Source: an uncultured delta proteobacterium | GTDB lineage: Bacteria > Myxococcota_A > Polyangia > Fen-1088 | Direction of reading: 5' to 3' | DNA: 64,000 nucleotides | NCBI GenBank assembly: GCA_963737265.1 | Contig: CAVTRY010000023.1 | Span: forward strand, 485,999-549,998 | In this document: positions 1-64,000 of the stretch, piece after piece | Numbering within the stretch: position 1 is the stretch's first letter | How the letters are laid out: each line of letters opens with the position of its first letter | Program-made: the position numbers and the translations under genes | The notes under the pieces: generated by a model | What the model was told of the DNA's origin: nothing | Database searches by the model: none | Seen by the model: only the letters and a program-made list of their open reading frames with translations

Positions 1-2
1 GA

Positions 3-353
3 TGGGTCCAGCAAGAGAGCACCTTCTTCGCGCGCGCCCTCCTCGACCGCGTGCCGCCGGACCGGCTGGAGGTCATCCGATCGAAGTCGCTGGCCGGAGA
101 TTTCCTGCTTTGGGTTGAATTCGCAAAGCAAACCCACCTGCACACGGTGCCGACGGTGCTTGCGGGTTTCAGAATCCACGACAGCAACGCGTCCGGTGCT
201 ATCGACAAGTACCTGGCCGAGGTGTCCGAGGCCGGATTCTGGATTCCTCCCCGCGTTATCTGCACGGCTATGCGCTTTGCGTATAGCCCCTTCTCCATTC
301 TCGTGCAGCGGTACCTCACCGCGTCTCGCTACGATCGATTCTGGAAACCGTAG
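3..353 (+). CDS. GT2-family glycosyltransferase, C-terminal part (truncated by window edge)
   Basis: Open frame from base 3 reads WVQQESTFF...AGDFLLW...FRIH, typical GT2 C-terminal motifs. Confidence 0.7.
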   Translation, partial: WVQQESTFFARALLDRVPPDRLEVIRSKSLAGDFLLWVEFAKQTHLHTVPTVLAGFRIHDSNASGAIDKYLAEVSEAGFWIPPRVICTAMRFAYSPFSILVQRYLTASRYDRFWKP

Positions 354-415
354 CGGCCCAGAACCCGCTGGCTCGGAATTGTGGTTCCACACAAGAATCG
401 GGTAGGCTGCCGAAA

Positions 416-1186
416 ATGAACACGAGGCCACGAGGACTCGCCGATGCGGCAGCGCTCCTCGCACGCGTTGTCAGTCGCCCTTTGAACTCGGCCCTCGGCC
501 GACTCGGACTGCAGCTCAGCCGCACGGACGAACGCGCAGTCGCGACCATGCGGGCGGGCCTCGCTAGGGCTGCCAGGCGCGGCCCGCCGGTTGGAACGAT
601 GGTCGACGTCGGAGCCTCAGACGGGCGCTGGTCGGACATTGCTCGGCAATACTTCCCCTCGTCCAACCTTCTGCTTATCGAGGCCAATGAAGCCCACCGC
701 TCTGGCTTGGAGTCATTTCGCCAGCGCGTCCCACGCTCGGATTTCGTCTTGGCTGCGGCCGGCAACCAGGTCGGCCACCTATTCTTCGACGGAAGCGATC
801 CATTCGGCGGTCTCGCCAGCGCCGAAGCCACCGAGCGTTCCTCCCGCCTCCCGGCCACCACCATCGACCACGAAGTCGCCACGCGATCCCTGCCCGGGCC
901 TTACCTAGTCAAACTCGACACCCACGGGTTCGAATTGCCGATCCTTGAAGGGGCGAGGACCACGCTGGCCCACACCGACCTTCTCATTATCGAGGTCTAC
1001 AATTTCACCTTGTGTCAGGGGGCGCTCAGGTTCTATGAAATGTGCGCTCACTTAGCTCCGCTCGGATTTCGCCCGATTGACCTATGCGACCCGATGTACC
1101 GGCCAACCGACGAGGTCCTGTGGCAATGCGACATGTTTTTTGCCCGTAGCGATCGGCCCGAATTCCAGAACAGCGCCTATTCATGA
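416..1186 (+). CDS. FkbM-family methyltransferase
   Basis: MVDVGASDG, IEAN, VKLDTHGFE motifs. Confidence 0.9.
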   Translation: MNTRPRGLADAAALLARVVSRPLNSALGRLGLQLSRTDERAVATMRAGLARAARRGPPVGTMVDVGASDGRWSDIARQYFPSSNLLLIEANEAHRSGLESFRQRVPRSDFVLAAAGNQVGHLFFDGSDPFGGLASAEATERSSRLPATTIDHEVATRSLPGPYLVKLDTHGFELPILEGARTTLAHTDLLIIEVYNFTLCQGALRFYEMCAHLAPLGFRPIDLCDPMYRPTDEVLWQCDMFFARSDRPEFQNSAYS

Positions 1187-1198
1187 TGCGCCGTCGCG

Positions 1199-2206
1199 TC
1201 ACTCCGGGGACGATGAGCGAGGGCTCTGCGCACCGCCCACGGCGTGCTGCAATTCCATCTGGGTTCGGACCAGGTGGCCGGCCACTTCGCGCATCATAGT
1301 CCGGGCACGCCATCCAATGGTTTTCGCCGCGGCGGACGGATCGGCGGCGCTGTCCTGAATCTCGGAAGGCCGGAAGAGAGCCGGATCGACTTCCACATGG
1401 TCTCGCATTTGAATCCCGACGCTGTCAAAGGACGCGGCGATAAACTCGGCCAGTGTGTTTGATTGGCCCGTGGCCAGAACCAGGTCGCGTGGCTCGGATG
1501 CTTGGAGCATCAGATGGAAGGCTTCCACATATTCGGCGGCCAATCCCCAATCCCTCCGGATGGAGAGGTTTCCAACCTTGAGCCGGCCGCCCACACCCCG
1601 CACTATTCCGGCCACGAAGCTCGCTACTTTGCTAGTTACGAACTGGGGCGGCCGGAGCGGCGATTCATGGTTGAACGTGATGCCGGAGCAAGCAAAAAGA
1701 CCGTACGATGATCGATAGACGCAGATCAGATGCATGCTGGCGGCTTTCGCGGCACCATAGGGGCTTCTAGGCGCCAGCGGTGTCTGTTCGCTGGCGGGCA
1801 GCTTGGTGTCGCCGAAACACTCACTCGACCCGGCATTGAACAGTCGTGCCTCGGGCGCGCAGGTTCTCACAGCCTCCAGCAGGGCCAACGTGCCCCTTGT
1901 CACGCTCTCAACCGTTTCGCACGGATAGCGGAATGACGAAGCGACCGATGACTGTCCAGCGAGGTTGTAGATCTCGTGTGGCTTGGTCGCCCTGACCAAA
2001 TCGGCTACCGCAGCCAGGTTACACGGGTCCAACGTGGCTAGCTGGATACGATCCCCTAACCCGGCAGCCGCAAGCCGCGTTGTCGGTCCATCATCAAGTC
2101 GTCGCGACGTCCCTGAAACCGTGTAACCCTGGTCCAGGAGATGCCGAGCCAGGAGGATTCCATCCTGGCCCGAGATGCCAACGATCAATGCGGAGCGATT
2201 CGTCAT
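1199..2206 (-). CDS. gmd: GDP-mannose 4,6-dehydratase
   Basis: GISGQDG, YNLAGQSSV, YGAAK, FNHESPLR, RDWG motifs. Confidence 0.88.
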   Translation of the reverse strand: MTNRSALIVGISGQDGILLARHLLDQGYTVSGTSRRLDDGPTTRLAAAGLGDRIQLATLDPCNLAAVADLVRATKPHEIYNLAGQSSVASSFRYPCETVESVTRGTLALLEAVRTCAPEARLFNAGSSECFGDTKLPASEQTPLAPRSPYGAAKAASMHLICVYRSSYGLFACSGITFNHESPLRPPQFVTSKVASFVAGIVRGVGGRLKVGNLSIRRDWGLAAEYVEAFHLMLQASEPRDLVLATGQSNTLAEFIAASFDSVGIQMRDHVEVDPALFRPSEIQDSAADPSAAAKTIGWRARTMMREVAGHLVRTQMELQHAVGGAQSPRSSSPE

Positions 2207-2395
2207 GTAGCTGCCTCTGGCCTCGGTGAAGGTAACTCAACAGGCGACGGCGACCCAACCCAATCGTGCATAAGAATTTCCGCCGTCAAGACGCGATCGG
2301 ACACCGCTGTCAGCATTGCACCTTCCGAGACGCGCTCCCCACCTAAGTCGGCTGGTGACTCCGCTTGTCTATCGTGCCAACGTGGCAGCGTTCAG

Positions 2396-3508
2396 ATGAG
2401 CCATTCCCACTCCGAAACGATAAGAGTCTTCTTCGATACCCAGGCCTTCCGCCTCCAAAGGGTTGGGGGCATCTCAAGGTACTATGCCGAGCTAATCCAC
2501 CGGCTGCCGGCATTCAACGTGGCTCCTACCCTGCACATGCCGCTGGTGAGCAATGAACACGCCGTCACGGCCGGACTTTCGAGCAAGACCGGGAGCGATT
2601 TTCTTTCCGGCCATTCCCGTGCACGAGGCTTGGTCCATGCAGCGCTCCGATATGGCGACACGATTTTCGGCGCGTTGGGCCGTTTCGACATTCTTCACCG
2701 AACGTATTACTCAAAGACCCGAGCCGTACGGCAACCGGCCGTCTGCACCGTCGTTGACATGATTCCCGAGCTGTTTCCGGACCACTTCCCGAATGGCAAT
2801 CCGCACCAGCAAAAGCGGGAGGTCGTCGCATCCTCCGATCTGGTGCTTTCCATCTCAGAATCCACCAGCCGTGACATCGTGCAGATGTACGGCTGCCCCG
2901 CCGAAAAGGTCGTGACGACCCCTCTTGGGATCGACCTGCAAGCGTTCTCTCACGCGCCCAAGCTGCCCAATCCGTTTACCGTGCCCTATGTACTCTTCGT
3001 CGGGAATCGCGGCGGGTATAAGAACTTTGGCCGCTTCAGCGCCGCCGCCAGCGCCGTACTTGCATCCAACCCGAATCTGTCGTTGGCCGTGCTAGGCGGA
3101 GGCGACCTTCGGCAGGAGGAGGTCGAGGTGTTTTCGCGCACAGGGGTCATTGATCGGGTTCGGCAGGCAAGCGTTCCAGACGCCGCGCTGCCAACTATCT
3201 ACAGCGAAGCCGAGCTTTTTGTCTTCCCCTCCGAGTACGAGGGGTTCGGACTACCCCTTCTCGAAAGCTTTGCCAGCGGTTGTCCGGTCGCTGCGAGCCG
3301 AACAAGCTCGCTTCCGGAGGTTGGTGGCCAGGCCATCGAATACTTCGACCCCAAATCCGTCGATGACATCGCCCACGCCATGGAAAAGGTCATCGGATCG
3401 CCGGCGCGGGCCGATGAGCTAAAGCGTTTGGGAAACGAAAGGGTCAAGCTCTTCTCTTGGGAACGCACTGCGGAGCTCACGGCGGCGGCGTATCGCCGAC
3501 TCCGCTGA
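2396..3508 (+). CDS. GT4-family glycosyltransferase
   Basis: GGISRY, YKNF, FPSEYEGFGLP motifs; start placed at ATG 2396 (MSHSH). Confidence 0.9.
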   Translation: MSHSHSETIRVFFDTQAFRLQRVGGISRYYAELIHRLPAFNVAPTLHMPLVSNEHAVTAGLSSKTGSDFLSGHSRARGLVHAALRYGDTIFGALGRFDILHRTYYSKTRAVRQPAVCTVVDMIPELFPDHFPNGNPHQQKREVVASSDLVLSISESTSRDIVQMYGCPAEKVVTTPLGIDLQAFSHAPKLPNPFTVPYVLFVGNRGGYKNFGRFSAAASAVLASNPNLSLAVLGGGDLRQEEVEVFSRTGVIDRVRQASVPDAALPTIYSEAELFVFPSEYEGFGLPLLESFASGCPVAASRTSSLPEVGGQAIEYFDPKSVDDIAHAMEKVIGSPARADELKRLGNERVKLFSWERTAELTAAAYRRLR

Positions 3509-3572
3509 CTCGACGGATCCATGCGGCTTGATTCGGCAGTCCAAATCGGCAATATTTCCCGGTAATTCTGCG

Positions 3573-4412
3573 ATGATCGAACTTCCCTCACAGCATCGGA
3601 CGCTGATTCTTCGCCCGACGGCGGCCCTGTCCTGGCAGGACGTCCGAGACACGTGGGACTACCGCGAGCTGCTATGGATCCTGGCCCTACGAGACGTCAG
3701 AGTGCGCTATAAACAGGCCTCCCTGGGGATCGCGTGGGCCCTACTCCAGCCCCTCGTCCAGATGGTGGTCTTCACAGTGCTCTTCAACCGTTTGGCGGGT
3801 TTGCGCAGCGACGGCTCCGTACCCTATCCCGTGTTTTGCCTGGCCGGTCTCACCGTCTGGGGCTTGTTCGCCAGCGGACTGTCGAACGCCAGCGAGAGCC
3901 TCCTCAACAGCGCCAACCTCGTGACCAAGGTCTACTTCCCGCGCGTCCTCATTCCCTTGGCGACCATTTTGGCGGCGGTGGTTGACTGCGCCATCGCTGG
4001 CGTCTTGCTGGCCGGATTGATGATCGTGATGCATGTTCCCTTTCACGCCACCGCCTTGCTCGCCGTGCCGATAGCAGCGATCGCGGCTCTGTGTGCGGCA
4101 TCGTTGGGTCTTTGGGCTGCAGCGCTCAATCTGCACTACCGAGACGTGCGCTACGCCTTGCCATTTTTCATCCAAATCCTGGTGTACGCGACGCCGGTCT
4201 TCTACTCGGCCTCGGTCGTGCCCGAAAGATACCGTCCGTTTCTGGCCCTCAACCCGATGGTCGCGGTGGTCAACGGGTTTCGTGCCGCCCTGTTCGGCAA
4301 TCCGATCCCGTTTGCGCCCCTCGGTCTAGCGCTGGCCTTTTCCTTGCTCGTCGGTTTGCTTGGCTTCGTCCGCTTTCGGCAGCTAGAGCGAACCTTCGCG
4401 GATCGGATCTGA
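3573..4412 (+). CDS. wzm: Polysaccharide ABC exporter permease (Wzm)
   Basis: [23 protein letters not shown] motifs; about six TM segments; TGATG coupling to wzt. Confidence 0.9.
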
Positions 4413-5710
4413 TGGCACAGCCTATCATCGAAGCCCGCGATCTGGGCAAACGGTACTTCCTCGGTACCGGGGGTGGCCAAACGCTGCGAGAGACGATCAT
4501 CAGCGGCTTCACGGCGCCCTTCCGCTATCTGGCCGGTCAAAGGACCCCGCAAGAGAGTTTCTGGGCCCTCAAGGATGTCGCATTCGACATCGCGGCCGGC
4601 GAGGCCGTGGGCATCATTGGCCGCAACGGCGCCGGAAAGTCGACCCTGCTCAAGGTTCTTTCGCGTATCACGTCGCCAACCACGGGCGAGGTGCGCATCC
4701 ACGGCAAGGTGGCGTCGTTGCTCGAAGTGGGCACCGGCTTTCACCCCGAGCTGAGCGGGCGAGAAAACATCTTTCTCAATGGCGCCATCATGGGAATGAC
4801 ACGCGCGGAAGTGCGCGCCAGCTTCGACGAGATCGTCGCCTTTGCCGAGGTAGACAAGTTCCTCGACACTCCCGTCAAGCGCTACTCGTCCGGGATGTAC
4901 GTGCGCCTCGCGTTCGCCGTGGCCGCGCATCTCCAGCCCGAAATCCTTGTGGTCGACGAGGTACTCGCCGTGGGCGACGCTTCCTTTCAGAAAAAGTGCT
5001 TGGGCAAGATGCAAAACGTGGCGTCCGGCGGTCGCACGGTCTTGTTCGTCAGCCACAACATGGCGGCCATTACGCGCTTGTGCAGCCGCGCCATCCTCCT
5101 CAGTCACGGCCAGGTCGCCGCGGAGGGCCCCGTCGCGAAGGTGGCCGGCATCTACGCGGGTGGAACCAACGGCGAGAGCGCCACCGAGATCGACTTTCGT
5201 CGGCGCGGAAAAACCCCGGAATCGGAGCACGTTCGGCTGCTGGCGGCGCGCCTCATCGGCGACCAGCCAGGATCGCCGGCCGTGGACATCCGGCGGCCGT
5301 TTTCATTTCAGTTCGATTTCGAAGTGCTGAACGACCGCTATCCGCTCCACCCCAACTTCCACATTTTCAACGAAGAGGGCAGCTGCGTCTTCGTCAGCAG
5401 CGACGGCTGCGTGCGCGCGTACCAGCGGCCCAAGGTGCCCGGTGTCTATCGCTCGACGGTCACTATCCCGGGCAACTTCATGGCGGAGGGAATGTTCTCG
5501 ATGGACTTCGCCATCTCGACACTCGATCCTGTCATCGTTCACGTCTTAGAGCGTGGCTTGTTCACGTTCAGCATTCACGACGCGGTCGAAGGCGACTCCG
5601 CGCGTGGCATGTATGCGGGGCCGATGCCCGGGGCCGTGCGACCGATGCTGCCGTGGCAAACCGAAGCGCTGGGCACGGTCGTCAACCTGAGAGAACGGGG
5701 CGAGACATGA
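4412..5710 (+). CDS. wzt: Polysaccharide ABC exporter ATPase (Wzt) with C-terminal carbohydrate-binding domain
   Basis: GRNGAGKST Walker A, YSSGM signature, VDEVLAVGD. Confidence 0.92.
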
Positions 5711-6477
5711 AAGCGGTGATTCTGGCGGGCGGAATGGGAACTCGCATCAGCGAAGAAACGCAGGTTCGCCCCAAACCCATGGTCGAGATCGGCGGGCGAC
5801 CGGTGCTCTGGCACATCATGAAGATGTACGCACACCACGGGGTTCGCGACTTCATCGTGTGCCTCGGATACAAGGGGTACGTCATCAAAGAGTACTTCGC
5901 GAACTACTTCATCCACAATTCCGACGTCACCTTCCATCTCGCCGACAACCGCATCGACGTTCACGAGCGCAAGGCCGAACCCTGGCACGTGACCCTGGTC
6001 GACACCGGGGAGAAGACCCAAACGGGTGGGCGCTTGAAGCGCGTGCAGTCCTATGTGGGCAACGAAACTTTTTGCATGACCTACGGTGATGGTCTGGCGG
6101 ACGTCGACATCGCCAAGAGCATCCGGTTCCACGAATCCCAAGCCCGGCTGGCGACGGTCACGGCCGTAACTCCGCCCGGACGGTTCGGCATGCTAACCGT
6201 CGAGGATCGCCTGATCACCGGCTTCAGCGAAAAACCACCCGGTGATGGCGCAAGAATCAACGGCGGATTTTTTGTGCTCTCACCCAAGGTGTTCGATTAC
6301 ATCGTCGGCGATCATACCAGTTGGGAACGGGAGCCGATCGAACGCCTGGCCACCGAAGGACAGCTTTCGGCGTTCCTGCACGAGGGATTCTGGCAACCCA
6401 TGGACCACATGAGGGACAAGGCGTTGCTCGAAGGCCTGTGGAATTCGGGCTCTGCGCCATGGAAGGTTTGGAAATGA
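5707..6477 (+). CDS. rfbF: Glucose-1-phosphate cytidylyltransferase
   Basis: [33 protein letters not shown]. Confidence 0.95.
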
Positions 6478-7532
6478 ATCGCGCCTTCTGGCAGGGCCGG
6501 CCGGTGCTGCTGACGGGACACACCGGTTTCAAGGGAAGTTGGCTCAGCCTCATTCTCGATCGATTGGGAGCCAGGGTCACGGGCTATGCCCTGGCGCCGC
6601 AGGGCGAGCGGAATCTGTTCGAATCGGCGCGCGTCGCCCGGCACGTGACATCGGTTTTTGCCGACATTCGCGATGTCAATACATTGAAGGCGACGGCCAT
6701 TGCAGCAGCGCCCGAGATCATCTTGCATCTCGCGGCCCAGTCTCTCGTACTGACGTCCTACGGCGCGCCGCTGGAGACGTTCGCCACGAACGTCCTTGGA
6801 ACCGCGAATATCTTGGAAGCAGCCCGTTCCGTGCCGTCGGTGCGGGCGGTGGTCGTGGTGACGACGGACAAGGTCTACAAGAACCAAGAGCGGATCCGAC
6901 CCTATCGCGAGGACGACGAGCTGGGCGGGCGCGATCCTTATTCCAGCAGCAAGGCCTGCGCGGAGCTGGTGGCGTCGGCCTATCGCGATTCTTTCCTGAG
7001 CACGCGCGGGATCGCCTGCGCGACTGCACGGGCCGGCAACGTGATCGGAGGCGGCGACTGGGCCGACAACCGTATCGTCCCGGACTTCGTGCGCGCCGCT
7101 CTGGCCAAGCGCCCGCTGGTGGTTCGGAATCCGGACAGCACACGTCCTTGGCAGCACTTGCTGGAGCCGCTGGAGGGATATCTGCTGCTGGCCGAACGGC
7201 TGGCGGCAGAACCTTCGCGCTGGCAAGGCGCATGGAATTTCGGCCCACCAGCAGACGCCGTGCGGCCGGTGCGCCGACTCGTCGACGATTTGGTGGCGGC
7301 CTGGGGCGAAGGTTCCTCCTGTGCCCATGAGCCCGTGGAACAGCCCCACGAGGCCACGCTCCTGACCCTGGATTCTGCCAAGGCCAGGCAAGAGCTGGGC
7401 TGGGCGCCCAGCCTGGGCTACGCGCGCGGCGTTCAGCTCACCGTGGAGTGGTACAAGGCCTTCACGCGCGGCGAAGATCTCGAAGCGGTGACGCTCGCGC
7501 AGATAGATTCAGGCCTGCCCAACCGCGTTTGA
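6474..7532 (+). CDS. rfbG: CDP-glucose 4,6-dehydratase
   Basis: [34 protein letters not shown]. Confidence 0.95.
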
Positions 7533-7562
7533 CGTCATGGTTTTTCCCCTGGAACAAGTGTT

Positions 7563-8470
7563 TTGAGAGTCTTTGTCACAGGCGTCACGGGATTCGTCGG
7601 CCGTGCGTTCTGCCAGGCGGCACAGGCCCGCGGTCACCGAGATCCTCGGGCTCGTCCGCAACCCGAGCACACCCACGCGTGACGGATGCAAGACGGTGTG
7701 CGGCTCGCTCGAAGAACATGCCGTGGAAGGAAGTCGAAGCCTTCGCTCCGGATGCGGCACTTCACCTGGCTTGGATTGCCACGCCAGGGGTCTACCTGCA
7801 ATCGCCCGAAAACACCGTGCTCTTGGCGCAAAGTCAGACCCTACTACGTGGCCTCATGGACCGCGGCGTGAAACACATTGCGGGGGTTGGCACGTGCATC
7901 GAATATGCGCCGTCCGTTGAGACGGCAGACGAGCAACACTCTGCACTCGCCCCCGCCTTCCCCTATTCGCGCGCCAAGGTAGAACTCATGAACTGGTTGC
8001 AATCCGTGTGCAACCAAAGCTCCATCGCATGGACGTGGTTCCGCATCTTCTATCCTTACGGGGCCGGTGAACATCCTAGCCGGCTACCGAGCTATATGGT
8101 CCTTCGACTTCGACGGGGACAGGAGGTCGTCTTGTCGACGCCTCACAGCGTCAAGGATTTTATCTATATCTCCGACCTGGCGAGAGCACTCTGTCAGGGA
8201 TTGGAGGCCAGAATCTCTGGCCCCGTGAATTTGGGTTCAGGGCAAGGTCGTTCCATTGGGCACCTTGCACAAACCATTGCCAGTCTGATGGAGATCGACC
8301 CCGCGCTCATTCGACTAGCCGCCTCGCCCGGCGTGGATCCTGCTCCGTTCCTAGTGGCAAACACATCGAAAATTCGCACCACGGGGTGGGAACCTTCGAT
8401 GTCCCTTACCAGCGGACTGCAGAAGCTCATCGCAGTCCTGTCGTCTCCACCAACCTCGTCGCAACCATGA
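7563..8470 (+). CDS. NAD-dependent epimerase/dehydratase (sugar reductase), two apparent frameshifts
   Basis: TTG 7563 reads LRVFVTGVTGFVG; continues after +1 shifts near 7636 (EILGLVR) and 7715 (MPWKEV...YSRAK...DFIY). Confidence 0.8.
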
Positions 8471-9627
8471 ATCGTTCGCACTGCCCTGGCTGCTGCTCCA
8501 CATCCCTCGGGGACGAACTCTTATTGGAGAGCCAACCGGTCATTCTCAACTACCGCTTCGGCAATGCGAAAGAAGCACAAAGTGTTCCTCGTCGCGATTT
8601 GTGCCTGCGCGAGTGCCGCCAGTGCGGCCTCATCTTCAACGCCTCCACGGACAAGGCCCTCGTCCCTTACGACGAACGGTACGAAAACCGGCAGAACTTC
8701 TCGCCTGCTTTCGTCACGCTCCTCGAGGAAACCGCAGATGCGCTTGGCGAGCGTTATCCGCTCGCCGGCGGCACCATTCTCGAGGTGGGTTGTGGCAAGG
8801 GCGACTTTCTCCGCTTGATTTGTGCTCGATCTCACGCCAAAGGCTTGGGATTCGATACCTCTTATGAAGCCGACGACAAGGATCACGGCGGCGAAGAAAG
8901 CAGCAATGTCAGGTTCTTCCGGCGCTATCTCGGCGCTGACCAGGTGCCCGGCAGGGCGGACCTAGTGGTTTGCCGCCATGTCGTCGAACATGTGCCCGAG
9001 ATCGGGGATTTTCTCCGACTCCTGCGAGACGTGTCAATAGCCGCTGGGAATGCCCCTTTGTATGTAGAAACCCCAGCCTGGGAGTGGATTGTCGACAATC
9101 AGGCATTCTGGGATGTCTTTCACGAACACTGCAATTACTTCGCGACCTCCACGTTGCGCCGTCTGGCCGTGGCGGCCGACTTCTCCGTGCTAGGCCAGCG
9201 GCTGATCTTTGGCGGGCAATACCAAGCACTGGAACTTCGACACGGCCAAGCAGGGCAAGGCGATTCTGCAAGCGCCCCGATTCCATCGCTCGCGCACTTT
9301 GCGAAAACCTATGAAGAATCCCGCCGCAGACTGCAAGCCAGGCTACGCGAACAGGGGGCTGACGCGGGATGGGCCGTGTGGGGCGCAGGCGCCAAAGGTG
9401 TTTGCCTCGCCAATACCCTCAAGGAAATGCGGCCGACGTTTGTGATCGACTCGAATCCCGCGAAGAACGGGATGTTCGTCCCGGGCACGTCCATTCCCAT
9501 CGTCGCCCCATCGGACGACCGCGTCCGCAGCGTGCCGCTCATCCTCATCGCCAACTCGGTCTACTACGCGGAAATCGAGCAGTACCTGGCATGCCGCGAC
9601 CTCCATCCCGAGCTGCTTACCCTCTAA
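8467..9627 (+). CDS. Class I SAM methyltransferase, NDP-sugar C-methyltransferase-like
   Basis: N-terminal CxxC/CxxC, EVGCGKG, HVVEH, HEHCNYF, WGAGAKG. Confidence 0.85.
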   Translation: MNRSHCPGCCSTSLGDELLLESQPVILNYRFGNAKEAQSVPRRDLCLRECRQCGLIFNASTDKALVPYDERYENRQNFSPAFVTLLEETADALGERYPLAGGTILEVGCGKGDFLRLICARSHAKGLGFDTSYEADDKDHGGEESSNVRFFRRYLGADQVPGRADLVVCRHVVEHVPEIGDFLRLLRDVSIAAGNAPLYVETPAWEWIVDNQAFWDVFHEHCNYFATSTLRRLAVAADFSVLGQRLIFGGQYQALELRHGQAGQGDSASAPIPSLAHFAKTYEESRRRLQARLREQGADAGWAVWGAGAKGVCLANTLKEMRPTFVIDSNPAKNGMFVPGTSIPIVAPSDDRVRSVPLILIANSVYYAEIEQYLACRDLHPELLTL

Positions 9628-9639
9628 CAAGCCAAGCCC

Positions 9640-10335
9640 ATGAAGCTTTCACTCGCACGCAACGAATTGTTGAGCTACACACAGCGCCAACTCAGCACCT
9701 TCTTTCCGGACGGTCACGCGACGACTCTGGGCGACCATTCCCCAACCGTCGACACGGCCCTGGACAGGCTCGATCGCTGCTTTAGACACGTGTCCGTGCG
9801 GCGATACTGCGAGAACGCACAGACCTTCATGAACCATCTCTATTCGGACCACTACCTAATGTACCTGTGGTTCCTTTCCAACACCCTGTGGAAGGAGAAC
9901 GCCGATCCCGTCCTGCTCAACAAACTCTACTATCTCAACAAGTCCCTGCACGGCTTCGATTGTGTCTATGACACATCGATGCCGGACATCTTTCTAGTCT
10001 TTCACGGCAGTGGCACAGTACTGGGGAAGGCCGACTATTCGGACTACTTCGTGGCATTGCAGGGTTGCACCGTGGGTGCCCATAGTGGCAAGTACCCGCG
10101 CCTCGGGCGTGGCGTGGCGCTGGCCGCGCACAGTTCCATCATCGGCGAATGCATCATCGGAAATCGTGTTTCCATCGGCAGCCAAACCGGTGTCTTCAAG
10201 CGAAATGTCGAAGACGATTGCTCGATCTACCGGAAGGACGACGGACGCTTGGAAGTCTCTCGCAGGGCCAAGTGCTACGCGCAGATGTTCTACAGCGACG
10301 ACTTAGCCGCACCTCTCGTGTCGCCAACCGACTGA
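9640..10335 (+). CDS. Left-handed beta-helix acyltransferase (CysE-like sugar O-acetyltransferase)
   Basis: HGSGTVLG, QGCTVG, hexapeptide repeats IIGECIIGNRVSIG. Confidence 0.7.
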   Translation: MKLSLARNELLSYTQRQLSTFFPDGHATTLGDHSPTVDTALDRLDRCFRHVSVRRYCENAQTFMNHLYSDHYLMYLWFLSNTLWKENADPVLLNKLYYLNKSLHGFDCVYDTSMPDIFLVFHGSGTVLGKADYSDYFVALQGCTVGAHSGKYPRLGRGVALAAHSSIIGECIIGNRVSIGSQTGVFKRNVEDDCSIYRKDDGRLEVSRRAKCYAQMFYSDDLAAPLVSPTD

Positions 10336-10458
10336 AGAGGTTTTGAAGAAGCTCTGCTGGCAGCCCGATCTGTTCTCAAGAGCGGCATTAAGGTTGCTGT
10401 TCTATCACACGATCGGCTGTGCAATTGAAACAACGCCCATGCGGGCCCGCCGAAAATC

Positions 10459-11340
10459 CTAGGAGGGAGTTCTCAATAGTTGCCCCAGGTAGCCCCGCCA
10501 GCGGTTCCATATCCGCCACTTTAGTGCGATCGCGAGCGCAACGCGCGAGGCAAGCGCGACTCTCCCGTGCCGTCCGAGTGGCTCATAGACCGGCGAGCGC
10601 CAGGCGATGTCCGCTCCGACGGCCGACAGAATCGCCTCCGACCAATAGCGTGCTTGCCACTTCGGCAGGCGGAGTGTCGACACGATCGCATCCCAGTTCG
10701 CCGAGGCGCCACCGAGGTGTTTGATAACTTGGGTCGTGGGGATGGTCGCGATCTTCCCGCGGAAGGCGATGGACGCCATCCACAGCCAATCGCCACCCAT
10801 CGTGTTGGGCATCCAGGGAAGATCGATCAAAGCTTGGCGTCGGATAATGCCGTGGAAGGCACCATTCTCCTCCACGGTCTTGTAGTAGCGCACGACGCGG
10901 TCGCTGGGCGAGTCGTCGAGCAACTGGGTCGGCGCGGAGGTGTAGCTGAATTCTCCCGCGCGATACATTTGCGATGTGCCGCACACCAAGATCAAATCCG
11001 GCGTGGAAAGAAGCTTTTCGAGGCACGCGCTGACGTAGTTCGGATCGAGCCAGTCGTCGTCGGCCAGAGCGATGTACATCTCGCCCGTCGCGGCCTTGAG
11101 CACCGCCTGATAGTTTGCGGTGGGACCAATATTGGTTGGCTGTCGAAGACAGCGGATCCGACCGTCGCGTTGGCAAAGGCGTTCACAGACCTGCGGCGTA
11201 TCGTCGGTCGAGGCGTTATCGGAGATGACGACCTCGAGGTTCTTGTAGTCCTGCGCCAGAACGAACTCCAGCGCGCGCTCCAGCTTGCGCGCGCGGTTGT
11301 AGGTGGGCAGGCCAATGCTTACGAGCGGTGTGGACGTCAT
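10459..11340 (-). CDS. GT2-family glycosyltransferase
   Basis: SIGLPTYN, SDNASTD, ADDD. Confidence 0.9.
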   Translation of the reverse strand: MTSTPLVSIGLPTYNRARKLERALEFVLAQDYKNLEVVISDNASTDDTPQVCERLCQRDGRIRCLRQPTNIGPTANYQAVLKAATGEMYIALADDDWLDPNYVSACLEKLLSTPDLILVCGTSQMYRAGEFSYTSAPTQLLDDSPSDRVVRYYKTVEENGAFHGIIRRQALIDLPWMPNTMGGDWLWMASIAFRGKIATIPTTQVIKHLGGASANWDAIVSTLRLPKWQARYWSEAILSAVGADIAWRSPVYEPLGRHGRVALASRVALAIALKWRIWNRWRGYLGQLLRTPS

Positions 11341-11531
11341 CGCCCGTCGGTACTACCACAGGCGATTTTGACCTTAAAGCGCAACGTGGGGCTCGGTGCA
11401 GGGGATGATGACTTGGCCGCCGTGGCGTCGACGCTATCGATCACCTGCGGGGTGCCTCCCTGAAACGGGGGCCCCAGCCGGGGGCTCGGTGAGGTAGCAA
11501 CTTCTGGCGGAGTGCCGCCGAAAACGCAGAT

Positions 11532-11930
11532 ATGGAACAGCGAGGAACGGAGAAACAGAGACAGGATGACTTTACTGGGCAAATTATCGCCGCCTGCATC
11601 GAAGTCCACCGTCACCTCGGTCCCGGGCTGCTTGAGTCGGCCTACGAGCACTGCCTGGCGCGCGAGCTAGGCCTGCGTGGATTTCGCACGCAACGTCAGG
11701 TCGCGATTCCTCTGCAGTACAAAGGCATTGACCTCGACTGCGGCTATCGCCTCGACCTCATGGTGGAAGGCCGTTTGGTCGTCGAAGTCAAGGCGGTAGA
11801 GCAGTTGCTTCCTGTCCACTTGGCACAGGTCATTACCTATCTCAAGCTCCTACGACTGCCGGTGGGCCTGCTCGTCAATTTCCACGTCCCCGTACTTCGC
11901 GAGGGTCTCCGCCGCCTCGTCAACCCAACC
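11532..11930 (+). CDS. GxxExxY protein (PD-(D/E)XK-like); homology ends near 11930, frame stays open to 12737
   Basis: GPGLLESAYE, RLDLMVE, VEVKAV, GLLVNF. Confidence 0.85.
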
Positions 11931-12081
11931 CGTGATTCCTCTGGTCCTCCGTTCCTCCCTGTTTTTCCCTCCGATCCCACCTGCGCGGGGCGAGGTGAAG
12001 CCCCAGCCCCCATTTCAGGGAAGCACCCTCACCTGCGGCCCGGCCTTGCCCATTCCACCCGGAGTGGTCTAGACATGGAGG

Positions 12082-13315
12082 ATGGGTGTCAAAACATCAT
12101 GCCGCTCCTGCGGGGGCAGCGGTCTCGAGTTGGTACTTTCCTTGGGATCCACGCCTTTGGCCAACGCGCTGGTTCGCGACCCAGCAGCGGGCCCCGAGCC
12201 TCGCTATCCGCTCGATCTCGTCTTCTGTCCGACCTGCACCCTGGTTCAAATCACCGAGACCGTTCCCCCGGAACAGCTGTTCAGCGACTACCTGTATTTC
12301 TCCTCGTTCTCCGACACCATGCTAGCGCACGCGCGCGAGTTGGTCGGCCGGTTCGTGGCCGCAGGGCAACTCGGGCCAGGTTCGCTGGCCATGGAGATCG
12401 CCAGCAACGATGGCTATCTCCTGCAGTACTACAAAGAGGCGGGCGTTCCTGCGCTTGGCATCGAGCCAGCGCGGAACGTGGCGCGCGTCGCGGTCGAAGA
12501 GCGGGGGATACCCACCCTCGCCGAGTTTTTCGATCTCGCCTTGGCGTCGCGACTACGCGCCGAAGGGAAGCGTGCCGATGTTTTGCACGCAAACAACGTT
12601 CTGGCGCACGTCGCGGACTTAAACGGTTTCGTCGCCGGCATCCGCGAGGTGCTCAAAACGGACGGCATCGCGGCGTTGGAATTCCCATACCTCGGCGACA
12701 TGATCGACAGGTGCGAGTTCGACACCATCTACCATGAGCACCTCTGCTACTTTTCCATCACCGCCCTCAAGCATCTTTTCGAACGCCACGGCCTCAAGAT
12801 CGTCGATGTCGAGCACGTCCCCATCCACGGCGGCTCACTCCTGCTGCAAGTTGGTCACCGCGACTCCCCAAGCAACCCGGGACCATCCGTTGCGGCGCTG
12901 CTCGAACGAAGAGCACCGGCGCGGGTTTGCCACCATCGACTTCTATCGCAGTTTCGCTCGGCGCGTGTTCGAGCTCAAGGAAGAGCTTTTGTCGCTCCTC
13001 GCGCGCTTCAAGCGCGAAGGCAAACGCATTGCCGCCTACGGTGCGGCGGCCAAGGGAAGCACGCTTCTCAACGTCTTCGGTATCGGTGGCGAAACGTTGG
13101 ACTTCGTCGCCGACCGCAGCACTTACAAGCAGGGGCGCTACATGCCCGGGGTGCGTATTCCCATCGTTGCGCCCGACCGACTGTGCGAAGCGAGGCCCGA
13201 CTACACGTTGCTGCTCACCTGGAACTTCGCAGAGGAGATTTTTCGCCAACAGGCGGAGTACCGCCGTTTGGGAGGACGATTCATTCTGCCCCTCCCGGAA
13301 GTGAGAGTCGTTTGA
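12082..13315 (+). CDS. NDP-hexose C-methyltransferase, one apparent frameshift near 12908
   Basis: CRSC, EIASNDG, NNVLAH, DTIYHEH, IHGGS; the C-terminus YGAAAKG...TWNF lies in ORF 12734..13315. Confidence 0.88.
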
Positions 13316-13845
13316 TCTTTTCGGACACCGCGGTCGCCGGTGCGACCTTGATTCGGCCCGAACGCCTCGATGACGAGCGAGGTTTCTTCGCCCGCACGTA
13401 CTGCGTGCGCGAACTGCGAGAACACAACGTGGATCCCCAGGTCGTCCAGCGCAGTATCTCGTACAACCGCGTGCGTGGAACGCTGCGGGGCATGCATTTT
13501 CAGAACGCGCCTTACGAGGAGAACAAGTTCGTCTCCTGCTCTCGCGGATCGATTCACGATGTCGTACTCGACCTTCGGCCAGACTCGGCGACCTACCGAA
13601 CCTGGGTCGCGATCACGTTGACGAGTCAAGGTTTCGAAACCCTCTTCGTTCCAAAGGGATGCGCCCACGGGTTCATGACCCTTTCGGACGACACGATCGT
13701 TCAGTACGACATCTCTGATTTCTTCCATCCCGAATCGTCCCGCGGCATACGCTTCGACGATCCAACTTTCGCCATCGAGTGGCCCATGGATCCAGTCGTC
13801 ATCAGCGCGCGCGATCTAGCTCTTCCACCCTACGCCAGTCCATAG
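13312..13845 (+). CDS. rfbC: dTDP-4-dehydrorhamnose 3,5-epimerase family
   Basis: DERGFFAR, GTLRGMHFQ, AHGF; TTGA overlap with upstream stop. Confidence 0.88.
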   Translation: MIFSDTAVAGATLIRPERLDDERGFFARTYCVRELREHNVDPQVVQRSISYNRVRGTLRGMHFQNAPYEENKFVSCSRGSIHDVVLDLRPDSATYRTWVAITLTSQGFETLFVPKGCAHGFMTLSDDTIVQYDISDFFHPESSRGIRFDDPTFAIEWPMDPVVISARDLALPPYASP

Positions 13846-13879
13846 CGAAAGGCACCGGCCATCGCAGTCGGCGCCTCGG

Positions 13880-14638
13880 TCATCCGCCGCGTCTTCCCGA
13901 TCCGGAAATCAGGTACCGCGCCGCGGCCCGCAACCTGCCGGCCCACTTGCGCTTCGTAGCGTTGAGGATGAACACGGGCAGTCGCTTCTGCAACTCCGCA
14001 TCCTCTTTCAGGCTGAGCCCGCCGGTGTCGTTGTAGACAGCCACCACAATATCCATGTGGCGAGCTATCAAGGCAGGATTCTGAAAACAGCGAATGTTGA
14101 GATCCCAGTCCGCCCAAATCGGATAGCGGAGGTTGTACGGACCAATGGTCGAAAAAATCTGCCGCCGGTAGAAGATGCTCTGGTGGCAGATGTTCTTCTC
14201 GAAGAGAAGCTTGTCCACATCGAACACGCCGCCGTAGCGTGAAGAGTTGCTCCGCATCTGCACATCGCCGTAGACCAACTGGCTGGTGGGATGGTCGAGG
14301 ACAAACGCGGCGATCTCTCCCAGCGTCGCGTCTTGGTAGAGGCGATCATCGGCTCCGAGGAAAAGCAGCCACTCGCCCTGCGCCTCGGCGATTGCCCGGT
14401 TCATCGCATCGTAAACGCCATCGTCCTTCGCCACCTGCACGACGAGGCGAGCGCCCAAACGAGGCTTGAAGGTCGAGATAATCTCCAGCGTCTTGTCGGT
14501 CGAGCCGCCGTCGTGTACGACAACCTCGAAGTCCTGGAAAGTTTGCCGAGCGATGCTGTCGAGGCATACGTGAATCACACGTTCCACATTCAGCGTGGGG
14601 ACGATGATCGAAAACAGGGGTTGCCCGCCCCCCCTCAC
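13880..14638 (-). CDS. GT2-family glycosyltransferase
   Basis: [34 protein letters not shown]; GTG start overlaps upstream TGA. Confidence 0.88.
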
Positions 14639-16296
14639 GCCGCCCCACCATCCTCCGCCCCCGCCCCCTCCAGCAGCTCCCTCGCCATCAGCCGCAGCTT
14701 GTATTTCTGGATCTTGCCGCTGGCGGTGGTGGGATAGGCGTCGACGAAGAAGATGTGTTTGGGGCACTTGTAGCGGGCGATGCGGCTTAGGGCGTACTCG
14801 CGCACGTCGCCTTCGCCAAGCTCGGCGCCGGGCTTCTTGCGGATGAAGGCACCGACCACTTCGCCGTATTTGGCGTCGGGCACGCCCACGACTTGAACGT
14901 CCTGGATGCCGGGCATGGTGTAGAGGAATTCCTCGACTTCGCGCGGGTAGATGTTTTCGCCACCGCGGATAATCATGTCCTTGATGCGGCCGGTGACGCG
15001 GTAGTAGCCGTGCTCGTCGACGTAGCCGAGGTCGCCGCTGCGCAGCCAGCCGTCGTTGTCGATGGCCCGGGCGGTCTCGTCGGGAAGGTTGTAGTAGCCC
15101 TTCATCACGTTGTAGCCGCGACATTGGATTTCCCCCTGCTCGCCCGTCGCGCATTCCTTGCCGGTGTTGGGGTCGGCGATGCGAACTTCGACCTGTGGCA
15201 GCGCGGTGCCCACCGTGCCGGTGCGGCGCTCGAGATTGTCGTCGGTGCTGGTCTGGGTCATCACGGGTGACGACTCGGTCAGGCCGTAGGCGATGGTGAT
15301 CTCGCTGGCGTGCATGTCGCGAATCACCTGTTTCATGGCTTCCACCGGACAAGGCGAGCCGGCCATGATGCCCGTGCGCAGCGACGTCAGGTCGAACATG
15401 GAAAACATGGGGTGGTTCAATTCGGCGATGAACATGGTGGGCACGCCATAAAGCGCGGTACAGCGTTCTTTCTGGACGGCGGCCAAGGTCACCAGCGGAT
15501 CGAAAACCTCGATCATCACCGCGGCGGCGCCATGGGTAAGGACGGCGAGCACGCCCAGGACCAGTCCGAAGCAATGAAACAGCGGCACGGGCAGGCACAC
15601 GCGATCCGCGTGCGTGAACTTCTGGCGCTCGCCGATGAACCAGCCGTTGTTCAAAATGTTGTAGCTGGTCAACATCACGCCCTTGGGAAAGCCGGTGGTT
15701 CCCGAGGTGTATTGCATGTTGATGACGTCGTGGCAGCCGATGCCCTGGCGCGCCCGCGCGTAGTCCTCGTCGGACGCATGCTCGCCGAGCAGGAGCAGCT
15801 CGGGAATGTTGTACATCCCGCGATACTTTTCGGGTCCGAGATAGAGCAGGCTTTTGAGGCGCGGAAATCCGCCGCTCGCCAGGTAGCCGCGCGGACAGGT
15901 GAGCGATTCGGGCACCAGTTCGCGCACCACCTTGACGTAGTCCACATCGCGAAATCCGTCGACCAGCGCCAGCAGCTTCATGTCCGACTGCTTTAGGACG
16001 TGGGCCAGCTCGTGGCTCTTGTAGGCGGTGTTGATGGTCACTAGCACGGCGCCGATTTTGGCGGTGGCGAACATGAAGGTCAGCCAGTCGGGCACATTGC
16101 GCGCCCAAATGCCCACGTTGTCGCCCTTGCCGATGCCGATGGCCAGCAGGCCCTTGGCCAAGCGGTCGACGCGCTGGTTGAACTCGCCATAGCTCCAGCG
16201 CAGGTTGCGATCCGGGTACACGACGAAGTCGGCATCGGCGCGCGCGGCGACCTGCTGGTCGAAGAATTCGCCGATGGAAAGGCTGGTGTGGGGCAT
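14635..16296 (-). CDS. AMP-binding acyl-CoA synthetase
   Basis: [30 protein letters not shown]. Confidence 0.93.
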
Positions 16297-16308
16297 GGTC
16301 CGTTACCG

Positions 16309-16881
16309 TCAGGCGGGCGCGTACACCGTGCTGATGACTCGGGCGCTCGCACTGCCCACGGCCTGTGCCCGATGGGGCACGATGGAGTCGAAGTAGATGC
16401 TGTCGCCCACGGCAAGGCTGTAGGTTTCCTTGCCATACTCGACCTCGACCTGACCTTCGAGCACGTAGATGAACTCCTCGCCTTCATGGGCGGAGATTTC
16501 CTGGCTCTGGCCCGGGGTGATGGTGACCAGGAAGGGTTCCATATGGCGGGTGGATTTTCCCGACGCCAAGGCGCGGTACTCCATGGCCGGCTCAATGCCC
16601 GGCTTACCGGCATTGCGGAAGCGCGAGACGCCGGTCGCCTCGTCCCGCCGGGTCACCACCGGTCCAACCTTCTGTTCATCGTCCAGCAGGGTTCCGAGAC
16701 GCACGCCGAGAGCCCGCGCGATCTTGGCCAGCGGCGCCAGCGACGGCGCCAGCTCGCCGCGTTCGAGCTGTTCGACGAGGCCCTTGTCGCAGCCGCTGCG
16801 CGCGGCCAGCTCGTCGACGGTAAGTCCGAGGGTCGTTCGCAAGGTGGCGGTCCTGAGTCCAGCGAGGCCGGCTGCTGCCAT
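16309..16881 (-). CDS. XRE-family HTH regulator with cupin domain
   Basis: HTH (LAARSG...LERGE) plus HEGEEFIYVLEG...YFDSIVPH cupin. Confidence 0.88.
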   Translation of the reverse strand: MAAAGLAGLRTATLRTTLGLTVDELAARSGCDKGLVEQLERGELAPSLAPLAKIARALGVRLGTLLDDEQKVGPVVTRRDEATGVSRFRNAGKPGIEPAMEYRALASGKSTRHMEPFLVTITPGQSQEISAHEGEEFIYVLEGQVEVEYGKETYSLAVGDSIYFDSIVPHRAQAVGSASARVISTVYAPA

Positions 16882-17002
16882 GGCGTGTCTCTCCTGATGG
16901 GGTCTGACCGGATAATCGTATGTTCGGGGCCGAAGCGCGAGTCTCAAGTGAAGGCCAAGCCATCCCAAACCCAATGGTCGACGGAAGACGGCGGTCGCGA
17001 TA

Positions 17003-18508
17003 GTGTTCCAGGTTCCCGTGGTCAAAACCCGCTGTCTGCTGGCCTTGGCGGCCATCGTGCTCTCCGCGCCCCGCGTGCTCGCGGGACCGCTCGACGATGC
17101 ACACGTGGGCGACACCGGGTTTTCCGGACCGACCACCGGCGACCTCACCGCGGTGTACTGGAATCCGGCTGCGCTAGGGCTGCTGCAGGGCCCGCAGATC
17201 ATGATTGGCGGAGCGCTGCAGATGACATCGGTATCGGTGGCGCGCACATCGATAGATCCGGCCACCGGCGCCAATCCCGGCGCGACGACGTTCCCGACAG
17301 CCACCGGCGGCGCCACCCTGCACCCCTTTCGCTTGCCGCCTGGACCGAGCGGTTTCTTTGCCGTGGGGGCCGGCATCGGCCGGCGCTTCGGCATCGCGCT
17401 GGCCCTGTACTCGCCCTATTCGTCCAAGCTGACCATGAACCCGTCGAATCCGGCGTCCGATGGCCAGGCGCCCGCGCGCTACCACCTCGTCAGCATGGAC
17501 TTCGAGCAAATCGCAACCGCCATCGGGCTCGCCGTCCACGTGTCCGATTCGATTCAGTTTGGCGTGACCCCCGGCCTGCTCTTTCCCACCGCGCACCTGG
17601 TCTTCGACGAGGACACGGCCTTGAGCGGTCAATTAAACGGTTCCAGCGCCGGTGTCGAGAATCCTGCCAATGCGGCACGCTACGACCTGGCTTCTCACGG
17701 CATCATCGTTCCGTCCTATTTCATCGCCGGCGGGATTCATTACAGCGGCGGCCGGCTTGCGGTGGGGATCTCTTACACCAGCGCGCCGCTCGGCACGGGC
17801 GGCGCCGTCACCGTACCGATGGACAACACGCAGATCGGCCTGCCGTCCGTATCAGGTCCTGGTTTGTGCGCCGGCGCTACGACATCGACGTGTTTGTTGT
17901 CGGGCCAGGGCCAGTTGATCTATCGCTTGCCGTCCATGTACAACGCCGGTGTCACGTGGCAGGCCACCAAGACCTGGTCGGCCACCGGCATCGTGCGCTG
18001 GGTGCGCAACAGCGCGCAAAACAACATCACGGTGTTGGTCGTCGGCCCGACCTCGCAGAGCAACATCCTTGGCACCTCGGTGCCGAACCAGGTGGTCCTT
18101 TACCGCGGCCTCGCAGACAGCTTCGACCTGCGCGGGCGCGTTGTCTACACGGCCAAGAACTTTCGCGTGGGCGGCACCATGCGGCTCGAAACCAGCGCGG
18201 TGCCAGCGAGCCATGTCAACGCCGCCGCCATCGACGGCCTCAAGATCGAGCCTTCGCTGGCCGCCGAGGTCAAAGTCTGGCGCGGAATTCGCGTGAGCGC
18301 GGGCTACGCCTTCACCTGGATGTTTCCCGTCAGCACCGGTGCTTCGGTTTTCGATCCCACGGCGGCTTCAGCCTGCACCCAGGCCGGCGGCGACCTGACC
18401 AACCCCGCCTGCCAAGCGCGCCTGAACGGCCAGGCCCGGCCGAGCGCTGCGGGCGACTATCGGCTATGGCGCCAAACCGTTTCGGTGCTGACCACCTTTG
18501 GATTCTAA
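17003..18508 (+). CDS. FadL/OmpP1-family outer-membrane transporter
   Basis: Signal peptide, AVYWNPAAL motif, beta-strand pattern, C-terminal F. Confidence 0.75.
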   Translation: MFQVPVVKTRCLLALAAIVLSAPRVLAGPLDDAHVGDTGFSGPTTGDLTAVYWNPAALGLLQGPQIMIGGALQMTSVSVARTSIDPATGANPGATTFPTATGGATLHPFRLPPGPSGFFAVGAGIGRRFGIALALYSPYSSKLTMNPSNPASDGQAPARYHLVSMDFEQIATAIGLAVHVSDSIQFGVTPGLLFPTAHLVFDEDTALSGQLNGSSAGVENPANAARYDLASHGIIVPSYFIAGGIHYSGGRLAVGISYTSAPLGTGGAVTVPMDNTQIGLPSVSGPGLCAGATTSTCLLSGQGQLIYRLPSMYNAGVTWQATKTWSATGIVRWVRNSAQNNITVLVVGPTSQSNILGTSVPNQVVLYRGLADSFDLRGRVVYTAKNFRVGGTMRLETSAVPASHVNAAAIDGLKIEPSLAAEVKVWRGIRVSAGYAFTWMFPVSTGASVFDPTAASACTQAGGDLTNPACQARLNGQARPSAAGDYRLWRQTVSVLTTFGF

Positions 18509-18512
18509 GAAG

Positions 18513-19856
18513 ATGCGTCGTTGCTCTTTTCTTCTTCTGTTGCTCGCCGCTTGCGGCTCGGATCAGACGCTGGAATTCGACCTTTATCCCATCCAGCTCG
18601 CGCGGGCGCCGATACAGCCGGGCGGCGCCACCGTCGGGGGCCTCTTGGCCAAGGTGAACACTCCTACTGGCGTTGAACCGCTCCTGGTCGATTCGGCGTC
18701 TCCGCTCAACAGCCTTGGTCAGCAGGGGTGCACCGGCGCCCAGGCTCCCGGATGGACGTATACCGGCAACATCGATTTGCTCAACGGAGCGAGCGGCGTC
18801 TTGCGCGCCTCCTTCGGCAACGTTGGGCTTTTCGACATCTGCCCCGGCCCCGTCGGGGATGCGTCGGTGCAGCCCGCGGGCGTGGTGGGCGGCTCGCTCC
18901 TCGCCAACTTCTCGGTCGGACTCACCCTGCCGAGCGATCCCGCCAAGGCCGCGAGCATGACGTTGTGGCCAAGCTTCCCCGGGACCGACGACCAGCTCAA
19001 CCAAGACGGCTGGGCGACGCTGCATTTTAGTCTGCGTGGCAGCGGATCGGTGGCACAAGGCAATGGCGAGGCGTCGGTGACGCTACCCAATTCCCTCGCC
19101 GTGCTTTCTGCCTGCGCCGCCCCGCGCGCCTTCGCCACCACCGATCCACTAGAAACCTGCGCCCTCAGCGAAGTCGCCATCAAGTCGAGCGGCGAGAATC
19201 TGCTGCTCGCGGTCGGCACCGGGGAAGGCCCGCTCGTCCTCAGCCAGTCCGCCTGGGCGCGCATCGCGAATGACACGGGACTTTCACCCGACTCGGGCAC
19301 CGCGGGCGATCTTTACACACCCTTTGCGACGACGGCTGTTCAGGCGCTCTTCGTGTCCCTGCCCGGGCTGGCGATTCTACAAGGCACGACCGACAACACT
19401 TGGACCGGCGCCTGCGCCGAGTTGGCCAGCGCGCGCCGGATCGAATGGGTCCTTGCCAACCAAAAGAGCGTGGACAACCCGACCGGCACTGCGTGCTTTC
19501 AACCCTGCGACGCCAGCGGCGGCCAGGCGCTTACCACCCGCTCGTATCTCGAGCTTGGCGGCCCGTTGTTGGCGGCCGTGGTCAGCGACACCAGCGTTGT
19601 CATCACCACGCTCAATTCCGACGTGCCCGCCAATCCCGTGGTCGACGGGATCGTCGGCGCCGGCACCCTGGCGGGAACGAACCTGCGGCTAGATTATCCG
19701 GCGCAACCCAATGGGCGGGTCATCGCGGCCTGCGACAGCGCCTCGACCCGCGACACCTGCTGGGCTGCACCCAGTTGCCCGAGCCTGAGCGCGAACGGAC
19801 AGACCCACACCTGCTTCGGGCAAGATTCGCGCGGGCTGGCGCCGGTGTGTCCCTAA
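18513..19856 (+). CDS. Lipoprotein with degenerate bilobed aspartyl-protease-like fold
   Basis: Lipobox LAAC; LLVDSAS...GVVGGSLL and LAVGTG...DGIVG motifs. Confidence 0.6.
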   Translation: MRRCSFLLLLLAACGSDQTLEFDLYPIQLARAPIQPGGATVGGLLAKVNTPTGVEPLLVDSASPLNSLGQQGCTGAQAPGWTYTGNIDLLNGASGVLRASFGNVGLFDICPGPVGDASVQPAGVVGGSLLANFSVGLTLPSDPAKAASMTLWPSFPGTDDQLNQDGWATLHFSLRGSGSVAQGNGEASVTLPNSLAVLSACAAPRAFATTDPLETCALSEVAIKSSGENLLLAVGTGEGPLVLSQSAWARIANDTGLSPDSGTAGDLYTPFATTAVQALFVSLPGLAILQGTTDNTWTGACAELASARRIEWVLANQKSVDNPTGTACFQPCDASGGQALTTRSYLELGGPLLAAVVSDTSVVITTLNSDVPANPVVDGIVGAGTLAGTNLRLDYPAQPNGRVIAACDSASTRDTCWAAPSCPSLSANGQTHTCFGQDSRGLAPVCP

Positions 19857-19988
19857 CGTTGGCCCCCACCGGATTCATCCAAGCAGCTTGAAGCGCGCGG
19901 CCTCGAAGATACCTACATCATGCCGCAATGATGTATCCCAGACAAGTCGGATGGCTCCCCACCAGGTGGCGTGTCGCCGCCCCAATAA

Positions 19989-20585
19989 TCAGTCTCCAGC
20001 CGCCGACGCTTCTTCACGGCGAACGCTTTGCACCGCCCGCCAGCTTACCCACGCGAATCCCAAAACAATGAAGAGACAGCGAGACAGGTTCTTCCCCTGA
20101 TCCGCGATGAGTCGGTTCAGGTAGAAAGGAAACAGCGAATCATCGGGCTGCGCGAGCACATCGGCAGTGCTGAAAAGCAAGATGAACAGAAGGATGGGGA
20201 CAACCAGGGATACCAGCAGGACAACGTTTCTGTCCTCCACGCGCCGCTGGTCCCGCTCCTCGCGATTCTTCGCCCCGCGGGTCGAAATCTTGTCCATCAA
20301 CAAAAAAAGCGGATAGCCGAGAAGTGCGGGTCCGGGCGCCTTGTTCGAGTAGAAGTGTCGGTCGGGCGTCTGCGCCCAGTCGATGGTGTGCTGGTGGTAC
20401 TGGTCGATGCGAAAGCTGTGGTCCTCGGTCATGGCGGCAAGTGTCGCCCAGCGGGAATGGGTGTTGGTGAAACCCTCCAGGTTGACCGCACACTGGATGG
20501 CGAGAAAGAGAAGAACCCAATCGCCTGCCGGATTCGCGGCGACGCGCGCGAAAAAGCCCGGCCTCGCCTGCATCTCCTCAGGCAC
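19989..20585 (-). CDS. Hypothetical membrane protein, possibly an internally deleted GT-C-like gene
   Basis: Hydrophobic segments and an N-terminal SR...IDW...YSNKAPG segment; short for that type of protein. Confidence 0.45.
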   Translation of the reverse strand: MPEEMQARPGFFARVAANPAGDWVLLFLAIQCAVNLEGFTNTHSRWATLAAMTEDHSFRIDQYHQHTIDWAQTPDRHFYSNKAPGPALLGYPLFLLMDKISTRGAKNREERDQRRVEDRNVVLLVSLVVPILLFILLFSTADVLAQPDDSLFPFYLNRLIADQGKNLSRCLFIVLGFAWVSWRAVQSVRREEASAAGD

Positions 20586-20617
20586 GACCCAAACCGCCCA
20601 CGTGCGCGCTGCCCAGG

Positions 20618-20908
20618 CTAGCCTTTCGCTACCGCGGCTTTGTTTTCGAGCGTGGCCAGTTGGTCTTCAAGGTGCTGAATGGTGGAGCGCAGGGTGACCA
20701 CCTCTTCGTGGGTAGCCAGGCCGAAGGTGCCGGCGGCGAGGCGGCCGGCCTTGTCCAGGTTCGACTTCACCGCGCCGCCCACGCTCATGGCCTTCATCGC
20801 CGCGTTCATCAGCCGCGGATCGCTCACCAGCTTGGACACTCTCGGGTTACCCGCGAGCTTGAACGCCTGGCCAACAACCACATCCTTGATCGACTTCAGA
20901 ACCGGCAT
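20618..20908 (-). CDS. Small hypothetical coiled-coil protein
   Basis: Clean high-GC3 ORF with a heptad-repeat C-terminus. Confidence 0.65.
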   Translation of the reverse strand: MPVLKSIKDVVVGQAFKLAGNPRVSKLVSDPRLMNAAMKAMSVGGAVKSNLDKAGRLAAGTFGLATHEEVVTLRSTIQHLEDQLATLENKAAVAKG

Positions 20909-21006
20909 GATGCTCGGGTTCTGCCACGATTAGCGAGTCAGGTCAACGCGCCCCGCCCGCCGTCGTGTCGAGCGCCGTGAATTCGTGTTAGAGCGTGTCT
21001 TCGCGA

Positions 21007-22002
21007 ATGGAGATCCTGAACAGTCCCCTCGGAAAGCTCGCCATTTCGCTCGTGTTGCTCGGTGCAATCGCGCCGGTCGTGGTGTGGTTCTTTCGCGACA
21101 CCTGGAAACAGCTCGATGCCGAGGCGCTGGCGACGCGCACCCGGCACGGCAAGTCCGCGGGGCTCGACCGGCGCGTCCCGGTCACCTTCGCCCTGGGGGC
21201 GCTGTCGCTGGTGCTCATCAACTATTACGGCTCGCACGACTTCTACGACGGCACGATCCAGCCGCTCTTGCAGAGCTATGCCAACGGCCATCCCGGCGCG
21301 CTCGACATGGGCGAATATAGGGATCTCTACTGGCGCGTGTACTGGGGCCTTTCGCGCTATGCAGCCTACCTCCTGCCGCTTGCGGTGTGGCCCTGGGTGT
21401 TCAAGGAAAGCCCGCTCGATCTCGGGCTGCGCTTTCGCGGTTTTCGCGAGCACGCGTGGATCTATCTGCTGTGTCTGGTGATCGTGATTCCGACCCTGGT
21501 GGTGGTCTCGTACACGCCCGACTTCAGCCGCTACTATCCCATGTATCCCGACGCCGCCCGCTCGTGGCTCGACTTCTGGGTGTGGGAAATCATCTATGTC
21601 GGCCAGTTTCTAAGCCTGGAGATCTTCTTTCGCGGCTTCTGGCTGCGCGGCGCGCGCACGCTCGGGGTGGGCGCCATCTTCTCCATGGTTGCGCCCTACG
21701 TGATGATCCACTTCCCCAAGCCCTACCTCGAAGCCTGCGGGGCAATCGTCGCGGGGACCGTGTTGGGTTCGCTATCGATGAAGACGGGTAGCATCTGGGC
21801 CGGCTTCCTCGTCCACTCGACCGTGGCCATCTTGATGGACCTGCTCGCGCTCGACCGGCGGAGCAAACTGCCCACCCGACTCACGCCTTTCGCGCCGGCC
21901 TCGTACAAATTCGCCTACACCGCGTACGCGTTGTGGGGCGTATGGACGCTGGCCCTGGTAGGGCTGGTCATCCTGCTGCGCCGCCGACGCAAGCACCGCT
22001 GA
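21007..22002 (+). CDS. CPBP (Abi/CAAX) intramembrane glutamic protease
   Basis: EIFFRG, IHFPKP, VHS motifs; multiple TM segments. Confidence 0.85.
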   Translation: MEILNSPLGKLAISLVLLGAIAPVVVWFFRDTWKQLDAEALATRTRHGKSAGLDRRVPVTFALGALSLVLINYYGSHDFYDGTIQPLLQSYANGHPGALDMGEYRDLYWRVYWGLSRYAAYLLPLAVWPWVFKESPLDLGLRFRGFREHAWIYLLCLVIVIPTLVVVSYTPDFSRYYPMYPDAARSWLDFWVWEIIYVGQFLSLEIFFRGFWLRGARTLGVGAIFSMVAPYVMIHFPKPYLEACGAIVAGTVLGSLSMKTGSIWAGFLVHSTVAILMDLLALDRRSKLPTRLTPFAPASYKFAYTAYALWGVWTLALVGLVILLRRRRKHR

Positions 22003-22422
22003 TCGGCTAAGTAACAGGCCAACGACCGCCGGTCAGAAGACCCTGCCTGCCCTCCCGTCCCCGATCACTATCCAAGCGAGATTGTGAGAGAGCCGTTTGC
22101 ATCGAGATCGGGAACGGGAGCGCGGGCAGGGTACTGGGTGGTCGTTTACAACACCTCCGGGATTGGTGCGAAGTGCGAGAAACGCGGCCGGGACGAGAGC
22201 AGCGGCTTGCGTGCGCCACATTGCGGCCCTAGCCGTTCCATCTGACCTTCTGCCACTGCCACGTCCCTCTCCACGGAGATAAAGCTATGAGAAATCATGG
22301 TGATTGTAACCGTTGCCCTTGCTGATTTGCCTGTCCGCCAGCCACCCAATCGCCCTGTCAGGGTTTGTCCTACATTGGCGACGCGGGCGAGAATAGAGCC
22401 GTTCCGCTAGAATCGGCAAGCT

Positions 22423-23532
22423 TTGACAGCTTTGACAGCCCCACCTTTGGAATCCGGCTCCCTACGCGACCGACTCCTCGCGGCACTCGCCGATCCCGAT
22501 ATTGCGGGCAAGGCTGGTCGCAACCCGGCCGCCGTGGTCGCGTACCACGACGCGATCGCTGTTCTCGAGTGGATCGGAATCGGTAAGGGCCTGGTCATCG
22601 TCGACAGCGCGGGTATGGCCGCCTTGGACCTCGGTGCGCACCTCGACCGCATCCTGAGCTCGCACGAGAAGGGACTGCTCTTCGTCGCTGTGGTGGGCGG
22701 CGATGCGGAGATTGCGCCGGCCCTGGTCGCGGCGGACGCGCGCGCCCGCGATCGCGACCAACTCGGCCTGTACCACATCGACCTGACCGGGAAGGCTCAT
22801 CGGGTGGCCGGCAGGCGCTTGCCCGAGCTGGAAAAGGCGTGTCGCGATCTGCCCCCGATTTTTCGCCTGTCGCCCGACGACATCGCCGGAATCATCGAAC
22901 GCGGCCGCAAAGAGCGCGCCGAGGCCATGGATTTCGTGCGCGGTTCGGCGCGCCGGTTTCCCCAGGTCACCGTGGGCATCATCGCCATTTGCGTCCTCGT
23001 TTTCGCCCTGACTGCCGGCAACGATCCGCGCGCCCAGTACGCATTTCTGCTTCTATGCAACAGTCCCGACAAGGTTCGCCAGGGCGAGTTGTGGCGCCTC
23101 CTCACCTATGCGGTGCTGCACGATCCGACCAGTCCGACCCACCTCATCGTGAACATGCTGTCGCTCTACAGCCTGGGCGCGTTTCTGGAACCGCTACTCG
23201 GCCGCTTTCGCATGGCCACGTTGTGGGTTGTGTCGGCTCTGGTCGGCGGCGCGGCGAGCGCCCTATTCGGGGGCGGGATTTCCGTCGGGGCCTCGGGTGC
23301 GGTGTGGGGCCTGGTCGGCGCGACCTTCGGCCTTCTGCGCGGCAAGGACTTTTTCCCCGCCTTGATCGCGCGCGGTTTGCGCCAGCGCCTCGTGGTTGTC
23401 TTGGCCATCAACATCGGCATCTCGTTCCTGCCCCACATCGACCGCTACTGCCACTTTGGCGGCGGCCTGGCGGGATACGTCGTCGCTCGCCTGATCCTGG
23501 CCCGACGACCGGTGGTTGGCGAAAACAGGTAA
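22423..23532 (+). CDS. Rhomboid intramembrane serine protease with N-terminal soluble domain
   Basis: WRLLT, HLIVN, GASG, HFGG. Confidence 0.88.
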   Translation: MTALTAPPLESGSLRDRLLAALADPDIAGKAGRNPAAVVAYHDAIAVLEWIGIGKGLVIVDSAGMAALDLGAHLDRILSSHEKGLLFVAVVGGDAEIAPALVAADARARDRDQLGLYHIDLTGKAHRVAGRRLPELEKACRDLPPIFRLSPDDIAGIIERGRKERAEAMDFVRGSARRFPQVTVGIIAICVLVFALTAGNDPRAQYAFLLLCNSPDKVRQGELWRLLTYAVLHDPTSPTHLIVNMLSLYSLGAFLEPLLGRFRMATLWVVSALVGGAASALFGGGISVGASGAVWGLVGATFGLLRGKDFFPALIARGLRQRLVVVLAINIGISFLPHIDRYCHFGGGLAGYVVARLILARRPVVGENR

Positions 23533-23557
23533 ATCGAGACCTTGAAAGGGGTGGCCG

Positions 23558-24862
23558 TCAGGGTGCCAAGCTCGCGGCCGCGTTCACTGTCTTCCCGGCG
23601 CTGCTTAGGTTGATGGGTTCGCCGTTGAGCTTCACCTGCTTGAGCATGCCGAGCGACGGGTGCAAGCTCACTTCGACCGTCTTTCCTGCCCGCAAATCGC
23701 CGTCGTCGAGCGCAAAGACAGCCAACTGTCCGCGCTGCGGAATGGCGACGATCTTCTGGATTTGCGACCTGCGCTCGCTTATGACCTCGACGCGGAACCA
23801 GGCCGGAATGCGATACACGAACCCAGAGATCTCTTCGGCCTTGGCGCCGATACTCGCGGCAGGCGCTGCCTTGGCGCCAGCGTCTTTGCCATTGCTCGCA
23901 GCGCTGGGCCGCCCGGCCAATTCGTAAAGCGTGACGGTCAGCTCTGGCAAGGGCGCCTTGACGTCGATTTCGGCTGCCGCAAGCGCAGCTCTGACGGCTG
24001 GGTAGGCCGGACAGTCTCCCTCTGCTTCGGAGATCTTGAAGGCGCTTTTCGACGACGGGTCGAGCAGGCACGTGACGGGCACGCTCACCGTCTTGCAAAG
24101 CTCGGCATCCAGCGCGGCGATCTCGGTACGCAGTTTGCCCTTGAGCGCGAGAATCTTATCGATCTCGGTACTGGCGCCCGCGGCCGCCGGCGTGGCGTTG
24201 CCTGTCGATGCCGCTGATGTCTGCGGCGACTTATCGGCAGGCGTTGCGAGCGCGAGCGGAAGCTCGCCGCTCGCAAGACTGACAATCCTCTCATCCAGCT
24301 TCGCCATCACGGCGTCTAGAGCCACCCGCTGCTTAGCGTTCTCGTGCCGCCGGGTGAGCTCCGGCGTCTCGCCCGCGGTGGCGAAGGCCTTCGCCACCTT
24401 GGCTAGGGTTTCAAGGCCCCAAGTGGCGAAGCCAAGGGACTGGTCGGCTGTCGTCGCCTGCGAGGAAGTCAGCTCGCCCTTCTCGCTGAAATTTGCATTG
24501 AACGTGGTTTTCATCATGAAGCTGCCGGCCGATCGAATGATGAAGGCGGCGGCAGGATCGGGAATGGCGATGGTATCGAGTTTGACCTGGTCGAGGGTGC
24601 TGTCTGCTTCTGCCAGCTCCAGTTTCGCGCAGCTGGCCGCAGTGGCAGCACAGGTCGGGGCTGGACGGAGGGTCAATTTAAGCGTGAAGTCGGTCTGAAG
24701 CAGCGCTTGGGGCAGCTGATAGACTGCCCCGTTCACGCGTTCGCCATGGCCGGGTACATAGGGCCGAACGCGCACGATCGGCGCACACGCGATCACTCCA
24801 TTGGCCAGGCCACCCACTAGGAATACAGCCAAGGTTGTGCATGCAAGATTAGATGAACACAT
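23558..24862 (-). CDS. Hypothetical secreted protein or lipoprotein
   Basis: 434-aa ORF with a signal and a VIAC lipobox-like motif; overlaps the upstream gene. Confidence 0.6.
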   Translation of the reverse strand: MCSSNLACTTLAVFLVGGLANGVIACAPIVRVRPYVPGHGERVNGAVYQLPQALLQTDFTLKLTLRPAPTCAATAASCAKLELAEADSTLDQVKLDTIAIPDPAAAFIIRSAGSFMMKTTFNANFSEKGELTSSQATTADQSLGFATWGLETLAKVAKAFATAGETPELTRRHENAKQRVALDAVMAKLDERIVSLASGELPLALATPADKSPQTSAASTGNATPAAAGASTEIDKILALKGKLRTEIAALDAELCKTVSVPVTCLLDPSSKSAFKISEAEGDCPAYPAVRAALAAAEIDVKAPLPELTVTLYELAGRPSAASNGKDAGAKAAPAASIGAKAEEISGFVYRIPAWFRVEVISERRSQIQKIVAIPQRGQLAVFALDDGDLRAGKTVEVSLHPSLGMLKQVKLNGEPINLSSAGKTVNAAASLAP

Positions 24863-25355
24863 AGCGAATCCTTTCCACAGAGTCGAGCCAACCGCTTGTT
24901 ACCGTGCCATCCAAGAAGGACCCATCCACTTGGGGCGAGGCCAAGATCTTTTTCGTGCGAACGTCATACAGGTAGGGCAGTTCGTCGGGGTCCACGCCGA
25001 AATTCAAGACGTGAAGGTCCGTGGCGAGGAAGCCAAAAGCAGGAGGAAGCCGATAGCCGTCGGGCGGCGGCTGGGTCATCAGACGAAAGGCGACGGCCAC
25101 GCGCGCGGCGAAAGCCAAATCCTCGCAGTCGTATTGATTCTCGCAATAAAGATTCGGATCGGAACGAGGATCGCTGGCGAGAATCCCCGGAATGCAATCG
25201 GGATGCACAAGGCGATACTTCCCCGTGTCGCCAAGCTGAAGAGCTCGGTCCATGGCCGTACTTTTCTTTGCGGTACTCTCCTCAGGAAAAGACCGCAAAA
25301 ACCAGCCTCGGACGCACTCCCTCAGAATTCCAGATTCCATGAAGGTCGCAGCCAT
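24849..25355 (-). CDS. Hypothetical protein with papain/transglutaminase-like (MOA C-terminal-like) triad
   Basis: YDCEDLA...LHVLN...YLYD motif order. Confidence 0.5.
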   Translation of the reverse strand: MAATFMESGILRECVRGWFLRSFPEESTAKKSTAMDRALQLGDTGKYRLVHPDCIPGILASDPRSDPNLYCENQYDCEDLAFAARVAVAFRLMTQPPPDGYRLPPAFGFLATDLHVLNFGVDPDELPYLYDVRTKKILASPQVDGSFLDGTVTSGWLDSVERIRYVFI

Positions 25356-25478
25356 CCGCTCTTGGTCTCCGTGTGGGTGCCTCGACGTGGGCGTTTAGAC
25401 CACGGACAATCCCCGCGTGTCAACGCCAGTACCGATAGACACCGGTCGCGTACGCCTGACGGCGCCTTCGGCGCGCTA

Positions 25479-27494
25479 CTAGCTGGGTGAATCGGGAACC
25501 GCTTCGGCGCGCGCAGCGAAATAGTCGAGGATGGCCGCGGCCGCAGCGTGGTTGATGCCCGGAGCGGCCAGCAGTTGCTCAAGCGACGCTTCGCCGACCT
25601 TTCTCAGACTGCCGAAGTGGCGCAGTAGCGCGCGTTGCCGAACCGGTCCGATGCCGGCAATGCCGGACAACGCTGAACGCAAGGTGCGGCGTTTGCGCTG
25701 GCTGCGATGGAAACCGACCGCGAAACGGTGGGCCTCGTCGCGCAGACGAGCCAGTACGTACATCTCGGCGCTGGTCGGTCCAATCGGAATCGCATCCTTG
25801 CCGTGGGCAAGAAAAACTCGGTCGGGGCGAGTCGTTGCGGCCGCGGCCTTGGCTGGCGCATCTGCCGTAGCCTCACCCGTCGCTGGCTCCGTCGGGGCCT
25901 CGCCCACCAGCGAATCGCGCTCCTTCGCCAACGCAACGATGGGCAGCCCGGCCCCGGGCCGCACGTCCACGCCGGTATCCCGTGCCGCCGCCAGGGCCAC
26001 GGCGAGCTGCCCCTTGCCGCCGTCGACGACGAGCAAATCGGGCAGCTTCCACGGATCGCCGTCCGCGGTGGCCTCGCGACCGCGGCGAAAGCGGCGCGAA
26101 AGCACCTCGTACATGGATGCGAAGTCGTCGCCGCCTTTGGCGCGCTTGATGCGATAGGTTCGATAGCGGGCCTTGGCCGGCTCGCCGTCCTCGAACACCA
26201 CCATCGATGCCACGGGGTCGGTGCCTTGCACGTGCGAGATGTCGTAGCACTCGATCACGCGCGGGGTGCGCGCGAGCCCCAGGCGCCGTTGCAGGCGAGC
26301 CAGCGTGACCTCGCTGTCCCTGCCGCGGTCGCGCCGGCTGACGAAGCTCGATGCGGCGTTCTTGCGCGCGAGCTCGACCAAATCGTGGCGCGGCCCGCGC
26401 TGGGGCATCAGCACATCGACCTTCTTGCCGCGCTTTTCCGCCAGCCATTCCGATTTCACGTCCGCGTCGGCGATGGCAAAAGGCAGCAGCACCTCGGCGG
26501 GCGGCGTCCCCTGCAAGTCGTAATAGAGGCCGAGGAAGCTCGACAAGATTTCGTCGTCGGGAAACTCCTGCTTGCCGAACGAAAAGGCGCGATTGCCCAC
26601 CAGCTTTCCCTGCCGGATGAACAGCACCACGATTTCCACCGCCTGACCTTCGCGGTGAAAACCGACGACGTCCTGGTCGACGAAGCTGTCCTGCACCACG
26701 CGCTGCGATTCCAGCACCGATTCGAGGGCGCGGATCTGATCGCGCAAGGTGGCCGCGCGTTCGAACGACGTGGCCGCCGCGGCTTCCTTCATGCGCAGGC
26801 GAAGATCGTCGAGCAGCTCGTCGTTCTTGCCTTCGAGAAAGAGCCCGACGAAGCGCACTTGCTCGGCGTATTCGTCGCCCGACACCGGCAGCACGCAGGG
26901 CGCGAGACAACGCTTGATCTGGTACTGCAGACAGGGGCGCTGCCGACTTTCCAGCGTATGGTCAGTGCAGATGCGTAGTTGAAAGTGCCGATTCACCACG
27001 CGCAGGGTTTCCCGGCACGCCGTGGCCGAATGGTAAGGGCCGTAGTAGCTGGCGCGGTCGTTCGCCATCTTGCGCACCACCTCCAAGCGCGGCCATTTCG
27101 CCCGCGGATCCAGGCGCAGCACGAGATAGTTCTTGTCATCGGTCAGCTTGACGTTGAAGCGCGGCTGGTGCTGCTTGATGAGGTGGTTTTCCAGCAGCAG
27201 GGCTTCCTTCTCGTTGCCGGTCACCACGGTGTCGATGTTGGCCACGATGCCTTCGAGCAACGGCACGAAAGCGCGGGTGTCGCCCGTGGCCGGCTGGAAG
27301 TACTGACGCACGCGCTGGCGCAGGTTGGCGGCCTTGCCGACGTAGATGATCTTGGCCCGCCGGTCCTTCATCAGATAAACGCCGGGCTGGGTGGGCAGTC
27401 GTTCTAGGATTTCGCCAAGCGTCCGCTCGGCGGGCGCCATTTCGGCGTCGTGCAGCATGGGCGGAGCAGATGGATGATCGTCGGACTCGGACAC
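25479..27494 (-). CDS. uvrC: Excinuclease ABC subunit C
   Basis: GIY-YIG (PGVYLM...IYVGKA), IECYDISH, DGGKGQ, RDEAHRFA, HhH. Confidence 0.97.
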   Translation of the reverse strand: MSESDDHPSAPPMLHDAEMAPAERTLGEILERLPTQPGVYLMKDRRAKIIYVGKAANLRQRVRQYFQPATGDTRAFVPLLEGIVANIDTVVTGNEKEALLLENHLIKQHQPRFNVKLTDDKNYLVLRLDPRAKWPRLEVVRKMANDRASYYGPYHSATACRETLRVVNRHFQLRICTDHTLESRQRPCLQYQIKRCLAPCVLPVSGDEYAEQVRFVGLFLEGKNDELLDDLRLRMKEAAAATSFERAATLRDQIRALESVLESQRVVQDSFVDQDVVGFHREGQAVEIVVLFIRQGKLVGNRAFSFGKQEFPDDEILSSFLGLYYDLQGTPPAEVLLPFAIADADVKSEWLAEKRGKKVDVLMPQRGPRHDLVELARKNAASSFVSRRDRGRDSEVTLARLQRRLGLARTPRVIECYDISHVQGTDPVASMVVFEDGEPAKARYRTYRIKRAKGGDDFASMYEVLSRRFRRGREATADGDPWKLPDLLVVDGGKGQLAVALAAARDTGVDVRPGAGLPIVALAKERDSLVGEAPTEPATGEATADAPAKAAAATTRPDRVFLAHGKDAIPIGPTSAEMYVLARLRDEAHRFAVGFHRSQRKRRTLRSALSGIAGIGPVRQRALLRHFGSLRKVGEASLEQLLAAPGINHAAAAAILDYFAARAEAVPDSPS

Positions 27495-27579
27495 GATGGA
27501 TCCAGTCTACCGTTGATATTGGCTGCTTGGCACAGGGGATGATTGACGGCCGGCCAGGTTTGGCGGCTAACTCTTGTCC

Positions 27580-28356
27580 ATGGCACGAAAATGGCGAAAT
27601 AGGCTGGCCTTCGTCCTTGTGGCGGTCGCTTTGCTCGCGCCCGCCTATTCGCGGATGGCGCAGGCGAACTCGCGCCCGGTGGCCTATCTCACCTGGTACG
27701 GCCAGTCCTGCTTCCTGCTCGAAAGCGCTACCGGCACGCGCATCCTGATGGATCCCATCCCAACCAACATCGGCTACCTGCCGCCCGCCGATCTGCGCGC
27801 CAACGCTGTGACCATCAGCCACGAGCATCCCGACCACACCAATGTCGGCCTCGTGCAGGGCAAGCCGCGCGTGCTGCGCGGGCTGACCGCCGACAAGAAA
27901 GGTTGGGTGAAGATCGACGAGAAGATCAAGGACATCTCGGTCCGCTCGGTGGGCGTGTACCACGACACCAAGCGCGGCGCCGAGCTCGGCCTCGACACCG
28001 TGTTTATTTTCGAGACCGGCGGCGTGCGCATCGCGCATCTCGGCGACCTCGGGCATGCCCTGACCGACGAGCAGATTTCTGCCATCGGCTCGGTCGATGT
28101 GGTGCTGGTACCGGTGGGTGGCACGTGGACCATCGACGCACAGGAAGCGACCCATGTTGTGGATCAGATCCGGCCGCGCCTCATCGTGATCCCCATGCAC
28201 TACAAGACCGACGTCCTGACCATCAAGGAACTCGCGCCCGTCGAGCCATTCCTGGCCGGCCGCCCGAATGTCCGGCGCGAAAAGTCCAATCGCGTCGCCA
28301 TCACCGGCCTGCGCTACAAGCCCTCCGCCGAGGTTGTGGTCTTGAACTACAAGTAG
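27580..28356 (+). CDS. Secreted MBL-fold metallo-hydrolase
   Basis: SHEHPDH, HLGDLGH, IPMHY. Confidence 0.88.
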   Translation: MARKWRNRLAFVLVAVALLAPAYSRMAQANSRPVAYLTWYGQSCFLLESATGTRILMDPIPTNIGYLPPADLRANAVTISHEHPDHTNVGLVQGKPRVLRGLTADKKGWVKIDEKIKDISVRSVGVYHDTKRGAELGLDTVFIFETGGVRIAHLGDLGHALTDEQISAIGSVDVVLVPVGGTWTIDAQEATHVVDQIRPRLIVIPMHYKTDVLTIKELAPVEPFLAGRPNVRREKSNRVAITGLRYKPSAEVVVLNYK

Positions 28357-28392
28357 TGGGTCGCGAGCGCGCCCATGCCATAATGCCCGGCC

Positions 28393-29703
28393 ATGAAACG
28401 CCGACGACTTTCCGGCCTGCACATCCCCGTCATTGTCCTCCTCGTCCTGGCCGCATTCGCGGGTGGCATGGCGGCTTCGCGGCCGCTTGTCGCCGGTCGA
28501 TTCGACCCGTACCACAAGCTGACCATCTTCACCAAGGTGCTCTCGTACATCGAGAACAACTACGTCGAAGACATCTCCGAATCCGAGCTGATGTACGGCG
28601 CCGCCCGCGGTCTCACCGAGGTCCTCGACCCGCATTCGCGCTTCATGGATCCCGACGAATACGAGAAGCTCAAGCAGGAGACCGAGGGCAACGCCGAGAT
28701 CATCGGCATCGGCATCGACCTCGAAAAGCGCAAGCGCGGCTTCGTGGTGGTTTCCCCCATCGAAGGCTCGCCCGCCTGGCGGGCCGGCATCGAGACCGGC
28801 GACCTCATCGAACGCATCGATGGCGTCGACGCCGCCCCGCTCGACTGGAACGACGCCATCGCGCGCATTCAAGGCGCCGCCGGCAGCGAGGTCGTGCTGG
28901 TCATCAATCGCCGCGGCCGCTCCATCACGTTCCACATCAAGCGCGAGAAATTCGAGGTCAAGGCCGTCGAGTGGCGCCTGCTCGCCGAGGGCTACGGCTA
29001 CATCAAGCTGCGCGTGTTTTCTTCCATCACCGACGCCAAGGTGCTGGAAGGCCTGGAAGACATCGAAAAGCAGTGCGAAAAGACCGGCGGCATCAAGGGC
29101 ATCATCCTCGACATGCGCCACAACCCGGGTGGGCTGCTCGACCAGGGCGTGAAGGTCGCCGACCGATTCATCGCCGACGGCCTCATCGTGCGCACCGTGG
29201 GCAAGGGTGGCAAGGAGATGGACCGCCAGATGGCGCACAGCCGCGGTACCTGGCTGGGCTTCCCGATGGTCGTGCTGGTCGATGGCGCCACCGCCTCGGC
29301 CGCGGAAATCGTCGCCGGTGCGCTTCAGGACCACGAGCGCGCCGTCGTTCTCGGCAGCCCGACCTTCGGCAAGGGTTCGGTGCAGACCGTGATGACCGTC
29401 GACGGCTGCGGCCCCAAGCCGTGCGGGCTCAAGCTGACCGTCGCGCGCTACTACACGCCGAGCGGCCGCTCCATTCAAGGCCAGGGCATCGTCCCCAACA
29501 TCGTCGTCGACACCGCCGCGCCGCCCCCGGATGCCGGCGAAGGCGAAATGGTGCGCGAACGCAATTTCGATCGCCATCTGCGCAACGAGCAGGGCGAAAA
29601 GCCCATCGAGGTCAAGCGCATGTCGGACTATCAACTCCAAGTTGCGCTCAACTACCTAAAATCTTGGGCCGTGTTTTCCAAGCAATCTGTTAAAAAGGGC
29701 TAG
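28393..29703 (+). CDS. S41 carboxy-terminal processing protease (CtpA-like)
   Basis: LDPHS, PDZ GIGI, DMRHNPGG, ASAAEI, FGKGSVQ. Confidence 0.93.
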   Translation: MKRRRLSGLHIPVIVLLVLAAFAGGMAASRPLVAGRFDPYHKLTIFTKVLSYIENNYVEDISESELMYGAARGLTEVLDPHSRFMDPDEYEKLKQETEGNAEIIGIGIDLEKRKRGFVVVSPIEGSPAWRAGIETGDLIERIDGVDAAPLDWNDAIARIQGAAGSEVVLVINRRGRSITFHIKREKFEVKAVEWRLLAEGYGYIKLRVFSSITDAKVLEGLEDIEKQCEKTGGIKGIILDMRHNPGGLLDQGVKVADRFIADGLIVRTVGKGGKEMDRQMAHSRGTWLGFPMVVLVDGATASAAEIVAGALQDHERAVVLGSPTFGKGSVQTVMTVDGCGPKPCGLKLTVARYYTPSGRSIQGQGIVPNIVVDTAAPPPDAGEGEMVRERNFDRHLRNEQGEKPIEVKRMSDYQLQVALNYLKSWAVFSKQSVKKG

Positions 29704-29747
29704 CTTCGCGGCGCCTGTTGCGTCGCATTGAACAAAAGGAGAGCACG

Positions 29748-30821
29748 ATGGTTTCCTGTCCAAAATGCGGACACCAGAATCTACCCAGCGCCCAAGCCTG
29801 CTCCCAGTGCGGCACCACCCTGCCCGCCGCCGTCCCGGGCGGTGTCGGCCCCGGCATCGACAGCGTCGAGGAGTACGCCCGGCAAATGGCCGCCCGCGAA
29901 GCGATTCGTAGGCGCAACCGCATGATCGTCGGCGCCATCGCCCTGGTCGTGATCGCCTTCGTCATCTACAAGCAGATGCAGGACCGCAGCCGCAAGGCCG
30001 CCGCGCAAGACAAGCTCAATTTCGCCGAGAAGTTCGTCGAGCTGGAAAAGCGCGAGACCGGCGCGTTCTGGAACTGCGTGATGGCGAGCGAAGTCGACAT
30101 CGGCATGTTCCAAAAGGGCGAACAGTTCCAGCAGCGCATCGAATCCGCCTACTTCACCCAGCAGAAGACCTTCGCCGACTACCTCGGCACGGAATGCATC
30201 CCCAAGATCGAACGCGCCCGCCAAGCGTTCGGTGGTCTGCGCGATGCCCCCGACGAGCTGGCCGGCCCGCTCGAAAAGTACCGCGAGGCCCTGCCCAAGC
30301 TGCAAGCGGGCCTGGAAGACTACGCCGAGAAGATCAAGGCGCGCGGCACCACCAAGGACACCGACCAGCTGATCCAAGAACTGGGCACGACCTGGCACAC
30401 CACCGGCGATATCACCGCCGAGACAGCGGCCTATGAGAAGTTTCTCTACTGCGCCATTCCCGGCCTGGCGAAAATGAAGGACACGCAGGAGGTCCTCGAA
30501 TACATGAGCGACCAGTGCTTCAAGAAGGATCCGGTCGCCTTCATGGATCGCGTGCGCAAGGACTGCGGCCCCATGCTCGTGGTGGCCGACAAAGACGCCA
30601 AGGTCGATCCGAAATCGGTGCCGACCTGGAAGGTCTCGCGCAAGCAATTCGTCGAGGACGACATGCGCCAGCTGCAGGCATGGGAAAGCTGCGGCAAGAA
30701 GTCGCGCAAGGGCAAGAAGAAGGAAGACCTGGAACAGTTTCTCGTGGGCGTCAACGACTACATGGCCGCGCGCTCGGGCGTCGCCAACGCCGCCCGCATG
30801 ATCGCGGATAGCGCCAAGTAA
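29748..30821 (+). CDS. Zinc-ribbon membrane-anchored protein
   Basis: CPKCG...CSQCG, one TM helix, Cys-containing helical ectodomain; AGGAG RBS. Confidence 0.75.
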   Translation: MVSCPKCGHQNLPSAQACSQCGTTLPAAVPGGVGPGIDSVEEYARQMAAREAIRRRNRMIVGAIALVVIAFVIYKQMQDRSRKAAAQDKLNFAEKFVELEKRETGAFWNCVMASEVDIGMFQKGEQFQQRIESAYFTQQKTFADYLGTECIPKIERARQAFGGLRDAPDELAGPLEKYREALPKLQAGLEDYAEKIKARGTTKDTDQLIQELGTTWHTTGDITAETAAYEKFLYCAIPGLAKMKDTQEVLEYMSDQCFKKDPVAFMDRVRKDCGPMLVVADKDAKVDPKSVPTWKVSRKQFVEDDMRQLQAWESCGKKSRKGKKKEDLEQFLVGVNDYMAARSGVANAARMIADSAK

Positions 30822-30835
30822 CTCGCCGACTGGCC

Positions 30836-30898
30836 CCTACAGGCGACAGGCTAGGGGCACCAGGCTACAGCTGCCCTGGTGCCTGGTGCCAGTTGCCT
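30836..30898. terminator. Heptamer-repeat hairpin between convergent genes
   Basis: CAGGC-type 7-mers followed by complementary GCCTGGT 7-mers (GGCACCAGG/CCTGGTGCC stem). Confidence 0.4.
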
Positions 30899-30983
30899 CA
30901 TGACACGACCGCTGAAGAACTCGTCGCCCCATGCGAAGCATCTCGGAGATAGTAGAATAGGGCGCTGGGGCGACCCGGACCCT

Positions 30984-32432
30984 CTACTGGACCAGCGCCA
31001 TCACCGGCGACGGCAGTACACCGAGCATCAGCACCGCCACCGCCAGCACCACCAGCACGACCCCGGTCGCCAGCGACGGGTAGCTCTCGAAGTCCTCTCC
31101 GGCGCGGTCGCGGAAGTACATGGCGACCACGATGCGTAGGTAGTAGTAGACGCTGACCACGCTGTTGAGCACGGCGGCCACTACCAGCCAAATCAGCTCG
31201 GGACGCACGACCGCGGCGCGGAAGAGAAAAAACTTGGCGAAGAAGCCACCGGTGGGCGGCACGCCGGCCAGGGAAAGCAGGAACAGCGTCATGGCCAGGG
31301 CAAGGGCCGGCCGCTTGCGCGCAAGCCCGGCCCAATCGTCGACGCGCAGGCGTTCGTCGCGCCGGTGCCCGACCCAGGCCGCGACGACAAACGCGCCTAG
31401 GGTGGTGGCCGCGTACGCCGCCAGATAGAAGAGCAACGCCGGCTGCGCGCTGGGCACGCCAAACCCAGCCGCCGCCACGCCGACGAGCAAGTAGCCAGCA
31501 TGCGCAATGGAGGAATAGGCCAGCATGCGCTTCACACTGTCCTGCCGGATCGCCGCCAGATTGCCAAGGGTCATGCTGACGAGAGCCACTAGGCCAATCG
31601 AGCGCGCCCATCCCGCGTGGCCAAGCGCCACGCCGGGATGGATGAAGGCCGAACCAAAGAGGCGCAACAGCCCACCCACGGCTGCTACCTTGATTCCGGC
31701 CGCCATGAACCCGGTCACCGGCGTCGGCGCGCCCTCGTAGGCATCCGGCAACCACATGTGGAACGGCACGGCCGCCACCTTGAACAGCAGCGCGACCAGG
31801 ATGAGATACACCCCAACGAGAAACAGGGGATTGTTCCCGGCTGCTCCGGCGTGATTGGCGATGCCTGCAAAGGAGAGCTCGCCGCCGGTCGTCCCGTACA
31901 CCAGGGCCATGCCATAGACGAAGAAGCCGGTCGCCAGCGCCCCCATCAGAAAATACTTGAGCGCGCCCTCCGCGCCCTGGCTGCTGCGGTAGCGGCAGGC
32001 CACTAGCACGTAAGCCGCCAACGACATGGTTTCGATGCCGATGAGCAGCGACAGAAGATGGGCCGCGTGGACGACCATGATCATGCCCGCGCTCACGAGC
32101 AGCACGAGCGACGGAAACTCGCCCCGATCGAAGTCGTGTTCGCGCGCGAACGGATAGAAGGTGACGAGGGTCATGGCCGTGACTGCCGCGATGATCACAT
32201 CCAGGAACAAGGCCATCCGATCTGCGATCCACATGTCCGAGAGAATCGCCTGGGCACCCGTCCCGTGGGGCAGCGCCAGCGCGGCGGCGAGCAGGGCCAG
32301 CAGCGAAGCAGCAACTGCGGTCCAGGTCGCGGCCAGGCGCAGGCGCACGCCCGCGAGAACGCCCAGCAACAACACGAGGCACGCCGCACTTCCGGTGACG
32401 AGGAGGGGCGAAAGAGCCAGCGTGGCGGTCAT
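30984..32432 (-). CDS. nuoN: NADH-quinone oxidoreductase subunit N
   Basis: EGALKYF, FKVAAVPFHMWLPDAYEG, KRMLAYSSIAH. Confidence 0.95.
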   Translation of the reverse strand: MTATLALSPLLVTGSAACLVLLLGVLAGVRLRLAATWTAVAASLLALLAAALALPHGTGAQAILSDMWIADRMALFLDVIIAAVTAMTLVTFYPFAREHDFDRGEFPSLVLLVSAGMIMVVHAAHLLSLLIGIETMSLAAYVLVACRYRSSQGAEGALKYFLMGALATGFFVYGMALVYGTTGGELSFAGIANHAGAAGNNPLFLVGVYLILVALLFKVAAVPFHMWLPDAYEGAPTPVTGFMAAGIKVAAVGGLLRLFGSAFIHPGVALGHAGWARSIGLVALVSMTLGNLAAIRQDSVKRMLAYSSIAHAGYLLVGVAAAGFGVPSAQPALLFYLAAYAATTLGAFVVAAWVGHRRDERLRVDDWAGLARKRPALALAMTLFLLSLAGVPPTGGFFAKFFLFRAAVVRPELIWLVVAAVLNSVVSVYYYLRIVVAMYFRDRAGEDFESYPSLATGVVLVVLAVAVLMLGVLPSPVMALVQ

Positions 32433-34072
32433 CGCATGCCTCCAGGTCGGCCGGGCGGCGGCGAGAACGCCCGGCGCCCGTCGGAGCCGAACATGCGAGC
32501 CGGCGCCTCCGGATTGGCATGGGACTCACCCAGGCGGGCACGATAGCCGTCGAGGAGCGCATTTACCGAGCCGACGCTGCGCTCGAGGATGGGGCCGGGC
32601 GCGACGCCCATGCCGAGCGCGCACACCACGATGACCGCGAACACGAGTTTTTCTGTCCACGACAGATCGCGCACCTTTTCGTCCTTGTTTTCGAGCTTGT
32701 CGAGCGGCCCCAACATGACCTTCTGAAACATGGTGAGAAGATAGACCGCCGCCAAAATCACGGCGGTGGCGGCAATCGCGGCCAAGAGCGCGGGATGGGC
32801 GAACATGGGCGTGGACGCCATGCCGCTTTCCTGCCACGCCTTGCCGGCGCTGAAGGTGCCAATCAGCACCAGGAATTCGCCGGCGAACCCGCACAAACCG
32901 GGCAGACCGGCCGACGCCAGCACGATGACGAGAAAGAACGCGCCGAACACCGGCATGCGCGCCCACAGGCCGCCGAAGTCGGACAGCTTCCGGGTGTGGC
33001 GGCGCTCGTACAAAATCCCGACGGCCAAGAACAAGCCACCGGTGGCAATCCCGTGCGCCAGCATCTGGTAGATGCCGCCTTGCACGCCCGCCGTGGTTAC
33101 GGTCAGGATGCCGAGCACCACGAAGCCCAGGTGCGAAACCGATGAGTACGCCACCAACTTCTTGATGTCGTCCTGGGCGTAGGCCATAAGCGCGCCATAC
33201 ACAATGCCCGCGACCGCCAGCCAGGCGACAAGCGGCGCGGTTTCCTCGGCGGCGAGGGGGAAGAACGGCAAGGCGAAGCGCAGAAATCCGTAGGTGCCGA
33301 GCTTCAACAGAACCGCGGCAAGTATGACCGAGCCGCCGGTGGGCGCCTCGACGTGCGCGTCGGGTAGCCACGTATGCAAGGGAAAGAGCGGAACTTTGAT
33401 GAGAAATGCGAGCGCGAACGCCGCAAAACACAGCAGTTGGATGCCGTGGGGCAAAAGCAAGTGCGACCACGTGGTGTAGTCGAAGCTCCACTGTCCGGTC
33501 AGGCGATGAACGGCCACCGCCATGTAAAGGATCGCGACCAGCATGAGCAGCGAGCCGACCAGGGTGAAGATCATGAACTTGATCGCCGCGTAGACCCGCC
33601 GCTCGCCGCCCCAGATGCCGATAATGAAGTACATCGGCACCAGCATCAGCTCCCAGAACACGTAAAAGGCGAACATGTCGAGCGCCAGAAATGCGCCGAT
33701 CATCCCCGATTCCAGCATCAGCATGGCCACCACGAAGCCGCGGTTGCGGTCGCGCACGAAGCCGGTGGCCTGGGGCGAAAGCAAGGTCACGAGCACCATC
33801 AAGGTGGTGAGAATCACCAGCCAGAGCGAGATGCCGTCGATGCCGAGGTGAAAGCGGATGCCGAGCGCGGGAATCCACGCCTGATTCGTTTCCAGTTGAA
33901 AAGCCGCCTGGGCTGGTTCGAAGGCCGCCAGTACGAACAAGGACTGCACGAACGTGATCAGCGCGACGGCAATGCCGTAGCCGCGGAAGAAGCGTTGGTC
34001 GCCGCCTGGCAAGAGCAGCGCCAGCAGCGAACCAGCGAGGGGCAAGAGCGTGGTGAGGGCGAGGCTGGTCAT
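32429..34072 (-). CDS. nuoM: NADH-quinone oxidoreductase subunit M
   Basis: FYVFWE, HTWLPDAHVEAPT, KKLVAYSSVSH. Confidence 0.95.
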   Translation of the reverse strand: MTSLALTTLLPLAGSLLALLLPGGDQRFFRGYGIAVALITFVQSLFVLAAFEPAQAAFQLETNQAWIPALGIRFHLGIDGISLWLVILTTLMVLVTLLSPQATGFVRDRNRGFVVAMLMLESGMIGAFLALDMFAFYVFWELMLVPMYFIIGIWGGERRVYAAIKFMIFTLVGSLLMLVAILYMAVAVHRLTGQWSFDYTTWSHLLLPHGIQLLCFAAFALAFLIKVPLFPLHTWLPDAHVEAPTGGSVILAAVLLKLGTYGFLRFALPFFPLAAEETAPLVAWLAVAGIVYGALMAYAQDDIKKLVAYSSVSHLGFVVLGILTVTTAGVQGGIYQMLAHGIATGGLFLAVGILYERRHTRKLSDFGGLWARMPVFGAFFLVIVLASAGLPGLCGFAGEFLVLIGTFSAGKAWQESGMASTPMFAHPALLAAIAATAVILAAVYLLTMFQKVMLGPLDKLENKDEKVRDLSWTEKLVFAVIVVCALGMGVAPGPILERSVGSVNALLDGYRARLGESHANPEAPARMFGSDGRRAFSPPPGRPGGMR

Positions 34073-34075
34073 GTT

Positions 34076-36298
34076 CTATCGGATCTCGATGTCGCGCTTG
34101 ATGGTGCGCTGGGTGTGCCAACGCTCGTCGCGGATGGTGATGGTGACCGTGTAGCGATCGGGACCGCCGTAAATCCACCTAGCCAAGGGCGTTGGCCCCA
34201 TTCGATCCGGCGTGCCATCGCCGTCGAAATCGAAACCGTAGGTCAGGTTGCCGCCGTCGGCTTCGGCGTCGACCAACTTAACCGCGACACTGTTGCCTTC
34301 GATTGCGATCTGGACATCCGGGGCCGCCGGACGCGCCGCGATCCACACCAGCACGGCGAAACCGATGGCGAACACGGCAAGGTAGCGCTGCACATCCCCG
34401 GTCTGCGCGAAGCGACAAATGCGACCGCCAATGTCGGCCAGGAATGCCCATCCACCGATCATAATTTTATCGATGACGATGCGATCGATGACCAGAAAGA
34501 CCACGCGACAGAGCGCCTGCAGCGGCCGGATGATGATCGCGACGTAGATTTCGTCGACACGGAACTTGTCGCGCGCGAGTGCCACGAACCCAGGAAACTT
34601 TGCCGCGAAGGCATGGGCGGGCGCCCGATAGCCGCCGCCAAAAAAGACGTACGCCAGGCCGATACCCGCCAACGCGACTGCCGTCGCGAAACCCATGACC
34701 AACCACTCGATGCGATGGGCGACCTCCAGCGGCGCGCCGACGGCGGGCTCCAGCCAGACCGCCAGCGTGCTTTCGCCATGTTTGCCGAAAAGCTCGCGGA
34801 TGGCCGGAGGGATTCCCGCGAATCCAGCCACAACGGCGCCTGCGGCCAGCACTACCAGCGGGAACACCATGGACACGGGCGATTCGTGGATGTGGTGCTG
34901 GACGTGCTCGTCGGCACGGCATGGGCCCGTGAACACCAGGAAGTAAAGGCGGGACATATAGAAGGCGGTACCGAAGGCCGCAAGCAAGAGCAGCCCGCCC
35001 ACCAGCGGCCCCACCCAAGCCAGGTCGTGGCCGTAGATCTCGGTCGCGAAGGCGCCGTCGAGGAGGGCGTCCTTGCTGAAGAAACCTGAGAAAATCGGTA
35101 CGCCGCAGATGGCGAGCCAGCAGATTTGGAACACGCGGGTGGTCCAGGGCAAGCGTGCGGCGAGGCCGCCCATCTTGGTGATGTCGCCCGAGCCGCTCAT
35201 GGCATGCATGACCGAGCCGGCGCACAGAAACAAGCCGGCCTTGAAAAACGCGTGGGTGAAAAGATGGAAGATACCGCCGGCGAAGTTGCCGGTTCCCACG
35301 CCGACGAACATGAAGCCAAGCTGACTGACGGTGGAATAGGCGAGCACCTTCTTGAAGTCGTTTTGCGCGAAGCCAATGATCGCCGCGAACAGGGCGGTCA
35401 GCGCCCCGACGACGGCGACAACGGCGAGCGCGGCCGGGGCCAGCATGTACACCGCCGACATGCGCGCCACGAGGTACACGCCCGCGGTGACCATGGTTGC
35501 GGCGTGGATCAGAGCGGAGACCGGCGTGGGACCCGCCATGGCGTCGGGCAACCAGACGTAAAGAGGAATCTGCGCCGACTTTCCCGCCGCGCCGAGAAAC
35601 AGGAAAACCCCGGCCCAAAACGCCACCGGCTGCCCCAGCCACAGCGGCGCCGTCAGCACGCCACCACTTTTTGCGGAATCGAGAATGGCCGGAATGTCGA
35701 GCGTTCCGGTGGCGCGGAAGAGCAGAAACATGCCGATGAGAAAGCCGAAGTCGCCGATACGGTTGGTGATGAAGGCCTTCTTGCCCGCGCTGGCGTTGGC
35801 GTGCTCTTTGTACCAGAAGCCGATCAATAGATAGCTCGCGAGCCCCACGCCCTCCCAGCCGATGAACACCACGGGAAGGCTATCGCCCAGCACCAGGATC
35901 AGCATGGCGCCGCAGAAGAGGTTCAAGTAGGCGAAGAAGCGCGGGTAGTCCTCTTCGTGGGCCATGTAGCCCGCGGAATAGACGTGGATAAGGGTTCCTA
36001 TGAAGGTCACCACCAAGCATAAGAGCCCGGACAGGGCATCCATGCGCAGCGACAGATCTACGACGACATTCCCGGCGGAAAACCAGGGGTAGACCAATTC
36101 AGAGATGCCGCCCTGATGAACGGACTCGCGCAATCCGAAAAAGAAAGCGTCGACCGAAATCACGCATGAGGCGAACACGGCCAGCGTGGCGATGGTCTCG
36201 ACCACCGCGCGCGAGTGGCGCCGACCGAAGAGAATCAAATACGCCGCCCCGAGGAGCGGCAGCAGCGGAATCATGTGCAGGCGTGACAGTGAGAACAT
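34076..36298 (-). CDS. nuoL: NADH-quinone oxidoreductase subunit L with C-terminal PKD-like extension
   Basis: GWEGVG, WLPDAMAGPTPVSALIHAATM, THAFFKA; extra FDFDGDG...YTVTITIRD tail. Confidence 0.93.
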   Translation of the reverse strand: MFSLSRLHMIPLLPLLGAAYLILFGRRHSRAVVETIATLAVFASCVISVDAFFFGLRESVHQGGISELVYPWFSAGNVVVDLSLRMDALSGLLCLVVTFIGTLIHVYSAGYMAHEEDYPRFFAYLNLFCGAMLILVLGDSLPVVFIGWEGVGLASYLLIGFWYKEHANASAGKKAFITNRIGDFGFLIGMFLLFRATGTLDIPAILDSAKSGGVLTAPLWLGQPVAFWAGVFLFLGAAGKSAQIPLYVWLPDAMAGPTPVSALIHAATMVTAGVYLVARMSAVYMLAPAALAVVAVVGALTALFAAIIGFAQNDFKKVLAYSTVSQLGFMFVGVGTGNFAGGIFHLFTHAFFKAGLFLCAGSVMHAMSGSGDITKMGGLAARLPWTTRVFQICWLAICGVPIFSGFFSKDALLDGAFATEIYGHDLAWVGPLVGGLLLLAAFGTAFYMSRLYFLVFTGPCRADEHVQHHIHESPVSMVFPLVVLAAGAVVAGFAGIPPAIRELFGKHGESTLAVWLEPAVGAPLEVAHRIEWLVMGFATAVALAGIGLAYVFFGGGYRAPAHAFAAKFPGFVALARDKFRVDEIYVAIIIRPLQALCRVVFLVIDRIVIDKIMIGGWAFLADIGGRICRFAQTGDVQRYLAVFAIGFAVLVWIAARPAAPDVQIAIEGNSVAVKLVDAEADGGNLTYGFDFDGDGTPDRMGPTPLARWIYGGPDRYTVTITIRDERWHTQRTIKRDIEIR

Positions 36299-36300
36299 GG

Positions 36301-36601
36301 TCAGTTCCGCAACTCGTGAATGCCGTCGAGATCGATGGTCTTGCTAGTGCGGTAGACCGACACCACGACGGCCAGGCCGACCGCGGCTTCGGCGGCGGCG
36401 AGCGCCATCAAAAAGAAGGCGACCACGTGTCCTTTTTGATCGCCGAGCCCGCGCGCGAAAGTCAGCAGCGCCAAGCTGCCGGCGCCGAGCTGAAGCTCGA
36501 GGCTCATGAGCACGAATAGGGCGTTGCGCCGCAGCAGCACGCCGGTGGTGCCGATGAAAAACAGCGCCAGCGAAACCAAGAATGTAAAGATAGCCCGGCA
36601 T
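36301..36601 (-). CDS. nuoK: NADH-quinone oxidoreductase subunit K (probable +1 G after the ATG)
   Basis: LLRRN, MSLEL, AAAEAAVGLA; removing one G gives MPAIFTFLVSL from the TGATG-coupled ATG. Confidence 0.88.
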
Positions 36602-37164
36602 CAGACGACGCCTCCCCCGTCGCTGGGACGGGACGGCCTTGAGAGCAGCACGCCGCCCACCACGGCGGCCAGAAGCAGCAGCGAAACTGCCTCGAACGGG
36701 AAGAGGAAATCGGTAAAGAGAATCCGTCCCACCGAGGCGACGGTGCCGTAGTCGGGGATGGGCAAGGTGGTTGAGGTGGATAGCACGTCGGTCTGCCGCT
36801 CGCGCACGACGACCCACGCCACACGGTAGAAGACATAGCCGGTGGCGATCACGCCGGTGGCGCGCAGGAAGAGGCCACGCAACGCGATCGGGTTGTCCTC
36901 GTCGCGGTTCATAATCATGACCGCGAAGATGAACAGGACCATGATGGCACCGGCGTAGACCAGGATTTGCAGCACCGCCAAGAAATGCGCGGACAGCGTC
37001 GCGTAGAGACCGGCCAGCGCGCAGAAGGATCCGACCAGCGCCATCAACGCGCCGATCGCGCTCTTGCGGGTGACCGTGACCAGGGCGAAGCCAAGCACGC
37101 CCGCCGCCAAGACAACGAACGCGACCCTTTCGAGCAAGCTTGCTTCATGAAGCATGAGGTTCAT
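36601..37164 (-). CDS. nuoJ: NADH-quinone oxidoreductase subunit J
   Basis: QILVYAGAIMVLF, PFEAVSLLLL. Confidence 0.93.
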   Translation of the reverse strand: MNLMLHEASLLERVAFVVLAAGVLGFALVTVTRKSAIGALMALVGSFCALAGLYATLSAHFLAVLQILVYAGAIMVLFIFAVMIMNRDEDNPIALRGLFLRATGVIATGYVFYRVAWVVVRERQTDVLSTSTTLPIPDYGTVASVGRILFTDFLFPFEAVSLLLLAAVVGGVLLSRPSRPSDGGGVV

Positions 37165-39047
37165 TGCGAGCGTCCCCCGTTCTTCAACACCTCGGCCAGC
37201 TTGGCGGCAAAATCCGCCCGGAACTTGGTTAGGAAGCCGAGCATGGGCCAAGCTGCCGCCTCGCCCAACGGACAAATGGTGTTGCCCGCGACGCCACTCG
37301 CGATGTTGGCCAGGAGGTCGACGTCCCCCGGCCGGCCCTCGCCGTCCGCCAGGCGCGAGCACACGCGCGCCAGCCAGGCCGTGCCCTCGCGACAGGGCGT
37401 GCACTGGCCGCACGATTCGTGGGCGTAGAAGCGCATGATGGTGGCGCAGAACGCAACGATGTCGGTGGTTTCGTCGAACACGACCACACCGCCCGAGCCG
37501 GCCATGGTCTTGAGCCGCTTGCCGCCGCCCATATCGAAGGGGACGCCGGGGCTGACCTCGACGTCCTTGATACGTGCGTCGCTCATCAGCGCATCGAATT
37601 CAATCGGCACGTCAATCTCGCTCGCATCGAGCGCGGGCATCGAGCTGCCGCCGGGGATCACGCCCTTTAGCCGGCGACCGCCCAGCATGCCACCGCACAC
37701 GTCGTCGATGAGCCGGCGAAAGGGGATTCCCATCGGCAACTCGAAGACGCCGGGCCGGTTGACGTGCCCCGAGACGCTGAGCACGCGCGTGCCACCCGAT
37801 TTGCCCACGCCGAGCTTGGCGAACCATGCCCCGCCCTGATTGACGATGGCGGGAATGTTCATAAGCGTCTCAACGTTGTTCACGATGGTCGGCTGCCCGA
37901 AAAGCCCGCGGACCGCGGGAAACGGCGGCTTCATGCGCGGCCAGCCGCGTTTACCCTCAAGCGAATTGAGCAGCGAGGTTTCCTCGCCGCAGATGTAGGC
38001 GCCGGCGCCACGATGCAAGGTGATGTCGATCGTGTACGGTCCGGTGGCGCTGGCGTGCGCCTTGCCGAGCAGCCCGGCGGCGTAGGCCTCATCGAGCGCG
38101 CCCTCGGCAATCTTGGTCTCATTTACCAATTCGCCGCGGATATAGAGGTAGGCATGGGTACAACCCAGGGCATAGGCCGACAGCGCGATTCCCTCGACCA
38201 GCAAGTGCGGATCGCCCGCGATGAGGACGCGATCCTTGAAGGTGCCGGGCTCGGACTCGTCGGCATTGCAAACGAGGTAGACTTGCTTGGCGTCCTTGGG
38301 CAGAAAACCCCACTTCATGCCGGTGGAGAAGCCCGCGCCGCCGCGGCCGCGCAGATTGGATGCCTTGACCTCGTCGACCAGGGTCGACCGCTGCATGCCA
38401 AGGGCCTTCCTGAAAGCCTGCCAGCCGCCGCGGGCCTGGTAGGTGGCGAGGCTACGAATACCGGGAACGCCAATGTTCTTGGTGACGATTCGTTCGCCGG
38501 CCGTAGGGTAGAACGCGGTCAGCGCATCGATGGGCTCGGGCGCGAGGCGGCGCGTGTCTTCGGCCGCTGGCTTGCGGCGCAGGTCATCGAGCAAGCGATC
38601 CAGTTTGTCGGGCGTGAGGTCGCGGTGGCGGGTGTTTCCCTCGACCACCGTCGCGCCGTGGTCGCACCCGATGAGGTCGTCGTCCTCGTCGAGGCTGAAC
38701 AAGCCATCGGGCGTGGTCTGGCCGGGCCGGATTCCCAAACGCTTTTCCACGTGTTCGAGGGCATCGTAGCCGCTGCGTACGATGCAGCCGATGTTGCTGC
38801 AAACGGAAAGCCGGTGGCGCGCAGGGGGCGTGCGGCGAAACATCGTATAGAAGGTCACCACGCCGAAGACGTGCGAGAGCGGCAGGTCGAGCAAGCGCGC
38901 CACATGCTCCAGCGCTTCGTCGGAAAGATGACCAATTTCATCCTGAACCAGGTGAAGCACGGGAATCAAGGCCGCCTGCGCGTTCGGATAGCGTCCGCGA
39001 ACCCGGCCGATCGATTGTTGAGTTTCGGGGGAGAGTTTGAGGGCCAT
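37161..39047 (-). CDS. nuoF: Fused NuoE-NuoF (thioredoxin-like FeS domain plus FMN/NADH subunit)
   Basis: NuoE VVTFYTMF, VCSNIGC; NuoF GRGGAGF, NADESEPG, GAYICGEET, CGQCTPC, TICPLG in one frame. Confidence 0.92.
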   Translation of the reverse strand: MALKLSPETQQSIGRVRGRYPNAQAALIPVLHLVQDEIGHLSDEALEHVARLLDLPLSHVFGVVTFYTMFRRTPPARHRLSVCSNIGCIVRSGYDALEHVEKRLGIRPGQTTPDGLFSLDEDDDLIGCDHGATVVEGNTRHRDLTPDKLDRLLDDLRRKPAAEDTRRLAPEPIDALTAFYPTAGERIVTKNIGVPGIRSLATYQARGGWQAFRKALGMQRSTLVDEVKASNLRGRGGAGFSTGMKWGFLPKDAKQVYLVCNADESEPGTFKDRVLIAGDPHLLVEGIALSAYALGCTHAYLYIRGELVNETKIAEGALDEAYAAGLLGKAHASATGPYTIDITLHRGAGAYICGEETSLLNSLEGKRGWPRMKPPFPAVRGLFGQPTIVNNVETLMNIPAIVNQGGAWFAKLGVGKSGGTRVLSVSGHVNRPGVFELPMGIPFRRLIDDVCGGMLGGRRLKGVIPGGSSMPALDASEIDVPIEFDALMSDARIKDVEVSPGVPFDMGGGKRLKTMAGSGGVVVFDETTDIVAFCATIMRFYAHESCGQCTPCREGTAWLARVCSRLADGEGRPGDVDLLANIASGVAGNTICPLGEAAAWPMLGFLTKFRADFAAKLAEVLKNGGRSQ

Positions 39048-39204
39048 TGGCCTAGCCCAAGCACTTTGAGATGCGAAAGGCCCAACGTCAACTCCCGTCG
39101 ACGATCTCCTTCGAATTGCCCCGGCCATCGATGCGAACAAACGGCCGCGATGGCCTGGCCGGTACGCTAGGTCCATGCTAGCGTGGCCGGCCAAGAAGTA
39201 GACC

Positions 39205-39591
39205 ATGGCGCGCCTGTTTTGGATTTGCATAGCCGGCGCACTCGGGACCGGAGCCCGTTACCTGATCGGGATCTGGGCCGAGCAGCGCCTCGGCAAAGAT
39301 TTCCCCTACGGTACCCTTATCGTCAATGTCGCAGGCTGCTTTCTTATCGGCCTGGTGATGCATCTTGCACTCCGCACGACCGCTATTTCGCCTGCCTTGC
39401 GGCCTATCCTCGCCACTGGCTTCCTGGGAGGCCTCACCACCTACTCGAGCTTCAACTACGATACGACGCGTCTGCTGCAAGCGGGCGCCCATGGCACCGC
39501 TGTGTTCTATTTCGTGATGACCATCGCGTTGTGCTTTACCGCCGGCTTGCTCGGCATGGGCGCGGCCCGACTGGTGGCGGGCGGCCGGTAG
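39205..39591 (+). CDS. crcB: Fluoride channel FluC/CrcB
   Basis: GALGTGARY, PYGTLIVN, TGFLGGLTTYSSF. Confidence 0.93.
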   Translation: MARLFWICIAGALGTGARYLIGIWAEQRLGKDFPYGTLIVNVAGCFLIGLVMHLALRTTAISPALRPILATGFLGGLTTYSSFNYDTTRLLQAGAHGTAVFYFVMTIALCFTAGLLGMGAARLVAGGR

Positions 39592-39769
39592 GAAGTATCT
39601 TGCCTCGATAGCGTAAACCAGAGGATAAGCAGCGAGGGTTAGCCTGACGTTTGCGGGTGCATGCGGGCGTGGTCGCGAGACCGCGTCCGAGGGAGGGCCC
39701 CACCATAGCCTGTCACTGACTTGGTAATCGACTGACCACCTTCCCAGTGCTTCCTTTAGAACGGACAAA

Positions 39770-41248
39770 GTGACCAAGAAAAACGGCAAGCACGCGAGCG
39801 CCACGAGTCGACGCAAGAAAAAGCTGTCGCTGGTGCGCGCGGCCTCCAGTTCGTCGGCCAAATCCACCTCGGATTTGCCAACCTTCAGCCGGGAAACTGT
39901 CCCGCCGATTACTTGCCGGAGAATGCAAGTCAGGATTCTGCTCGTCGAGGATGATAGGTCCACCCGCGAGGGGCTGGAGCGCGTGGTAGCGTCCCTGGGC
40001 TACGAATTCGTCGTCGCGGAGAACGCCACTCGTGCCGTCGACGCGCTGTCGAGCAAGAACTTCGATCTGTGCGTGGTGTCCTTGGCGCTTCCAGCCGAAG
40101 CCACGCGAAACATTCTGGTAGCGGCGCATGCCCGCAAGTCAGCGATTCCAATTGTCGCGCGCACGGCCCACAGCACCGTCAGGGAAATCGTGGCGGCCTT
40201 CCGTCTGGGTGCGGTCGATTTTATTCCTCGGCCATTTCACGATGAGCTGTGTGGCGAGGTGCTCGAACGCGTTCTGGCCGAGCACGGGCGCGGCGGTGCT
40301 TCCTTGCGCACAAGCGGCGCGACGCTCATCGGAGAGCACCCGGCGATGCAAGTGGTTCTCGAACGCGTCGACCAGGTCGCGGATTCGAGCGCGAGTGTCC
40401 TCATCCAAGGCGAGGAGGGAACCGGCAAGGAAGTCGTGGCGCGCCTGATTCACGCTTGCGGGAGCCGCCGGGGCGGTCCCTTCGTTACCGTTCGTTTGGC
40501 CGGCGGGGAATCCGTGCTGACGGCGGACGAGCTGTTCGGAGGCCCGAATCACTCGGGGAAACCGGCAGCCGCGGTGGCGCCAGGCAAACTTCAGGAGGCC
40601 GAGCACGGCACGCTGTTCATCGACGAAATCGCCAACCTGTCGCGCGAGCTACAGCTCGGACTTCTCCGTCTGATACGCGATCCAGCCTCGCGCACGCGCG
40701 TCGACGTGCGCATCGTCGCGGCCACCTCGCGCAACCTGGAACAGGCCGTGCGCGAGGGCTCCTTCATCGAAGATCTCTACTACCGCCTCAATATCATCCC
40801 AATCGAGATCCCGCCGCTGCGCGGTCGCCTCGAAGACATCCCGATCCTCGTCGAACACTTCCGCCGTGCCTCCAACGCGGGTCGAGGTCGCGACATGCCG
40901 CCCTTTCCGCCCGACGTTCTCGTGCGGTTGGGGGAGTGCCCGTGGCCCGGCAACGTGCGCCAGCTGGAGAGCGTCGTCGATCGCTTGGTCGCCGCCGCCA
41001 AGGACCGAGGTGTTACGGTGTACGACCTACCGGCCAGTCTGCGCACAGATGTGAAGTCGCTGGGACCGGCCCTGGTCGATCTCCCGCCTCATGGTGTTGA
41101 TCTGCGCATGCTTCTGACCCAACTCGAAGACCGGCTCATCGGCCAAGCCCTCGAACGAACGGGCGGAAACAAGAATCGCGCAGCCGAATTGCTGGGTATG
41201 AATCGAACCACACTGGTTGAGAAGCTGCGCCGAAGAACCGTGGCCTGA
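39770..41248 (+). CDS. NtrC/FleQ-like AAA+ regulator (REC-AAA-HTH), degenerate; start may be ATG 39923
   Basis: GEEGTGKE, LFIDEI, DLYYRLN, WPGNVRQL, Fis-HTH MNRTTLVEKL; no GAFTGA loop. Confidence 0.85.
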   Translation: MTKKNGKHASATSRRKKKLSLVRAASSSSAKSTSDLPTFSRETVPPITCRRMQVRILLVEDDRSTREGLERVVASLGYEFVVAENATRAVDALSSKNFDLCVVSLALPAEATRNILVAAHARKSAIPIVARTAHSTVREIVAAFRLGAVDFIPRPFHDELCGEVLERVLAEHGRGGASLRTSGATLIGEHPAMQVVLERVDQVADSSASVLIQGEEGTGKEVVARLIHACGSRRGGPFVTVRLAGGESVLTADELFGGPNHSGKPAAAVAPGKLQEAEHGTLFIDEIANLSRELQLGLLRLIRDPASRTRVDVRIVAATSRNLEQAVREGSFIEDLYYRLNIIPIEIPPLRGRLEDIPILVEHFRRASNAGRGRDMPPFPPDVLVRLGECPWPGNVRQLESVVDRLVAAAKDRGVTVYDLPASLRTDVKSLGPALVDLPPHGVDLRMLLTQLEDRLIGQALERTGGNKNRAAELLGMNRTTLVEKLRRRTVA

Positions 41249-41406
41249 TCGCCGCGCGAACCATTGGTCAGCGCCGCCACGTTTTAGTTGTCCGTCGTCA
41301 GTGGGTTGACGGTCGCAGGGCGAACTTGACGTCATTCGGCTGACGATCACGCATGGCTCGCGATGCGGCTATCAGGAAGATGGCTAGGTTAGCGCGAGCC
41401 TCTCGC

Positions 41407-41422
41407 TGGCATGGGAGGTGCA
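41407..41422 (+). promoter_or_regulatory. Putative sigma-54 promoter of fliA
   Basis: TGGCATG-GGAG-GTGCA with exact GG-N10-GC spacing, 12 nt before the ATG. Confidence 0.5.
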
Positions 41423-41434
41423 TAGGGCTCCCGC

Positions 41435-42232
41435 ATGCCAAAAACTAAGGGCGGGCAAAGTACGAAGCAACGACGGCCGGCCGCGCACAGCGCACCGAAA
41501 AAACACACACGTAAGCCGTCGGCGAAAACGCTCGCGACGAGACGGAGCGCTTACGCGGCGAAATTCTTTCCGTACATCGAAAAAGTCGCGCGTCGACTCG
41601 CTCGCCGACTACCCGCCCACGTCGAGATCGATGATTTGGTTTCCGCCGGCGTGATCGGACTCATGGAAGCCGCCGAGCGTTTCGATCCCAAGCGCGTCGA
41701 TCGCTTCGAGGCCTTCGCCGAGTTTCGCATCCGCGGCGCCATGCTCGACGATCTTCGTGCCCGTGACACGCTTTCGCGCGACATGCGCCGGCTGTCGAAC
41801 GAGCTGCGCGAAGCCACCCGCAAGCTGGAGTCCGAGCTTGGTCGCTCGCCCGACCAGGCCGAGTTGGCCGAGACGCTCGGGCTCAAGGTGGATGAGCTTT
41901 ACATTCGCCAACAGAAGCTCTCCGGTTCATCCGTGGTTGGCATCGACGACGCGGGTCCGGACTTCCTTGAACGCACCAGCGACAGCAACTCGCCCGATCC
42001 CTTCGAAATCACCGCCCATCGCGAGGCCCTGTCGCGCTTGGTTTCCGGCATCGACGATCTGCCCGAGAAAATGCAGCAGGTTCTGTCGCTGTACTATTGT
42101 GAAAACATGAATCTCAAGGAGATTGGTCAAATTCTTGGGGTGACGGAATCGCGCGTGTGCCAGATTCACGGCGAGGCCACGCGCCGCCTGCGCGAATCCC
42201 TGACCGATATCAAAGACGCGGTCGCCGCGTAG
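41435..42232 (+). CDS. fliA: FliA/WhiG (sigma-28) family sigma factor
   Basis: DDLVSAGVIGL, RIRGAMLDDLR, LKEIG...VTESRVCQIH. Confidence 0.92.
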   Translation: MPKTKGGQSTKQRRPAAHSAPKKHTRKPSAKTLATRRSAYAAKFFPYIEKVARRLARRLPAHVEIDDLVSAGVIGLMEAAERFDPKRVDRFEAFAEFRIRGAMLDDLRARDTLSRDMRRLSNELREATRKLESELGRSPDQAELAETLGLKVDELYIRQQKLSGSSVVGIDDAGPDFLERTSDSNSPDPFEITAHREALSRLVSGIDDLPEKMQQVLSLYYCENMNLKEIGQILGVTESRVCQIHGEATRRLRESLTDIKDAVAA

Positions 42233-42305
42233 CTCGCGGCCCGACTTTTTCGCTTCGCCAACCCCTGGCGACCATTCGCCTTTTTAGAAAGTCAGAAAAG
42301 ATCCC

Positions 42306-42332
42306 TTAAGATTGCCATGGGCAGGCCGATGG
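42306..42332 (+). promoter_or_regulatory. Putative sigma-28 promoter of flgM
   Basis: TTAAGATT-N11-GCCGATGG versus consensus TAAAGTTT-N11-GCCGATAA. Confidence 0.65.
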
Positions 42333-42339
42333 GTAGGAC

Positions 42340-42528
42340 ATGACACTACTAGAGAATCCGCGGCTGCGAAAAGGGCCTGTCGCCACACCGCCTGGCGAGC
42401 ATGCCGAGGTTATTGCGCGGCAGACTCGCGTCGAACATCTGCGCCAGCTCGTCGCGCAGGGCGCCTACAAGGTCCACCCACAGCGGCTGGCCCTCAAGAT
42501 CCTAGTGAAGGCTTTGCGCAAACACTAG
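42340..42528 (+). CDS. flgM: FlgM-like anti-sigma-28 factor (short)
   Basis: RVEHLRQLVAQGAYKVHPQRLALKIL matches the FlgM C-terminal motif; directly follows fliA. Confidence 0.75.
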   Translation: MTLLENPRLRKGPVATPPGEHAEVIARQTRVEHLRQLVAQGAYKVHPQRLALKILVKALRKH

Positions 42529-42618
42529 CGGTAACCCGGGCCGAGCGCGCAGGATCGGCCTCGCCATTCCGTCCCGCGTTGCGGCTCCGCCGGGCCAAGT
42601 CCGGCTTCACCATAGCGA

Positions 42619-43842
42619 CTAGAAGCGAAGCGAAAGCTGACGCGGGCGCCGCGCCCCGTCCAACCACGTGCGTCCGCCCAGCGACGGCGACACGCGGCGC
42701 TCGTGCGCGACGATCGCCGACAAGGTGGCGGCCTCGCTCGCCGGCAATGCCCGTCCTTTTGCGGCGGCCTCGACCACACGGCACTGGTCATCCAGCCTGC
42801 GCAAGGCCGCAAGCTTGTCGTCCTGGCCAAGCTTTGCGCCGTCCACGGCACGGCGGAACACTCGCAGGGTTTCGTCGTAGATTTCGAGCGGCACCGGGAA
42901 GGGGTGCCCGTCCTTGCCTCCATGAGCGAAGGCGAAGCGCGCCGGATCGGCAAAACGGCTGGGCGCACCGTGCAGCACCTCCGCGACGAGAGCGAGCGCG
43001 AACAGCGTGCGCTGGCCGATGCGCGGGGTAAGCAGAAGCTCCGGAAAACTGGCGGGCCCGAGCCCCGCTGTCGCCTGCAAGGCCGCACCCAGCCTGCGCA
43101 GATCCAAGTTCTCGGCTCGCACATCGTGGTGGCTCGGCATGGCGAGCACGCGCTCGACCTGGGCCACGACCGCTTCGGGATTCGACGCCGCAAGTGCGAC
43201 CGTCCGCTCCCGCGCGGCGGCGGCCGCTCGATCCGTCAGGTTGACGATGGGCGCGCAACCAGGCTGGCCGTCAATGGCGGCGTGGGGCTCTTCGACGAAG
43301 GACCCAGCGCGATCCCATAGCCAGTGGTAACGCCGGGCTTGTCGCTTGTCAGCGTTCATCCCCTGTTGCACGACCGTCCACTGCCCGTCGTCGGTCACCA
43401 CGAAACCGTGCAAATAGAGTTCGAAGCCGTCTTGGACCGCAGCGCTGTCCACCTTGGCCACTAGCCGGCTCGCCCGCACCAGCCCCGGCGCATCCACCGA
43501 CACGCGCTCACCCAGGGCCAGCAACTCGTCCGGGGTGCGGCGCGAATGGCGGCCGCGACCACCGCACACGTGAATGCCAAGCTCCCATTCCACGGGCGCC
43601 AGGCCGCGCTTGAGCGCGCCCAGCACACTCGTCGTGATGCCGGACGAGTGCCAGTCCATGCCCATCACGCAGCCGAGCGACTGAAACCAGAATGGGTCCG
43701 CGAGCCGGCGCAGGACTTCAGTGCGCCCGTATTCCAGCACCAACGCTTCCACCATGACCCGGCCGAGACGCGCCATGCGCGAAGCCAGCCACATCGGGAC
43801 GCGCCCGCCGTGCAAAGGCAAGTCCGCTGTGCCCGTCTTCAT
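42619..43842 (-). CDS. DUF763 family protein
   Basis: ADLPLHGG, MGMDWHSSG, SAAVQDGF, AHGGKDGHPFPV. Confidence 0.9.
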   Translation of the reverse strand: MKTGTADLPLHGGRVPMWLASRMARLGRVMVEALVLEYGRTEVLRRLADPFWFQSLGCVMGMDWHSSGITTSVLGALKRGLAPVEWELGIHVCGGRGRHSRRTPDELLALGERVSVDAPGLVRASRLVAKVDSAAVQDGFELYLHGFVVTDDGQWTVVQQGMNADKRQARRYHWLWDRAGSFVEEPHAAIDGQPGCAPIVNLTDRAAAAARERTVALAASNPEAVVAQVERVLAMPSHHDVRAENLDLRRLGAALQATAGLGPASFPELLLTPRIGQRTLFALALVAEVLHGAPSRFADPARFAFAHGGKDGHPFPVPLEIYDETLRVFRRAVDGAKLGQDDKLAALRRLDDQCRVVEAAAKGRALPASEAATLSAIVAHERRVSPSLGGRTWLDGARRPRQLSLRF

Positions 43843-43902
43843 CGTCCCATCCGCTCCGCCAGCACCGGCACGGTCGTCGCGAGCTTGCCAGTCACGAACC
43901 GA

Positions 43903-44211
43903 CTACTCGCCGGAGAAACGCACGTAGGTGTGCTCTTCGCCGAGGGTGGCTTTGATCGCCTTGAGAATGGCCTCGCAGTGCGCCTTCACCTCGGGCTTGG
44001 CCGAACCGCGCAGGCGCTTTTCCAACTCTCCGACGACCAGCGGGATCTGGATCTGATTGAAAAGCGTGTCGCCAAACGGATCGACGAAGCGCAGGCATGG
44101 GGAGATTCCGTCTTCTCGATCGGGAAGCAGCTTCTCGGTCAGATTCGCGCCGTCGAGAACCTCGTCTTGAACTTCGCCTGATTCAGTTTCGACGCGGACA
44201 TCAATTCCCAT
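43903..44211 (-). CDS. Hypothetical protein
   Basis: GGAGG RBS; 102-aa high-GC3 ORF containing DPFGDTLFN. Confidence 0.7.
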   Translation of the reverse strand: MGIDVRVETESGEVQDEVLDGANLTEKLLPDREDGISPCLRFVDPFGDTLFNQIQIPLVVGELEKRLRGSAKPEVKAHCEAILKAIKATLGEEHTYVRFSGE

Positions 44212-44426
44212 GGTTCCTCCCGACCTGGATCGTTGGTTTGAATCGTACCTCTCACTATACGTTCGTTCAGCAAGCCTCGCAAGGCTGCGTGACGTGCGAC
44301 GTGGCGTTGTCGCCACAGTTGGAGTCAGCCGGAAATTGCCTGCCACGAAGACACGAGCTAAGCGTGCGAGAATAGTGCACTTGCGGCGTCCACTGCGGCG
44401 GCACGAAAACTGCTAGCGTCGCATGC

Positions 44427-45677
44427 ATGTTTTGCCATCCATTGCCCGTCTCGCTGCCGGAGATTACTCGACGACGACGCAACCCCGGCGTCGCCCTGAC
44501 CGTCTTCGCCGCGTTCCTCTCCTACGCGTGCGGCGGGTGTCTGTCGAACGAGTACGTCATTCCTCGCACCGAGCTTGCCCGTTTGGCGCAACTTCCCCCC
44601 GAACAGCGCGGGCAGCACATGAACGTCGTACAAGAACTGGGCGACCGCAGAAGCGAAGCCATCGATACCAGCGCGCCGACGCAGACCGCGCCGTATGCCG
44701 AGAGCTATCCCGGCGACGCCTACGGTCCGCCGCCCGCGGGCTACGTCGAGGACGGCCCGCAGGTGGAGGCAGGTGTGGGCATCGTGATCATTCCCGGTCC
44801 ACCGATTCCCACGGGCAGGGGCTATGCCGGCAGGCCGATGCCGGGACCGCGTGGACCGGTCGGCACCGTGACTGGCCGGGTGCCACCGACGCCGCCGCGC
44901 AGGCCGGGCGGTTCGAATGCAGGCGGCATGGGCAATATCGGCGGCAAGGGTGGCGGTGGCGGAAACGGCAAAGATCTCGCGGTGTTCTTGGTGGTCATGG
45001 CAGTGCTAGCGACCGTCGGCCTGGTTGCCACCGAGGGCGTGCGCTACGACGGCGGCGTGGCGATGTATCCCTGGCAGTCCATGCACCTCAAGGGTGCGGA
45101 CGGGCAGGAACGGGAGGTGCCGCTGGCCCAGATTTCTCCACTCGATGTGGCGGCGACGACCAAGGCGGTTGTGATGGACGATGAGGGCTGGGGCCTCATG
45201 CGTCTTGAACGCCGCGCTCTCGATCGCCGGGGATTTGCCTTCAAGATGGATCTCGGGTCGATGGTTTCGTCGTGCTCGTGCCTTTCCGCCGATGGCGTGG
45301 CCGCGACCATTCAACTCGGCTACTTTCCCCATCATCGCCTGGGCTTGCTCGCCGGTTGGTCGCCAGCGGGCGGCTCTGATTCGGACGGCAAGTCCTTCTA
45401 TCGTCACAACCTCGCCTTCGAAGCGCAGCTTTTCCCGCTCGATCTTTGGCGGCTGCATCTCGGTGGCTTCGGGCACGCGGGTGTACAGTACGCATCGGAC
45501 GCCAGCGGAGGCTCGCGCAACGGAGCGGCCTTCGGCGGCGGGCTCATTCTCGAGCTGTCGCTCACCGCGCGCCTGGCGCTCACGGCCCGCGCGGACTACA
45601 CCGCTGCCCGAATCGACCCCGCCGGCCAAAGCTGGGCCGGTGCCGCGATATTCACCGCTGGCGTCGCAGTGTACTAG
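44427..45677 (+). CDS. Hypothetical lipoprotein with C-terminal beta-barrel-like domain
   Basis: Signal with GGC lipobox, Pro/Gly-rich linker, amphipathic strands ending in Y. Confidence 0.65.
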   Translation: MFCHPLPVSLPEITRRRRNPGVALTVFAAFLSYACGGCLSNEYVIPRTELARLAQLPPEQRGQHMNVVQELGDRRSEAIDTSAPTQTAPYAESYPGDAYGPPPAGYVEDGPQVEAGVGIVIIPGPPIPTGRGYAGRPMPGPRGPVGTVTGRVPPTPPRRPGGSNAGGMGNIGGKGGGGGNGKDLAVFLVVMAVLATVGLVATEGVRYDGGVAMYPWQSMHLKGADGQEREVPLAQISPLDVAATTKAVVMDDEGWGLMRLERRALDRRGFAFKMDLGSMVSSCSCLSADGVAATIQLGYFPHHRLGLLAGWSPAGGSDSDGKSFYRHNLAFEAQLFPLDLWRLHLGGFGHAGVQYASDASGGSRNGAAFGGGLILELSLTARLALTARADYTAARIDPAGQSWAGAAIFTAGVAVY

Positions 45678-45714
45678 CCGCGCACTGCTGGCAACCCGCT
45701 ACCGCTCGTAAAGC

Positions 45715-45846
45715 TCAGGGATCGAGGCCCCACAGCTCGTCTGGGCGAATCGATGCGCCGACCTTGGGCCAGCCGCTATTCTGCTCGGCCGTGAAGATCC
45801 GGCCCTTGAAGAGTCTGGCCCGCAGAAACTGCATCAGGTTGCGCAT
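45715..45846 (-). CDS. Candidate small protein (43 aa)
   Basis: GGGAG RBS before ATG; MRNLMQFLRARLFKG... Confidence 0.3.
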   Translation of the reverse strand: MRNLMQFLRARLFKGRIFTAEQNSGWPKVGASIRPDELWGLDP

Positions 45847-45930
45847 CGTCGCTCCCTGTGATCGCACGGACATTGGCCCGACTGCAAGGGCACGGGCAGA
45901 TAGGGCACATAGTGCCCGCTCACAGGTAGT

Positions 45931-47279
45931 CTCAAGCGTCGCCGCGATGTCGCGCCCGCAGCGCTTCTGGTAGCGTGCATTTCGGCCCTGGGCGCGGGCG
46001 CCGCCATGTGGCTTGCCGACATCCTGCGCGCGTTCAACGCCTTTACCGGGAAAGCCGTTCGCTACAAGCCGTTCCACAACCAGATCACCAAGCCGAAGTT
46101 TCCCGACTTCGTACGCGCGATTCTGGAGGAGTTGCTGGCAAAGCTCACCGCGCCCGTGCTCGAGGGGTTACCGAAGAGCAAGCTGGCCCAGTTCGAGGAA
46201 ATTGTGGCCCACGACGGAACCTCGTTTGCCCTCAAGAACACCCTCGCGAAGAAGTGGCCGGGGCGCTTCAAGAAGCTGACACCGGCTGCAGTAGAACTCC
46301 ACGTCACGATGAGTGTCCTCAGCGACAACCCGGTCGCGATTACCTTGGCTCCGGACAGGGAGGCTGAAGAACTGTCCAAAAATTGGACAGTTCTTCAGCA
46401 GCCGAGCCAAGGGCTCGGCCGCAGGTGGGGTGAAGTCCGCGAATTTACTTCGCGGACGAGGGGAGGGCAGCGGCCCTCCCTTCAAAAATCTTCAAGACGG
46501 GTCCATTTATGGACACGTCTTGAGCGCCCGTTCTCTCCCAAGGCGGCTTCTCTCAAGAACCACCTGCTGCTTGAGGACCGTGGATACCAGGAGCGAGAGT
46601 TCTTCGTCGCCGTACAAGACGCCGACGGTTCCTTCATAGTCCGTGGCACAAAGAGCATCCGGCCGACCATCCGGACCGCTCGCGATAGCCAGGGCAGACG
46701 TCTCCGTCACCTCGAAGGAAGGCGCCTCTCGTGGTCCCTGCTTCCCCGTCATGACGTCGACCTCGACATCGATTGGAAGCGCGACTCGGGCAAGCCCTAC
46801 AGCGGTCGTCTCGTCGTCATCTATGCCGAAGGAAAGCAAAACAAGGCGGCCTTTGTCTACCTACACACGAACTTGCCCCGTGAGACTTTCTCCGCGCACG
46901 ACGTGGGGCAGATTTACAGGCTAAGGTGGCAAGTCGAGCTGCTGCTCAAAGAATGGAAATCCCACTCAAACCTCCACAAATTCGCCACCGGCAAGGCCCC
47001 CATCGCCGAGGGCTTGATCTGGGCCAGCCTCCTCGCAGCTACGCTCAGGCGCTGCATCACCCACGCGGCCGAGCGTGGTGCGGCATCCCGCTGTCCACAC
47101 AGCGCGCAGCCCGTTCCGCCAAGCACTTCCTCGACGCAATCCTGGCTGCCGTCCTTGAATGCAGCACGAGCCTCTTCGACGACATACGCGCCGCCTTCGC
47201 TTTCCTCGTTGGCAACGCGCTTCGGGCACATCCGAAGCGCGACCGAAAAACCGGACGCCTCGCCGCGGGACTTCGCCAT
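45931..47279 (+). pseudogene. IS4-family transposase pseudogene (5'-truncated, MITE insertion, frameshift near 47078, 3' end interrupted by ISKra4)
   Basis: HDGTSFAL, AAVELH, DRGY, YRLRWQVELLLKEWK (YREK) motifs. Confidence 0.85.
46365..46523. mobile_element. 153-bp MITE with TGA target duplication
   Basis: Removal restores GAG GCT GAG CGC (EAER); imperfect TIRs AGAACTGTCCAAAAAT / AGACGTGTCCATAAAT. Confidence 0.75.
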
Positions 47280-49061
47280 GGGTGGGTTGCACGGGCCCGG
47301 GTTCTGGTGGCGGCTGAAGGGCCCGTTTTCCGAGCGCGCTACGGGACGTTGATTCGAGGGCGAGTTGGTGGGTGGCGCGCTCGGAAAACGGGCCCTGGCG
47401 TGGTTCCCAAAATGGAAGGAATTTGCGTAGGAAGGAGATTCATGGCGATGCCTTCAGCTATCCAAGAAGGAGGCACCGCCATGAGACGACCCAATGTCGC
47501 AGGATTGACTTTGCAGGCTCTGGAACCGCTCGTCCAGAAATTGAACGAGCTCGAACAACAAGCGCTGCGCGGCGATGGCATGTCCGTGGCGACGCTGGGG
47601 GCTGCGCTGGCGACGACGTTGTCGACTGTGGGCCGAAGAGCCATGGAACTGGTCATCCAACAGGCCGCGCGGGCTCATGGACCTGGACAAGTCTGCACCT
47701 GTGGAAAGCAAGCCAAATCCAGAGGATTTGAGAGAACGACGTTCGTGGCGAGATTCGGTCGGGTGGAAGCCGATCGTCGACGCAACGAGTGTGTTTGCGG
47801 CCGCAGCTGGTTTGCCTTTGACGAGGCTTGGGGCCTTCCTGCGGGCGAATACGCCGACGATGTGCGCGAGGCGACCGAAAGGCTGGCCTGCCGGATGGGC
47901 AGCTTCGACGAGGCCGTCGAGGAACTCCGTTACCTGTGGGCCGTGGCTCCCGACGGGAGCACCGCCAAGCGATGGGTGACCGAAGATGGAACGCGTGCCG
48001 CCCAGGCCGCCCAGGCCGATGCCGAAGCCCATTGGAGCAAGTACGACCAACAGGTGCACGCCCAGGCTCGCGGTGACCTGTGTGCGCCCAAGCGTACAGA
48101 GGGCTTCGGCGTGATCGAGGTTGACGGTGTTCACGTCCTGACCTGGAAACCAGGACAAGAGCCACGGCGCAAAGCGACCGACGAGGCGAAGGCGCCGTCT
48201 GCGGTCCCGAACGCCACACAGTCGGCAGCGGTCAGCGAGACCGGCGAACGTGCCCTTCGCCATCAGGCGCCGAGTACCCTGTCCGAGGTCGCTGGCTCGC
48301 CCATGGGGCCCACCGGGCGCTCACCACGGGTCGCCGGCCGCGAGGTGTGCATGGGACTGACCTACCTCGGGGAACACGCCTGCGAGGAGAGCCCCGGCCG
48401 AGGCGTCTTGCTGGACCGGCGCTACGTCGCAACACTCAACGACCGAGACGGCTTTTGGCACAAGCTGCACGCCGCCGCCACGACCCAGGGCGTGCTGTCT
48501 CGCCAGAAGGTAGTCCGTGTCTCCGACGGTGGCGCTTACTTCATCGAGCACAGCGACGAGATCTTCTGCGACCAGCCGTTGCTTGGCATCCTCGACTGCC
48601 AGCACGCCAAGCAGCATGTCTGGGAGGCAGGTCACAAGGTCGTGCCGGACAAGAAAGCAGTGCCATCTTGGGTCTTGCCACGTACCGAGGCCATCATGGA
48701 CGGCAAGGTCGACCAGGTGCTCTCGGGCCTCGCCCAAGAGCGGCAGCGTTCCACCGGCAGCCAAGCGGTCAAAGCCCTCGACGACTTGACCGGCTACCTG
48801 AGCCGCCACAAGCACATGATGGACTACCCCGCATACCACGCTGCCGGCTATCCGCTGGCCAGTGCCGCCATCGAAAGCACCAACAAGCGCCTCGTCGGCC
48901 GGCGCTGCAAGCAAGGCGGCATGCTCTGGAGCGAGGTCGGCCTTGAAGCCATGGTCGCGCTCAGGGTTGCCTTCTACAACCCGGGGGCCTGGCTCGCCCT
49001 CTGGCCTCACACCCAAGCCCAGGCCGCCCAGTCATGAAACCCGGACCCGTGCAACCCACCC
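47280..49061 (+). mobile_element. ISKra4-family insertion sequence
   Basis: 24-bp TIRs GGGTGGGTTGCACGGG(C/T)CCGGGTT with one mismatch bracket the transposase. Confidence 0.85.
47481..49037 (+). CDS. ISKra4-family DDE transposase
   Basis: AGGAGG RBS; CxC zinc motifs, VDG, SDGG, LDCQHA, SAAIESTNK...RCKQGGMLWS. Confidence 0.85.
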   Translation: MRRPNVAGLTLQALEPLVQKLNELEQQALRGDGMSVATLGAALATTLSTVGRRAMELVIQQAARAHGPGQVCTCGKQAKSRGFERTTFVARFGRVEADRRRNECVCGRSWFAFDEAWGLPAGEYADDVREATERLACRMGSFDEAVEELRYLWAVAPDGSTAKRWVTEDGTRAAQAAQADAEAHWSKYDQQVHAQARGDLCAPKRTEGFGVIEVDGVHVLTWKPGQEPRRKATDEAKAPSAVPNATQSAAVSETGERALRHQAPSTLSEVAGSPMGPTGRSPRVAGREVCMGLTYLGEHACEESPGRGVLLDRRYVATLNDRDGFWHKLHAAATTQGVLSRQKVVRVSDGGAYFIEHSDEIFCDQPLLGILDCQHAKQHVWEAGHKVVPDKKAVPSWVLPRTEAIMDGKVDQVLSGLAQERQRSTGSQAVKALDDLTGYLSRHKHMMDYPAYHAAGYPLASAAIESTNKRLVGRRCKQGGMLWSEVGLEAMVALRVAFYNPGAWLALWPHTQAQAAQS

Positions 49062-49129
49062 GATTGCGACTTGGCCCTTGACAATTCGCCCAAATACTAC
49101 TCTTCTATTGCTTTCCGTGGAGCCTAAGA

Positions 49130-49852
49130 ATGCTTTGTGAGACCAACTCCCTTTCTTCCGGCGGATCCCCCGCCAGAAATTTCGCAGCCGTCGCGAAGGG
49201 TAGGCCGTGCGCCGCGCCGTCGCCTTCCGTAGTCGAGCCATTTAGGTTCAAGGCCTCCGTCCGAAAGCCCCCGACCGACGCTGTTCTGGTCGCGCGTGCG
49301 CGCACAGGCGACGCAGCGGCGATGAGGGAGTTGCTGGGGCGCTATGAGGGAAGGCTATTTAGCCTGGCCATGCGCATCGTGCAAAATGAACACGACGCAC
49401 AGGAAGTGCTGCAGGATGTTTCCTTTGCCGTTTGGCAGAAGCTGCCGCATTTCGAGGGCCGCTCGCAGATCAGCACCTGGCTCCATCGGGTCACCGTCAA
49501 CGCGGCCCTGATGCATCTCCGCTCGCGCCGCCGCAATCTGCGAATTCTGACGGCGGCTGGCGATGTAACGAGAGACCGTTGTTCGGATGGATTCGACGGA
49601 TTCGAGTCGCTGCGCGCGGCTTCGCCCACCCCTGAAGATCACCTCCAATTCGTCGATCTCCGTGGTGAGATTCGAAAGGCGGTCTCGGGGCTGCCCCAGG
49701 AGCTTCGTGCCGTGCTCTTGGCCCGACTTGTCGAGGGCAGAAACACGCGGCAAACCGCGAACTCGCTCGGGCTTTCGACCATCGCGGTGAAGATGCGGTT
49801 GCACCGCGCCCGCACCGTACTGCGCGAAACCATCGAAAGCCATAGCTGTTGA
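49130..49852 (+). CDS. ECF sigma-70 factor (start uncertain)
   Basis: DAQEVLQD, STWLHRVTVN, VKMRLHRAR. Confidence 0.85.
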   Translation: MLCETNSLSSGGSPARNFAAVAKGRPCAAPSPSVVEPFRFKASVRKPPTDAVLVARARTGDAAAMRELLGRYEGRLFSLAMRIVQNEHDAQEVLQDVSFAVWQKLPHFEGRSQISTWLHRVTVNAALMHLRSRRRNLRILTAAGDVTRDRCSDGFDGFESLRAASPTPEDHLQFVDLRGEIRKAVSGLPQELRAVLLARLVEGRNTRQTANSLGLSTIAVKMRLHRARTVLRETIESHSC

Positions 49853-49889
49853 TTGGGGTGCCTTCTGGAAGGCGGTATGATGGGAGAGC

Positions 49890-51698
49890 GTGGCCCATCT
49901 ACCCTCCGCCGGTGAAAGTTTGTCGTTGCTGGACCCACCGGAGTTGACTTTGCCACCACGGTCTCCTTCATCGTTGCCCACCCTGCGCTCCGATCTGCTG
50001 CTGCTGCACGCACCGGCCTTTTTCGATTTTCGTCAGCGCAGAGACATCTACTTTCCCTATCTTGGAACTTCCGGCGACGTTCCCATCACGCCGCTTTACG
50101 AGTACTTTCCCGTGGGCTTTAGGACCCTACAGCGTTTTTTGCGGGAGCGCGGACACGAGGTGCGACTGCTCAATCTCTCCTCTCTGCTCTTGCGCTATCC
50201 AGCCCTGGCGATCGATGACATCGTGGCCGCCCTCGACGTGGATCTGGTTGGCATCGACCTTCACTGGATGATTCACGTTCAGGGCGTGCTGGAGGTGGCG
50301 AGCATCATCAAACGCATCCGCCCCGACCTGCCCGTCATTCTCGGCGGCATCTCGTCCACCTACTATGCGCGGGAGCTTGTCCAGTATCCCTTCATCGACA
50401 TGGTCATGCGCGGCTACGACACGCACCAACCCATGCACGCGCTCCTGGCGTGCCTCAAGCAAGGACAAGACCCGATCGGAGTTGCCAACCTATTGTGGAA
50501 GAGACCGGATGGCGGCGTGGTGGACAATGGGTTCAGCCACAAACCCGCCAGCTTTAGCTGCGGAATCGACTGGTCCACAACCCCGCGTGAAAGCCCGACG
50601 GGAACCTTGCCCATCCTCGAGTTCCTGTCGACCCAGCATGCCGGCTGCTCCTTTCATTGCGGCTGGTGCGGCGGCTCGCGTGAGGCGTTCAAGCGCGTAT
50701 TCGGCCCTGACGTTCCCGAGACCGTGATCCGCAAGTCCGAGCCGGAGATGGCCTACGAGTTCGCGTCCCTTCGCGGCGTCGCCAATCACGAGCGGTATCA
50801 CTTCTACGCGATTGGTTCCTACGCCGAGACGTCCCCCAGACTGGATTTCTTCATCGACCAAGTGGCGAGCGCGGGCCTTAAGTCGGTGAGCTACGAGCAG
50901 TACCACCTCACTTCCGACGACGTCTTGAAGCGGATGGCGGCGGCCAACCCGCGCACGAGCATCACCCTTTCCCCCGAGTCCAGCAACCCCCGCATCGGGC
51001 ATCTTGCCGGGCGCGGCGCATACACCATGGAGGAGATGGAGGCATGGATCGACCGCGCCCTATCGTTTGGGATCAGTCAGGTCGACCTGTGGTTTTTCGT
51101 CGGCATGCCTGAACAGGACGAGGATGCGGTCAAGGCCGACGTGGCCTACTGCGCGCACCTCCTCGACAGGTTCTCGGGCAAGCGTGTCGCGCCCTTCATC
51201 TGCCCCATGATTCCCTTCCTCGATCCTGGCTCGACCTTCTTCACGCATCCAGAGGAACACGGCTATCGAGTGTTCTTCCGCACGGCGGAGGAGCATCGGC
51301 AAGGAATGCGACGAGCGTCGATTATCAATCGGACCAACTACGAGACCCGCTGGTTGCGCCGAGCCGACCTGGTCCGGGTTGGCTACGAGGCGGTTTCGGA
51401 GGTCATGCAACTGCGAGGGCAAACCCGCCAACTACCGTTCGGCGTGGTTTCCGGCGTGCGCAACGCGATCGCCGATGCGCTGAAGTTCATCGAGGTCGTG
51501 CACCAGGCCGATAGTATCGACAACAGCGGCGAACGAACCCGCGCGCTGGAAGCCCTAGGCGACGAGATCGCCGCGCGCAACCACGCCATCTTCTTTCAGG
51601 GCGTCGCCAATCAGGCCTTCCCCATCAACCGTCAAATCAGGGGTCGCTGGTTCGACGAACTGGGCTGGCCGGCCAGCGACCTCGACGCCTGTTGCTAG
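49890..51698 (+). CDS. B12-binding domain / radical SAM protein (TIGR04190-like)
   Basis: DLLLLHAP, GIDLHW, GGISSTYY, CxxxCxxC (GCSFHCGWC), SPES, FLDPGS. Confidence 0.85.
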   Translation: MAHLPSAGESLSLLDPPELTLPPRSPSSLPTLRSDLLLLHAPAFFDFRQRRDIYFPYLGTSGDVPITPLYEYFPVGFRTLQRFLRERGHEVRLLNLSSLLLRYPALAIDDIVAALDVDLVGIDLHWMIHVQGVLEVASIIKRIRPDLPVILGGISSTYYARELVQYPFIDMVMRGYDTHQPMHALLACLKQGQDPIGVANLLWKRPDGGVVDNGFSHKPASFSCGIDWSTTPRESPTGTLPILEFLSTQHAGCSFHCGWCGGSREAFKRVFGPDVPETVIRKSEPEMAYEFASLRGVANHERYHFYAIGSYAETSPRLDFFIDQVASAGLKSVSYEQYHLTSDDVLKRMAAANPRTSITLSPESSNPRIGHLAGRGAYTMEEMEAWIDRALSFGISQVDLWFFVGMPEQDEDAVKADVAYCAHLLDRFSGKRVAPFICPMIPFLDPGSTFFTHPEEHGYRVFFRTAEEHRQGMRRASIINRTNYETRWLRRADLVRVGYEAVSEVMQLRGQTRQLPFGVVSGVRNAIADALKFIEVVHQADSIDNSGERTRALEALGDEIAARNHAIFFQGVANQAFPINRQIRGRWFDELGWPASDLDACC

Positions 51699-51718
51699 CA
51701 GCAATCCGTCGCGCCGCG

Positions 51719-52337
51719 GGAACCCTCCGAGGGTATCCATCTCGAACGCGTAGGTGAAGCCGGGCTTGGCCCGGCGGAGCCAGAGCGCGGGAAGGTTTGG
51801 AAACCCTCCGAGGGTATCCATCTCGATCGCGTAGGCGAAGCCGGGTTGGCCCGGCGGAGCCAGAGCGCGGGAAGGTTTGGAAACCCTCCGAGGGTATCCA
51901 TCTCGATCGCGTAGGCGAAGCCGGGTTGGCCCGGCGGAGCCAGAGCGCGGGAAGGTTTGGAAACCCTCGGGACCTGCCACACACCCTTCCCACCCCTCGG
52001 GCTTCGCCCTCGCCCTCGCAGGGTATCCATCTCGAACGCGTAGGCGCAGCCGGGCTTAGCCCGGCGGAGCCAGAGCGCGGGAAGGTTTGGAAACCCTCGG
52101 GACCTGCCACGCACCCTTCCCACCCCTCGGGCTTCGCCCTCGCCCTCGCAGGGTATCCATCTCGAACGCGTAGGCGCAGCCGGGCTTAGCCCGGCGGAGC
52201 CAGAGCGCGGGAAGGTTTGGAAACCCTCGGGACCTGCCACACACCCTTCCCACCCCTCGGTCTTTGCCCTCGCCCTCGCAGGGTATCCATCTCGAACGCG
52301 TAGGCGCAGCCGGGCTTAGCCCGGCGGAGCCAGAGCC
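51719..52337. repeat. REP/BIME-like tandem array: three ~80-bp units plus three 130-bp units with a nested 50-bp insert
   Basis: AAACCCTC recurs at 51801, 51881, 51961, 52091, 52221; units hold ACCCTC/GAGGGT and GCCGGG/CCCGGC stems and a GTAG. Confidence 0.9.
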
Positions 52338-52912
52338 GTCAGCAACCACGACTGGTAACTCCTCCTGTTGGTGCCGGACTTGCGCGACCAGTCCAGCACG
52401 ATATGCCGCGCGTTCAGCAGAATCGGCAACCCCAGGCGTAGAAGGCAGATCAGCGGGCGGCGGCGGGACCGGAACTGACAATCCACGCGGCTGCCACTGC
52501 GGGGCTCAAGCAACTTTCGTGCCCCGCTGACCGACATCCTCCTTCATGGAGGCAGCGGCATGCGCAAAACCTGCGACCGGGTACACCTATGCCCGCCGGG
52601 AGCCGGAAAAGACCGCCCTTTTCCAGGTGCTCCAGCAGCATCTTCTGACCTTCGAGCAGGAGTGGACCGACAAGTCCGACGGCCGCACGCTGCCCAGCTT
52701 CGTCACCGAGGAGCTGCACGACTTCATGGGCTGTGGCGTCTTGGCCAGAGGCTTCGCACAACTTTTCTGTAAAACCTGCCACGAGCGGTACGTCGTGGCC
52801 TGGAGCTGTAAGGGTCGCGGCTTCTGTCCGAGCTGCGGCGGCAGACGCATGAACGCAGGAGCGCTGACTCTTGTCGACCACGTGCTGCCCGAAGTGCCCA
52901 TCCGACAATTCG

Positions 52913-52961
52913 CGACGGGCGCGGCGAAGCCGCGTGGGGCAGGGGCAGGGCGGGCAGGCCC
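52913..52961 (+). mobile_element. Hairpin/G-tract mini-insertion 1 (49 bp)
   Basis: Absent from copy 2; removal gives TTC GTA GTT ACG CTG. Confidence 0.85.
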
Positions 52962-53337
52962 TAGTTACGCTGCCTTTCCCGCTGAGGTTTCCCTTGGCCT
53001 TCGACGGAAAACTACTCGGCCAAGTCCTGCGCATCTTCATCGACACCGTGGCGGCCAACTACCGCAAGCGCCTGACGGCTCGGGGTATTGCCGACGGCGA
53101 GTGCGGCGCCGTCACGGTCATCCAGCGCGCCAACAGCGACCTGCGTCTCTCCCCGCATTTTCATGTCCTCCAGCTCGATGGCTGCTACGCCCCTGGGCGC
53201 GACGGCGGTACGCCCATCTTCCACCCGGCGCCGGAACTTGCCCAACAGGACGTCCTTGCCATCGTCGCGCGCGCCAGCAAGCGCATCCTCCGCTTCCTAA
53301 AGCGTCGCGGTGTCATCACCCTCGTCACCGCCCCCGG

Positions 53338-53404
53338 CGAGGGCACGCGCGAAGCGCGTGGGGTGGGTAGGTGGAGGGGTAGGTCCCGAAGTCCCCGAAG
53401 GGGG
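53338..53404 (+). mobile_element. Mini-insertion 2 (67 bp, divergent variant with tail hairpin)
   Basis: Removal gives CCC GGA GAC GGT (PGDG). Confidence 0.85.
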
Positions 53405-53525
53405 AGACGGTGAGCTCACCGTCGTCACCGACGAAACCATGGGCGACAAAGATCCGCTCCTGGCCCGCTTGTTGGCCGCCGCCACCGCGGGCGCCGCTCC
53501 CGCCGGCCCTGCGCACAAGCGCGCT

Positions 53526-53575
53526 AGGGCCTGCCCGCCCAACCCCTGCCCCACGCGGCTTCGCCGCGCCCGTCG
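53526..53575 (-). mobile_element. Mini-insertion 3 (50 bp)
   Basis: Near reverse complement of insertion 1; removal gives GCT CCC GTG. Confidence 0.85.
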
Positions 53576-53805
53576 CCCGTGCGTATCGTGCTCGACCCAG
53601 ACGCCACTCCCGTGGCCAAGGGCAAGCTATGCGGCCAGCAAGCCGGGTTTAACCTGCATGCGCAGACCAAGGTCGCCGCCAACGACAAGAAGGGTCGCGA
53701 GAACCTGTGCAAGTACATCTTGCGCCCGCCGCTGGCCAACGACCGCCTCAAGATCCTCGACGACGGTCACGTGAGGCTGGAGTTCAAGCGGCCTTGGTCC
53801 GTCGG

Positions 53806-53868
53806 CGACGGGCGCGGCGAAGCCGCGTGGGGCAGGGGTTGGGTGGGTAGGCCCTAGTCCCGTAGGGA
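53806..53868 (+). mobile_element. Mini-insertion 4 (63 bp, tail hairpin)
   Basis: Removal gives GTC GGC ACA TCG. Confidence 0.85.
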
Positions 53869-54202
53869 CACATCGTCAGTTGACCTTGCGCCGCTCGCCC
53901 TTATTGCGCGCTTGGCGGCCTTGGTTCCCCCTCCTCGTCGGCATGTCGTCAGATACTCGGGGGTCATCTCGTCACACTCCAGCCTCCGCAGCCAAGTCGT
54001 CCCAGTCCCCGCCGTGGCCGCGCCCGAGGAAGACGACAAGCCTTCACTGCCACTTTCACACTACATTTCCTGGTCCCAGCTTCTGAAAAAAACGTTCGAG
54101 ATCGACACCGTCTGCCCTCGCTGCAAAACCCCGCTGCGCCTCATCGCCATGGTCGAGACCGAGGACACCATCAAGAAGATTCTCTCTGCCATGGGCTTGC
54201 CC

Positions 54203-54267
54203 TGCTCCTTCGGAGCCTTGGGCCTACCCACCCTGCCCCTGCCCCACGCGGCTGCGCCGCGCCCGTC
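54203..54267 (-). mobile_element. Mini-insertion 5 (65 bp, tail hairpin)
   Basis: Removal gives CCC GCC GAG CCG. Confidence 0.85.
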
Positions 54268-54514
54268 GCCGAGCCGCCCAACCTCTGGCCCGCACGGCCG
54301 CCTCCCTCGCGATCTGGTGGCGAGGGCGGAGACTGGCTGAACTGACGGCACGTCGACCAGGTCGGGATGGAGTCGACTGCCCTGCGGCTCGAGAAAGACC
54401 CCGTCAGACCCCCGAAACCCGGTCAAGTGCGCTGCGCCAACGTGATCGGGGCCGACCTGATGCGGTCCGGCAGGGTTCTCCAACGCTCAAAATACCGCTT
54501 CGAATCGCCTATGG

Positions 54515-55062
54515 CCCGCCAACGCCGCCGCGTCGAGCGCGGATCTGTTGACCGATCTCAAATCAGGCTATCTGCTCGGCGCCCATCCGCGCCGCCAATT
54601 TCTCGCGCAAGCCATCGGCGTCATCGCCGGTACCCTCGCCACCGTGGTCGGCTTCCACCTGCTGGTGCCCGACGCGTCGGTGCTGACCGGCGCGGGCTCG
54701 GGGGCTCCCACTTTCGCGGCACCGAGCGCGCAGACCTGGCTTGCCGTGGCCCAGCTTTTTCAGCACGGCGTTGGCAGCCTTCACCCGATGGCACGGCACG
54801 GAATGGCGTGGGGACTGCTGGCCGGCGCGCTGCTGTCCGCGCTTGAAATCGCCCTGCCCCGCCGGCGACGCTGGATTCCCTCGCCCATCGGCCTCGGCCT
54901 CGGCTTCATCCTGCCCTTCTTCAATCCTTTCTCGATGCTCTTGGGGGCGGTTGGCGCCTGGCTGTGGGCGCGTCGCAACTACGCCCACGCCGAACGTTAC
55001 GTGGTCCCGGTGTCGTCGGGGATCATCGCCGGTGAGTCCATCGTCAGCGTGGCGATAGCTCT
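54515..55062 (+). pseudogene. OPT-family oligopeptide transporter, C-terminal fragment
   Basis: SADLLTDLKSGYLLG, APSAQTW, SGIIAGES; begins directly at the IS end. Confidence 0.8.
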
Positions 55063-55148
55063 CTTCGGCCCGCTGGTGGATCGCGTTTCTTTCGGTCGCC
55101 TCGGTCGGCGGCGGCCGTACATCCTGTTCGCCGAAGTCGGAATGGCGT
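55063..55148 (+). pseudogene. MFS transporter internal fragment
   Basis: GPLVDR...GRRRPYIL motif A, fused in frame to the OPT fragment. Confidence 0.65.
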
Positions 55149-55357
55149 CGCCAGCGCCCGTCTTCGTTGGTCAGGGGAAAGCCTGCCTGCTGCAGGACTT
55201 CGAGGTCGCGGTAAAGAGTTCGCGTGGACTGCTTTTCCTCTAAGGCGTCCTTCAGCTCAGCGGCTGTCATGCCACGCCTCGCGGCCTCAAGCGCACGCAG
55301 CAGCCGCCACTGCCGGATGAACTGCGCACCTCGATGGACAGGTCTGTCAGCGGTCAT
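55149..55357 (-). pseudogene. WYL/YafY-type regulator, N-terminal HTH fragment
   Basis: RQWRLLRAL...STRTLYRDLEVLQQAGFPL; similarity then ends. Confidence 0.7.
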
Positions 55358-55463
55358 GCCGCACCAGTGTACTCCCGGTCGGCCAGGTGCGATATGGAAC
55401 GACGGTGGAATTTGTGCTCTTGCAAGAAAGCCTGGTAGAGGCAGTCAGGAAGGGAATTGCAAA

Positions 55464-55805
55464 ATGAAATACATCTCGTCGATCCCCGTATTTTCCCCCG
55501 TATCTTTGGGCTTTTTCACCCTCTTGCTCGTCTCGCCCGCGGTTCGGGCACAGGACGCGCTTAGCCCTCCTCGCATGGCACCTCCCCCCTCGGATTCGGC
55601 GGCCCCCGCGGCCCCCGCGGCCCCCGCGCCCCCCGAGGCCAAGGACACGACGGCGTATTCCGGCCTGATCAACTCGCCGCTGCGATTCGGCCTGGGACTC
55701 AACGTGGGCAACTTGGTCACCGGGGTGACGGCCAAGCTGTGGGCGTCCTCGGCGGTTGCGTTTCAGACGGCGCTGGGTGAAGGGCCAGATGGCAACAACA
55801 TTCGC
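55464..55805 (+). pseudogene. Secreted/outer-membrane protein, N-terminal fragment
   Basis: Signal peptide (VRA-Q), PAA linker, FGLGL...GVTAKLW; cut by the next fragment. Confidence 0.55.
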
Positions 55806-55810
55806 TGGCT

Positions 55811-56516
55811 GGCGAGCCGACGCCCTATACGTGGCCATCCAAGAGTTCCTACTTCGGAGCCATCGACACCGCGTACCTGCCCAAGGACGTCTTCTACTTC
55901 TATCAGAGCAAATGGAACGCCAGTGGGCCCACCATGGTTCACATCGTTCCCATGAACTGGACCAACTGGACGGCCGGACAATCGGTAAAGGTCATGGTCT
56001 ACACCAATGCCGACAGCGTTCGAGCTCTTCCTCAACGACAAGTCGCAGGGCGCAAAGACGATGAGCGCTGCCACCGGACATTTGCAGTGGTCGGTTCCCT
56101 TCGCGACGGGCACGCTGCAGGCCAAGGCCACCAAGGGCGGTGCCGTCGCGACCGACACGGTGAAGACCGCCGGGGCGGCAGCGGCCTTGACCCTCACGGC
56201 CGACCGCGCTTCCATCGCCGCCGATGGTCGTGACCTCTCTTTCGTCGAGGTGGACATCGTCGACGCCCAGGGTGTCGTCGTGCCACAGGCCAACAACAAG
56301 GTCGACTTTACGATTGGTGGGCCAGGCGCGCTGGTGGGCCTCGACGCCGGAGATTCGACCAACCACGACTCCTACAAGGGCACCTCGCACGCCGCTTTCA
56401 GCGGCAAGCTCATGGCCATTGTCCAGGCCACGGCAACCGCCGGAAAGATCACGCTCAAGGCGACCTCCGGGTCGCTCACCGGTGGCTCCGTCGATATCAC
56501 GACAGCCACCCCCTAG
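55811..56516 (+). pseudogene. GH2 beta-galactosidase, C-terminal fragment (+1 shift near 56020)
   Basis: GEPTPY...SSYFGAID...PKD.FYFYQS, LFLND, AFSGKLMAIV. Confidence 0.8.
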
Positions 56517-56687
56517 ACTGCTGCCGGTGCACCAGTACATAAGCTGGGTGGGAATACTCCCTGGGTAGATGGGGGGTGCCGGGCAGATGGGGGGGACAGT
56601 GCGACATAATTAACAGATTATGCCTTATCAGACTTTTTTCGCTGATGACGCAGAGAAAGATCGGGCTTATTTGGACTAGGCTCCATT

Positions 56688-57103
56688 GTCTATACGATGA
56701 AGTTCGCGCGCAAGAAGTCCGGCCGCGGGAGCCAGTTCCGCGTCGCCCCTCTGGAGGGAGTCTGGGCGGCCGAGGGCTGTCCGGAGGAAGGCACCGTGCC
56801 GCCGCCCGAGAGCTGGACGTGGCGCCTGCGCATCACCGTTCCGGCGGACGTGGCCGCGGCCGAGATCACGGACACCGTGCGCGACGCCACGACGAAGAAG
56901 GGCGGCAAGCTCGAGGGTAGCGAGGCCGCGGCGCGCGTGTTCCTGGAGAAGATCCCCGAGCAGCGCTGCGGGCGCATCCTGCACATCGGGCCGTATGCCG
57001 ACGAGCCGCGCAGCTTCGCCGCGATGCAACCGGCGATCGCCGCAGCTGCGTTGCAGGGGGCGCGACGTCACATCGAGATCTACCTCGGCGACCCGCAGCG
57101 CAG
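56688..57103 (+). pseudogene. GyrI-like domain protein, internal fragment
   Basis: YTMKF, PLEGVW, HIGPYADE, HIEIYLGDP; both ends missing. Confidence 0.75.
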
Positions 57104-57305
57104 TGCATGCAAACGCACTTCGAGAGGCAGCTCGGGGAGCAGCAGTCCGATCTCAGCAAGCTACCAAGAGTCAGCCGACTGCCTTGGGCCTGCCTTGGGC
57201 CCCAAGCGCCGCCACCGCCGCAGCCTGGTCGCCGCCGTGGCCGCCTGCCTCAACCAGCGCGACAGCGAACCGCCCCCGGACGAAGGCGCGGGGCGCTGAG
57301 GGCGT

Positions 57306-59023
57306 GCTCAAGCAACTTCCGTGACCCGCTGACCGACATCTTCTTTCATGGAGGCAGCGGCATGCGCAAGACCTGCGACCGGCTACACCTATGCCCGCCG
57401 GGAGCCCGAGAAGACCGCGCTCTTCCAGGTGCTCCAGCAACACCTTCTGACCTTCGAGCAAGAGTGGACCGACAAGTCCGACGGCCGCACGCTGCCCAGC
57501 TTCGTGACCGACGAGCTGCACGACTTCCTAGGCTGTGGCATCCTCGCGCGGGGCTTCGCGCAACTTTTGTGTAAGACCTGCCACCAGCGGTATGCGGTGG
57601 CCTGGAGCTGCAAAGGTCGCGGCTTCTGTCCGAGCTGCGGCGGCAGACGCATGAACGCGGGCGCCCTGACTCTGGTCGACCACGTCCTGCCCGAAGTGCC
57701 CATCCGACAATTCGTGCTGACCGTGCCTTTCCCGCTGAGATTTCCCTTAGCCTTCGAAGGGAAATTGCTCGGCCAAGTCCTGCGCATCTTCATCGACACC
57801 GTCGCGTCCAACTATCGCAGGCGCATGGCAGATCGGGGGATTACCGACGGCGAGTCTGGCGCCGTCACTGTCATCCAGCGCGCCAACAGCGACCTGCGTC
57901 TCTCCCCGCATTTCCACGTTCTCCAGCTCGATGGCGTGTACGCCCCTGGCCGCGACGGCGGTTCCCCCATCTTCCACCCGGCGCCGGAACTTACCCAAGA
58001 GGATGTCCTTGCCATCGTCGAACGCACCAGTAAGCGCATCCTCCGCTTCCTAAAGCGTCGCGGGGTCATCACCCTCGTCACCGCGCCAGGCGACGGTGAA
58101 GTCACCGTCGTCACCGACGAAACCATCGGCGAGAAGGATCCGCTCCTGGCCCGACTCCTGGCCGCCGCCACCGCCGGAGCCTCCCCCGCCGGCCCCGCGC
58201 ACAAGCGGGCGCCTGTGCGCATCGTGCTCGACCCCGACGCCACGCCCGTGGCCAAAGGCAGACTATGCGCCCAGCATGCCGGGTTCAACCTGCATGCCCA
58301 GACCAAAGTCGCCGCCAACGACAAGAAGGGTCGCGAGAACCTGTGCAAGTACATCTTGCGCCCGCCCCTCGCCAACGACCGCCTCAAGATCCTCGACGAT
58401 GGTGACGTGAGGTTGGAGTTCAAGCGCCCGTGGTCCGATGGCACATCGTCGGTCGACCTTGCGCCGCTCGCCCTTATTGCCAGGCTAGCCGCGATCATCC
58501 CCCCTCCGCGTCGTCATGTCGTCAGATATTCGGGGGTCATCTCGTCACACTCCAGCCTCCGTAGCCAAGTCGTCCCAGTCCCGGCCGCGGCCACGCCCGA
58601 GGAAAACGACAAGCCTTCACTGCCCCTTTCCCACTACATTTCTTGGAGCCAGCTCCTGAAAAGGACGTTCGACATCGACACCGTCTGCCCTCGCTGCAAA
58701 ACCCCGCTGCGCCTCATCGCCATGGTCGAGACCGAGGACACCATCAAGAAGATTCTCTCTGCCATGGGCTTGCCCACCGAGCCGCCCAAACTCTGGCCCG
58801 CACGGCCGCCTCCCTCGCGATCTGGTGGCGAGGGCGGAGACTGGCTGAACTGACGGCACGTCGACCAGGTCGGGATGGAGTCGACTGCCCTGCGTGCTCG
58901 AAGAAAGACCCCGTCAGGCCCCAGAAATCCGGTCAAGCGCGCCGCGCCAACGCGATCGGGGCCGACCTGATGCGGTCCGGCAGGGTTCTCCGACGCTCAA
59001 AACACCCTTTGATTCCCCTATGG
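57306..59023 (+). mobile_element. ISCR/IS91-like element, copy 2 (intact)
   Basis: Shares 5' and 3' non-coding ends with copy 1; oriIS-like end TTTGATTCCCCTATGG. Confidence 0.88.
57348..58853 (+). CDS. IS91/ISCR-family HUH rolling-circle transposase with zinc-binding domain
   Basis: CKTC...SCKGRGFCPSC, HUH motif PHFH, single catalytic Tyr (LCKYILRP), C-terminal CPRC. Confidence 0.93.
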   Translation: MEAAACARPATGYTYARREPEKTALFQVLQQHLLTFEQEWTDKSDGRTLPSFVTDELHDFLGCGILARGFAQLLCKTCHQRYAVAWSCKGRGFCPSCGGRRMNAGALTLVDHVLPEVPIRQFVLTVPFPLRFPLAFEGKLLGQVLRIFIDTVASNYRRRMADRGITDGESGAVTVIQRANSDLRLSPHFHVLQLDGVYAPGRDGGSPIFHPAPELTQEDVLAIVERTSKRILRFLKRRGVITLVTAPGDGEVTVVTDETIGEKDPLLARLLAAATAGASPAGPAHKRAPVRIVLDPDATPVAKGRLCAQHAGFNLHAQTKVAANDKKGRENLCKYILRPPLANDRLKILDDGDVRLEFKRPWSDGTSSVDLAPLALIARLAAIIPPPRRHVVRYSGVISSHSSLRSQVVPVPAAATPEENDKPSLPLSHYISWSQLLKRTFDIDTVCPRCKTPLRLIAMVETEDTIKKILSAMGLPTEPPKLWPARPPPSRSGGEGGDWLN

Positions 59024-59224
59024 TCCTTCTGCCAGGCGGACAGTGTTGGGACTTCGCCCGTCGGCAGCATGCCGGAGATCGAGACCCGATGTCTACCTGA
59101 GTTCGATGCCGTTTCAGGATACCGCAGGAAGTCACCTCCTCGGTGGAATTGTGCCACGTTTGTCAGGATCGTCGGTCCGCACTTCTCGGAGACCGCTTCC
59201 ACGCGCATTACCCTCTCCTCGTCT

Positions 59225-60139
59225 TCAAATACGGAGACACACGTCACGTGAGGTTTCCGTGAGTGTCCAGCCCAAGGGCGTAATCGAGAACTGGTCGGCA
59301 AGATCGTATGGCAGGACCTGCTCCGTCCATGGGCGGCGCGGTTCTTCCATGAGAAACTGCCGACAAACCATCATCCCAAGTGCCAACCGGTCGCTGGTGA
59401 AAGACATCAACGTGCGCTCCTCGGAGAGTGACATTCGTCGACGGTCGATGGGAAAGCCGCGGAACTTCCCGGAATGGATATTCTCCACCGGTCCGTTGCG
59501 CCAGGCCACATTCGTAAGGGCATTCGCAAAAACACGGCTGGCATTTTGCGCGACATCAGCGCGGGCGTGGTCAAGGTAGGACTGGTTGGATGCCTTCACG
59601 AAACGGGCAGCCAACTCCGGCTCCGCAAGCGCGCAGAACTCGGTGATCTTCGGTTTTGAGGTCGTCATTGGCATCGGCAGGTATGCAATAGCTCGGGTTA
59701 CAAGTTGCTCGTACGCCAACCCTCCCATGTCTTCGCGGAATAGATCGATCCACTCCGAGAGCGCGGCCGAGGCCTCAATATTGATGCGCGCCATTTCCGA
59801 ATCGCTGATGCGGCTTGCGTCTTCCGAACCGATCTCCGACCACTCTGGCTTGTCATGGTCAAGGAGAATGCCAAGATACGAACCCCACCGGAGGATCAGC
59901 GCCGTGGCGGCTACGCCTTCGCGACCGGCAGACATGTCGGAAGTGGTCTTCTGCGGATCGGGCTTGTCACGCAGGTAAGCTAGCAGTTGGTGGAAGAGTG
60001 TGGTCTCAGGCGGATGGATGACCCGCGCAGGACCAGTTTCACCTTGGATGTCCTCGTAGGTTCCAGCATCGAGAACCAGTTCTTCGTTGACCCGCACACT
60101 GAGCTTGCCAGCCGAGTGATGCCGGGAAAGATTGGTCAT
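59225..60139 (-). CDS. Hypothetical protein
   Basis: About 304-aa ORF preceded by a sigma-70-like promoter. Confidence 0.65.
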   Translation of the reverse strand: MTNLSRHHSAGKLSVRVNEELVLDAGTYEDIQGETGPARVIHPPETTLFHQLLAYLRDKPDPQKTTSDMSAGREGVAATALILRWGSYLGILLDHDKPEWSEIGSEDASRISDSEMARINIEASAALSEWIDLFREDMGGLAYEQLVTRAIAYLPMPMTTSKPKITEFCALAEPELAARFVKASNQSYLDHARADVAQNASRVFANALTNVAWRNGPVENIHSGKFRGFPIDRRRMSLSEERTLMSFTSDRLALGMMVCRQFLMEEPRRPWTEQVLPYDLADQFSITPLGWTLTETSRDVCLRI

Positions 60140-60169
60140 AGTAAAACAAATAGTTGACGCTATTCCTGA

Positions 60170-60199
60170 AGTATAATTGAAGGTGTTTCTCGCCGTCAA
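60170..60199 (-). promoter_or_regulatory. Putative sigma-70 promoter
   Basis: TTGACG-N18-TATACT on the minus strand upstream of ATG 60139. Confidence 0.5.
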
Positions 60200-60661
60200 T
60201 GGCAGTAGGAATGTTGAACACCTCACGTGCCCGGGCACCGGGTATTCGGGTTCAAATCCGGTTGGGGCGACTTCACGAATTACCAGCAAGTACTGAAAAG
60301 CTGGCTCAACCATCACGAGAAATCGGATTCCATCTGTTGCCAACCATGGACACAAATGCCCAGGTCTTGCCACCTCTTGGGCAACCTGCTGTCAACGACC
60401 CGAACTGAAGTCACCACTGATAAGAACACCGTCGACTATACTGCAGGCGGTGTTCTTGTTTCTGCGCAGCTGGTCCGTGACTGCGGCGCTAACCCTTTCA
60501 GCCCGCACCTATGGCCGCCGAGGTTGGGGGCCTCGATCATGTACTCATTGCAATCCAACTCACTGGTCCAGCGTGGCGTGGCCTGTCCTCGACCGGTGCT
60601 GCCGCGCTCAAAAGGATCATCGACCCACGCTTGTCGAAGATCACTTCCAGAGTCGAACGCG

Positions 60662-61120
60662 TCAAGTAGAATTTCCCATGTGGACAAAGATGGGTTCTAG
60701 GCCATTGGGTTTCTTACCATTGAGAACGCCAGCACTTCCCGTAATTGTGTATTGCTCCTTCTTCTTTCGATTGGCCTTAATCCAGAACTGCGTTGATGTG
60801 CACGGGAGAATCACGGATTCCACCTCATCCAATGAGAGGCATACCATACCGTTTCTCTCACAGACAAGGACGACAAATACAGCATCTAGACTAAACCCGG
60901 ATTGGCGCACTTCATCCACGCCAGTTCTGTCAAAGGTAAACTGCCACGGCCGAAGCCTGGCAGTGGAATGCTTTACCCAAAGCCCAACCGAGTCGTTCAC
61001 TACGTACCAGTCCAAACGACCCTCGTTGGCTGTTCCGCGGATGGAAATCCATTTGGGCGCCGATCGATCTACAAGTTCGAAGAGTACCGAACCGTGATAG
61101 AGACTATATTGGGGGATCAT
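60662..61120 (-). CDS. Hypothetical protein coupled to the Z1 gene (possible nuclease-fold partner)
   Basis: ATGA overlap with the Z1 gene; YHG...WVKHST...WQFTF...LVC. Confidence 0.65.
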   Translation of the reverse strand: MIPQYSLYHGSVLFELVDRSAPKWISIRGTANEGRLDWYVVNDSVGLWVKHSTARLRPWQFTFDRTGVDEVRQSGFSLDAVFVVLVCERNGMVCLSLDEVESVILPCTSTQFWIKANRKKKEQYTITGSAGVLNGKKPNGLEPIFVHMGNST

Positions 61121-62970
61121 CTCTTTTCATTCTTCAGGAATTGGATTGAACCCTGGAACTTATAGAACAAACGCGCGTTCCCATCCCGGTTGCGAAATAT
61201 CTTCAAATGATGAATTGCACCTGGGAAACGAGCAACCTCTCTCTGGGACTTTCCGAAAAAACCTTTCTTTCGAGCTATCCTATTCACATTGGCATCTGGG
61301 TCGCCACTATAGCCGGAGATGTCTGATGACTTGTGAACGGCTATTGAAGCGTCACCCCTGGGAAGGGTGGACCTGATGTACTTCTGGAGGTAGCCTGGAA
61401 AACCAGATTCTCCAACCAACTTGGCGAGTGAAGCCATCTTTCCCTGGTTGGCGCTCTTCTTAGCGCAAATTTGGTCCATGGCTTCGGTAAACTTGAAAAT
61501 GGGGAAGGACATCTCCCCTCGATTGAGGTCGACTGTCGAACGATCGATACTAGCACTGGATACAGCGGCGATTCGGTTGTCCCCAAGCCACACGGGTGAT
61601 CCCAGGCGGTCGCGGATTGCTGTCAATGACAACCTGTGAAACACGAAACACCTGTGCCAATCCAAATACAGGGCATTCGGTATAGTCAGTTCAAAATGCT
61701 CTAGATAGTCGCCTCTACTTCCAAACATGCGGGCCCGCTGTATGTACGTGTCTTGTTGAATTTTATGTTTCACGTCGCGCGTGAAGAACATGGCAAGGAG
61801 ATTTTCTAGTGTCACTCCCCGAGAGACGATGTTTCCACCAATGATGATCGTAAACAAGCTTGTTGGCTTTGTGGCCGCCAGCGAGTTGTCTTTCCAGTCA
61901 CGCTCGCTGTTGAGCACGACGATGGAGTTCCTCCCAACATTGTCGACGACATAGCGAGTCACTTTGTCAGCGTCGTCGGCTGGATAATTCTTTTTGGCAA
62001 TCTGCCAGACCTGTTCTGTAAATCTTGCAAACTGGCCGGCATCCCGTTTCACCAAGGCATCGAGTGCGGCATGGATAGTGGACCAATCGGTCCGGTGGTC
62101 CGCCTTCTTCCCGCTGGTGTGAACCAAAAATGAGTAATTTTTCTCTTCGTCTGGGTGGCTGCTGAGGTTGAGATGTGCAACAGTAACGAGGAAGCGAAAC
62201 AGCGCCTCCCGCGCATACTTTGGGTCCGACCCCTGGTCTGGAAGCAAAGTTCGTCGATATGCTACCGGCCCTGTCAGCGGGAAGAAGACATTCTGACCTG
62301 TGTACTTGGAGTGAGGCGGAAAGAGAACCCACAATTCGTTGTCGTTCGCAAAAGTATTGTTGAGGTCTAGACGTGCGGGTGTGGCCGTGACTCCTATGTA
62401 GGCTCCTGTTGCGCCAAGTACGTCGTTGATGAGTCTATTGATCGGCGTCACTTGACCGGTGTTTATCTTGCTATTGGGAGATGCATAGTCGGCCTCATCA
62501 TCGATTACGACAATGTCGTGAACATTGCCAATCTTTTCCAGAAGCTTGCGGAGATCGCTTCCGTTCTTCTTGCAAAACACGACGTGCTTGCGGCCCTTGA
62601 TCTGGACCACAGGATCTAGAATCTCAGAGAAATTGCGTGCGCCCGGTGCTAGTCCCGATGACTTAAACCTTGTTAAATTTTGGCCAAGGAGGTCAACGCT
62701 GTCGTTCAGTAGATGAAGTACAAACTGACGTCCTTCGTCGAGAAGTTTTGCGGTCAGGCAAATCATCATCTCGGTCTTGCCGCTTTGGGGTTCGCCATAA
62801 ATCACAAAGGATCGCGCTCCACCTGCGAGATTCCTGATCGTGCCGTCAACTGTCTCTTCGATCTGTTTCGTGTCCTTGTGCGCTCCTCTTAGCCGGCGAA
62901 GCTGACGCTCATATTGGAGAGGACTTTCGGCGTCCGATGTGAATTTCGCAATGTCGAACTTGTCCGCCAT
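61117..62970 (-). CDS. Z1-domain protein with SF2 helicase-like motifs
   Basis: GEPQSGKT, IDDEADYAS, TATP, IGGNIVSRGVTLE, QRARMFG; lower GC than host genes. Confidence 0.88.
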   Translation of the reverse strand: MADKFDIAKFTSDAESPLQYERQLRRLRGAHKDTKQIEETVDGTIRNLAGGARSFVIYGEPQSGKTEMMICLTAKLLDEGRQFVLHLLNDSVDLLGQNLTRFKSSGLAPGARNFSEILDPVVQIKGRKHVVFCKKNGSDLRKLLEKIGNVHDIVVIDDEADYASPNSKINTGQVTPINRLINDVLGATGAYIGVTATPARLDLNNTFANDNELWVLFPPHSKYTGQNVFFPLTGPVAYRRTLLPDQGSDPKYAREALFRFLVTVAHLNLSSHPDEEKNYSFLVHTSGKKADHRTDWSTIHAALDALVKRDAGQFARFTEQVWQIAKKNYPADDADKVTRYVVDNVGRNSIVVLNSERDWKDNSLAATKPTSLFTIIIGGNIVSRGVTLENLLAMFFTRDVKHKIQQDTYIQRARMFGSRGDYLEHFELTIPNALYLDWHRCFVFHRLSLTAIRDRLGSPVWLGDNRIAAVSSASIDRSTVDLNRGEMSFPIFKFTEAMDQICAKKSANQGKMASLAKLVGESGFPGYLQKYIRSTLPRGDASIAVHKSSDISGYSGDPDANVNRIARKKGFFGKSQREVARFPGAIHHLKIFRNRDGNARLFYKFQGSIQFLKNEKR

Positions 62971-63136
62971 GAGCCAGTTCCTTTCGGGTGTTGATTGCGT
63001 GATTGATCAGACGGAGATCGGGTTCCTCGAATTTCTTCCGAGGCGAAGAGTACCGCTGCTCACTAAAGGGACGGAGGAAGCGAGTGCTCAGCTCGACTTG
63101 GATCTTCGAAGCAGCTTGTCCGATTGTCTCAGGCAT
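62909..63136 (-). pseudogene. Remnant of a MORC/MutL-type GHKL ATPase gene
   Basis: VELSTRFL..FSEQ.YSSP.K.FEE resembles the segment before GHKL motif I; the rest is missing. Confidence 0.5.
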
Positions 63137-63799
63137 CGGATGTGCTGGGATGTCCTGGGGATTGATCATGGGGTATCGAACCCTCGATAGGCGCTCGACG
63201 AGCAAAGTGACGGATTGGGTAGTCTTTCGTCCCCTTGAAATTCAATAGGTCCCGACAATCCGAACTGAGTTGCCGAGAATTCCGGACGCGAACGCGATGT
63301 AGGTTCATGTGGTGAGAACTCGCTTGTTGCGAGTATCAGAATACGCCCGAGTCGACCCAAAGACAACACCGTGCGGCAGCGGTCTCAGGGCGATCGAGTT
63401 CTACGTACCCTTCGAGAACGCTCAATTGGGCAGCAACGGCCTCGCCTGCTTGCGCGTCTCTGGTGGGCGCGCTGATCGAACAGCTGCGCACCCGCCATCG
63501 TCAAAGGCTGCGAAGGACACGACCTGAGTGCCCTCATGGAGGGTACCGGCGGGCGATCACCCGACTGAGCGATGGACGGTGAATGAAGGGATTCCCGATT
63601 CCAGTTCCCGCGTGCTGTATAGGTCGGCAGGAAGGACAATCGGGATGCGGCTACCTGCAAGGCAAGGAGGTAGCACGCTGCGCCCTACGCATGAGAGAGA
63701 GATAGGCGAGCATGGCAACGACCAGGGAAAGCGCAGGGCCTGGACTTCCCGAGAAGGATGTACGCCCGTGCACGAGTCTGATCTGGGCCTTGCTATCGG

Positions 63800-64000
63800 G
63801 CTGGGTTCGCGGTCCAGCTTGCGGGGGTGAGCTCGGACATGCGCGAGAGGGCATTACCCCGCTCCAGCGTGTCGATGGCGTCCTGGAGGTAGCGTCTGGG
63901 GGCGATACCCCAGGATGATGCAGTCGTCACCGGAGAAACAGCGAAGGAAGTAGCCTCGCTGGTTGATGGCGTAGGTCGTGGCGCGGCACACCTGCAGAGT
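63800..64000 (-). pseudogene. IS66-family transposase, degraded C-terminal remnant
   Basis: Broken frames read ATTYAINQ..YF.R and PRRYLQDAI...SELTPASW. Confidence 0.55.

Follow-up and report, generated by a model that had tools for sequence, protein, structure and literature searches.

Small non-autonomous repeats such as REP, PATE and MITE are normally scattered in intergenic DNA. The very small dispersed repeats of cyanobacteria are tiny, mobile and often located inside insertion sequences and MITEs, and are not known to be confined to a single transposase family. The enzymes of the IS91/ISCR group are important in other bacteria, where they contribute to spreading resistance genes. In the sections of PMC13181058 that deal with IS91 ends and targets, each end consists of a tetranucleotide and a subterminal palindrome, the targets are GTTC, CTTG and GTCC with GTCG and CTCG as minor ones, the intermediate is a bottom-strand single-stranded DNA circle, and ends of 89 and 82 bp suffice in trans. 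IS91 is reported to insert its bottom strand only. CGTC-tagged REPs and Rickettsia palindromic elements are presented in the relevant parts of Di Nocera et al. (2013, PMC3733652) as small palindromic repeats that have no transposase of their own, some of them located in ORFs with in-frame read-through; the CGTC-tagged REPs are given stems of 8-9 bp with A/T in the first positions, loops of 4-5 nt and a CCA tail adjoining CGTC.

The mini-element described here lies in one of two IS91-family elements on the + strand of the window, i.e., the whole stretch of 64,000 nucleotides that was analysed. Copy 1 (52504..54517) runs from ~GCTCAAGCAAC to ...CCTATGGCC, as judged from paralog comparison, and its transposase frame (52546..54345, +) is broken by five mini-insertions and becomes stop-free once these are skipped. 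Copy 2 (57306..59025, delimited by comparison with paralogs) is intact, lacks the mini-element and carries a transposase gene of 501 aa (57348..58853, +). The carrier gene is a member of the IS91 family by its Pfam domains: the copy 2 ORF scored 81 bits with Y2_Tnp (cut-off 20.9) and 55.5 bits with Zn_Tnp_IS91 (cut-off 26.3), and a profile search read Y2_Tnp across the copy 1 frame with one TGA and two TAG. The genome holds three more near-identical copies of copy 2, and Y2_Tnp gave 28 matches in the host genome and was found in 13/13 genomes of the genus. The right end of the carrier, ...CCTATGG(T/C)C, is sharp and common to ~27 copies, while the left ends differ among copies and many copies are 5'-truncated. 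One sharp downstream end, a variable or truncated other end and no inverted repeats is the arrangement by which IS91/ISCR elements are recognised.

We aligned copy 1 (52480-54420) with copy 2 (57290-58930) using MAFFT. The alignment reproduced the five inserts of the earlier note, with gaps of 49, 67, 50, 63 and 65 columns (sum 294), and was otherwise collinear with 88% column identity. The insert sizes were refined against closer empty-site paralogs from the same genome. The short-form e1 (52913..52964, +) has 52 nt in and 3 nt of target (TGC) lost, for a net gain of 49 nt, and C12:78492, C14:368856 and C15:74069 carry its variant at this site too. The divergent long-form e2 (53339..53405, +; 67 nt) has a 2-nt GA ambiguity at its junction and contains a hairpin CGCGC-GAA-GCGCG plus a double second hairpin; its site is also filled in C12:78917, C14:368431 and C19:5948, with four distinct flank haplotypes. 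The short-form e3 (53526..53575, −) measures 50 nt, or 52 nt when the AG that it has in common with the target is included; its site is also filled in C14:441794 and C19:5711, and an e3-like site is filled in the metagenome contigs L123, L178 and L185. The long-form e4 (53806..53868, +; 63 nt) was inserted cleanly between the second and third bases of a Gly codon (W-S-D-G|T), in frame and containing a TAG; the flanks of its empty paralog (C14:429179/429184) are 99% identical. The long-form e5 (54203..54268, −; 65-66 nt) lies close to the gene's 3' end (G-L-P|T-E-P-P) and can be read as 65 nt plus one changed base or as 66 nt in and 1 nt out. Its empty paralogs C12:3-334 and C12:82269-82629 have flanks 100% and 99% identical, and the filled site is bridged by one contig from a public DNA run.

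As previously noted, the inserts occur in both orientations (+,+,-,+,- from e1 to e5), without target duplication, and the base preceding the core is a G in 5/5 of them (GG in four, CG at e1). Four of them shift the frame and one brings an in-frame TAG, so copy 1 cannot make the transposase. When 52913-52964, 53339-53405, 53526-53575, 53806-53868 and 54203-54267 are cut out, 1503 nt remain, with a frame of 500 codons that has no internal stop and is identical to copy 2 at 460/500 aa (92%). The earlier note was thus right that removal leaves a stop-free ORF in a gene without other decay; the frame is one codon shorter than that of copy 2 (500 vs 501). We attribute the lack of other decay to recency and to recombination among IS copies, not to selection on the interrupted copy: the dN/dS values of 0.09-0.22 in its 5' and middle thirds are the same as those obtained against intact copies, and the flanks are mosaic. 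In window coordinates nhmmer found five copies only, all in copy 1, so there are none in the host genes or in copy 2, again as had been reported. A 19-mer comprising the hairpin and the first G-run gave 4 matches at 0-1 mismatch, where shuffles expect 0.16, and one further match with three mismatches at 19120-19138. The five insertions are not private to copy 1: paralogous IS fragments on C7, C12, C14, C15, C19 and C23 have inserts at these five sites too, and each site again has a sequence variant of its own.

Members of the family measure 50-68 nt, the short form being 52 nt and the long form 63-68 nt. On the G-rich strand the order is 5'-CGAC-GGG, hairpin 1 (CGCGGC-GAA-GCCGCG, a 6-bp GC stem with a GAA loop), four G-runs and a CCCTAG box, followed by nothing in the short form or by a second GNA-triloop hairpin in the long form. 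The five window copies align over their full length and three of them have the second hairpin. From species genomes and metagenome contigs we gathered 137 distinct contexts, many of them related and not independent. The CGAC start is present in 106/137 contexts and the CCCTAG box in 92 of 131 elements, a putative G-quadruplex motif occurs in 112/131 with the variation concentrated in its loops, and the loop of the second hairpin is GNA in 62/71. Over these contexts the 5' end is constant and there are just two discrete 3' ends. Hairpin 2 shows compensatory changes at 3/5 pairs, with a covariation score matched by 0/500 shuffles. In the folding analysis hairpin 1 was the sole constant structure, and its conservation in the metagenome set is by construction, since an exact 23-mer of hairpin 1 served to retrieve that set. 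When DNA folding energies were compared with those of shuffled sequences, the long forms were modestly better (z -1.4 to -3.9) and the short forms not clearly so (z -0.2, -0.7). The design shared by the 137 contexts supports the proposal of one structured non-autonomous family.

In these related bacteria of peat soil, the short form is almost confined to IS91-family (Y2 HUH) transposase genes. All 23 nhmmer matches at E<=1e-4 in the host genome fall in IS91-transposase-like DNA, which amounts to 41,003 bp or 0.63% of the genome (P=3.8e-16, counting 7 independent sites only). The suspected tie to rolling-circle transposons, tested as an enrichment in transposase genes, therefore stood. At the same threshold we found no strong copies in the intergenic DNA of this genome, though it is far larger; three weak relatives lie outside IS91. 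At least 125 of the 137 contexts are IS91 transposase genes, with several subfamilies represented: 125 have IS91 similarity on a flank, and among the 12 that do not, 6 can still be recognised as IS91 sites. At the genus level, the survey covered 13 genomes, through the BLAST matches listed, plus ~200 loci, and on our best reading the family is restricted to the genus.

Within the transposase genes, the short family occupies approximately two dozen positions with a few hot spots and one fixed orientation per position. The hot spots are aa 360-366 (29 contexts, all +), aa 474-492 (34 contexts, all -) and aa 450 (14 contexts, all -). The e4 site, after the GG of a Gly codon (W-x-D-G|T-T), is at the same nucleotide position in transposases that are 36-85% identical to copy 2, with insert lengths of 53-65 nt that are not always multiples of three. 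In the e5 region and around aa 150-156, insertion points lie close together without coinciding. On the target side, base -1 is G in 41/42 distinct flanks and base -2 in 35/42, and GG precedes the insert in 110/137 contexts; beyond GG, no shared target motif was detected by eye across sites.

A literature search found no published description of the mini-element, and we compared it with each of the closest systems. A MITE needs terminal inverted repeats and a target-site duplication and the element has neither: its ends, CGACGGGC... and ...CCCTAG/hairpin 2, are not inverted repeats, and none of 35 filled/empty pairs shows a duplication. It resembles REP/REPIN-RAYT systems in its short GC-rich hairpins, its non-autonomy, the lack of target duplication and the presumed single-strand HUH chemistry, and also because the genus has a RAYT-like gene and longer relatives in intergenic arrays. 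However, it occurs as single units with a G-run tract and a CTAG box instead of a GTAG head, and inside IS91 transposase genes where REPs are extragenic; moreover, the scores of the RAYT-like ORF fall short of the family cut-offs, and the repeats beside it are different ones. We therefore do not place it among the REPs/REPINs. With PATEs, which derive from IS200/IS605, it shares subterminal hairpins near both ends (in the long form), the lack of target duplication and an orientation-specific insertion 3' of a short fixed motif, but it is just 50-68 nt long, the motif is just GG, where a PATE would follow the 4-5-nt target of its parent element, and the right junction is imprecise. As to the match with a described REP or PATE family that the earlier note had named as refuting, insertion does follow the GG| rule, the GTAG head and inverted pairs of REPs/REPINs are lacking and nhmmer over the genome found no resident IS200/IS605 element with matching ends.

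The likeness to IS91 and mini-IS91 (terIS-oriIS, one-ended transposition) is broader. Going by those sections of PMC13181058, the common features are the tetranucleotide with a subterminal palindrome, one constant and alternative other ends, no duplication and mobilisation in trans. In addition, the mini-element is found only with IS91 elements. It differs in that its ends are unlike those of the resident IS91 elements, its target is GG| and not GGTC/GTTC-like, it is far shorter than 89+82 bp and it occurs in both orientations relative to the carrier. As the resident terIS and oriIS are not at its ends, leaving only the design and a right-end resemblance of 10-11 nt, we do not class it as an IS91-derived non-autonomous element. 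The C-rich strand ends in ...CCCGTCG, which recalls the CGTC-tagged REPs; however, the 6-bp GC stem, the GAA loop and the GGG between tag and stem set it apart from them, and those REPs are spread over many gene classes in the account of PMC3733652, while the element keeps to one transposase family. Finally, the small repeats of cyanobacteria have another sequence and another host. For the short form to live almost wholly in transposase genes of a single IS family, with certain codon positions used again and again across its subfamilies, would be an unusual specialisation of one mobile element on another. For annotation, it means that IS91 'pseudogenes' in these genomes are intact genes with inserts of 50-68 nt.

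Our preferred reading, which we regard as evenly balanced between right and wrong, is a genus-restricted non-autonomous element of single-strand type that is specialised on IS91 genes, mobilised by an HUH enzyme and then spread with the IS copies. The anatomy supports an HUH-type element on single-stranded DNA, as the earlier note had it, better than a cut-and-paste MITE, given the lack of inverted ends and of target duplication, the fixed 5' junction after GG and the GNA-triloop hairpins with compensatory changes. Mobilisation by an HUH enzyme is probable. Such an enzyme would make new insertions on single-stranded DNA, and a coupling of insertion to IS91 rolling-circle transposition would explain why only IS91 DNA is hit. 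Once resident, the element would hitch-hike, as interrupted IS copies could still be copied in trans, and inserts may pass between diverged IS copies by recombination. Hitch-hiking is supported by e1 and e2, which are identical between copies whose flanks differ at dS 0.29, and by the segment C14:440851-441857, which contains e3-e5 and matches copy 1 over 1007 nt at 99.9% identity but has a different flank. Mobility is supported by the empty sites with flanks 99-100% identical, by the 35 filled/empty pairs and by the presence of both forms in contigs of public runs. The net effect would be hyperparasitism, with the carrier's transposase genes knocked out or crippled. As for the HUH enzyme of the earlier proposal, no test links any enzyme to the element, and this counts against our reading. 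The imprecise 3' junction is also unusual for HUH strand transfer.

The favoured candidate for the mobilising enzyme is the IS91 Y2 transposase, which may act as cutter and joiner, because the C-rich strand of the element shows an end design of IS91 type: one end reads G(T/C)(T/C)C or CT(A/T/C)G, and the opposite end is a palindrome with GTCG/CTCG after it. As a tentative possibility, the minis would themselves be miniature rolling-circle elements cut and joined by this enzyme, an obligate hyperparasite and a brake on IS91 copy number. Should the Y2 enzyme act on the single-stranded copy of its own element and remain bound to it, the minis would land preferentially in the transposase gene of their helper, and the G-run tract and hairpins may stall rolling-circle copying and yield truncated IS copies. 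Against Y2, the ends of the element differ from those of both delimited resident IS91 subfamilies, with no match beyond that of CCCTAGGTCC with CCCTATGGTCC at the IS91 right end, and the GG| target is unlike the GGTC/GGCC adjoining the resident IS ends. Both orientations occur, in contrast to the bottom-strand insertion reported for IS91, and 52-68 nt is very short compared with mini-IS91. An element of this kind would offer a handle on how IS91/ISCR enzymes choose and cut single-stranded DNA and on what limits the proliferation of rolling-circle transposons.

The comparison of filled and empty sites bears on an explanation without a dedicated enzyme, which we consider unlikely. In it, a nascent strand on IS91 jumps via ..GG microhomology to an element-bearing single-stranded IS91 intermediate, the element is copied up to the stalling G-runs or hairpin, and the strand jumps back; spread would be by copy-choice or gene conversion, a few founding events would explain all, and homology-tethering to IS91 single strands would explain the restriction to IS91. 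The right junctions fit this template switch. Near-identical paralogs with empty sites, whose flanks are 99-100% identical, show that the 3' junction is imprecise, with either microhomology of 0-2 nt or a loss of 1-5 target bases; the short forms lost 2-5 (7-8 distinct sites) and the long forms 0-1. Three truncated elements (C11:668036, L058:2337 and L091:5361) that break just after TGGGG, at the start of the G-runs, also fit a template switch. Every site in the host genome keeps its own sequence variant and no variant was seen at two different sites there, so that spread within this genome can all be recombination or IS copying, not transposition, which also counts against our preferred reading. 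The flanks are mosaic, with first differences 4-14 nt from identical inserts and a marker, TTACGC, that was co-transferred with e1. However, the constant 5' end and the two discrete 3' ends argue against a template switch, and the compensatory changes in hairpin 2 indicate a replicating lineage under selection. In addition, the same nucleotide position is hit in transposases that are 36-56% identical, where homology-guided copying cannot work, and the near but distinct insertion points of the e5 region and aa 150-156 also speak against it.

We hold it to be quite unlikely that the element is REP/REPIN- or PATE-like and moved by the RAYT-like Y1 of the genus, the IS91 rolling-circle intermediates being merely the main source of single-stranded DNA. 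The Y1 gene is multi-copy (C16:130175-130774, C23:170311-170904 and C22:93556-94143) with HUH and Y motifs recognised by eye, two elements are found at ~600 nt or less from a Y1 copy or fragment (C22:94807; G005:C58), and the longer relative is dispersed and arrayed intergenically in congeners like REP/BIME families. But both family scores are under their cut-offs (NCBIfam REP_Tyr_transpos, 47 bits against 80; Pfam Y1_Tnp, 20.9 bits against 23), the repeats beside the Y1 copies are tandem and non-palindromic and are not the mini-element, and REPIN pairs, like the GTAG head, are absent from the inserts in IS91 genes. The linked RAYT/Y1 gene that the earlier note had suggested looking for thus exists and does not track the element. 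It is present in 12/13 genus genomes, some of them without the element; G002, G006 and G007 have strong Y1 matches, yet an element 29-mer finds nothing in these three genomes and a 63-nt element query nothing in G006 and G007. On these grounds we rejected it as the helper.

It is very unlikely that the inserts act as a reversible switch, a 'DNA intron' removed at the DNA or RNA level to let the gene still make transposase. Such a switch would suit the otherwise intact frame and the low dN/dS of copy 1, and among 75 contexts with matches on both sides, 41 preserve the frame and 18 keep one open frame, mainly those in - orientation with a net +48 nt; as few sites were copied many times, we draw no conclusion from frame preservation, and the dN/dS values are explained by mosaic recombination. 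Public runs, examined as Logan contigs (shares <=0.30), include both filled and empty forms. The joints that skip e1, e4 and e5 carry TGC, TGCTGACCG, ATGG and A between the two sides, which are the letters of the empty paralogs, so these joints are empty DNA copies and not excision or splicing. RNA-library contigs with the element prove nothing about transcription. Excision footprints, searched in the genome and loci as flank-to-flank strings (52-nt e1, 68-nt e2, 52-nt e3 and 66-nt e5), gave 0 matches, and since the short forms lost target bases, their removal would not restore the gene. These results do not support the idea of excision that reactivates the gene. Intact, active-looking copies without any insert also exist. 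With Rfam 15, no relevant match to a structured RNA, ribozyme or intron was obtained over 52300-54700 up to E=10, the single match being RAGATH-4 outside the inserts (18.8 bits against a gathering score of 104), and three loci with longer relatives gave none.

An ordinary dispersed REP-type repeat piling up in neutral IS91 pseudogenes is largely refuted and retains a very slight chance, because intergenic DNA holds none of the strong copies, the carriers are otherwise intact and not decayed (copy 1, L099), and recurrent positions with fixed orientations are not expected from it, even if the three weak relatives outside IS91 and the longer relatives would suit it. The equal density in neutral DNA envisaged by the earlier note does not apply to the short form itself; it is the longer relative sharing the core that is a dispersed intergenic repeat in congeners. 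Approximately 15 of these longer relatives lie in loci L113-L120, none inside an IS91 gene, and G002 has at least 39 BLAST matches to them, including 271-nt tandem units beside a tRNA gene.

We aligned the interrupted IS91-family element (copy 1, transposase frame 52546-54345) with the intact one (copy 2) over positions 52480-54420 and 57290-58930 of the window, which lies at C23:485999-549998 in a host genome (G000) of 6.55 Mb, 63% G+C and 25 contigs. The copies are collinear with a mean column identity of 88%, and copy 1 is longer by exactly five blocks, of 49, 67, 50, 63 and 65 columns, the same five insertions reported in the earlier note. Because the intact 501-aa ORF of copy 2 (57348-58853) contains the Pfam domains Y2_Tnp and Zn_Tnp_IS91, the carrier is an IS91/ISCR-family transposase. 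When the inserts, here called e1 to e5 (52913-52964, 53339-53405, 53526-53575, 53806-53868 and 54203-54267), were removed, copy 1 became a frame of 1503 nt with zero internal stops, congruently with the earlier note, and 460 of its 500 residues were identical to copy 2. Left in place, they shift the frame four times and introduce one in-frame TAG; therefore, copy 1 cannot encode the enzyme and has been inactivated by five members of the family. Just upstream (51721-52336) lies a tandem array with periods of 80 (3.1 copies) and 130 (3.5 copies), the units of which hold the hairpin GCCGGGC-TTA-GCCCGGC.

Read in one orientation, all the inserts start with CGAC-GGG (CGA-GGG in e2) and contain a hairpin 1 of 6 bp with the loop GAA (in e5 GCA; in e2 a compensated variant, CGCGC-GAA-GCGCG), G-runs of 4, 4, 3 and 3 separated by short variable loops, and then AGGCCCTAG. 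This is where e1 (52 nt) and e3 (50 nt), the short forms, end; the long forms e2, e4 and e5 carry a hairpin 2 with a GAA or GTA loop. Both orientations occur, as previously claimed (+,+,-,+,- for e1-e5). In the window, the 19-mer spanning the hairpin and the first G-run was matched at 0-1 mismatch by these copies only, with 0.16 matches expected, and the common layout shows that the five belong to one family. Among 27 long-form elements, three of the five pairs of hairpin 2 showed compensatory changes (one pair is U-A in 11, C-G in 9 and A-U in 1), 91.6% of its cells were paired compared with 29-56% when the partner was slid, and no shuffle reached its covariation score. Hairpin 1 is nearly invariant, with one compensated variant. 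Among the matches listed, 62 of 71 second hairpins have a GNA loop and 112 of 131 elements retain the four-G-run motif, with changes mostly in loops. The structure thus appears to be under selection. GNA triloops on G-C stems form exceptionally stable DNA mini-hairpins, which would fit, without proving, a role as single-stranded DNA. Three truncated mini-elements (C11:668036, L058:2337 and L091:5361) end just past TGGGG, where the G-runs begin, and another (C7:295313) breaks ~6 nt deeper inside. The G-tract may be prone to breakage or stalling.

Many more IS copies and fragments exist in G000, and certain of them are without individual inserts while having flanks 96-100% identical. Compared with these empty paralogs, e4 adds 63 nt cleanly, e2 adds 67 nt, ambiguous by 2 nt, and e3 adds 50 nt, its final two possible bases (AG) being the same as the target; e5 adds 65 nt with one altered base, and e1 adds 52 nt with the loss of three target bases (TGC). 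No target duplication was found at any of the five sites, which agrees with the initial description. The whole material yielded 35 filled/empty pairs among the matches listed. The short forms, at 7-8 distinct sites, lack 2-5 target bases, mostly 3-4, and the long forms 0-1, three long-form pairs scored as lacking 4-5 being uncertain owing to sequence variation or a poor match. Across the pairs only the 3' junction varies, the 5' one being constant. The earlier note had proposed movement by an HUH enzyme on single-stranded DNA, tied to rolling-circle transposons. The association with IS91 is observed; we see about an even chance that the inserts enter through a single-strand reaction of HUH type that is coupled to the rolling-circle transposition of IS91, whose own enzyme is the leading candidate. 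Since the 3' junctions are imprecise, the main rival is an origin of the inserts by microhomology template switching. Short forms in - orientation with 4 target bases lost (L058:6580-6631, L036, L142, L144, L178 and others) add a net 48 nt and translate stop-free as an L-G-P-A-R-P-A-P-A-P-R-G-F-A-A-P-V-like peptide; one open frame is kept in 18 of 75 two-sided contexts among the matches listed.

A 5'-truncated twin of copy 1 (C14:440851-441857), 99.9% identical and carrying e3-e5, sits in a different flank, so interrupted copies are still copied, presumably with transposase supplied by intact ones. Copy 1 and C12:78067-79120 carry e1 and e2 without a single base difference, although the codons around them differ with dS 0.29 (dN/dS 0.15) and copy 1 is closer to an empty copy on C8 (dS 0.15). 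We found e2 in four flank haplotypes with differences 4-10 nt from the junction, and e1 brings the co-transferred marker TTACGC into another background. The twin, the identical inserts, the flank mosaics and a strict match between variant and site mean that inserts pass from one IS copy to another, in very short tracts, by recombination or copy-choice, and that the synonymous-looking differences were imported. The host gene is indeed free of other decay, as first remarked, and this process accounts for it with no need for selection on the gene. Excision of the inserts to reactivate the gene, also suggested at first, was not supported.

The family is real, polymorphic and structured, with an extreme, site-patterned association with IS91 transposase genes. 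An nhmmer profile built from the five cores gave 27 matches in G000 with E up to 10, of which 23 have E<=1e-4. All 23, and the next (E 0.0015), fall inside IS91-transposase-like DNA, defined by tblastn with three subfamily proteins (41,003 bp in 65 segments, 0.63% of the genome), and the three weakest (E 0.019-0.59) fall outside. The 23 copies represent only ~7 sites (e1-e5, a duplicated one on C13 and another on C22), each of the e1-e5 sites occurring 3-5 times in paralogous IS fragments with a site-specific sequence variant; seven of seven sites in this DNA gives P=3.8e-16. Accumulation of an ordinary repeat in neutral DNA is contradicted by the confinement of every strong copy to this small fraction. 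The IS91 fragments on many contigs mostly retain the right end, with the left side truncated at varied points (query positions 896-1540 of 1641), the pattern expected from abortive rolling-circle copying starting at oriIS. Short tandem duplications of 9-80 nt at the right end (C12:46189, C19:10099, C14:364248, C14:418361 and the C23:16580 region), each ending in GGTC, GGGC or CGTC, look like repeated rolling-circle initiation or insertion at the terminus of a copy already in place.

Eight of the 41 related genomes contain a 29-mer of the element with <=3 mismatches; they all belong to one genus (G000 and 7 of 12 congeners), and none of the 28 genomes of other genera has it. The whole element was recovered in 31 of the 79 species-genome loci returned for an exact 19-mer, all 31 being 'Myxococcales' or 'delta proteobacterium' MAGs. 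Among the matches listed for an exact 23-mer in metagenome contigs, 80 loci were analysed; 79 held at least 88 elements, 81 of them with IS91 similarity on a flank. Both scans demanded an exact hairpin 1 and many contexts are interrelated; pooled and de-duplicated, they gave at least 137 distinct contexts, 125 of 137 listed having IS91 similarity by blastx. Six of the other 12 are recognisable IS91 sites, by separate flank comparison (L003, L008), a C-terminal motif (L022) or flanks shared with scored sites (L009, L130, L159), and no IS91 site was recognised for the remaining six listed (L024, L124, L150, L177, L186, L193). No description of such an element was found in the literature searched.

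Mapped onto the copy 2 protein in six-residue bins, the contexts listed occupy ~24 bins, every one but one with a single orientation. The largest groups are aa 474-492 (the e5 region; 34 contexts, all -, with at least three close but distinct insertion points), aa 360-366 (the e4 site; 29, all +), aa 450 within the C-P-x-C motif (14, all -), aa 276-288 including e3 (14, all -), aa 150-156 (10, all +) and aa 120-126 including e1 (7, all +). Insertions in the C-P-x-C site destroy the first Cys codon. Transposases with 36-85% identity to copy 2 are hit at the e4 site at one and the same nucleotide position, following the Gly codon's GG in the motif (F/L)K..W(S/R)DG|T(T). Of 42 distinct flanks, 41 have G at position -1, in line with the earlier statement that the core starts after G, and 35 have G at position -2; GG directly precedes 110 of the 137 contexts listed, and no longer target motif was seen across the compared flanks.

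A linked RAYT or Y1 transposase had also been proposed for checking. Pfam Y1_Tnp gave one sub-threshold match in G000 (20.9 bits, cut-off 23), an ORF with HUH and Y motifs by eye that scored 47 bits on NCBIfam REP_Tyr_transpos (cut-off 80). This RAYT-like gene is multi-copy (C16:130175-130774, C22:93556-94143 and, outside the window, C23:170311-170904; ORF up to 309 aa), with non-palindromic tandem repeats, such as GGAAAGACCCTGGCACCACCCAAGCG units, both upstream and downstream, and looks like a separate mobile unit. Of 13 genus genomes, 12 contain it, among them G006 and G007, in which neither of the element queries (29-mer or BLAST) matched, and its flanking repeats are unrelated; Y1 is thus available but not linked to the mini-element. 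Y2_Tnp has 28 matches in G000 and is found in 13 of 13 genus genomes. According to PMC13181058, each IS91-family end has a subterminal palindrome adjoining a tetranucleotide (CTCG or GTTC at terIS), the target beside oriIS is GTTC, CTTG or GTCC, rarely GTCG or CTCG, insertion makes no duplication, the intermediate is a single-stranded circle of the bottom strand, and minimal terIS-oriIS cassettes are mobile in trans. The C-rich strand of the mini-element reads G(T/C)(T/C)C-hairpin 2, CT(A/T/C)G, C-runs, hairpin 1, CCC, GTCG (CTCG in e2). The design is alike, tetranucleotide plus palindrome, but the sequences are unlike the resident IS ends and the target differs from the GG| of the mini-element; we would read this as resemblance rather than membership.

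BLAST with e4 returned many 84-89% matches to its bases 5-49 in congeners (39 matches in all in G002). These belong to a longer mosaic repeat, an estimated ~140 nt, dispersed and intergenic in congeners (G002 locus L113:4150-5150; also G000 C12:313579, C12:370695 and C21:80604), in which the shared core CGAGGGCGCGGCGAAGCCGCG-G-runs-GGTCCCGAAG is set among additional stems (5' of it CCTCGCCCCGC...GCGGGCGAGG; 3' of it GCCC-AAC-GGGC and more). None of ~15 copies at eight loci lies in an IS91 gene, and the longer repeat has no Rfam match. Short-form copies occur at one of these loci, G002:C28, where they lie within an IS91 gene close to aa 55, and G000 holds three weak copies of the longer kind. 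Since the short-form copies sit in IS91 genes and the longer relatives are intergenic, we infer that the short form is one branch, specialised or captured, within a broader repeat family specific to this genus. One tandem example of the longer repeat comprises 2.8 units of 271 nt past a tRNA gene. A different repeat with the hairpin AGGCGC-GAA-GCGCCT occurs in 16 places in G000 (e.g., C23:3770, C21:283036 and C11:1008750) within near-identical flanks of 40-60 nt, and is evidently a piece of another multi-copy element.

Follow-up and report, generated by a model that had tools for sequence, protein, structure and literature searches.

The 64,000-nt stretch of DNA that we analyzed (hereafter the window) contains two ISCR-like IS copies on the plus strand, separated by a spacer at 54516-57305 that holds gene fragments only and not one complete gene. 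The spacer runs from the right end of copy 1 (boundary 54515/6) to the left end of copy 2 (57305/6). Copy 2 (57306..59025) is an intact element of the IS91 family, 1720 bp long, whose ends were set by comparison among copies. Its tnpA (57348-58853) encodes 501 aa, and its right (oriIS-side) end lies about 172 nt downstream of the gene and reads ...CCCTATGGTC, also given as ...CTATGGTC. Copy 1 (52504..54515) is decayed, with about 90% identity to copy 2. The comparison of the two gives the direct repeats D3-D9, and the inverted repeats I1-I4 mark four palindromic inserts of about 54 nt that interrupt copy 1. The first ORF of copy 1 encodes Zn_Tnp_IS91 (Pfam), and its right end can be aligned with the right ends of other copies. 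The orphan piece at 52338-52503, which had been likened to the spacer fragments, is only partly of this kind: its last 43 nt (52461..52503, plus strand) match at 100% the flank of a copy at C19:10874 and adjoin the IS left end in both places, but the remainder is not common to another copy's flank.

The first-pass annotation had described the spacer as a mosaic of abutting gene pieces, and we found each of these at or near its reported position. From copy 2 outward, the right 1.5 kb consists of the tail of a receiver-domain gene, a fragment of a different IS91-like transposase, the middle of a GyrI-like gene, and the 3' end of a GH2 glycosidase gene. The first two of these had gone unnamed. 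The receiver piece (57199..57305, plus strand) comprises the last ~33 codons and the stop, and matches the C-terminus of an ORF in a relative (G001 L019, ORF 619-2409). It is 97.7% identical to C12:77966-78082, where the gene continues upstream of another IS copy, across 57198/9. The transposase fragment (57107..57198, plus strand) derives from the C-terminal region, reads QSDLSKLPRVSRLPWA, and has 95% nucleotide identity to a homologous ORF at C16:247448-247490. Its left edge, 57107, is the left end of the unit formed by another IS copy and its flank (C14c), and is also seen in read contigs. The GyrI-like piece (about 56670..57106, plus strand), delimited by homologue search with BLASTP, covers residues about 70-213 of 226, with 78% identity to residues 77-213 of the 226-aa homologue P0002. 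Nearly all of its 80 homologues have PF06445, and the genome has no other copy of it outside IS flanks. The GyrI-like homology stops at the left end of the C14c unit to within 1-2 nt, and a chimeric frame joining residues 77-213 to the receiver tail is present in three copies of the IS.

Further out lies a block of non-coding DNA downstream of the GH2 gene (56519..56669, right edge approximate), identical in all three copies that carry it; it has no further match in the genome and its ORFs belong to no Pfam family. The GH2 C-terminus itself (55810..56518, plus strand; Pfam Glyco_hydro2_C5, E 3e-35, and DUF4982) starts the 1496-nt flank that the window shares with a copy at the start of C23. 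In that copy the GH2 gene extends upstream past the junction at C23:3213 (...FIWTGFDYIGEPTPY...), within a 396-aa frame (C23:3695-2508). As a correction to an earlier description, the window's GH2 piece is frameshifted by a 1-nt insertion at 56019 that is private to it.

The left 1.3 kb is made of four other pieces. Next to copy 1 is the C-terminus (~183 aa) of an OPT oligopeptide transporter (54516..55063, plus strand; Pfam OPT, E 6.9e-29, profile positions 452-622 of 623). It has 87.4% nucleotide identity to the full-length OPT at C19:33966-33419 (paralogue ORF C19:35344-33395), lacks the last ~8 codons present there, and starts at the right end of copy 1, in line with the alternative raised earlier that it was the target hit by that copy. 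An MFS transporter piece from the motif-A region follows (55064..55146, plus strand; translation GPLVDRVSFGRLGRRRP); it has a protein match too and is 80% identical over 84 nt to an MFS-like ORF of the relative G004 (C243, L016). Translation of 54516-55146 bears out the in-frame OPT-MFS chimera claimed in the first-pass annotation. Since the paralogous C19 locus has the same order, OPT and then an MFS remnant, the join is probably a deletion of ~0.2 kb inside one OPT-MFS locus, judging from sequence, which is simpler than capture.

The third piece is the N-terminus of a WYL-type HTH regulator (55147..55405, minus strand; Pfam HTH_20 and HTH_11), 70 codons plus 48 nt of upstream DNA, with a full-length homologue at G001 L017. 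It is 99.6% identical to C8:25723-25981, where the same end adjoins the right end of another IS copy. The C8 locus is a patchwork as well. The native sequence upstream of the HTH gene can be aligned only to about 20 nt before the ATG, and the DNA that in G001 separates an IS right end from this gene (L017 711-2815) is absent from G000. The last piece (55406..55809, plus strand; ATG at 55464) is the beginning of a gene for a secreted protein with a signal peptide, 58 nt of upstream DNA and the N-terminal 115 codons, with 68% amino acid identity by tblastn to aa 22-139 of a stop-to-stop frame at C18:239984-240694. The C-terminal half of this split gene is absent downstream of copy 2 and from anywhere else in the genome; hence, the insertion in the window was not simple, or was rearranged later. 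An insertion on C8 into an HTH/secreted junction like that of the window would predict the secreted-protein piece beyond the C8 IS, and none was found there.

The genome contains four near-identical copies of the element (99.7-99.9%), whose shared upstream flanks nest within one another and measure 199, 985, 1496, and at least 1975 nt. The other three match the window at 55810-59021, 56315-59025 (true start 56321), and 57107-59025 (C14c), and the flank boundary at 56320/1, found on C14, falls within the GH2 piece. The nested series of common upstream flanks predicted in the first-pass annotation thus exists in this genome. The accompanying idea that each hop added 0.1-0.7 kb does not hold, as the recent copies carry slices of different length (199, 985, and 1496 nt) of one flank that existed before. 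A second sub-lineage (C8, C14:428048, and C12:19919) is likewise nested, with flanks of 515 and 186 nt. About 10 sites vary among the four copies, three of them private changes of the copy at the start of C23, and the order of the copies is not resolvable from these. The transposase is identical and intact in copy 2 and in the C23-start copy, and frameshifted in the C14 copies.

The sharing is restricted to one side of the element. Upstream sequence abutting the IS is common to 15 of the 120 pairs among 16 left ends, over 29-1499 nt, which involves 12 of the 16 left ends in four groups. Downstream, none of the 231 pairs (22 right ends with downstream sequence) share their flank. Right ends are also more numerous in the genome than left ends (23 against 16). 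The left boundary is common to 16 copies and frequently overrun, and the flank boundaries are located in unique sequence, not at repeats.

At least three junctions inside the spacer behave like former unit ends: 57198/9, where the C12 gene continues, 57106/7, the left end of C14c, and 55809/10, where the GH2 gene of the C23-start copy continues. Having three layer boundaries matched by a flank stop or a continuing gene supports serial capture by one-ended rolling-circle transposition. The first-pass annotation had extended serial capture to the whole 2.8 kb. This stands for the right 1.5 kb (55810-57305), which on sequence comparison has demonstrably moved with the IS, but not for the 1.3 kb to its left (54516-55809): except for the HTH piece, this DNA is found at this locus only, and nothing of it lies upstream of a further IS copy. 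From its sequence, the left part is best read as landing-site wreckage between two IS copies, showing no sign of travel with the IS, and it would be the next DNA picked up by copy 2.

The pieces map to dispersed loci across 40 relatives; in G001, for example, GH2 lies at C7:311k, OPT at C9:1268k, HTH at C7:80k, and the secreted protein at C9:905k. Hence, the mosaic is neither due to chance nor derived from one collinear locus, which contradicts the alternative that the pieces are the remains of a single deleted locus. Tracing fragments to donors in the genome itself was only partly successful: the GH2 and receiver genes continue at C23 and C12, but the GyrI-like, OPT, MFS, and secreted-protein pieces have no donor at 95% identity or more. 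A search of 13 genomes of the genus, using 59026-61100 and the inter-IS DNA of C14, found no empty sites for the three recent insertions. These query sequences are strain-specific or belong to other transposases.

The transposase of copy 2 contains Y2_Tnp (PF04986, E 1.4e-22, residues 171-401) and Zn_Tnp_IS91 (PF14319, E 5.7e-15, residues 37-126); each exceeds its Pfam cut-off, and Pfam reveals no helicase domain in the 501-aa protein. The ISCR affinity noted earlier is upheld insofar as the protein is nearer the NCBIfam model ISCR_clade_Ia (E 8.3e-87, 292 bits for a model cut-off of 925, profile positions 18-486 of 509) than the IS91 model NF033538 (86.5 bits, under the cut-off of 125). An HFH motif lies at residues 188-190. 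The single Tyr in KYILRPP is, by eye, the only catalytic candidate nearby, with no Y-x3-Y pair there. ISCR elements reportedly lack a terIS that can be recognised (Toleman et al. 2006), which makes the mobilisation of upstream DNA routine.

The ends of the element have few recognisable signals. The termini at 57306 and 59025 have no inverted repeat of at least 20 nt in common, and no direct repeats indicative of target-site duplication were seen by eye at the flanks of the window, C14b, and C14c units. The right end has a 5-bp stem (TCAAA...TTTGA) 12 nt from the end, which folds no better than shuffled sequences (z -0.35 and +0.42), and no hairpin is predicted at the left end (z +1.3 to +1.6). 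The common target motif expected at the junctions gave no convincing consensus among eight right-end flanks and five unit left ends. The right end is followed by CTTC, AATC, AGCT, CTCC, ACGG, or CCGT, none of which is CTTG, GTTC, or GTCC, and the units start with GCTC, GCCC, GCCA, ATGC, or TGGC. The last four bases of the element itself, GGTC in six copies and GGCC in two, might serve as the target.

Taken together, we consider it probable that copy 2 is a recently active ISCR-like IS of the IS91 family, that 55810-57305 is its passenger DNA, layered by one-ended transposition, and that the left 1.3 kb is wreckage. We observe directly that the flanks are nested, that they are shared upstream and not downstream, and that donor genes continue across junctions; how replication runs and in which order the older layers arose we infer as follows. 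Transposition would begin at the right end, about 172 nt past tnpA, and proceed back through the element. The stop at the left end would often be missed, so that a variable length of upstream DNA is copied along with the element. The element may at first have been inserted directly after the receiver-domain gene, whose tail would be the oldest captured layer. Together with the 107-nt tail it would then have entered the other IS91-like transposase gene, this unit the GyrI-like gene, and the resulting one a site downstream of the GH2 gene. From such a donor, units with flanks of 1496, 985, and 199 nt would have been copied to three more sites. The window would be one of these three sites, and there the unit would have split the secreted-protein gene at 55809/55810.

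An extension of the preferred reading seems doubtful to us: read-through that started in the next copy downstream might be halted precisely at the right (oriIS) end of a resident copy, which would turn the spacers between IS copies into mobile cassettes and their fragments into amplified chimeric frames, such as GyrI-like/receiver and OPT-MFS. It would fit the chain starting exactly at the right end of copy 1, and the HTH piece ending to the base where the matching sequence on C8 adjoins the right end of an IS. If the oriIS end does act as a stop, bacteria would have an equivalent of the exon shuffling by Helitrons.

We regard as unlikely the view that the whole chain (54516-57305) is the passenger of copy 2. 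The OPT, MFS, HTH, and secreted-protein pieces would then each come from an earlier landing site, and a unit spanning 54516-59025 would have been inserted beside copy 1 or been bounded by its right end acting as a stop. The junctions are abrupt throughout, the source loci are unlinked in relatives, and the chain begins precisely at the right end of copy 1, all of which this view accommodates; so would the missing half of the secreted-protein gene, expected if the N-terminal piece was carried in. The HTH piece is also a recent duplicate of the C8 sequence, and its edge at 55405 is an IS right-end boundary on C8. However, the C8 piece lies on the downstream (right-end) side of the IS, which is not mobilised under the IS91 model, no part of 54516-55809 is found upstream of any other IS copy, and the OPT-then-MFS order on C19 points to an internal deletion of ~0.2 kb rather than capture.

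We find it very improbable that the mosaic is the debris of deletions and homologous recombination among IS copies, with no read-through and with the common flanks being segmental duplications. The genome is dense in IS and IS fragments, with dozens of matches to this family and at least 13 occurrences of a 1.49-kb IS at roughly 100% identity, and the patchwork on C8 fits such debris. Moreover, a retrospective study attributes most genomic IS801 fragments to reorganisation (PMC3189936, in excerpt). Yet recombination would give sharing on both sides of the element, and the flanks are common upstream for 12 of the 16 left ends and downstream for no pair. They are also nested, all anchored at the IS left end, and their boundaries lie outside repeats. 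An assembly artefact or strain mixture, with mis-joins at near-identical repeats of 1.7-3.2 kb in a metagenome-derived assembly, is in our judgment the least probable account. The assembly consists of 25 contigs, its contamination is estimated at 7.6%, one contig begins within an IS copy, and some of the copies could belong to co-assembled strains. The reads available are short-read Logan contigs from four soil runs of one study, possibly the source sample. In these, bridging of 55146/7, 55405/6, and 55809/10 in the form of the window is not demonstrable, and the bins 54640-55107 and 55576-55809 have almost no cover. Exact 30-mers across 55809/10 and 57106/7 have no match in a collection of metagenome contigs, which may exclude the window's own records. 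Against an artefact, the sequence at the junctions 55063/4, 55146/7, and 55405/6 is unique, and assemblers make no joins in such sequence. Two of the runs (X1 and X2, soil metagenome) have separate contigs that cross 55810 with the GH2 gene continuing and 57107 in the C14c form, and one X2 contig of 6.9 kb includes the GH2 gene. Differences private to single copies recur in the reads as well (A>G at 57097, C>A at 57207, and the insertion at 56143).

The mechanism is already known from IS801, IS91, and IS1294, and the record described here is unusually good rather than evidence of a new one. In Pseudomonas syringae, its native host, the IS91-family rolling-circle element IS801 recruits 290, 1017, or 1431 nt of upstream DNA with full copies and also produces fragments that retain the right end (PMC3189936, in excerpt). 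The variable flanks (199, 985, and 1496 nt) and the excess of right ends (23 versus 16) in our genome are alike. In contrast, the excerpted study gives IS801 a defined target 4-mer and recruited DNA ending in a left-end-like tetranucleotide, neither of which is evident here; our passenger is multi-layered, from four unrelated genes, and our evidence is comparative whereas that for IS801 is experimental. Termination of IS91 and IS1294 fails in 1-14% of events in experiments (PMC13181058, in excerpt). According to the same excerpts, our element resembles IS91, IS1294, and IS1294b in its probable HUH transposase, which combines Y2_Tnp and Zn_Tnp_IS91, and in two unlike ends (oriIS and a putative terIS), lack of target duplication, and mobilisation of adjacent DNA by termination failure. 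It differs in scoring under the NCBIfam IS91 cut-off, and in having no orf121, no CTTG, GTTC, or GTCC after its right end, and no predicted left hairpin.

The best family match is with ISCR, as exemplified by the clade Ia transposase that pHWBA8_1 carries beside aac(3)-IIe, and the right end likewise lies ~170 nt past the gene. The relation is a distant one, with 36.9% amino acid identity to the nearest plasmid-borne relative and a score far under the clade cut-off. Unlike these ISCR, the element is chromosomal and multi-copy in a soil bacterium, its left end is definable in 16 copies, and no resistance gene or integron was seen alongside. Both would move upstream DNA by rolling-circle read-through, and the ISCR transposition mechanism "has not been experimentally proven", in the words of a 2026 paper (PMC13393415, in excerpt). 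Helitrons offer an analogy, in that they capture gene fragments stepwise by terminal read-through and then amplify chimeric frames (PMC4778049 and PMC3288121). Our element is not one of them: it has no Rep-helicase (RepHel), its host is bacterial, and it captures DNA on the upstream side of the transposase gene.

One genome preserves a donor-like locus, three recent products of differing flank length, and older captured layers, which together give comparative evidence that an ISCR-like branch mobilises upstream DNA as the model says. With its transposase intact in two copies, the element represented by copy 2 is a candidate active one, and its history suggests that repeated hops can build and amplify chimeric gene fragments in a bacterial chromosome.

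The genome under study (6.55 Mb in 25 contigs, with an estimated contamination of 7.6%) carries in the window (contig C23, 485999-549998) two related ISCR-like elements. The chain of gene fragments between them (54516-57305) is delimited exactly by IS boundaries, the right end of copy 1 at 54515/6 and the left end of copy 2 at 57305/6. Copy 1 (52504-54515) is decayed and ~90% identical to copy 2 (57306-59025), which encodes a protein of 501 aa (57348-58853) with the Pfam domains Y2_Tnp (E 1.4e-22) and Zn_Tnp_IS91 (E 5.7e-15). This transposase scored 292 bits against NCBIfam ISCR_clade_Ia (profile positions 18-486 of 509, cut-off 925) and 86.5 bits against NCBIfam IS91 (cut-off 125). Its closest plasmid-borne relative is a 509-aa "IS91 family transposase" encoded beside aac(3)-IIe (36.9% identity). 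Given these domains, scores, and relative, copy 2 appears to be an unnamed IS91-family element of an ISCR-like branch.

Four ~54-nt palindromic inserts, G+C-rich and lying in both orientations, disrupt copy 1 (52912-52965, 53524-53577, 53805-53858, and 54217-54270). The insert has 22 matches in the genome, and those whose coordinates were compared lie in or beside copies of the same IS family, which suggests a small mobile element targeting it. Directly upstream of copy 1, units of 80 nt and 130 nt are repeated in tandem (51723-52358), with an 86-nt core occurring six times. A 703-aa ORF (46926-49037) matches ISKra4-family transposases at 177 bits (cut-off 205), hence another IS is close by. 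Directly after copy 2 the G+C content drops from ~65% to ~50% (59100-64000). This region has no homologue among 12 relatives of the genus and codes for a protein of 617 aa that weakly matches MzaC, a Z1-domain protein from an anti-phage system (E 2e-9, far under the cut-off).

The first-pass annotation had described the chain as a Helitron-like serial capture of gene fragments by ISCR hops. Its observation is confirmed: the feature is real, the pieces it listed are present, and none is a complete gene. They are the C-terminus of an OPT gene without its last ~8 codons (54516-55063, identified by Pfam and a full-length paralogue), an MFS motif-A piece in frame with it (GPLVDRVSFGRLGRRRP, 55064-55146), the first 70 codons of a WYL-type HTH regulator with 48 nt of upstream DNA (55147-55405, minus strand), 115 codons and 58 nt upstream of a signal-peptide protein (55406-55809), a GH2 C-terminus (55810-56518), a non-coding block (56519 to ~56670), residues ~70-213 of a GyrI-like protein of 226 aa (~56670-57106), a fragment of another IS91-like transposase (57107-57198), and the end of a receiver-domain gene, comprising its last ~33 codons and stop (57199-57305). 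An ATG-started chimeric ORF of 200 aa is predicted at 56697-57299, in three copies of the flank, and joins GyrI-like residues 77-213, 31 out-of-frame codons, and the receiver tail, which keeps its native frame. Across 40 relatives, the pieces match dispersed loci at no more than 86% nucleotide identity. Full-length paralogues within the genome (OPT on contig C19, HTH and secreted protein on C18, GH2 on C11) were rejected as donors, since their identity is only 83-90%.

Three other near-identical IS copies (99.7-99.9% identity to copy 2) share upstream flanks of different lengths with it, which is the nested series that the annotation had predicted. Copy A (C23:3213->1) matches window 55810-59021 and shares 1496 nt of flank, copy B (C14:451898->449187) matches from 56321 and shares 985 nt, and copy C (C14:446421->444505) matches from 57107 and shares 199 nt. 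With the copy at C12:78083, which is older and more divergent, the common flank is 107 nt long and starts at 57199. The transposases of the window copy and A are identical and intact, and those of B and C are frameshifted. At A, the GH2 frame is uninterrupted across the junction, for 396 aa in all, until it is cut at C23:3692/3 by a different, multi-copy 1.49-kb IS. The latter (C23:3693-5183) occupies at least 13 sites with roughly 100% identity and lies nested next to another multi-copy IS, of 1.56 kb (5184-6743). At C12, the receiver gene is uninterrupted across the position equal to window 57198/9. The continuity of these two genes suggests that A and C12 are donor-like states, and that the window junctions 55809/10 and 57198/9 mark sites at which flank and IS entered a new gene together, as one unit. 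The GyrI-like homology stops within 1-2 nt of the left end of C, so the 57106/7 junction was once a unit end as well.

Genome-wide, the two flanks of the IS behave differently. Among 16 left ends of the IS family, 15 of the 120 pairs have common upstream DNA abutting the IS (29-1499 nt). These pairs fall into four groups and take in 12 of the 16 ends; in one group, a second sub-lineage, the flanks are again nested (515 and 186 nt). Of 23 right ends located, the 22 with downstream sequence gave no pair with common downstream DNA (0 of 231), stretches below about 20 nt escaping this comparison. Segmental duplication or recombination was rejected as it would not yield upstream-only sharing, whose one-sidedness points to one-ended rolling-circle transposition. 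In the older part of the chain, capture would have proceeded from the receiver tail to the IS91-like fragment, the GyrI-like piece, and then the GH2 region. This layering favors serial capture, but the three recent products show no hop-by-hop growth. Since the boundary of B lies inside the GH2 piece, and the DNA past the boundaries of B and C is unrelated to the window at that point, the window copy, B, and C are slices of differing length from an A-like flank; alternatively, C may be a survivor of an earlier stage. The four copies differ at roughly 10 variable sites, which do not resolve their order. The initial interpretation is supported in part, for layered capture in the older part of the chain but not for each recent hop adding DNA.

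No part of the left 1.3 kb (54516-55809) was found upstream of another IS copy in the genome. The window unit struck the secreted-protein gene, of which this piece is the upstream half. The other half was found nowhere in the genome, which suggests either a rearrangement at the site or a piece that was itself carried in. The HTH piece is a recent duplicate of C8:25723-25981 (99.6%), and its edge at 55405/55406 matches, to the base, C8:25981/25982, the point of contact between this sequence and a diverged IS copy's right end; the piece spans 350 nt on C8 and 259 nt in the window. The OPT-MFS junction is most simply seen as a ~0.2 kb deletion within one locus, because in the paralogous C19 locus and its counterpart in a relative (G004), too, an MFS remnant follows OPT. 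The right end of copy 1 marks the beginning of the OPT piece; an insertion of copy 1 into the OPT gene would give this arrangement, consistent with the alternative raised initially that this piece was the target of copy 1. Outside the window, C23:249963-250145 contains an OPT N-terminal fragment (61 codons, 87% nucleotide identity to the C19 gene). It is as diverged from C19 as the window's OPT C-terminus and may be the other part of one shattered gene.

Short-read contigs from two soil metagenome runs (X1 and X2) independently contain the GH2-continuous junction (one contig being 6.9 kb long), the C junction at 57107, and several private differences between copies. The window-specific junctions were not demonstrably bridged in these contigs, and exact junction 30-mers (55809/10 and 57106/7) had no match in the metagenome contig collection. 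A contig of X2 that matches 55810-56086 and includes the GH2 gene with 6.6 kb of additional DNA upstream has a word depth of 26 (99 in X1), relative to 3-13 for the IS flank. This points to an intact GH2 gene in a relative or allele of higher abundance.

Mechanistically, copy 2 with its chain agrees with the one-ended transposition of IS801, IS91, and IS1294 and with the model proposed for ISCR elements. In the IS91 family, transposition initiates at oriIS and terminates at terIS, with failed termination in 1-14% of events and no target duplication (PMC13181058). IS801 gave, in its native host, right-end fragments as well as full copies carrying 290, 1017, or 1431 nt of the DNA upstream (PMC3189936), and the DNA moved in one-ended transposition is described as "variable lengths of adjacent sequence" (PMC5737581). 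Copy 2 differs in lacking the IS91-type target 4-mer and a predicted hairpin at its left end, and its transposase is far from all named ones. A limited literature survey returned no description of a multi-layer chain of gene fragments in bacteria, from which we claim no absence. The value of the chain lies in recording one-ended transposition as it took place in nature, and copy 2 is a candidate active ISCR-like element.
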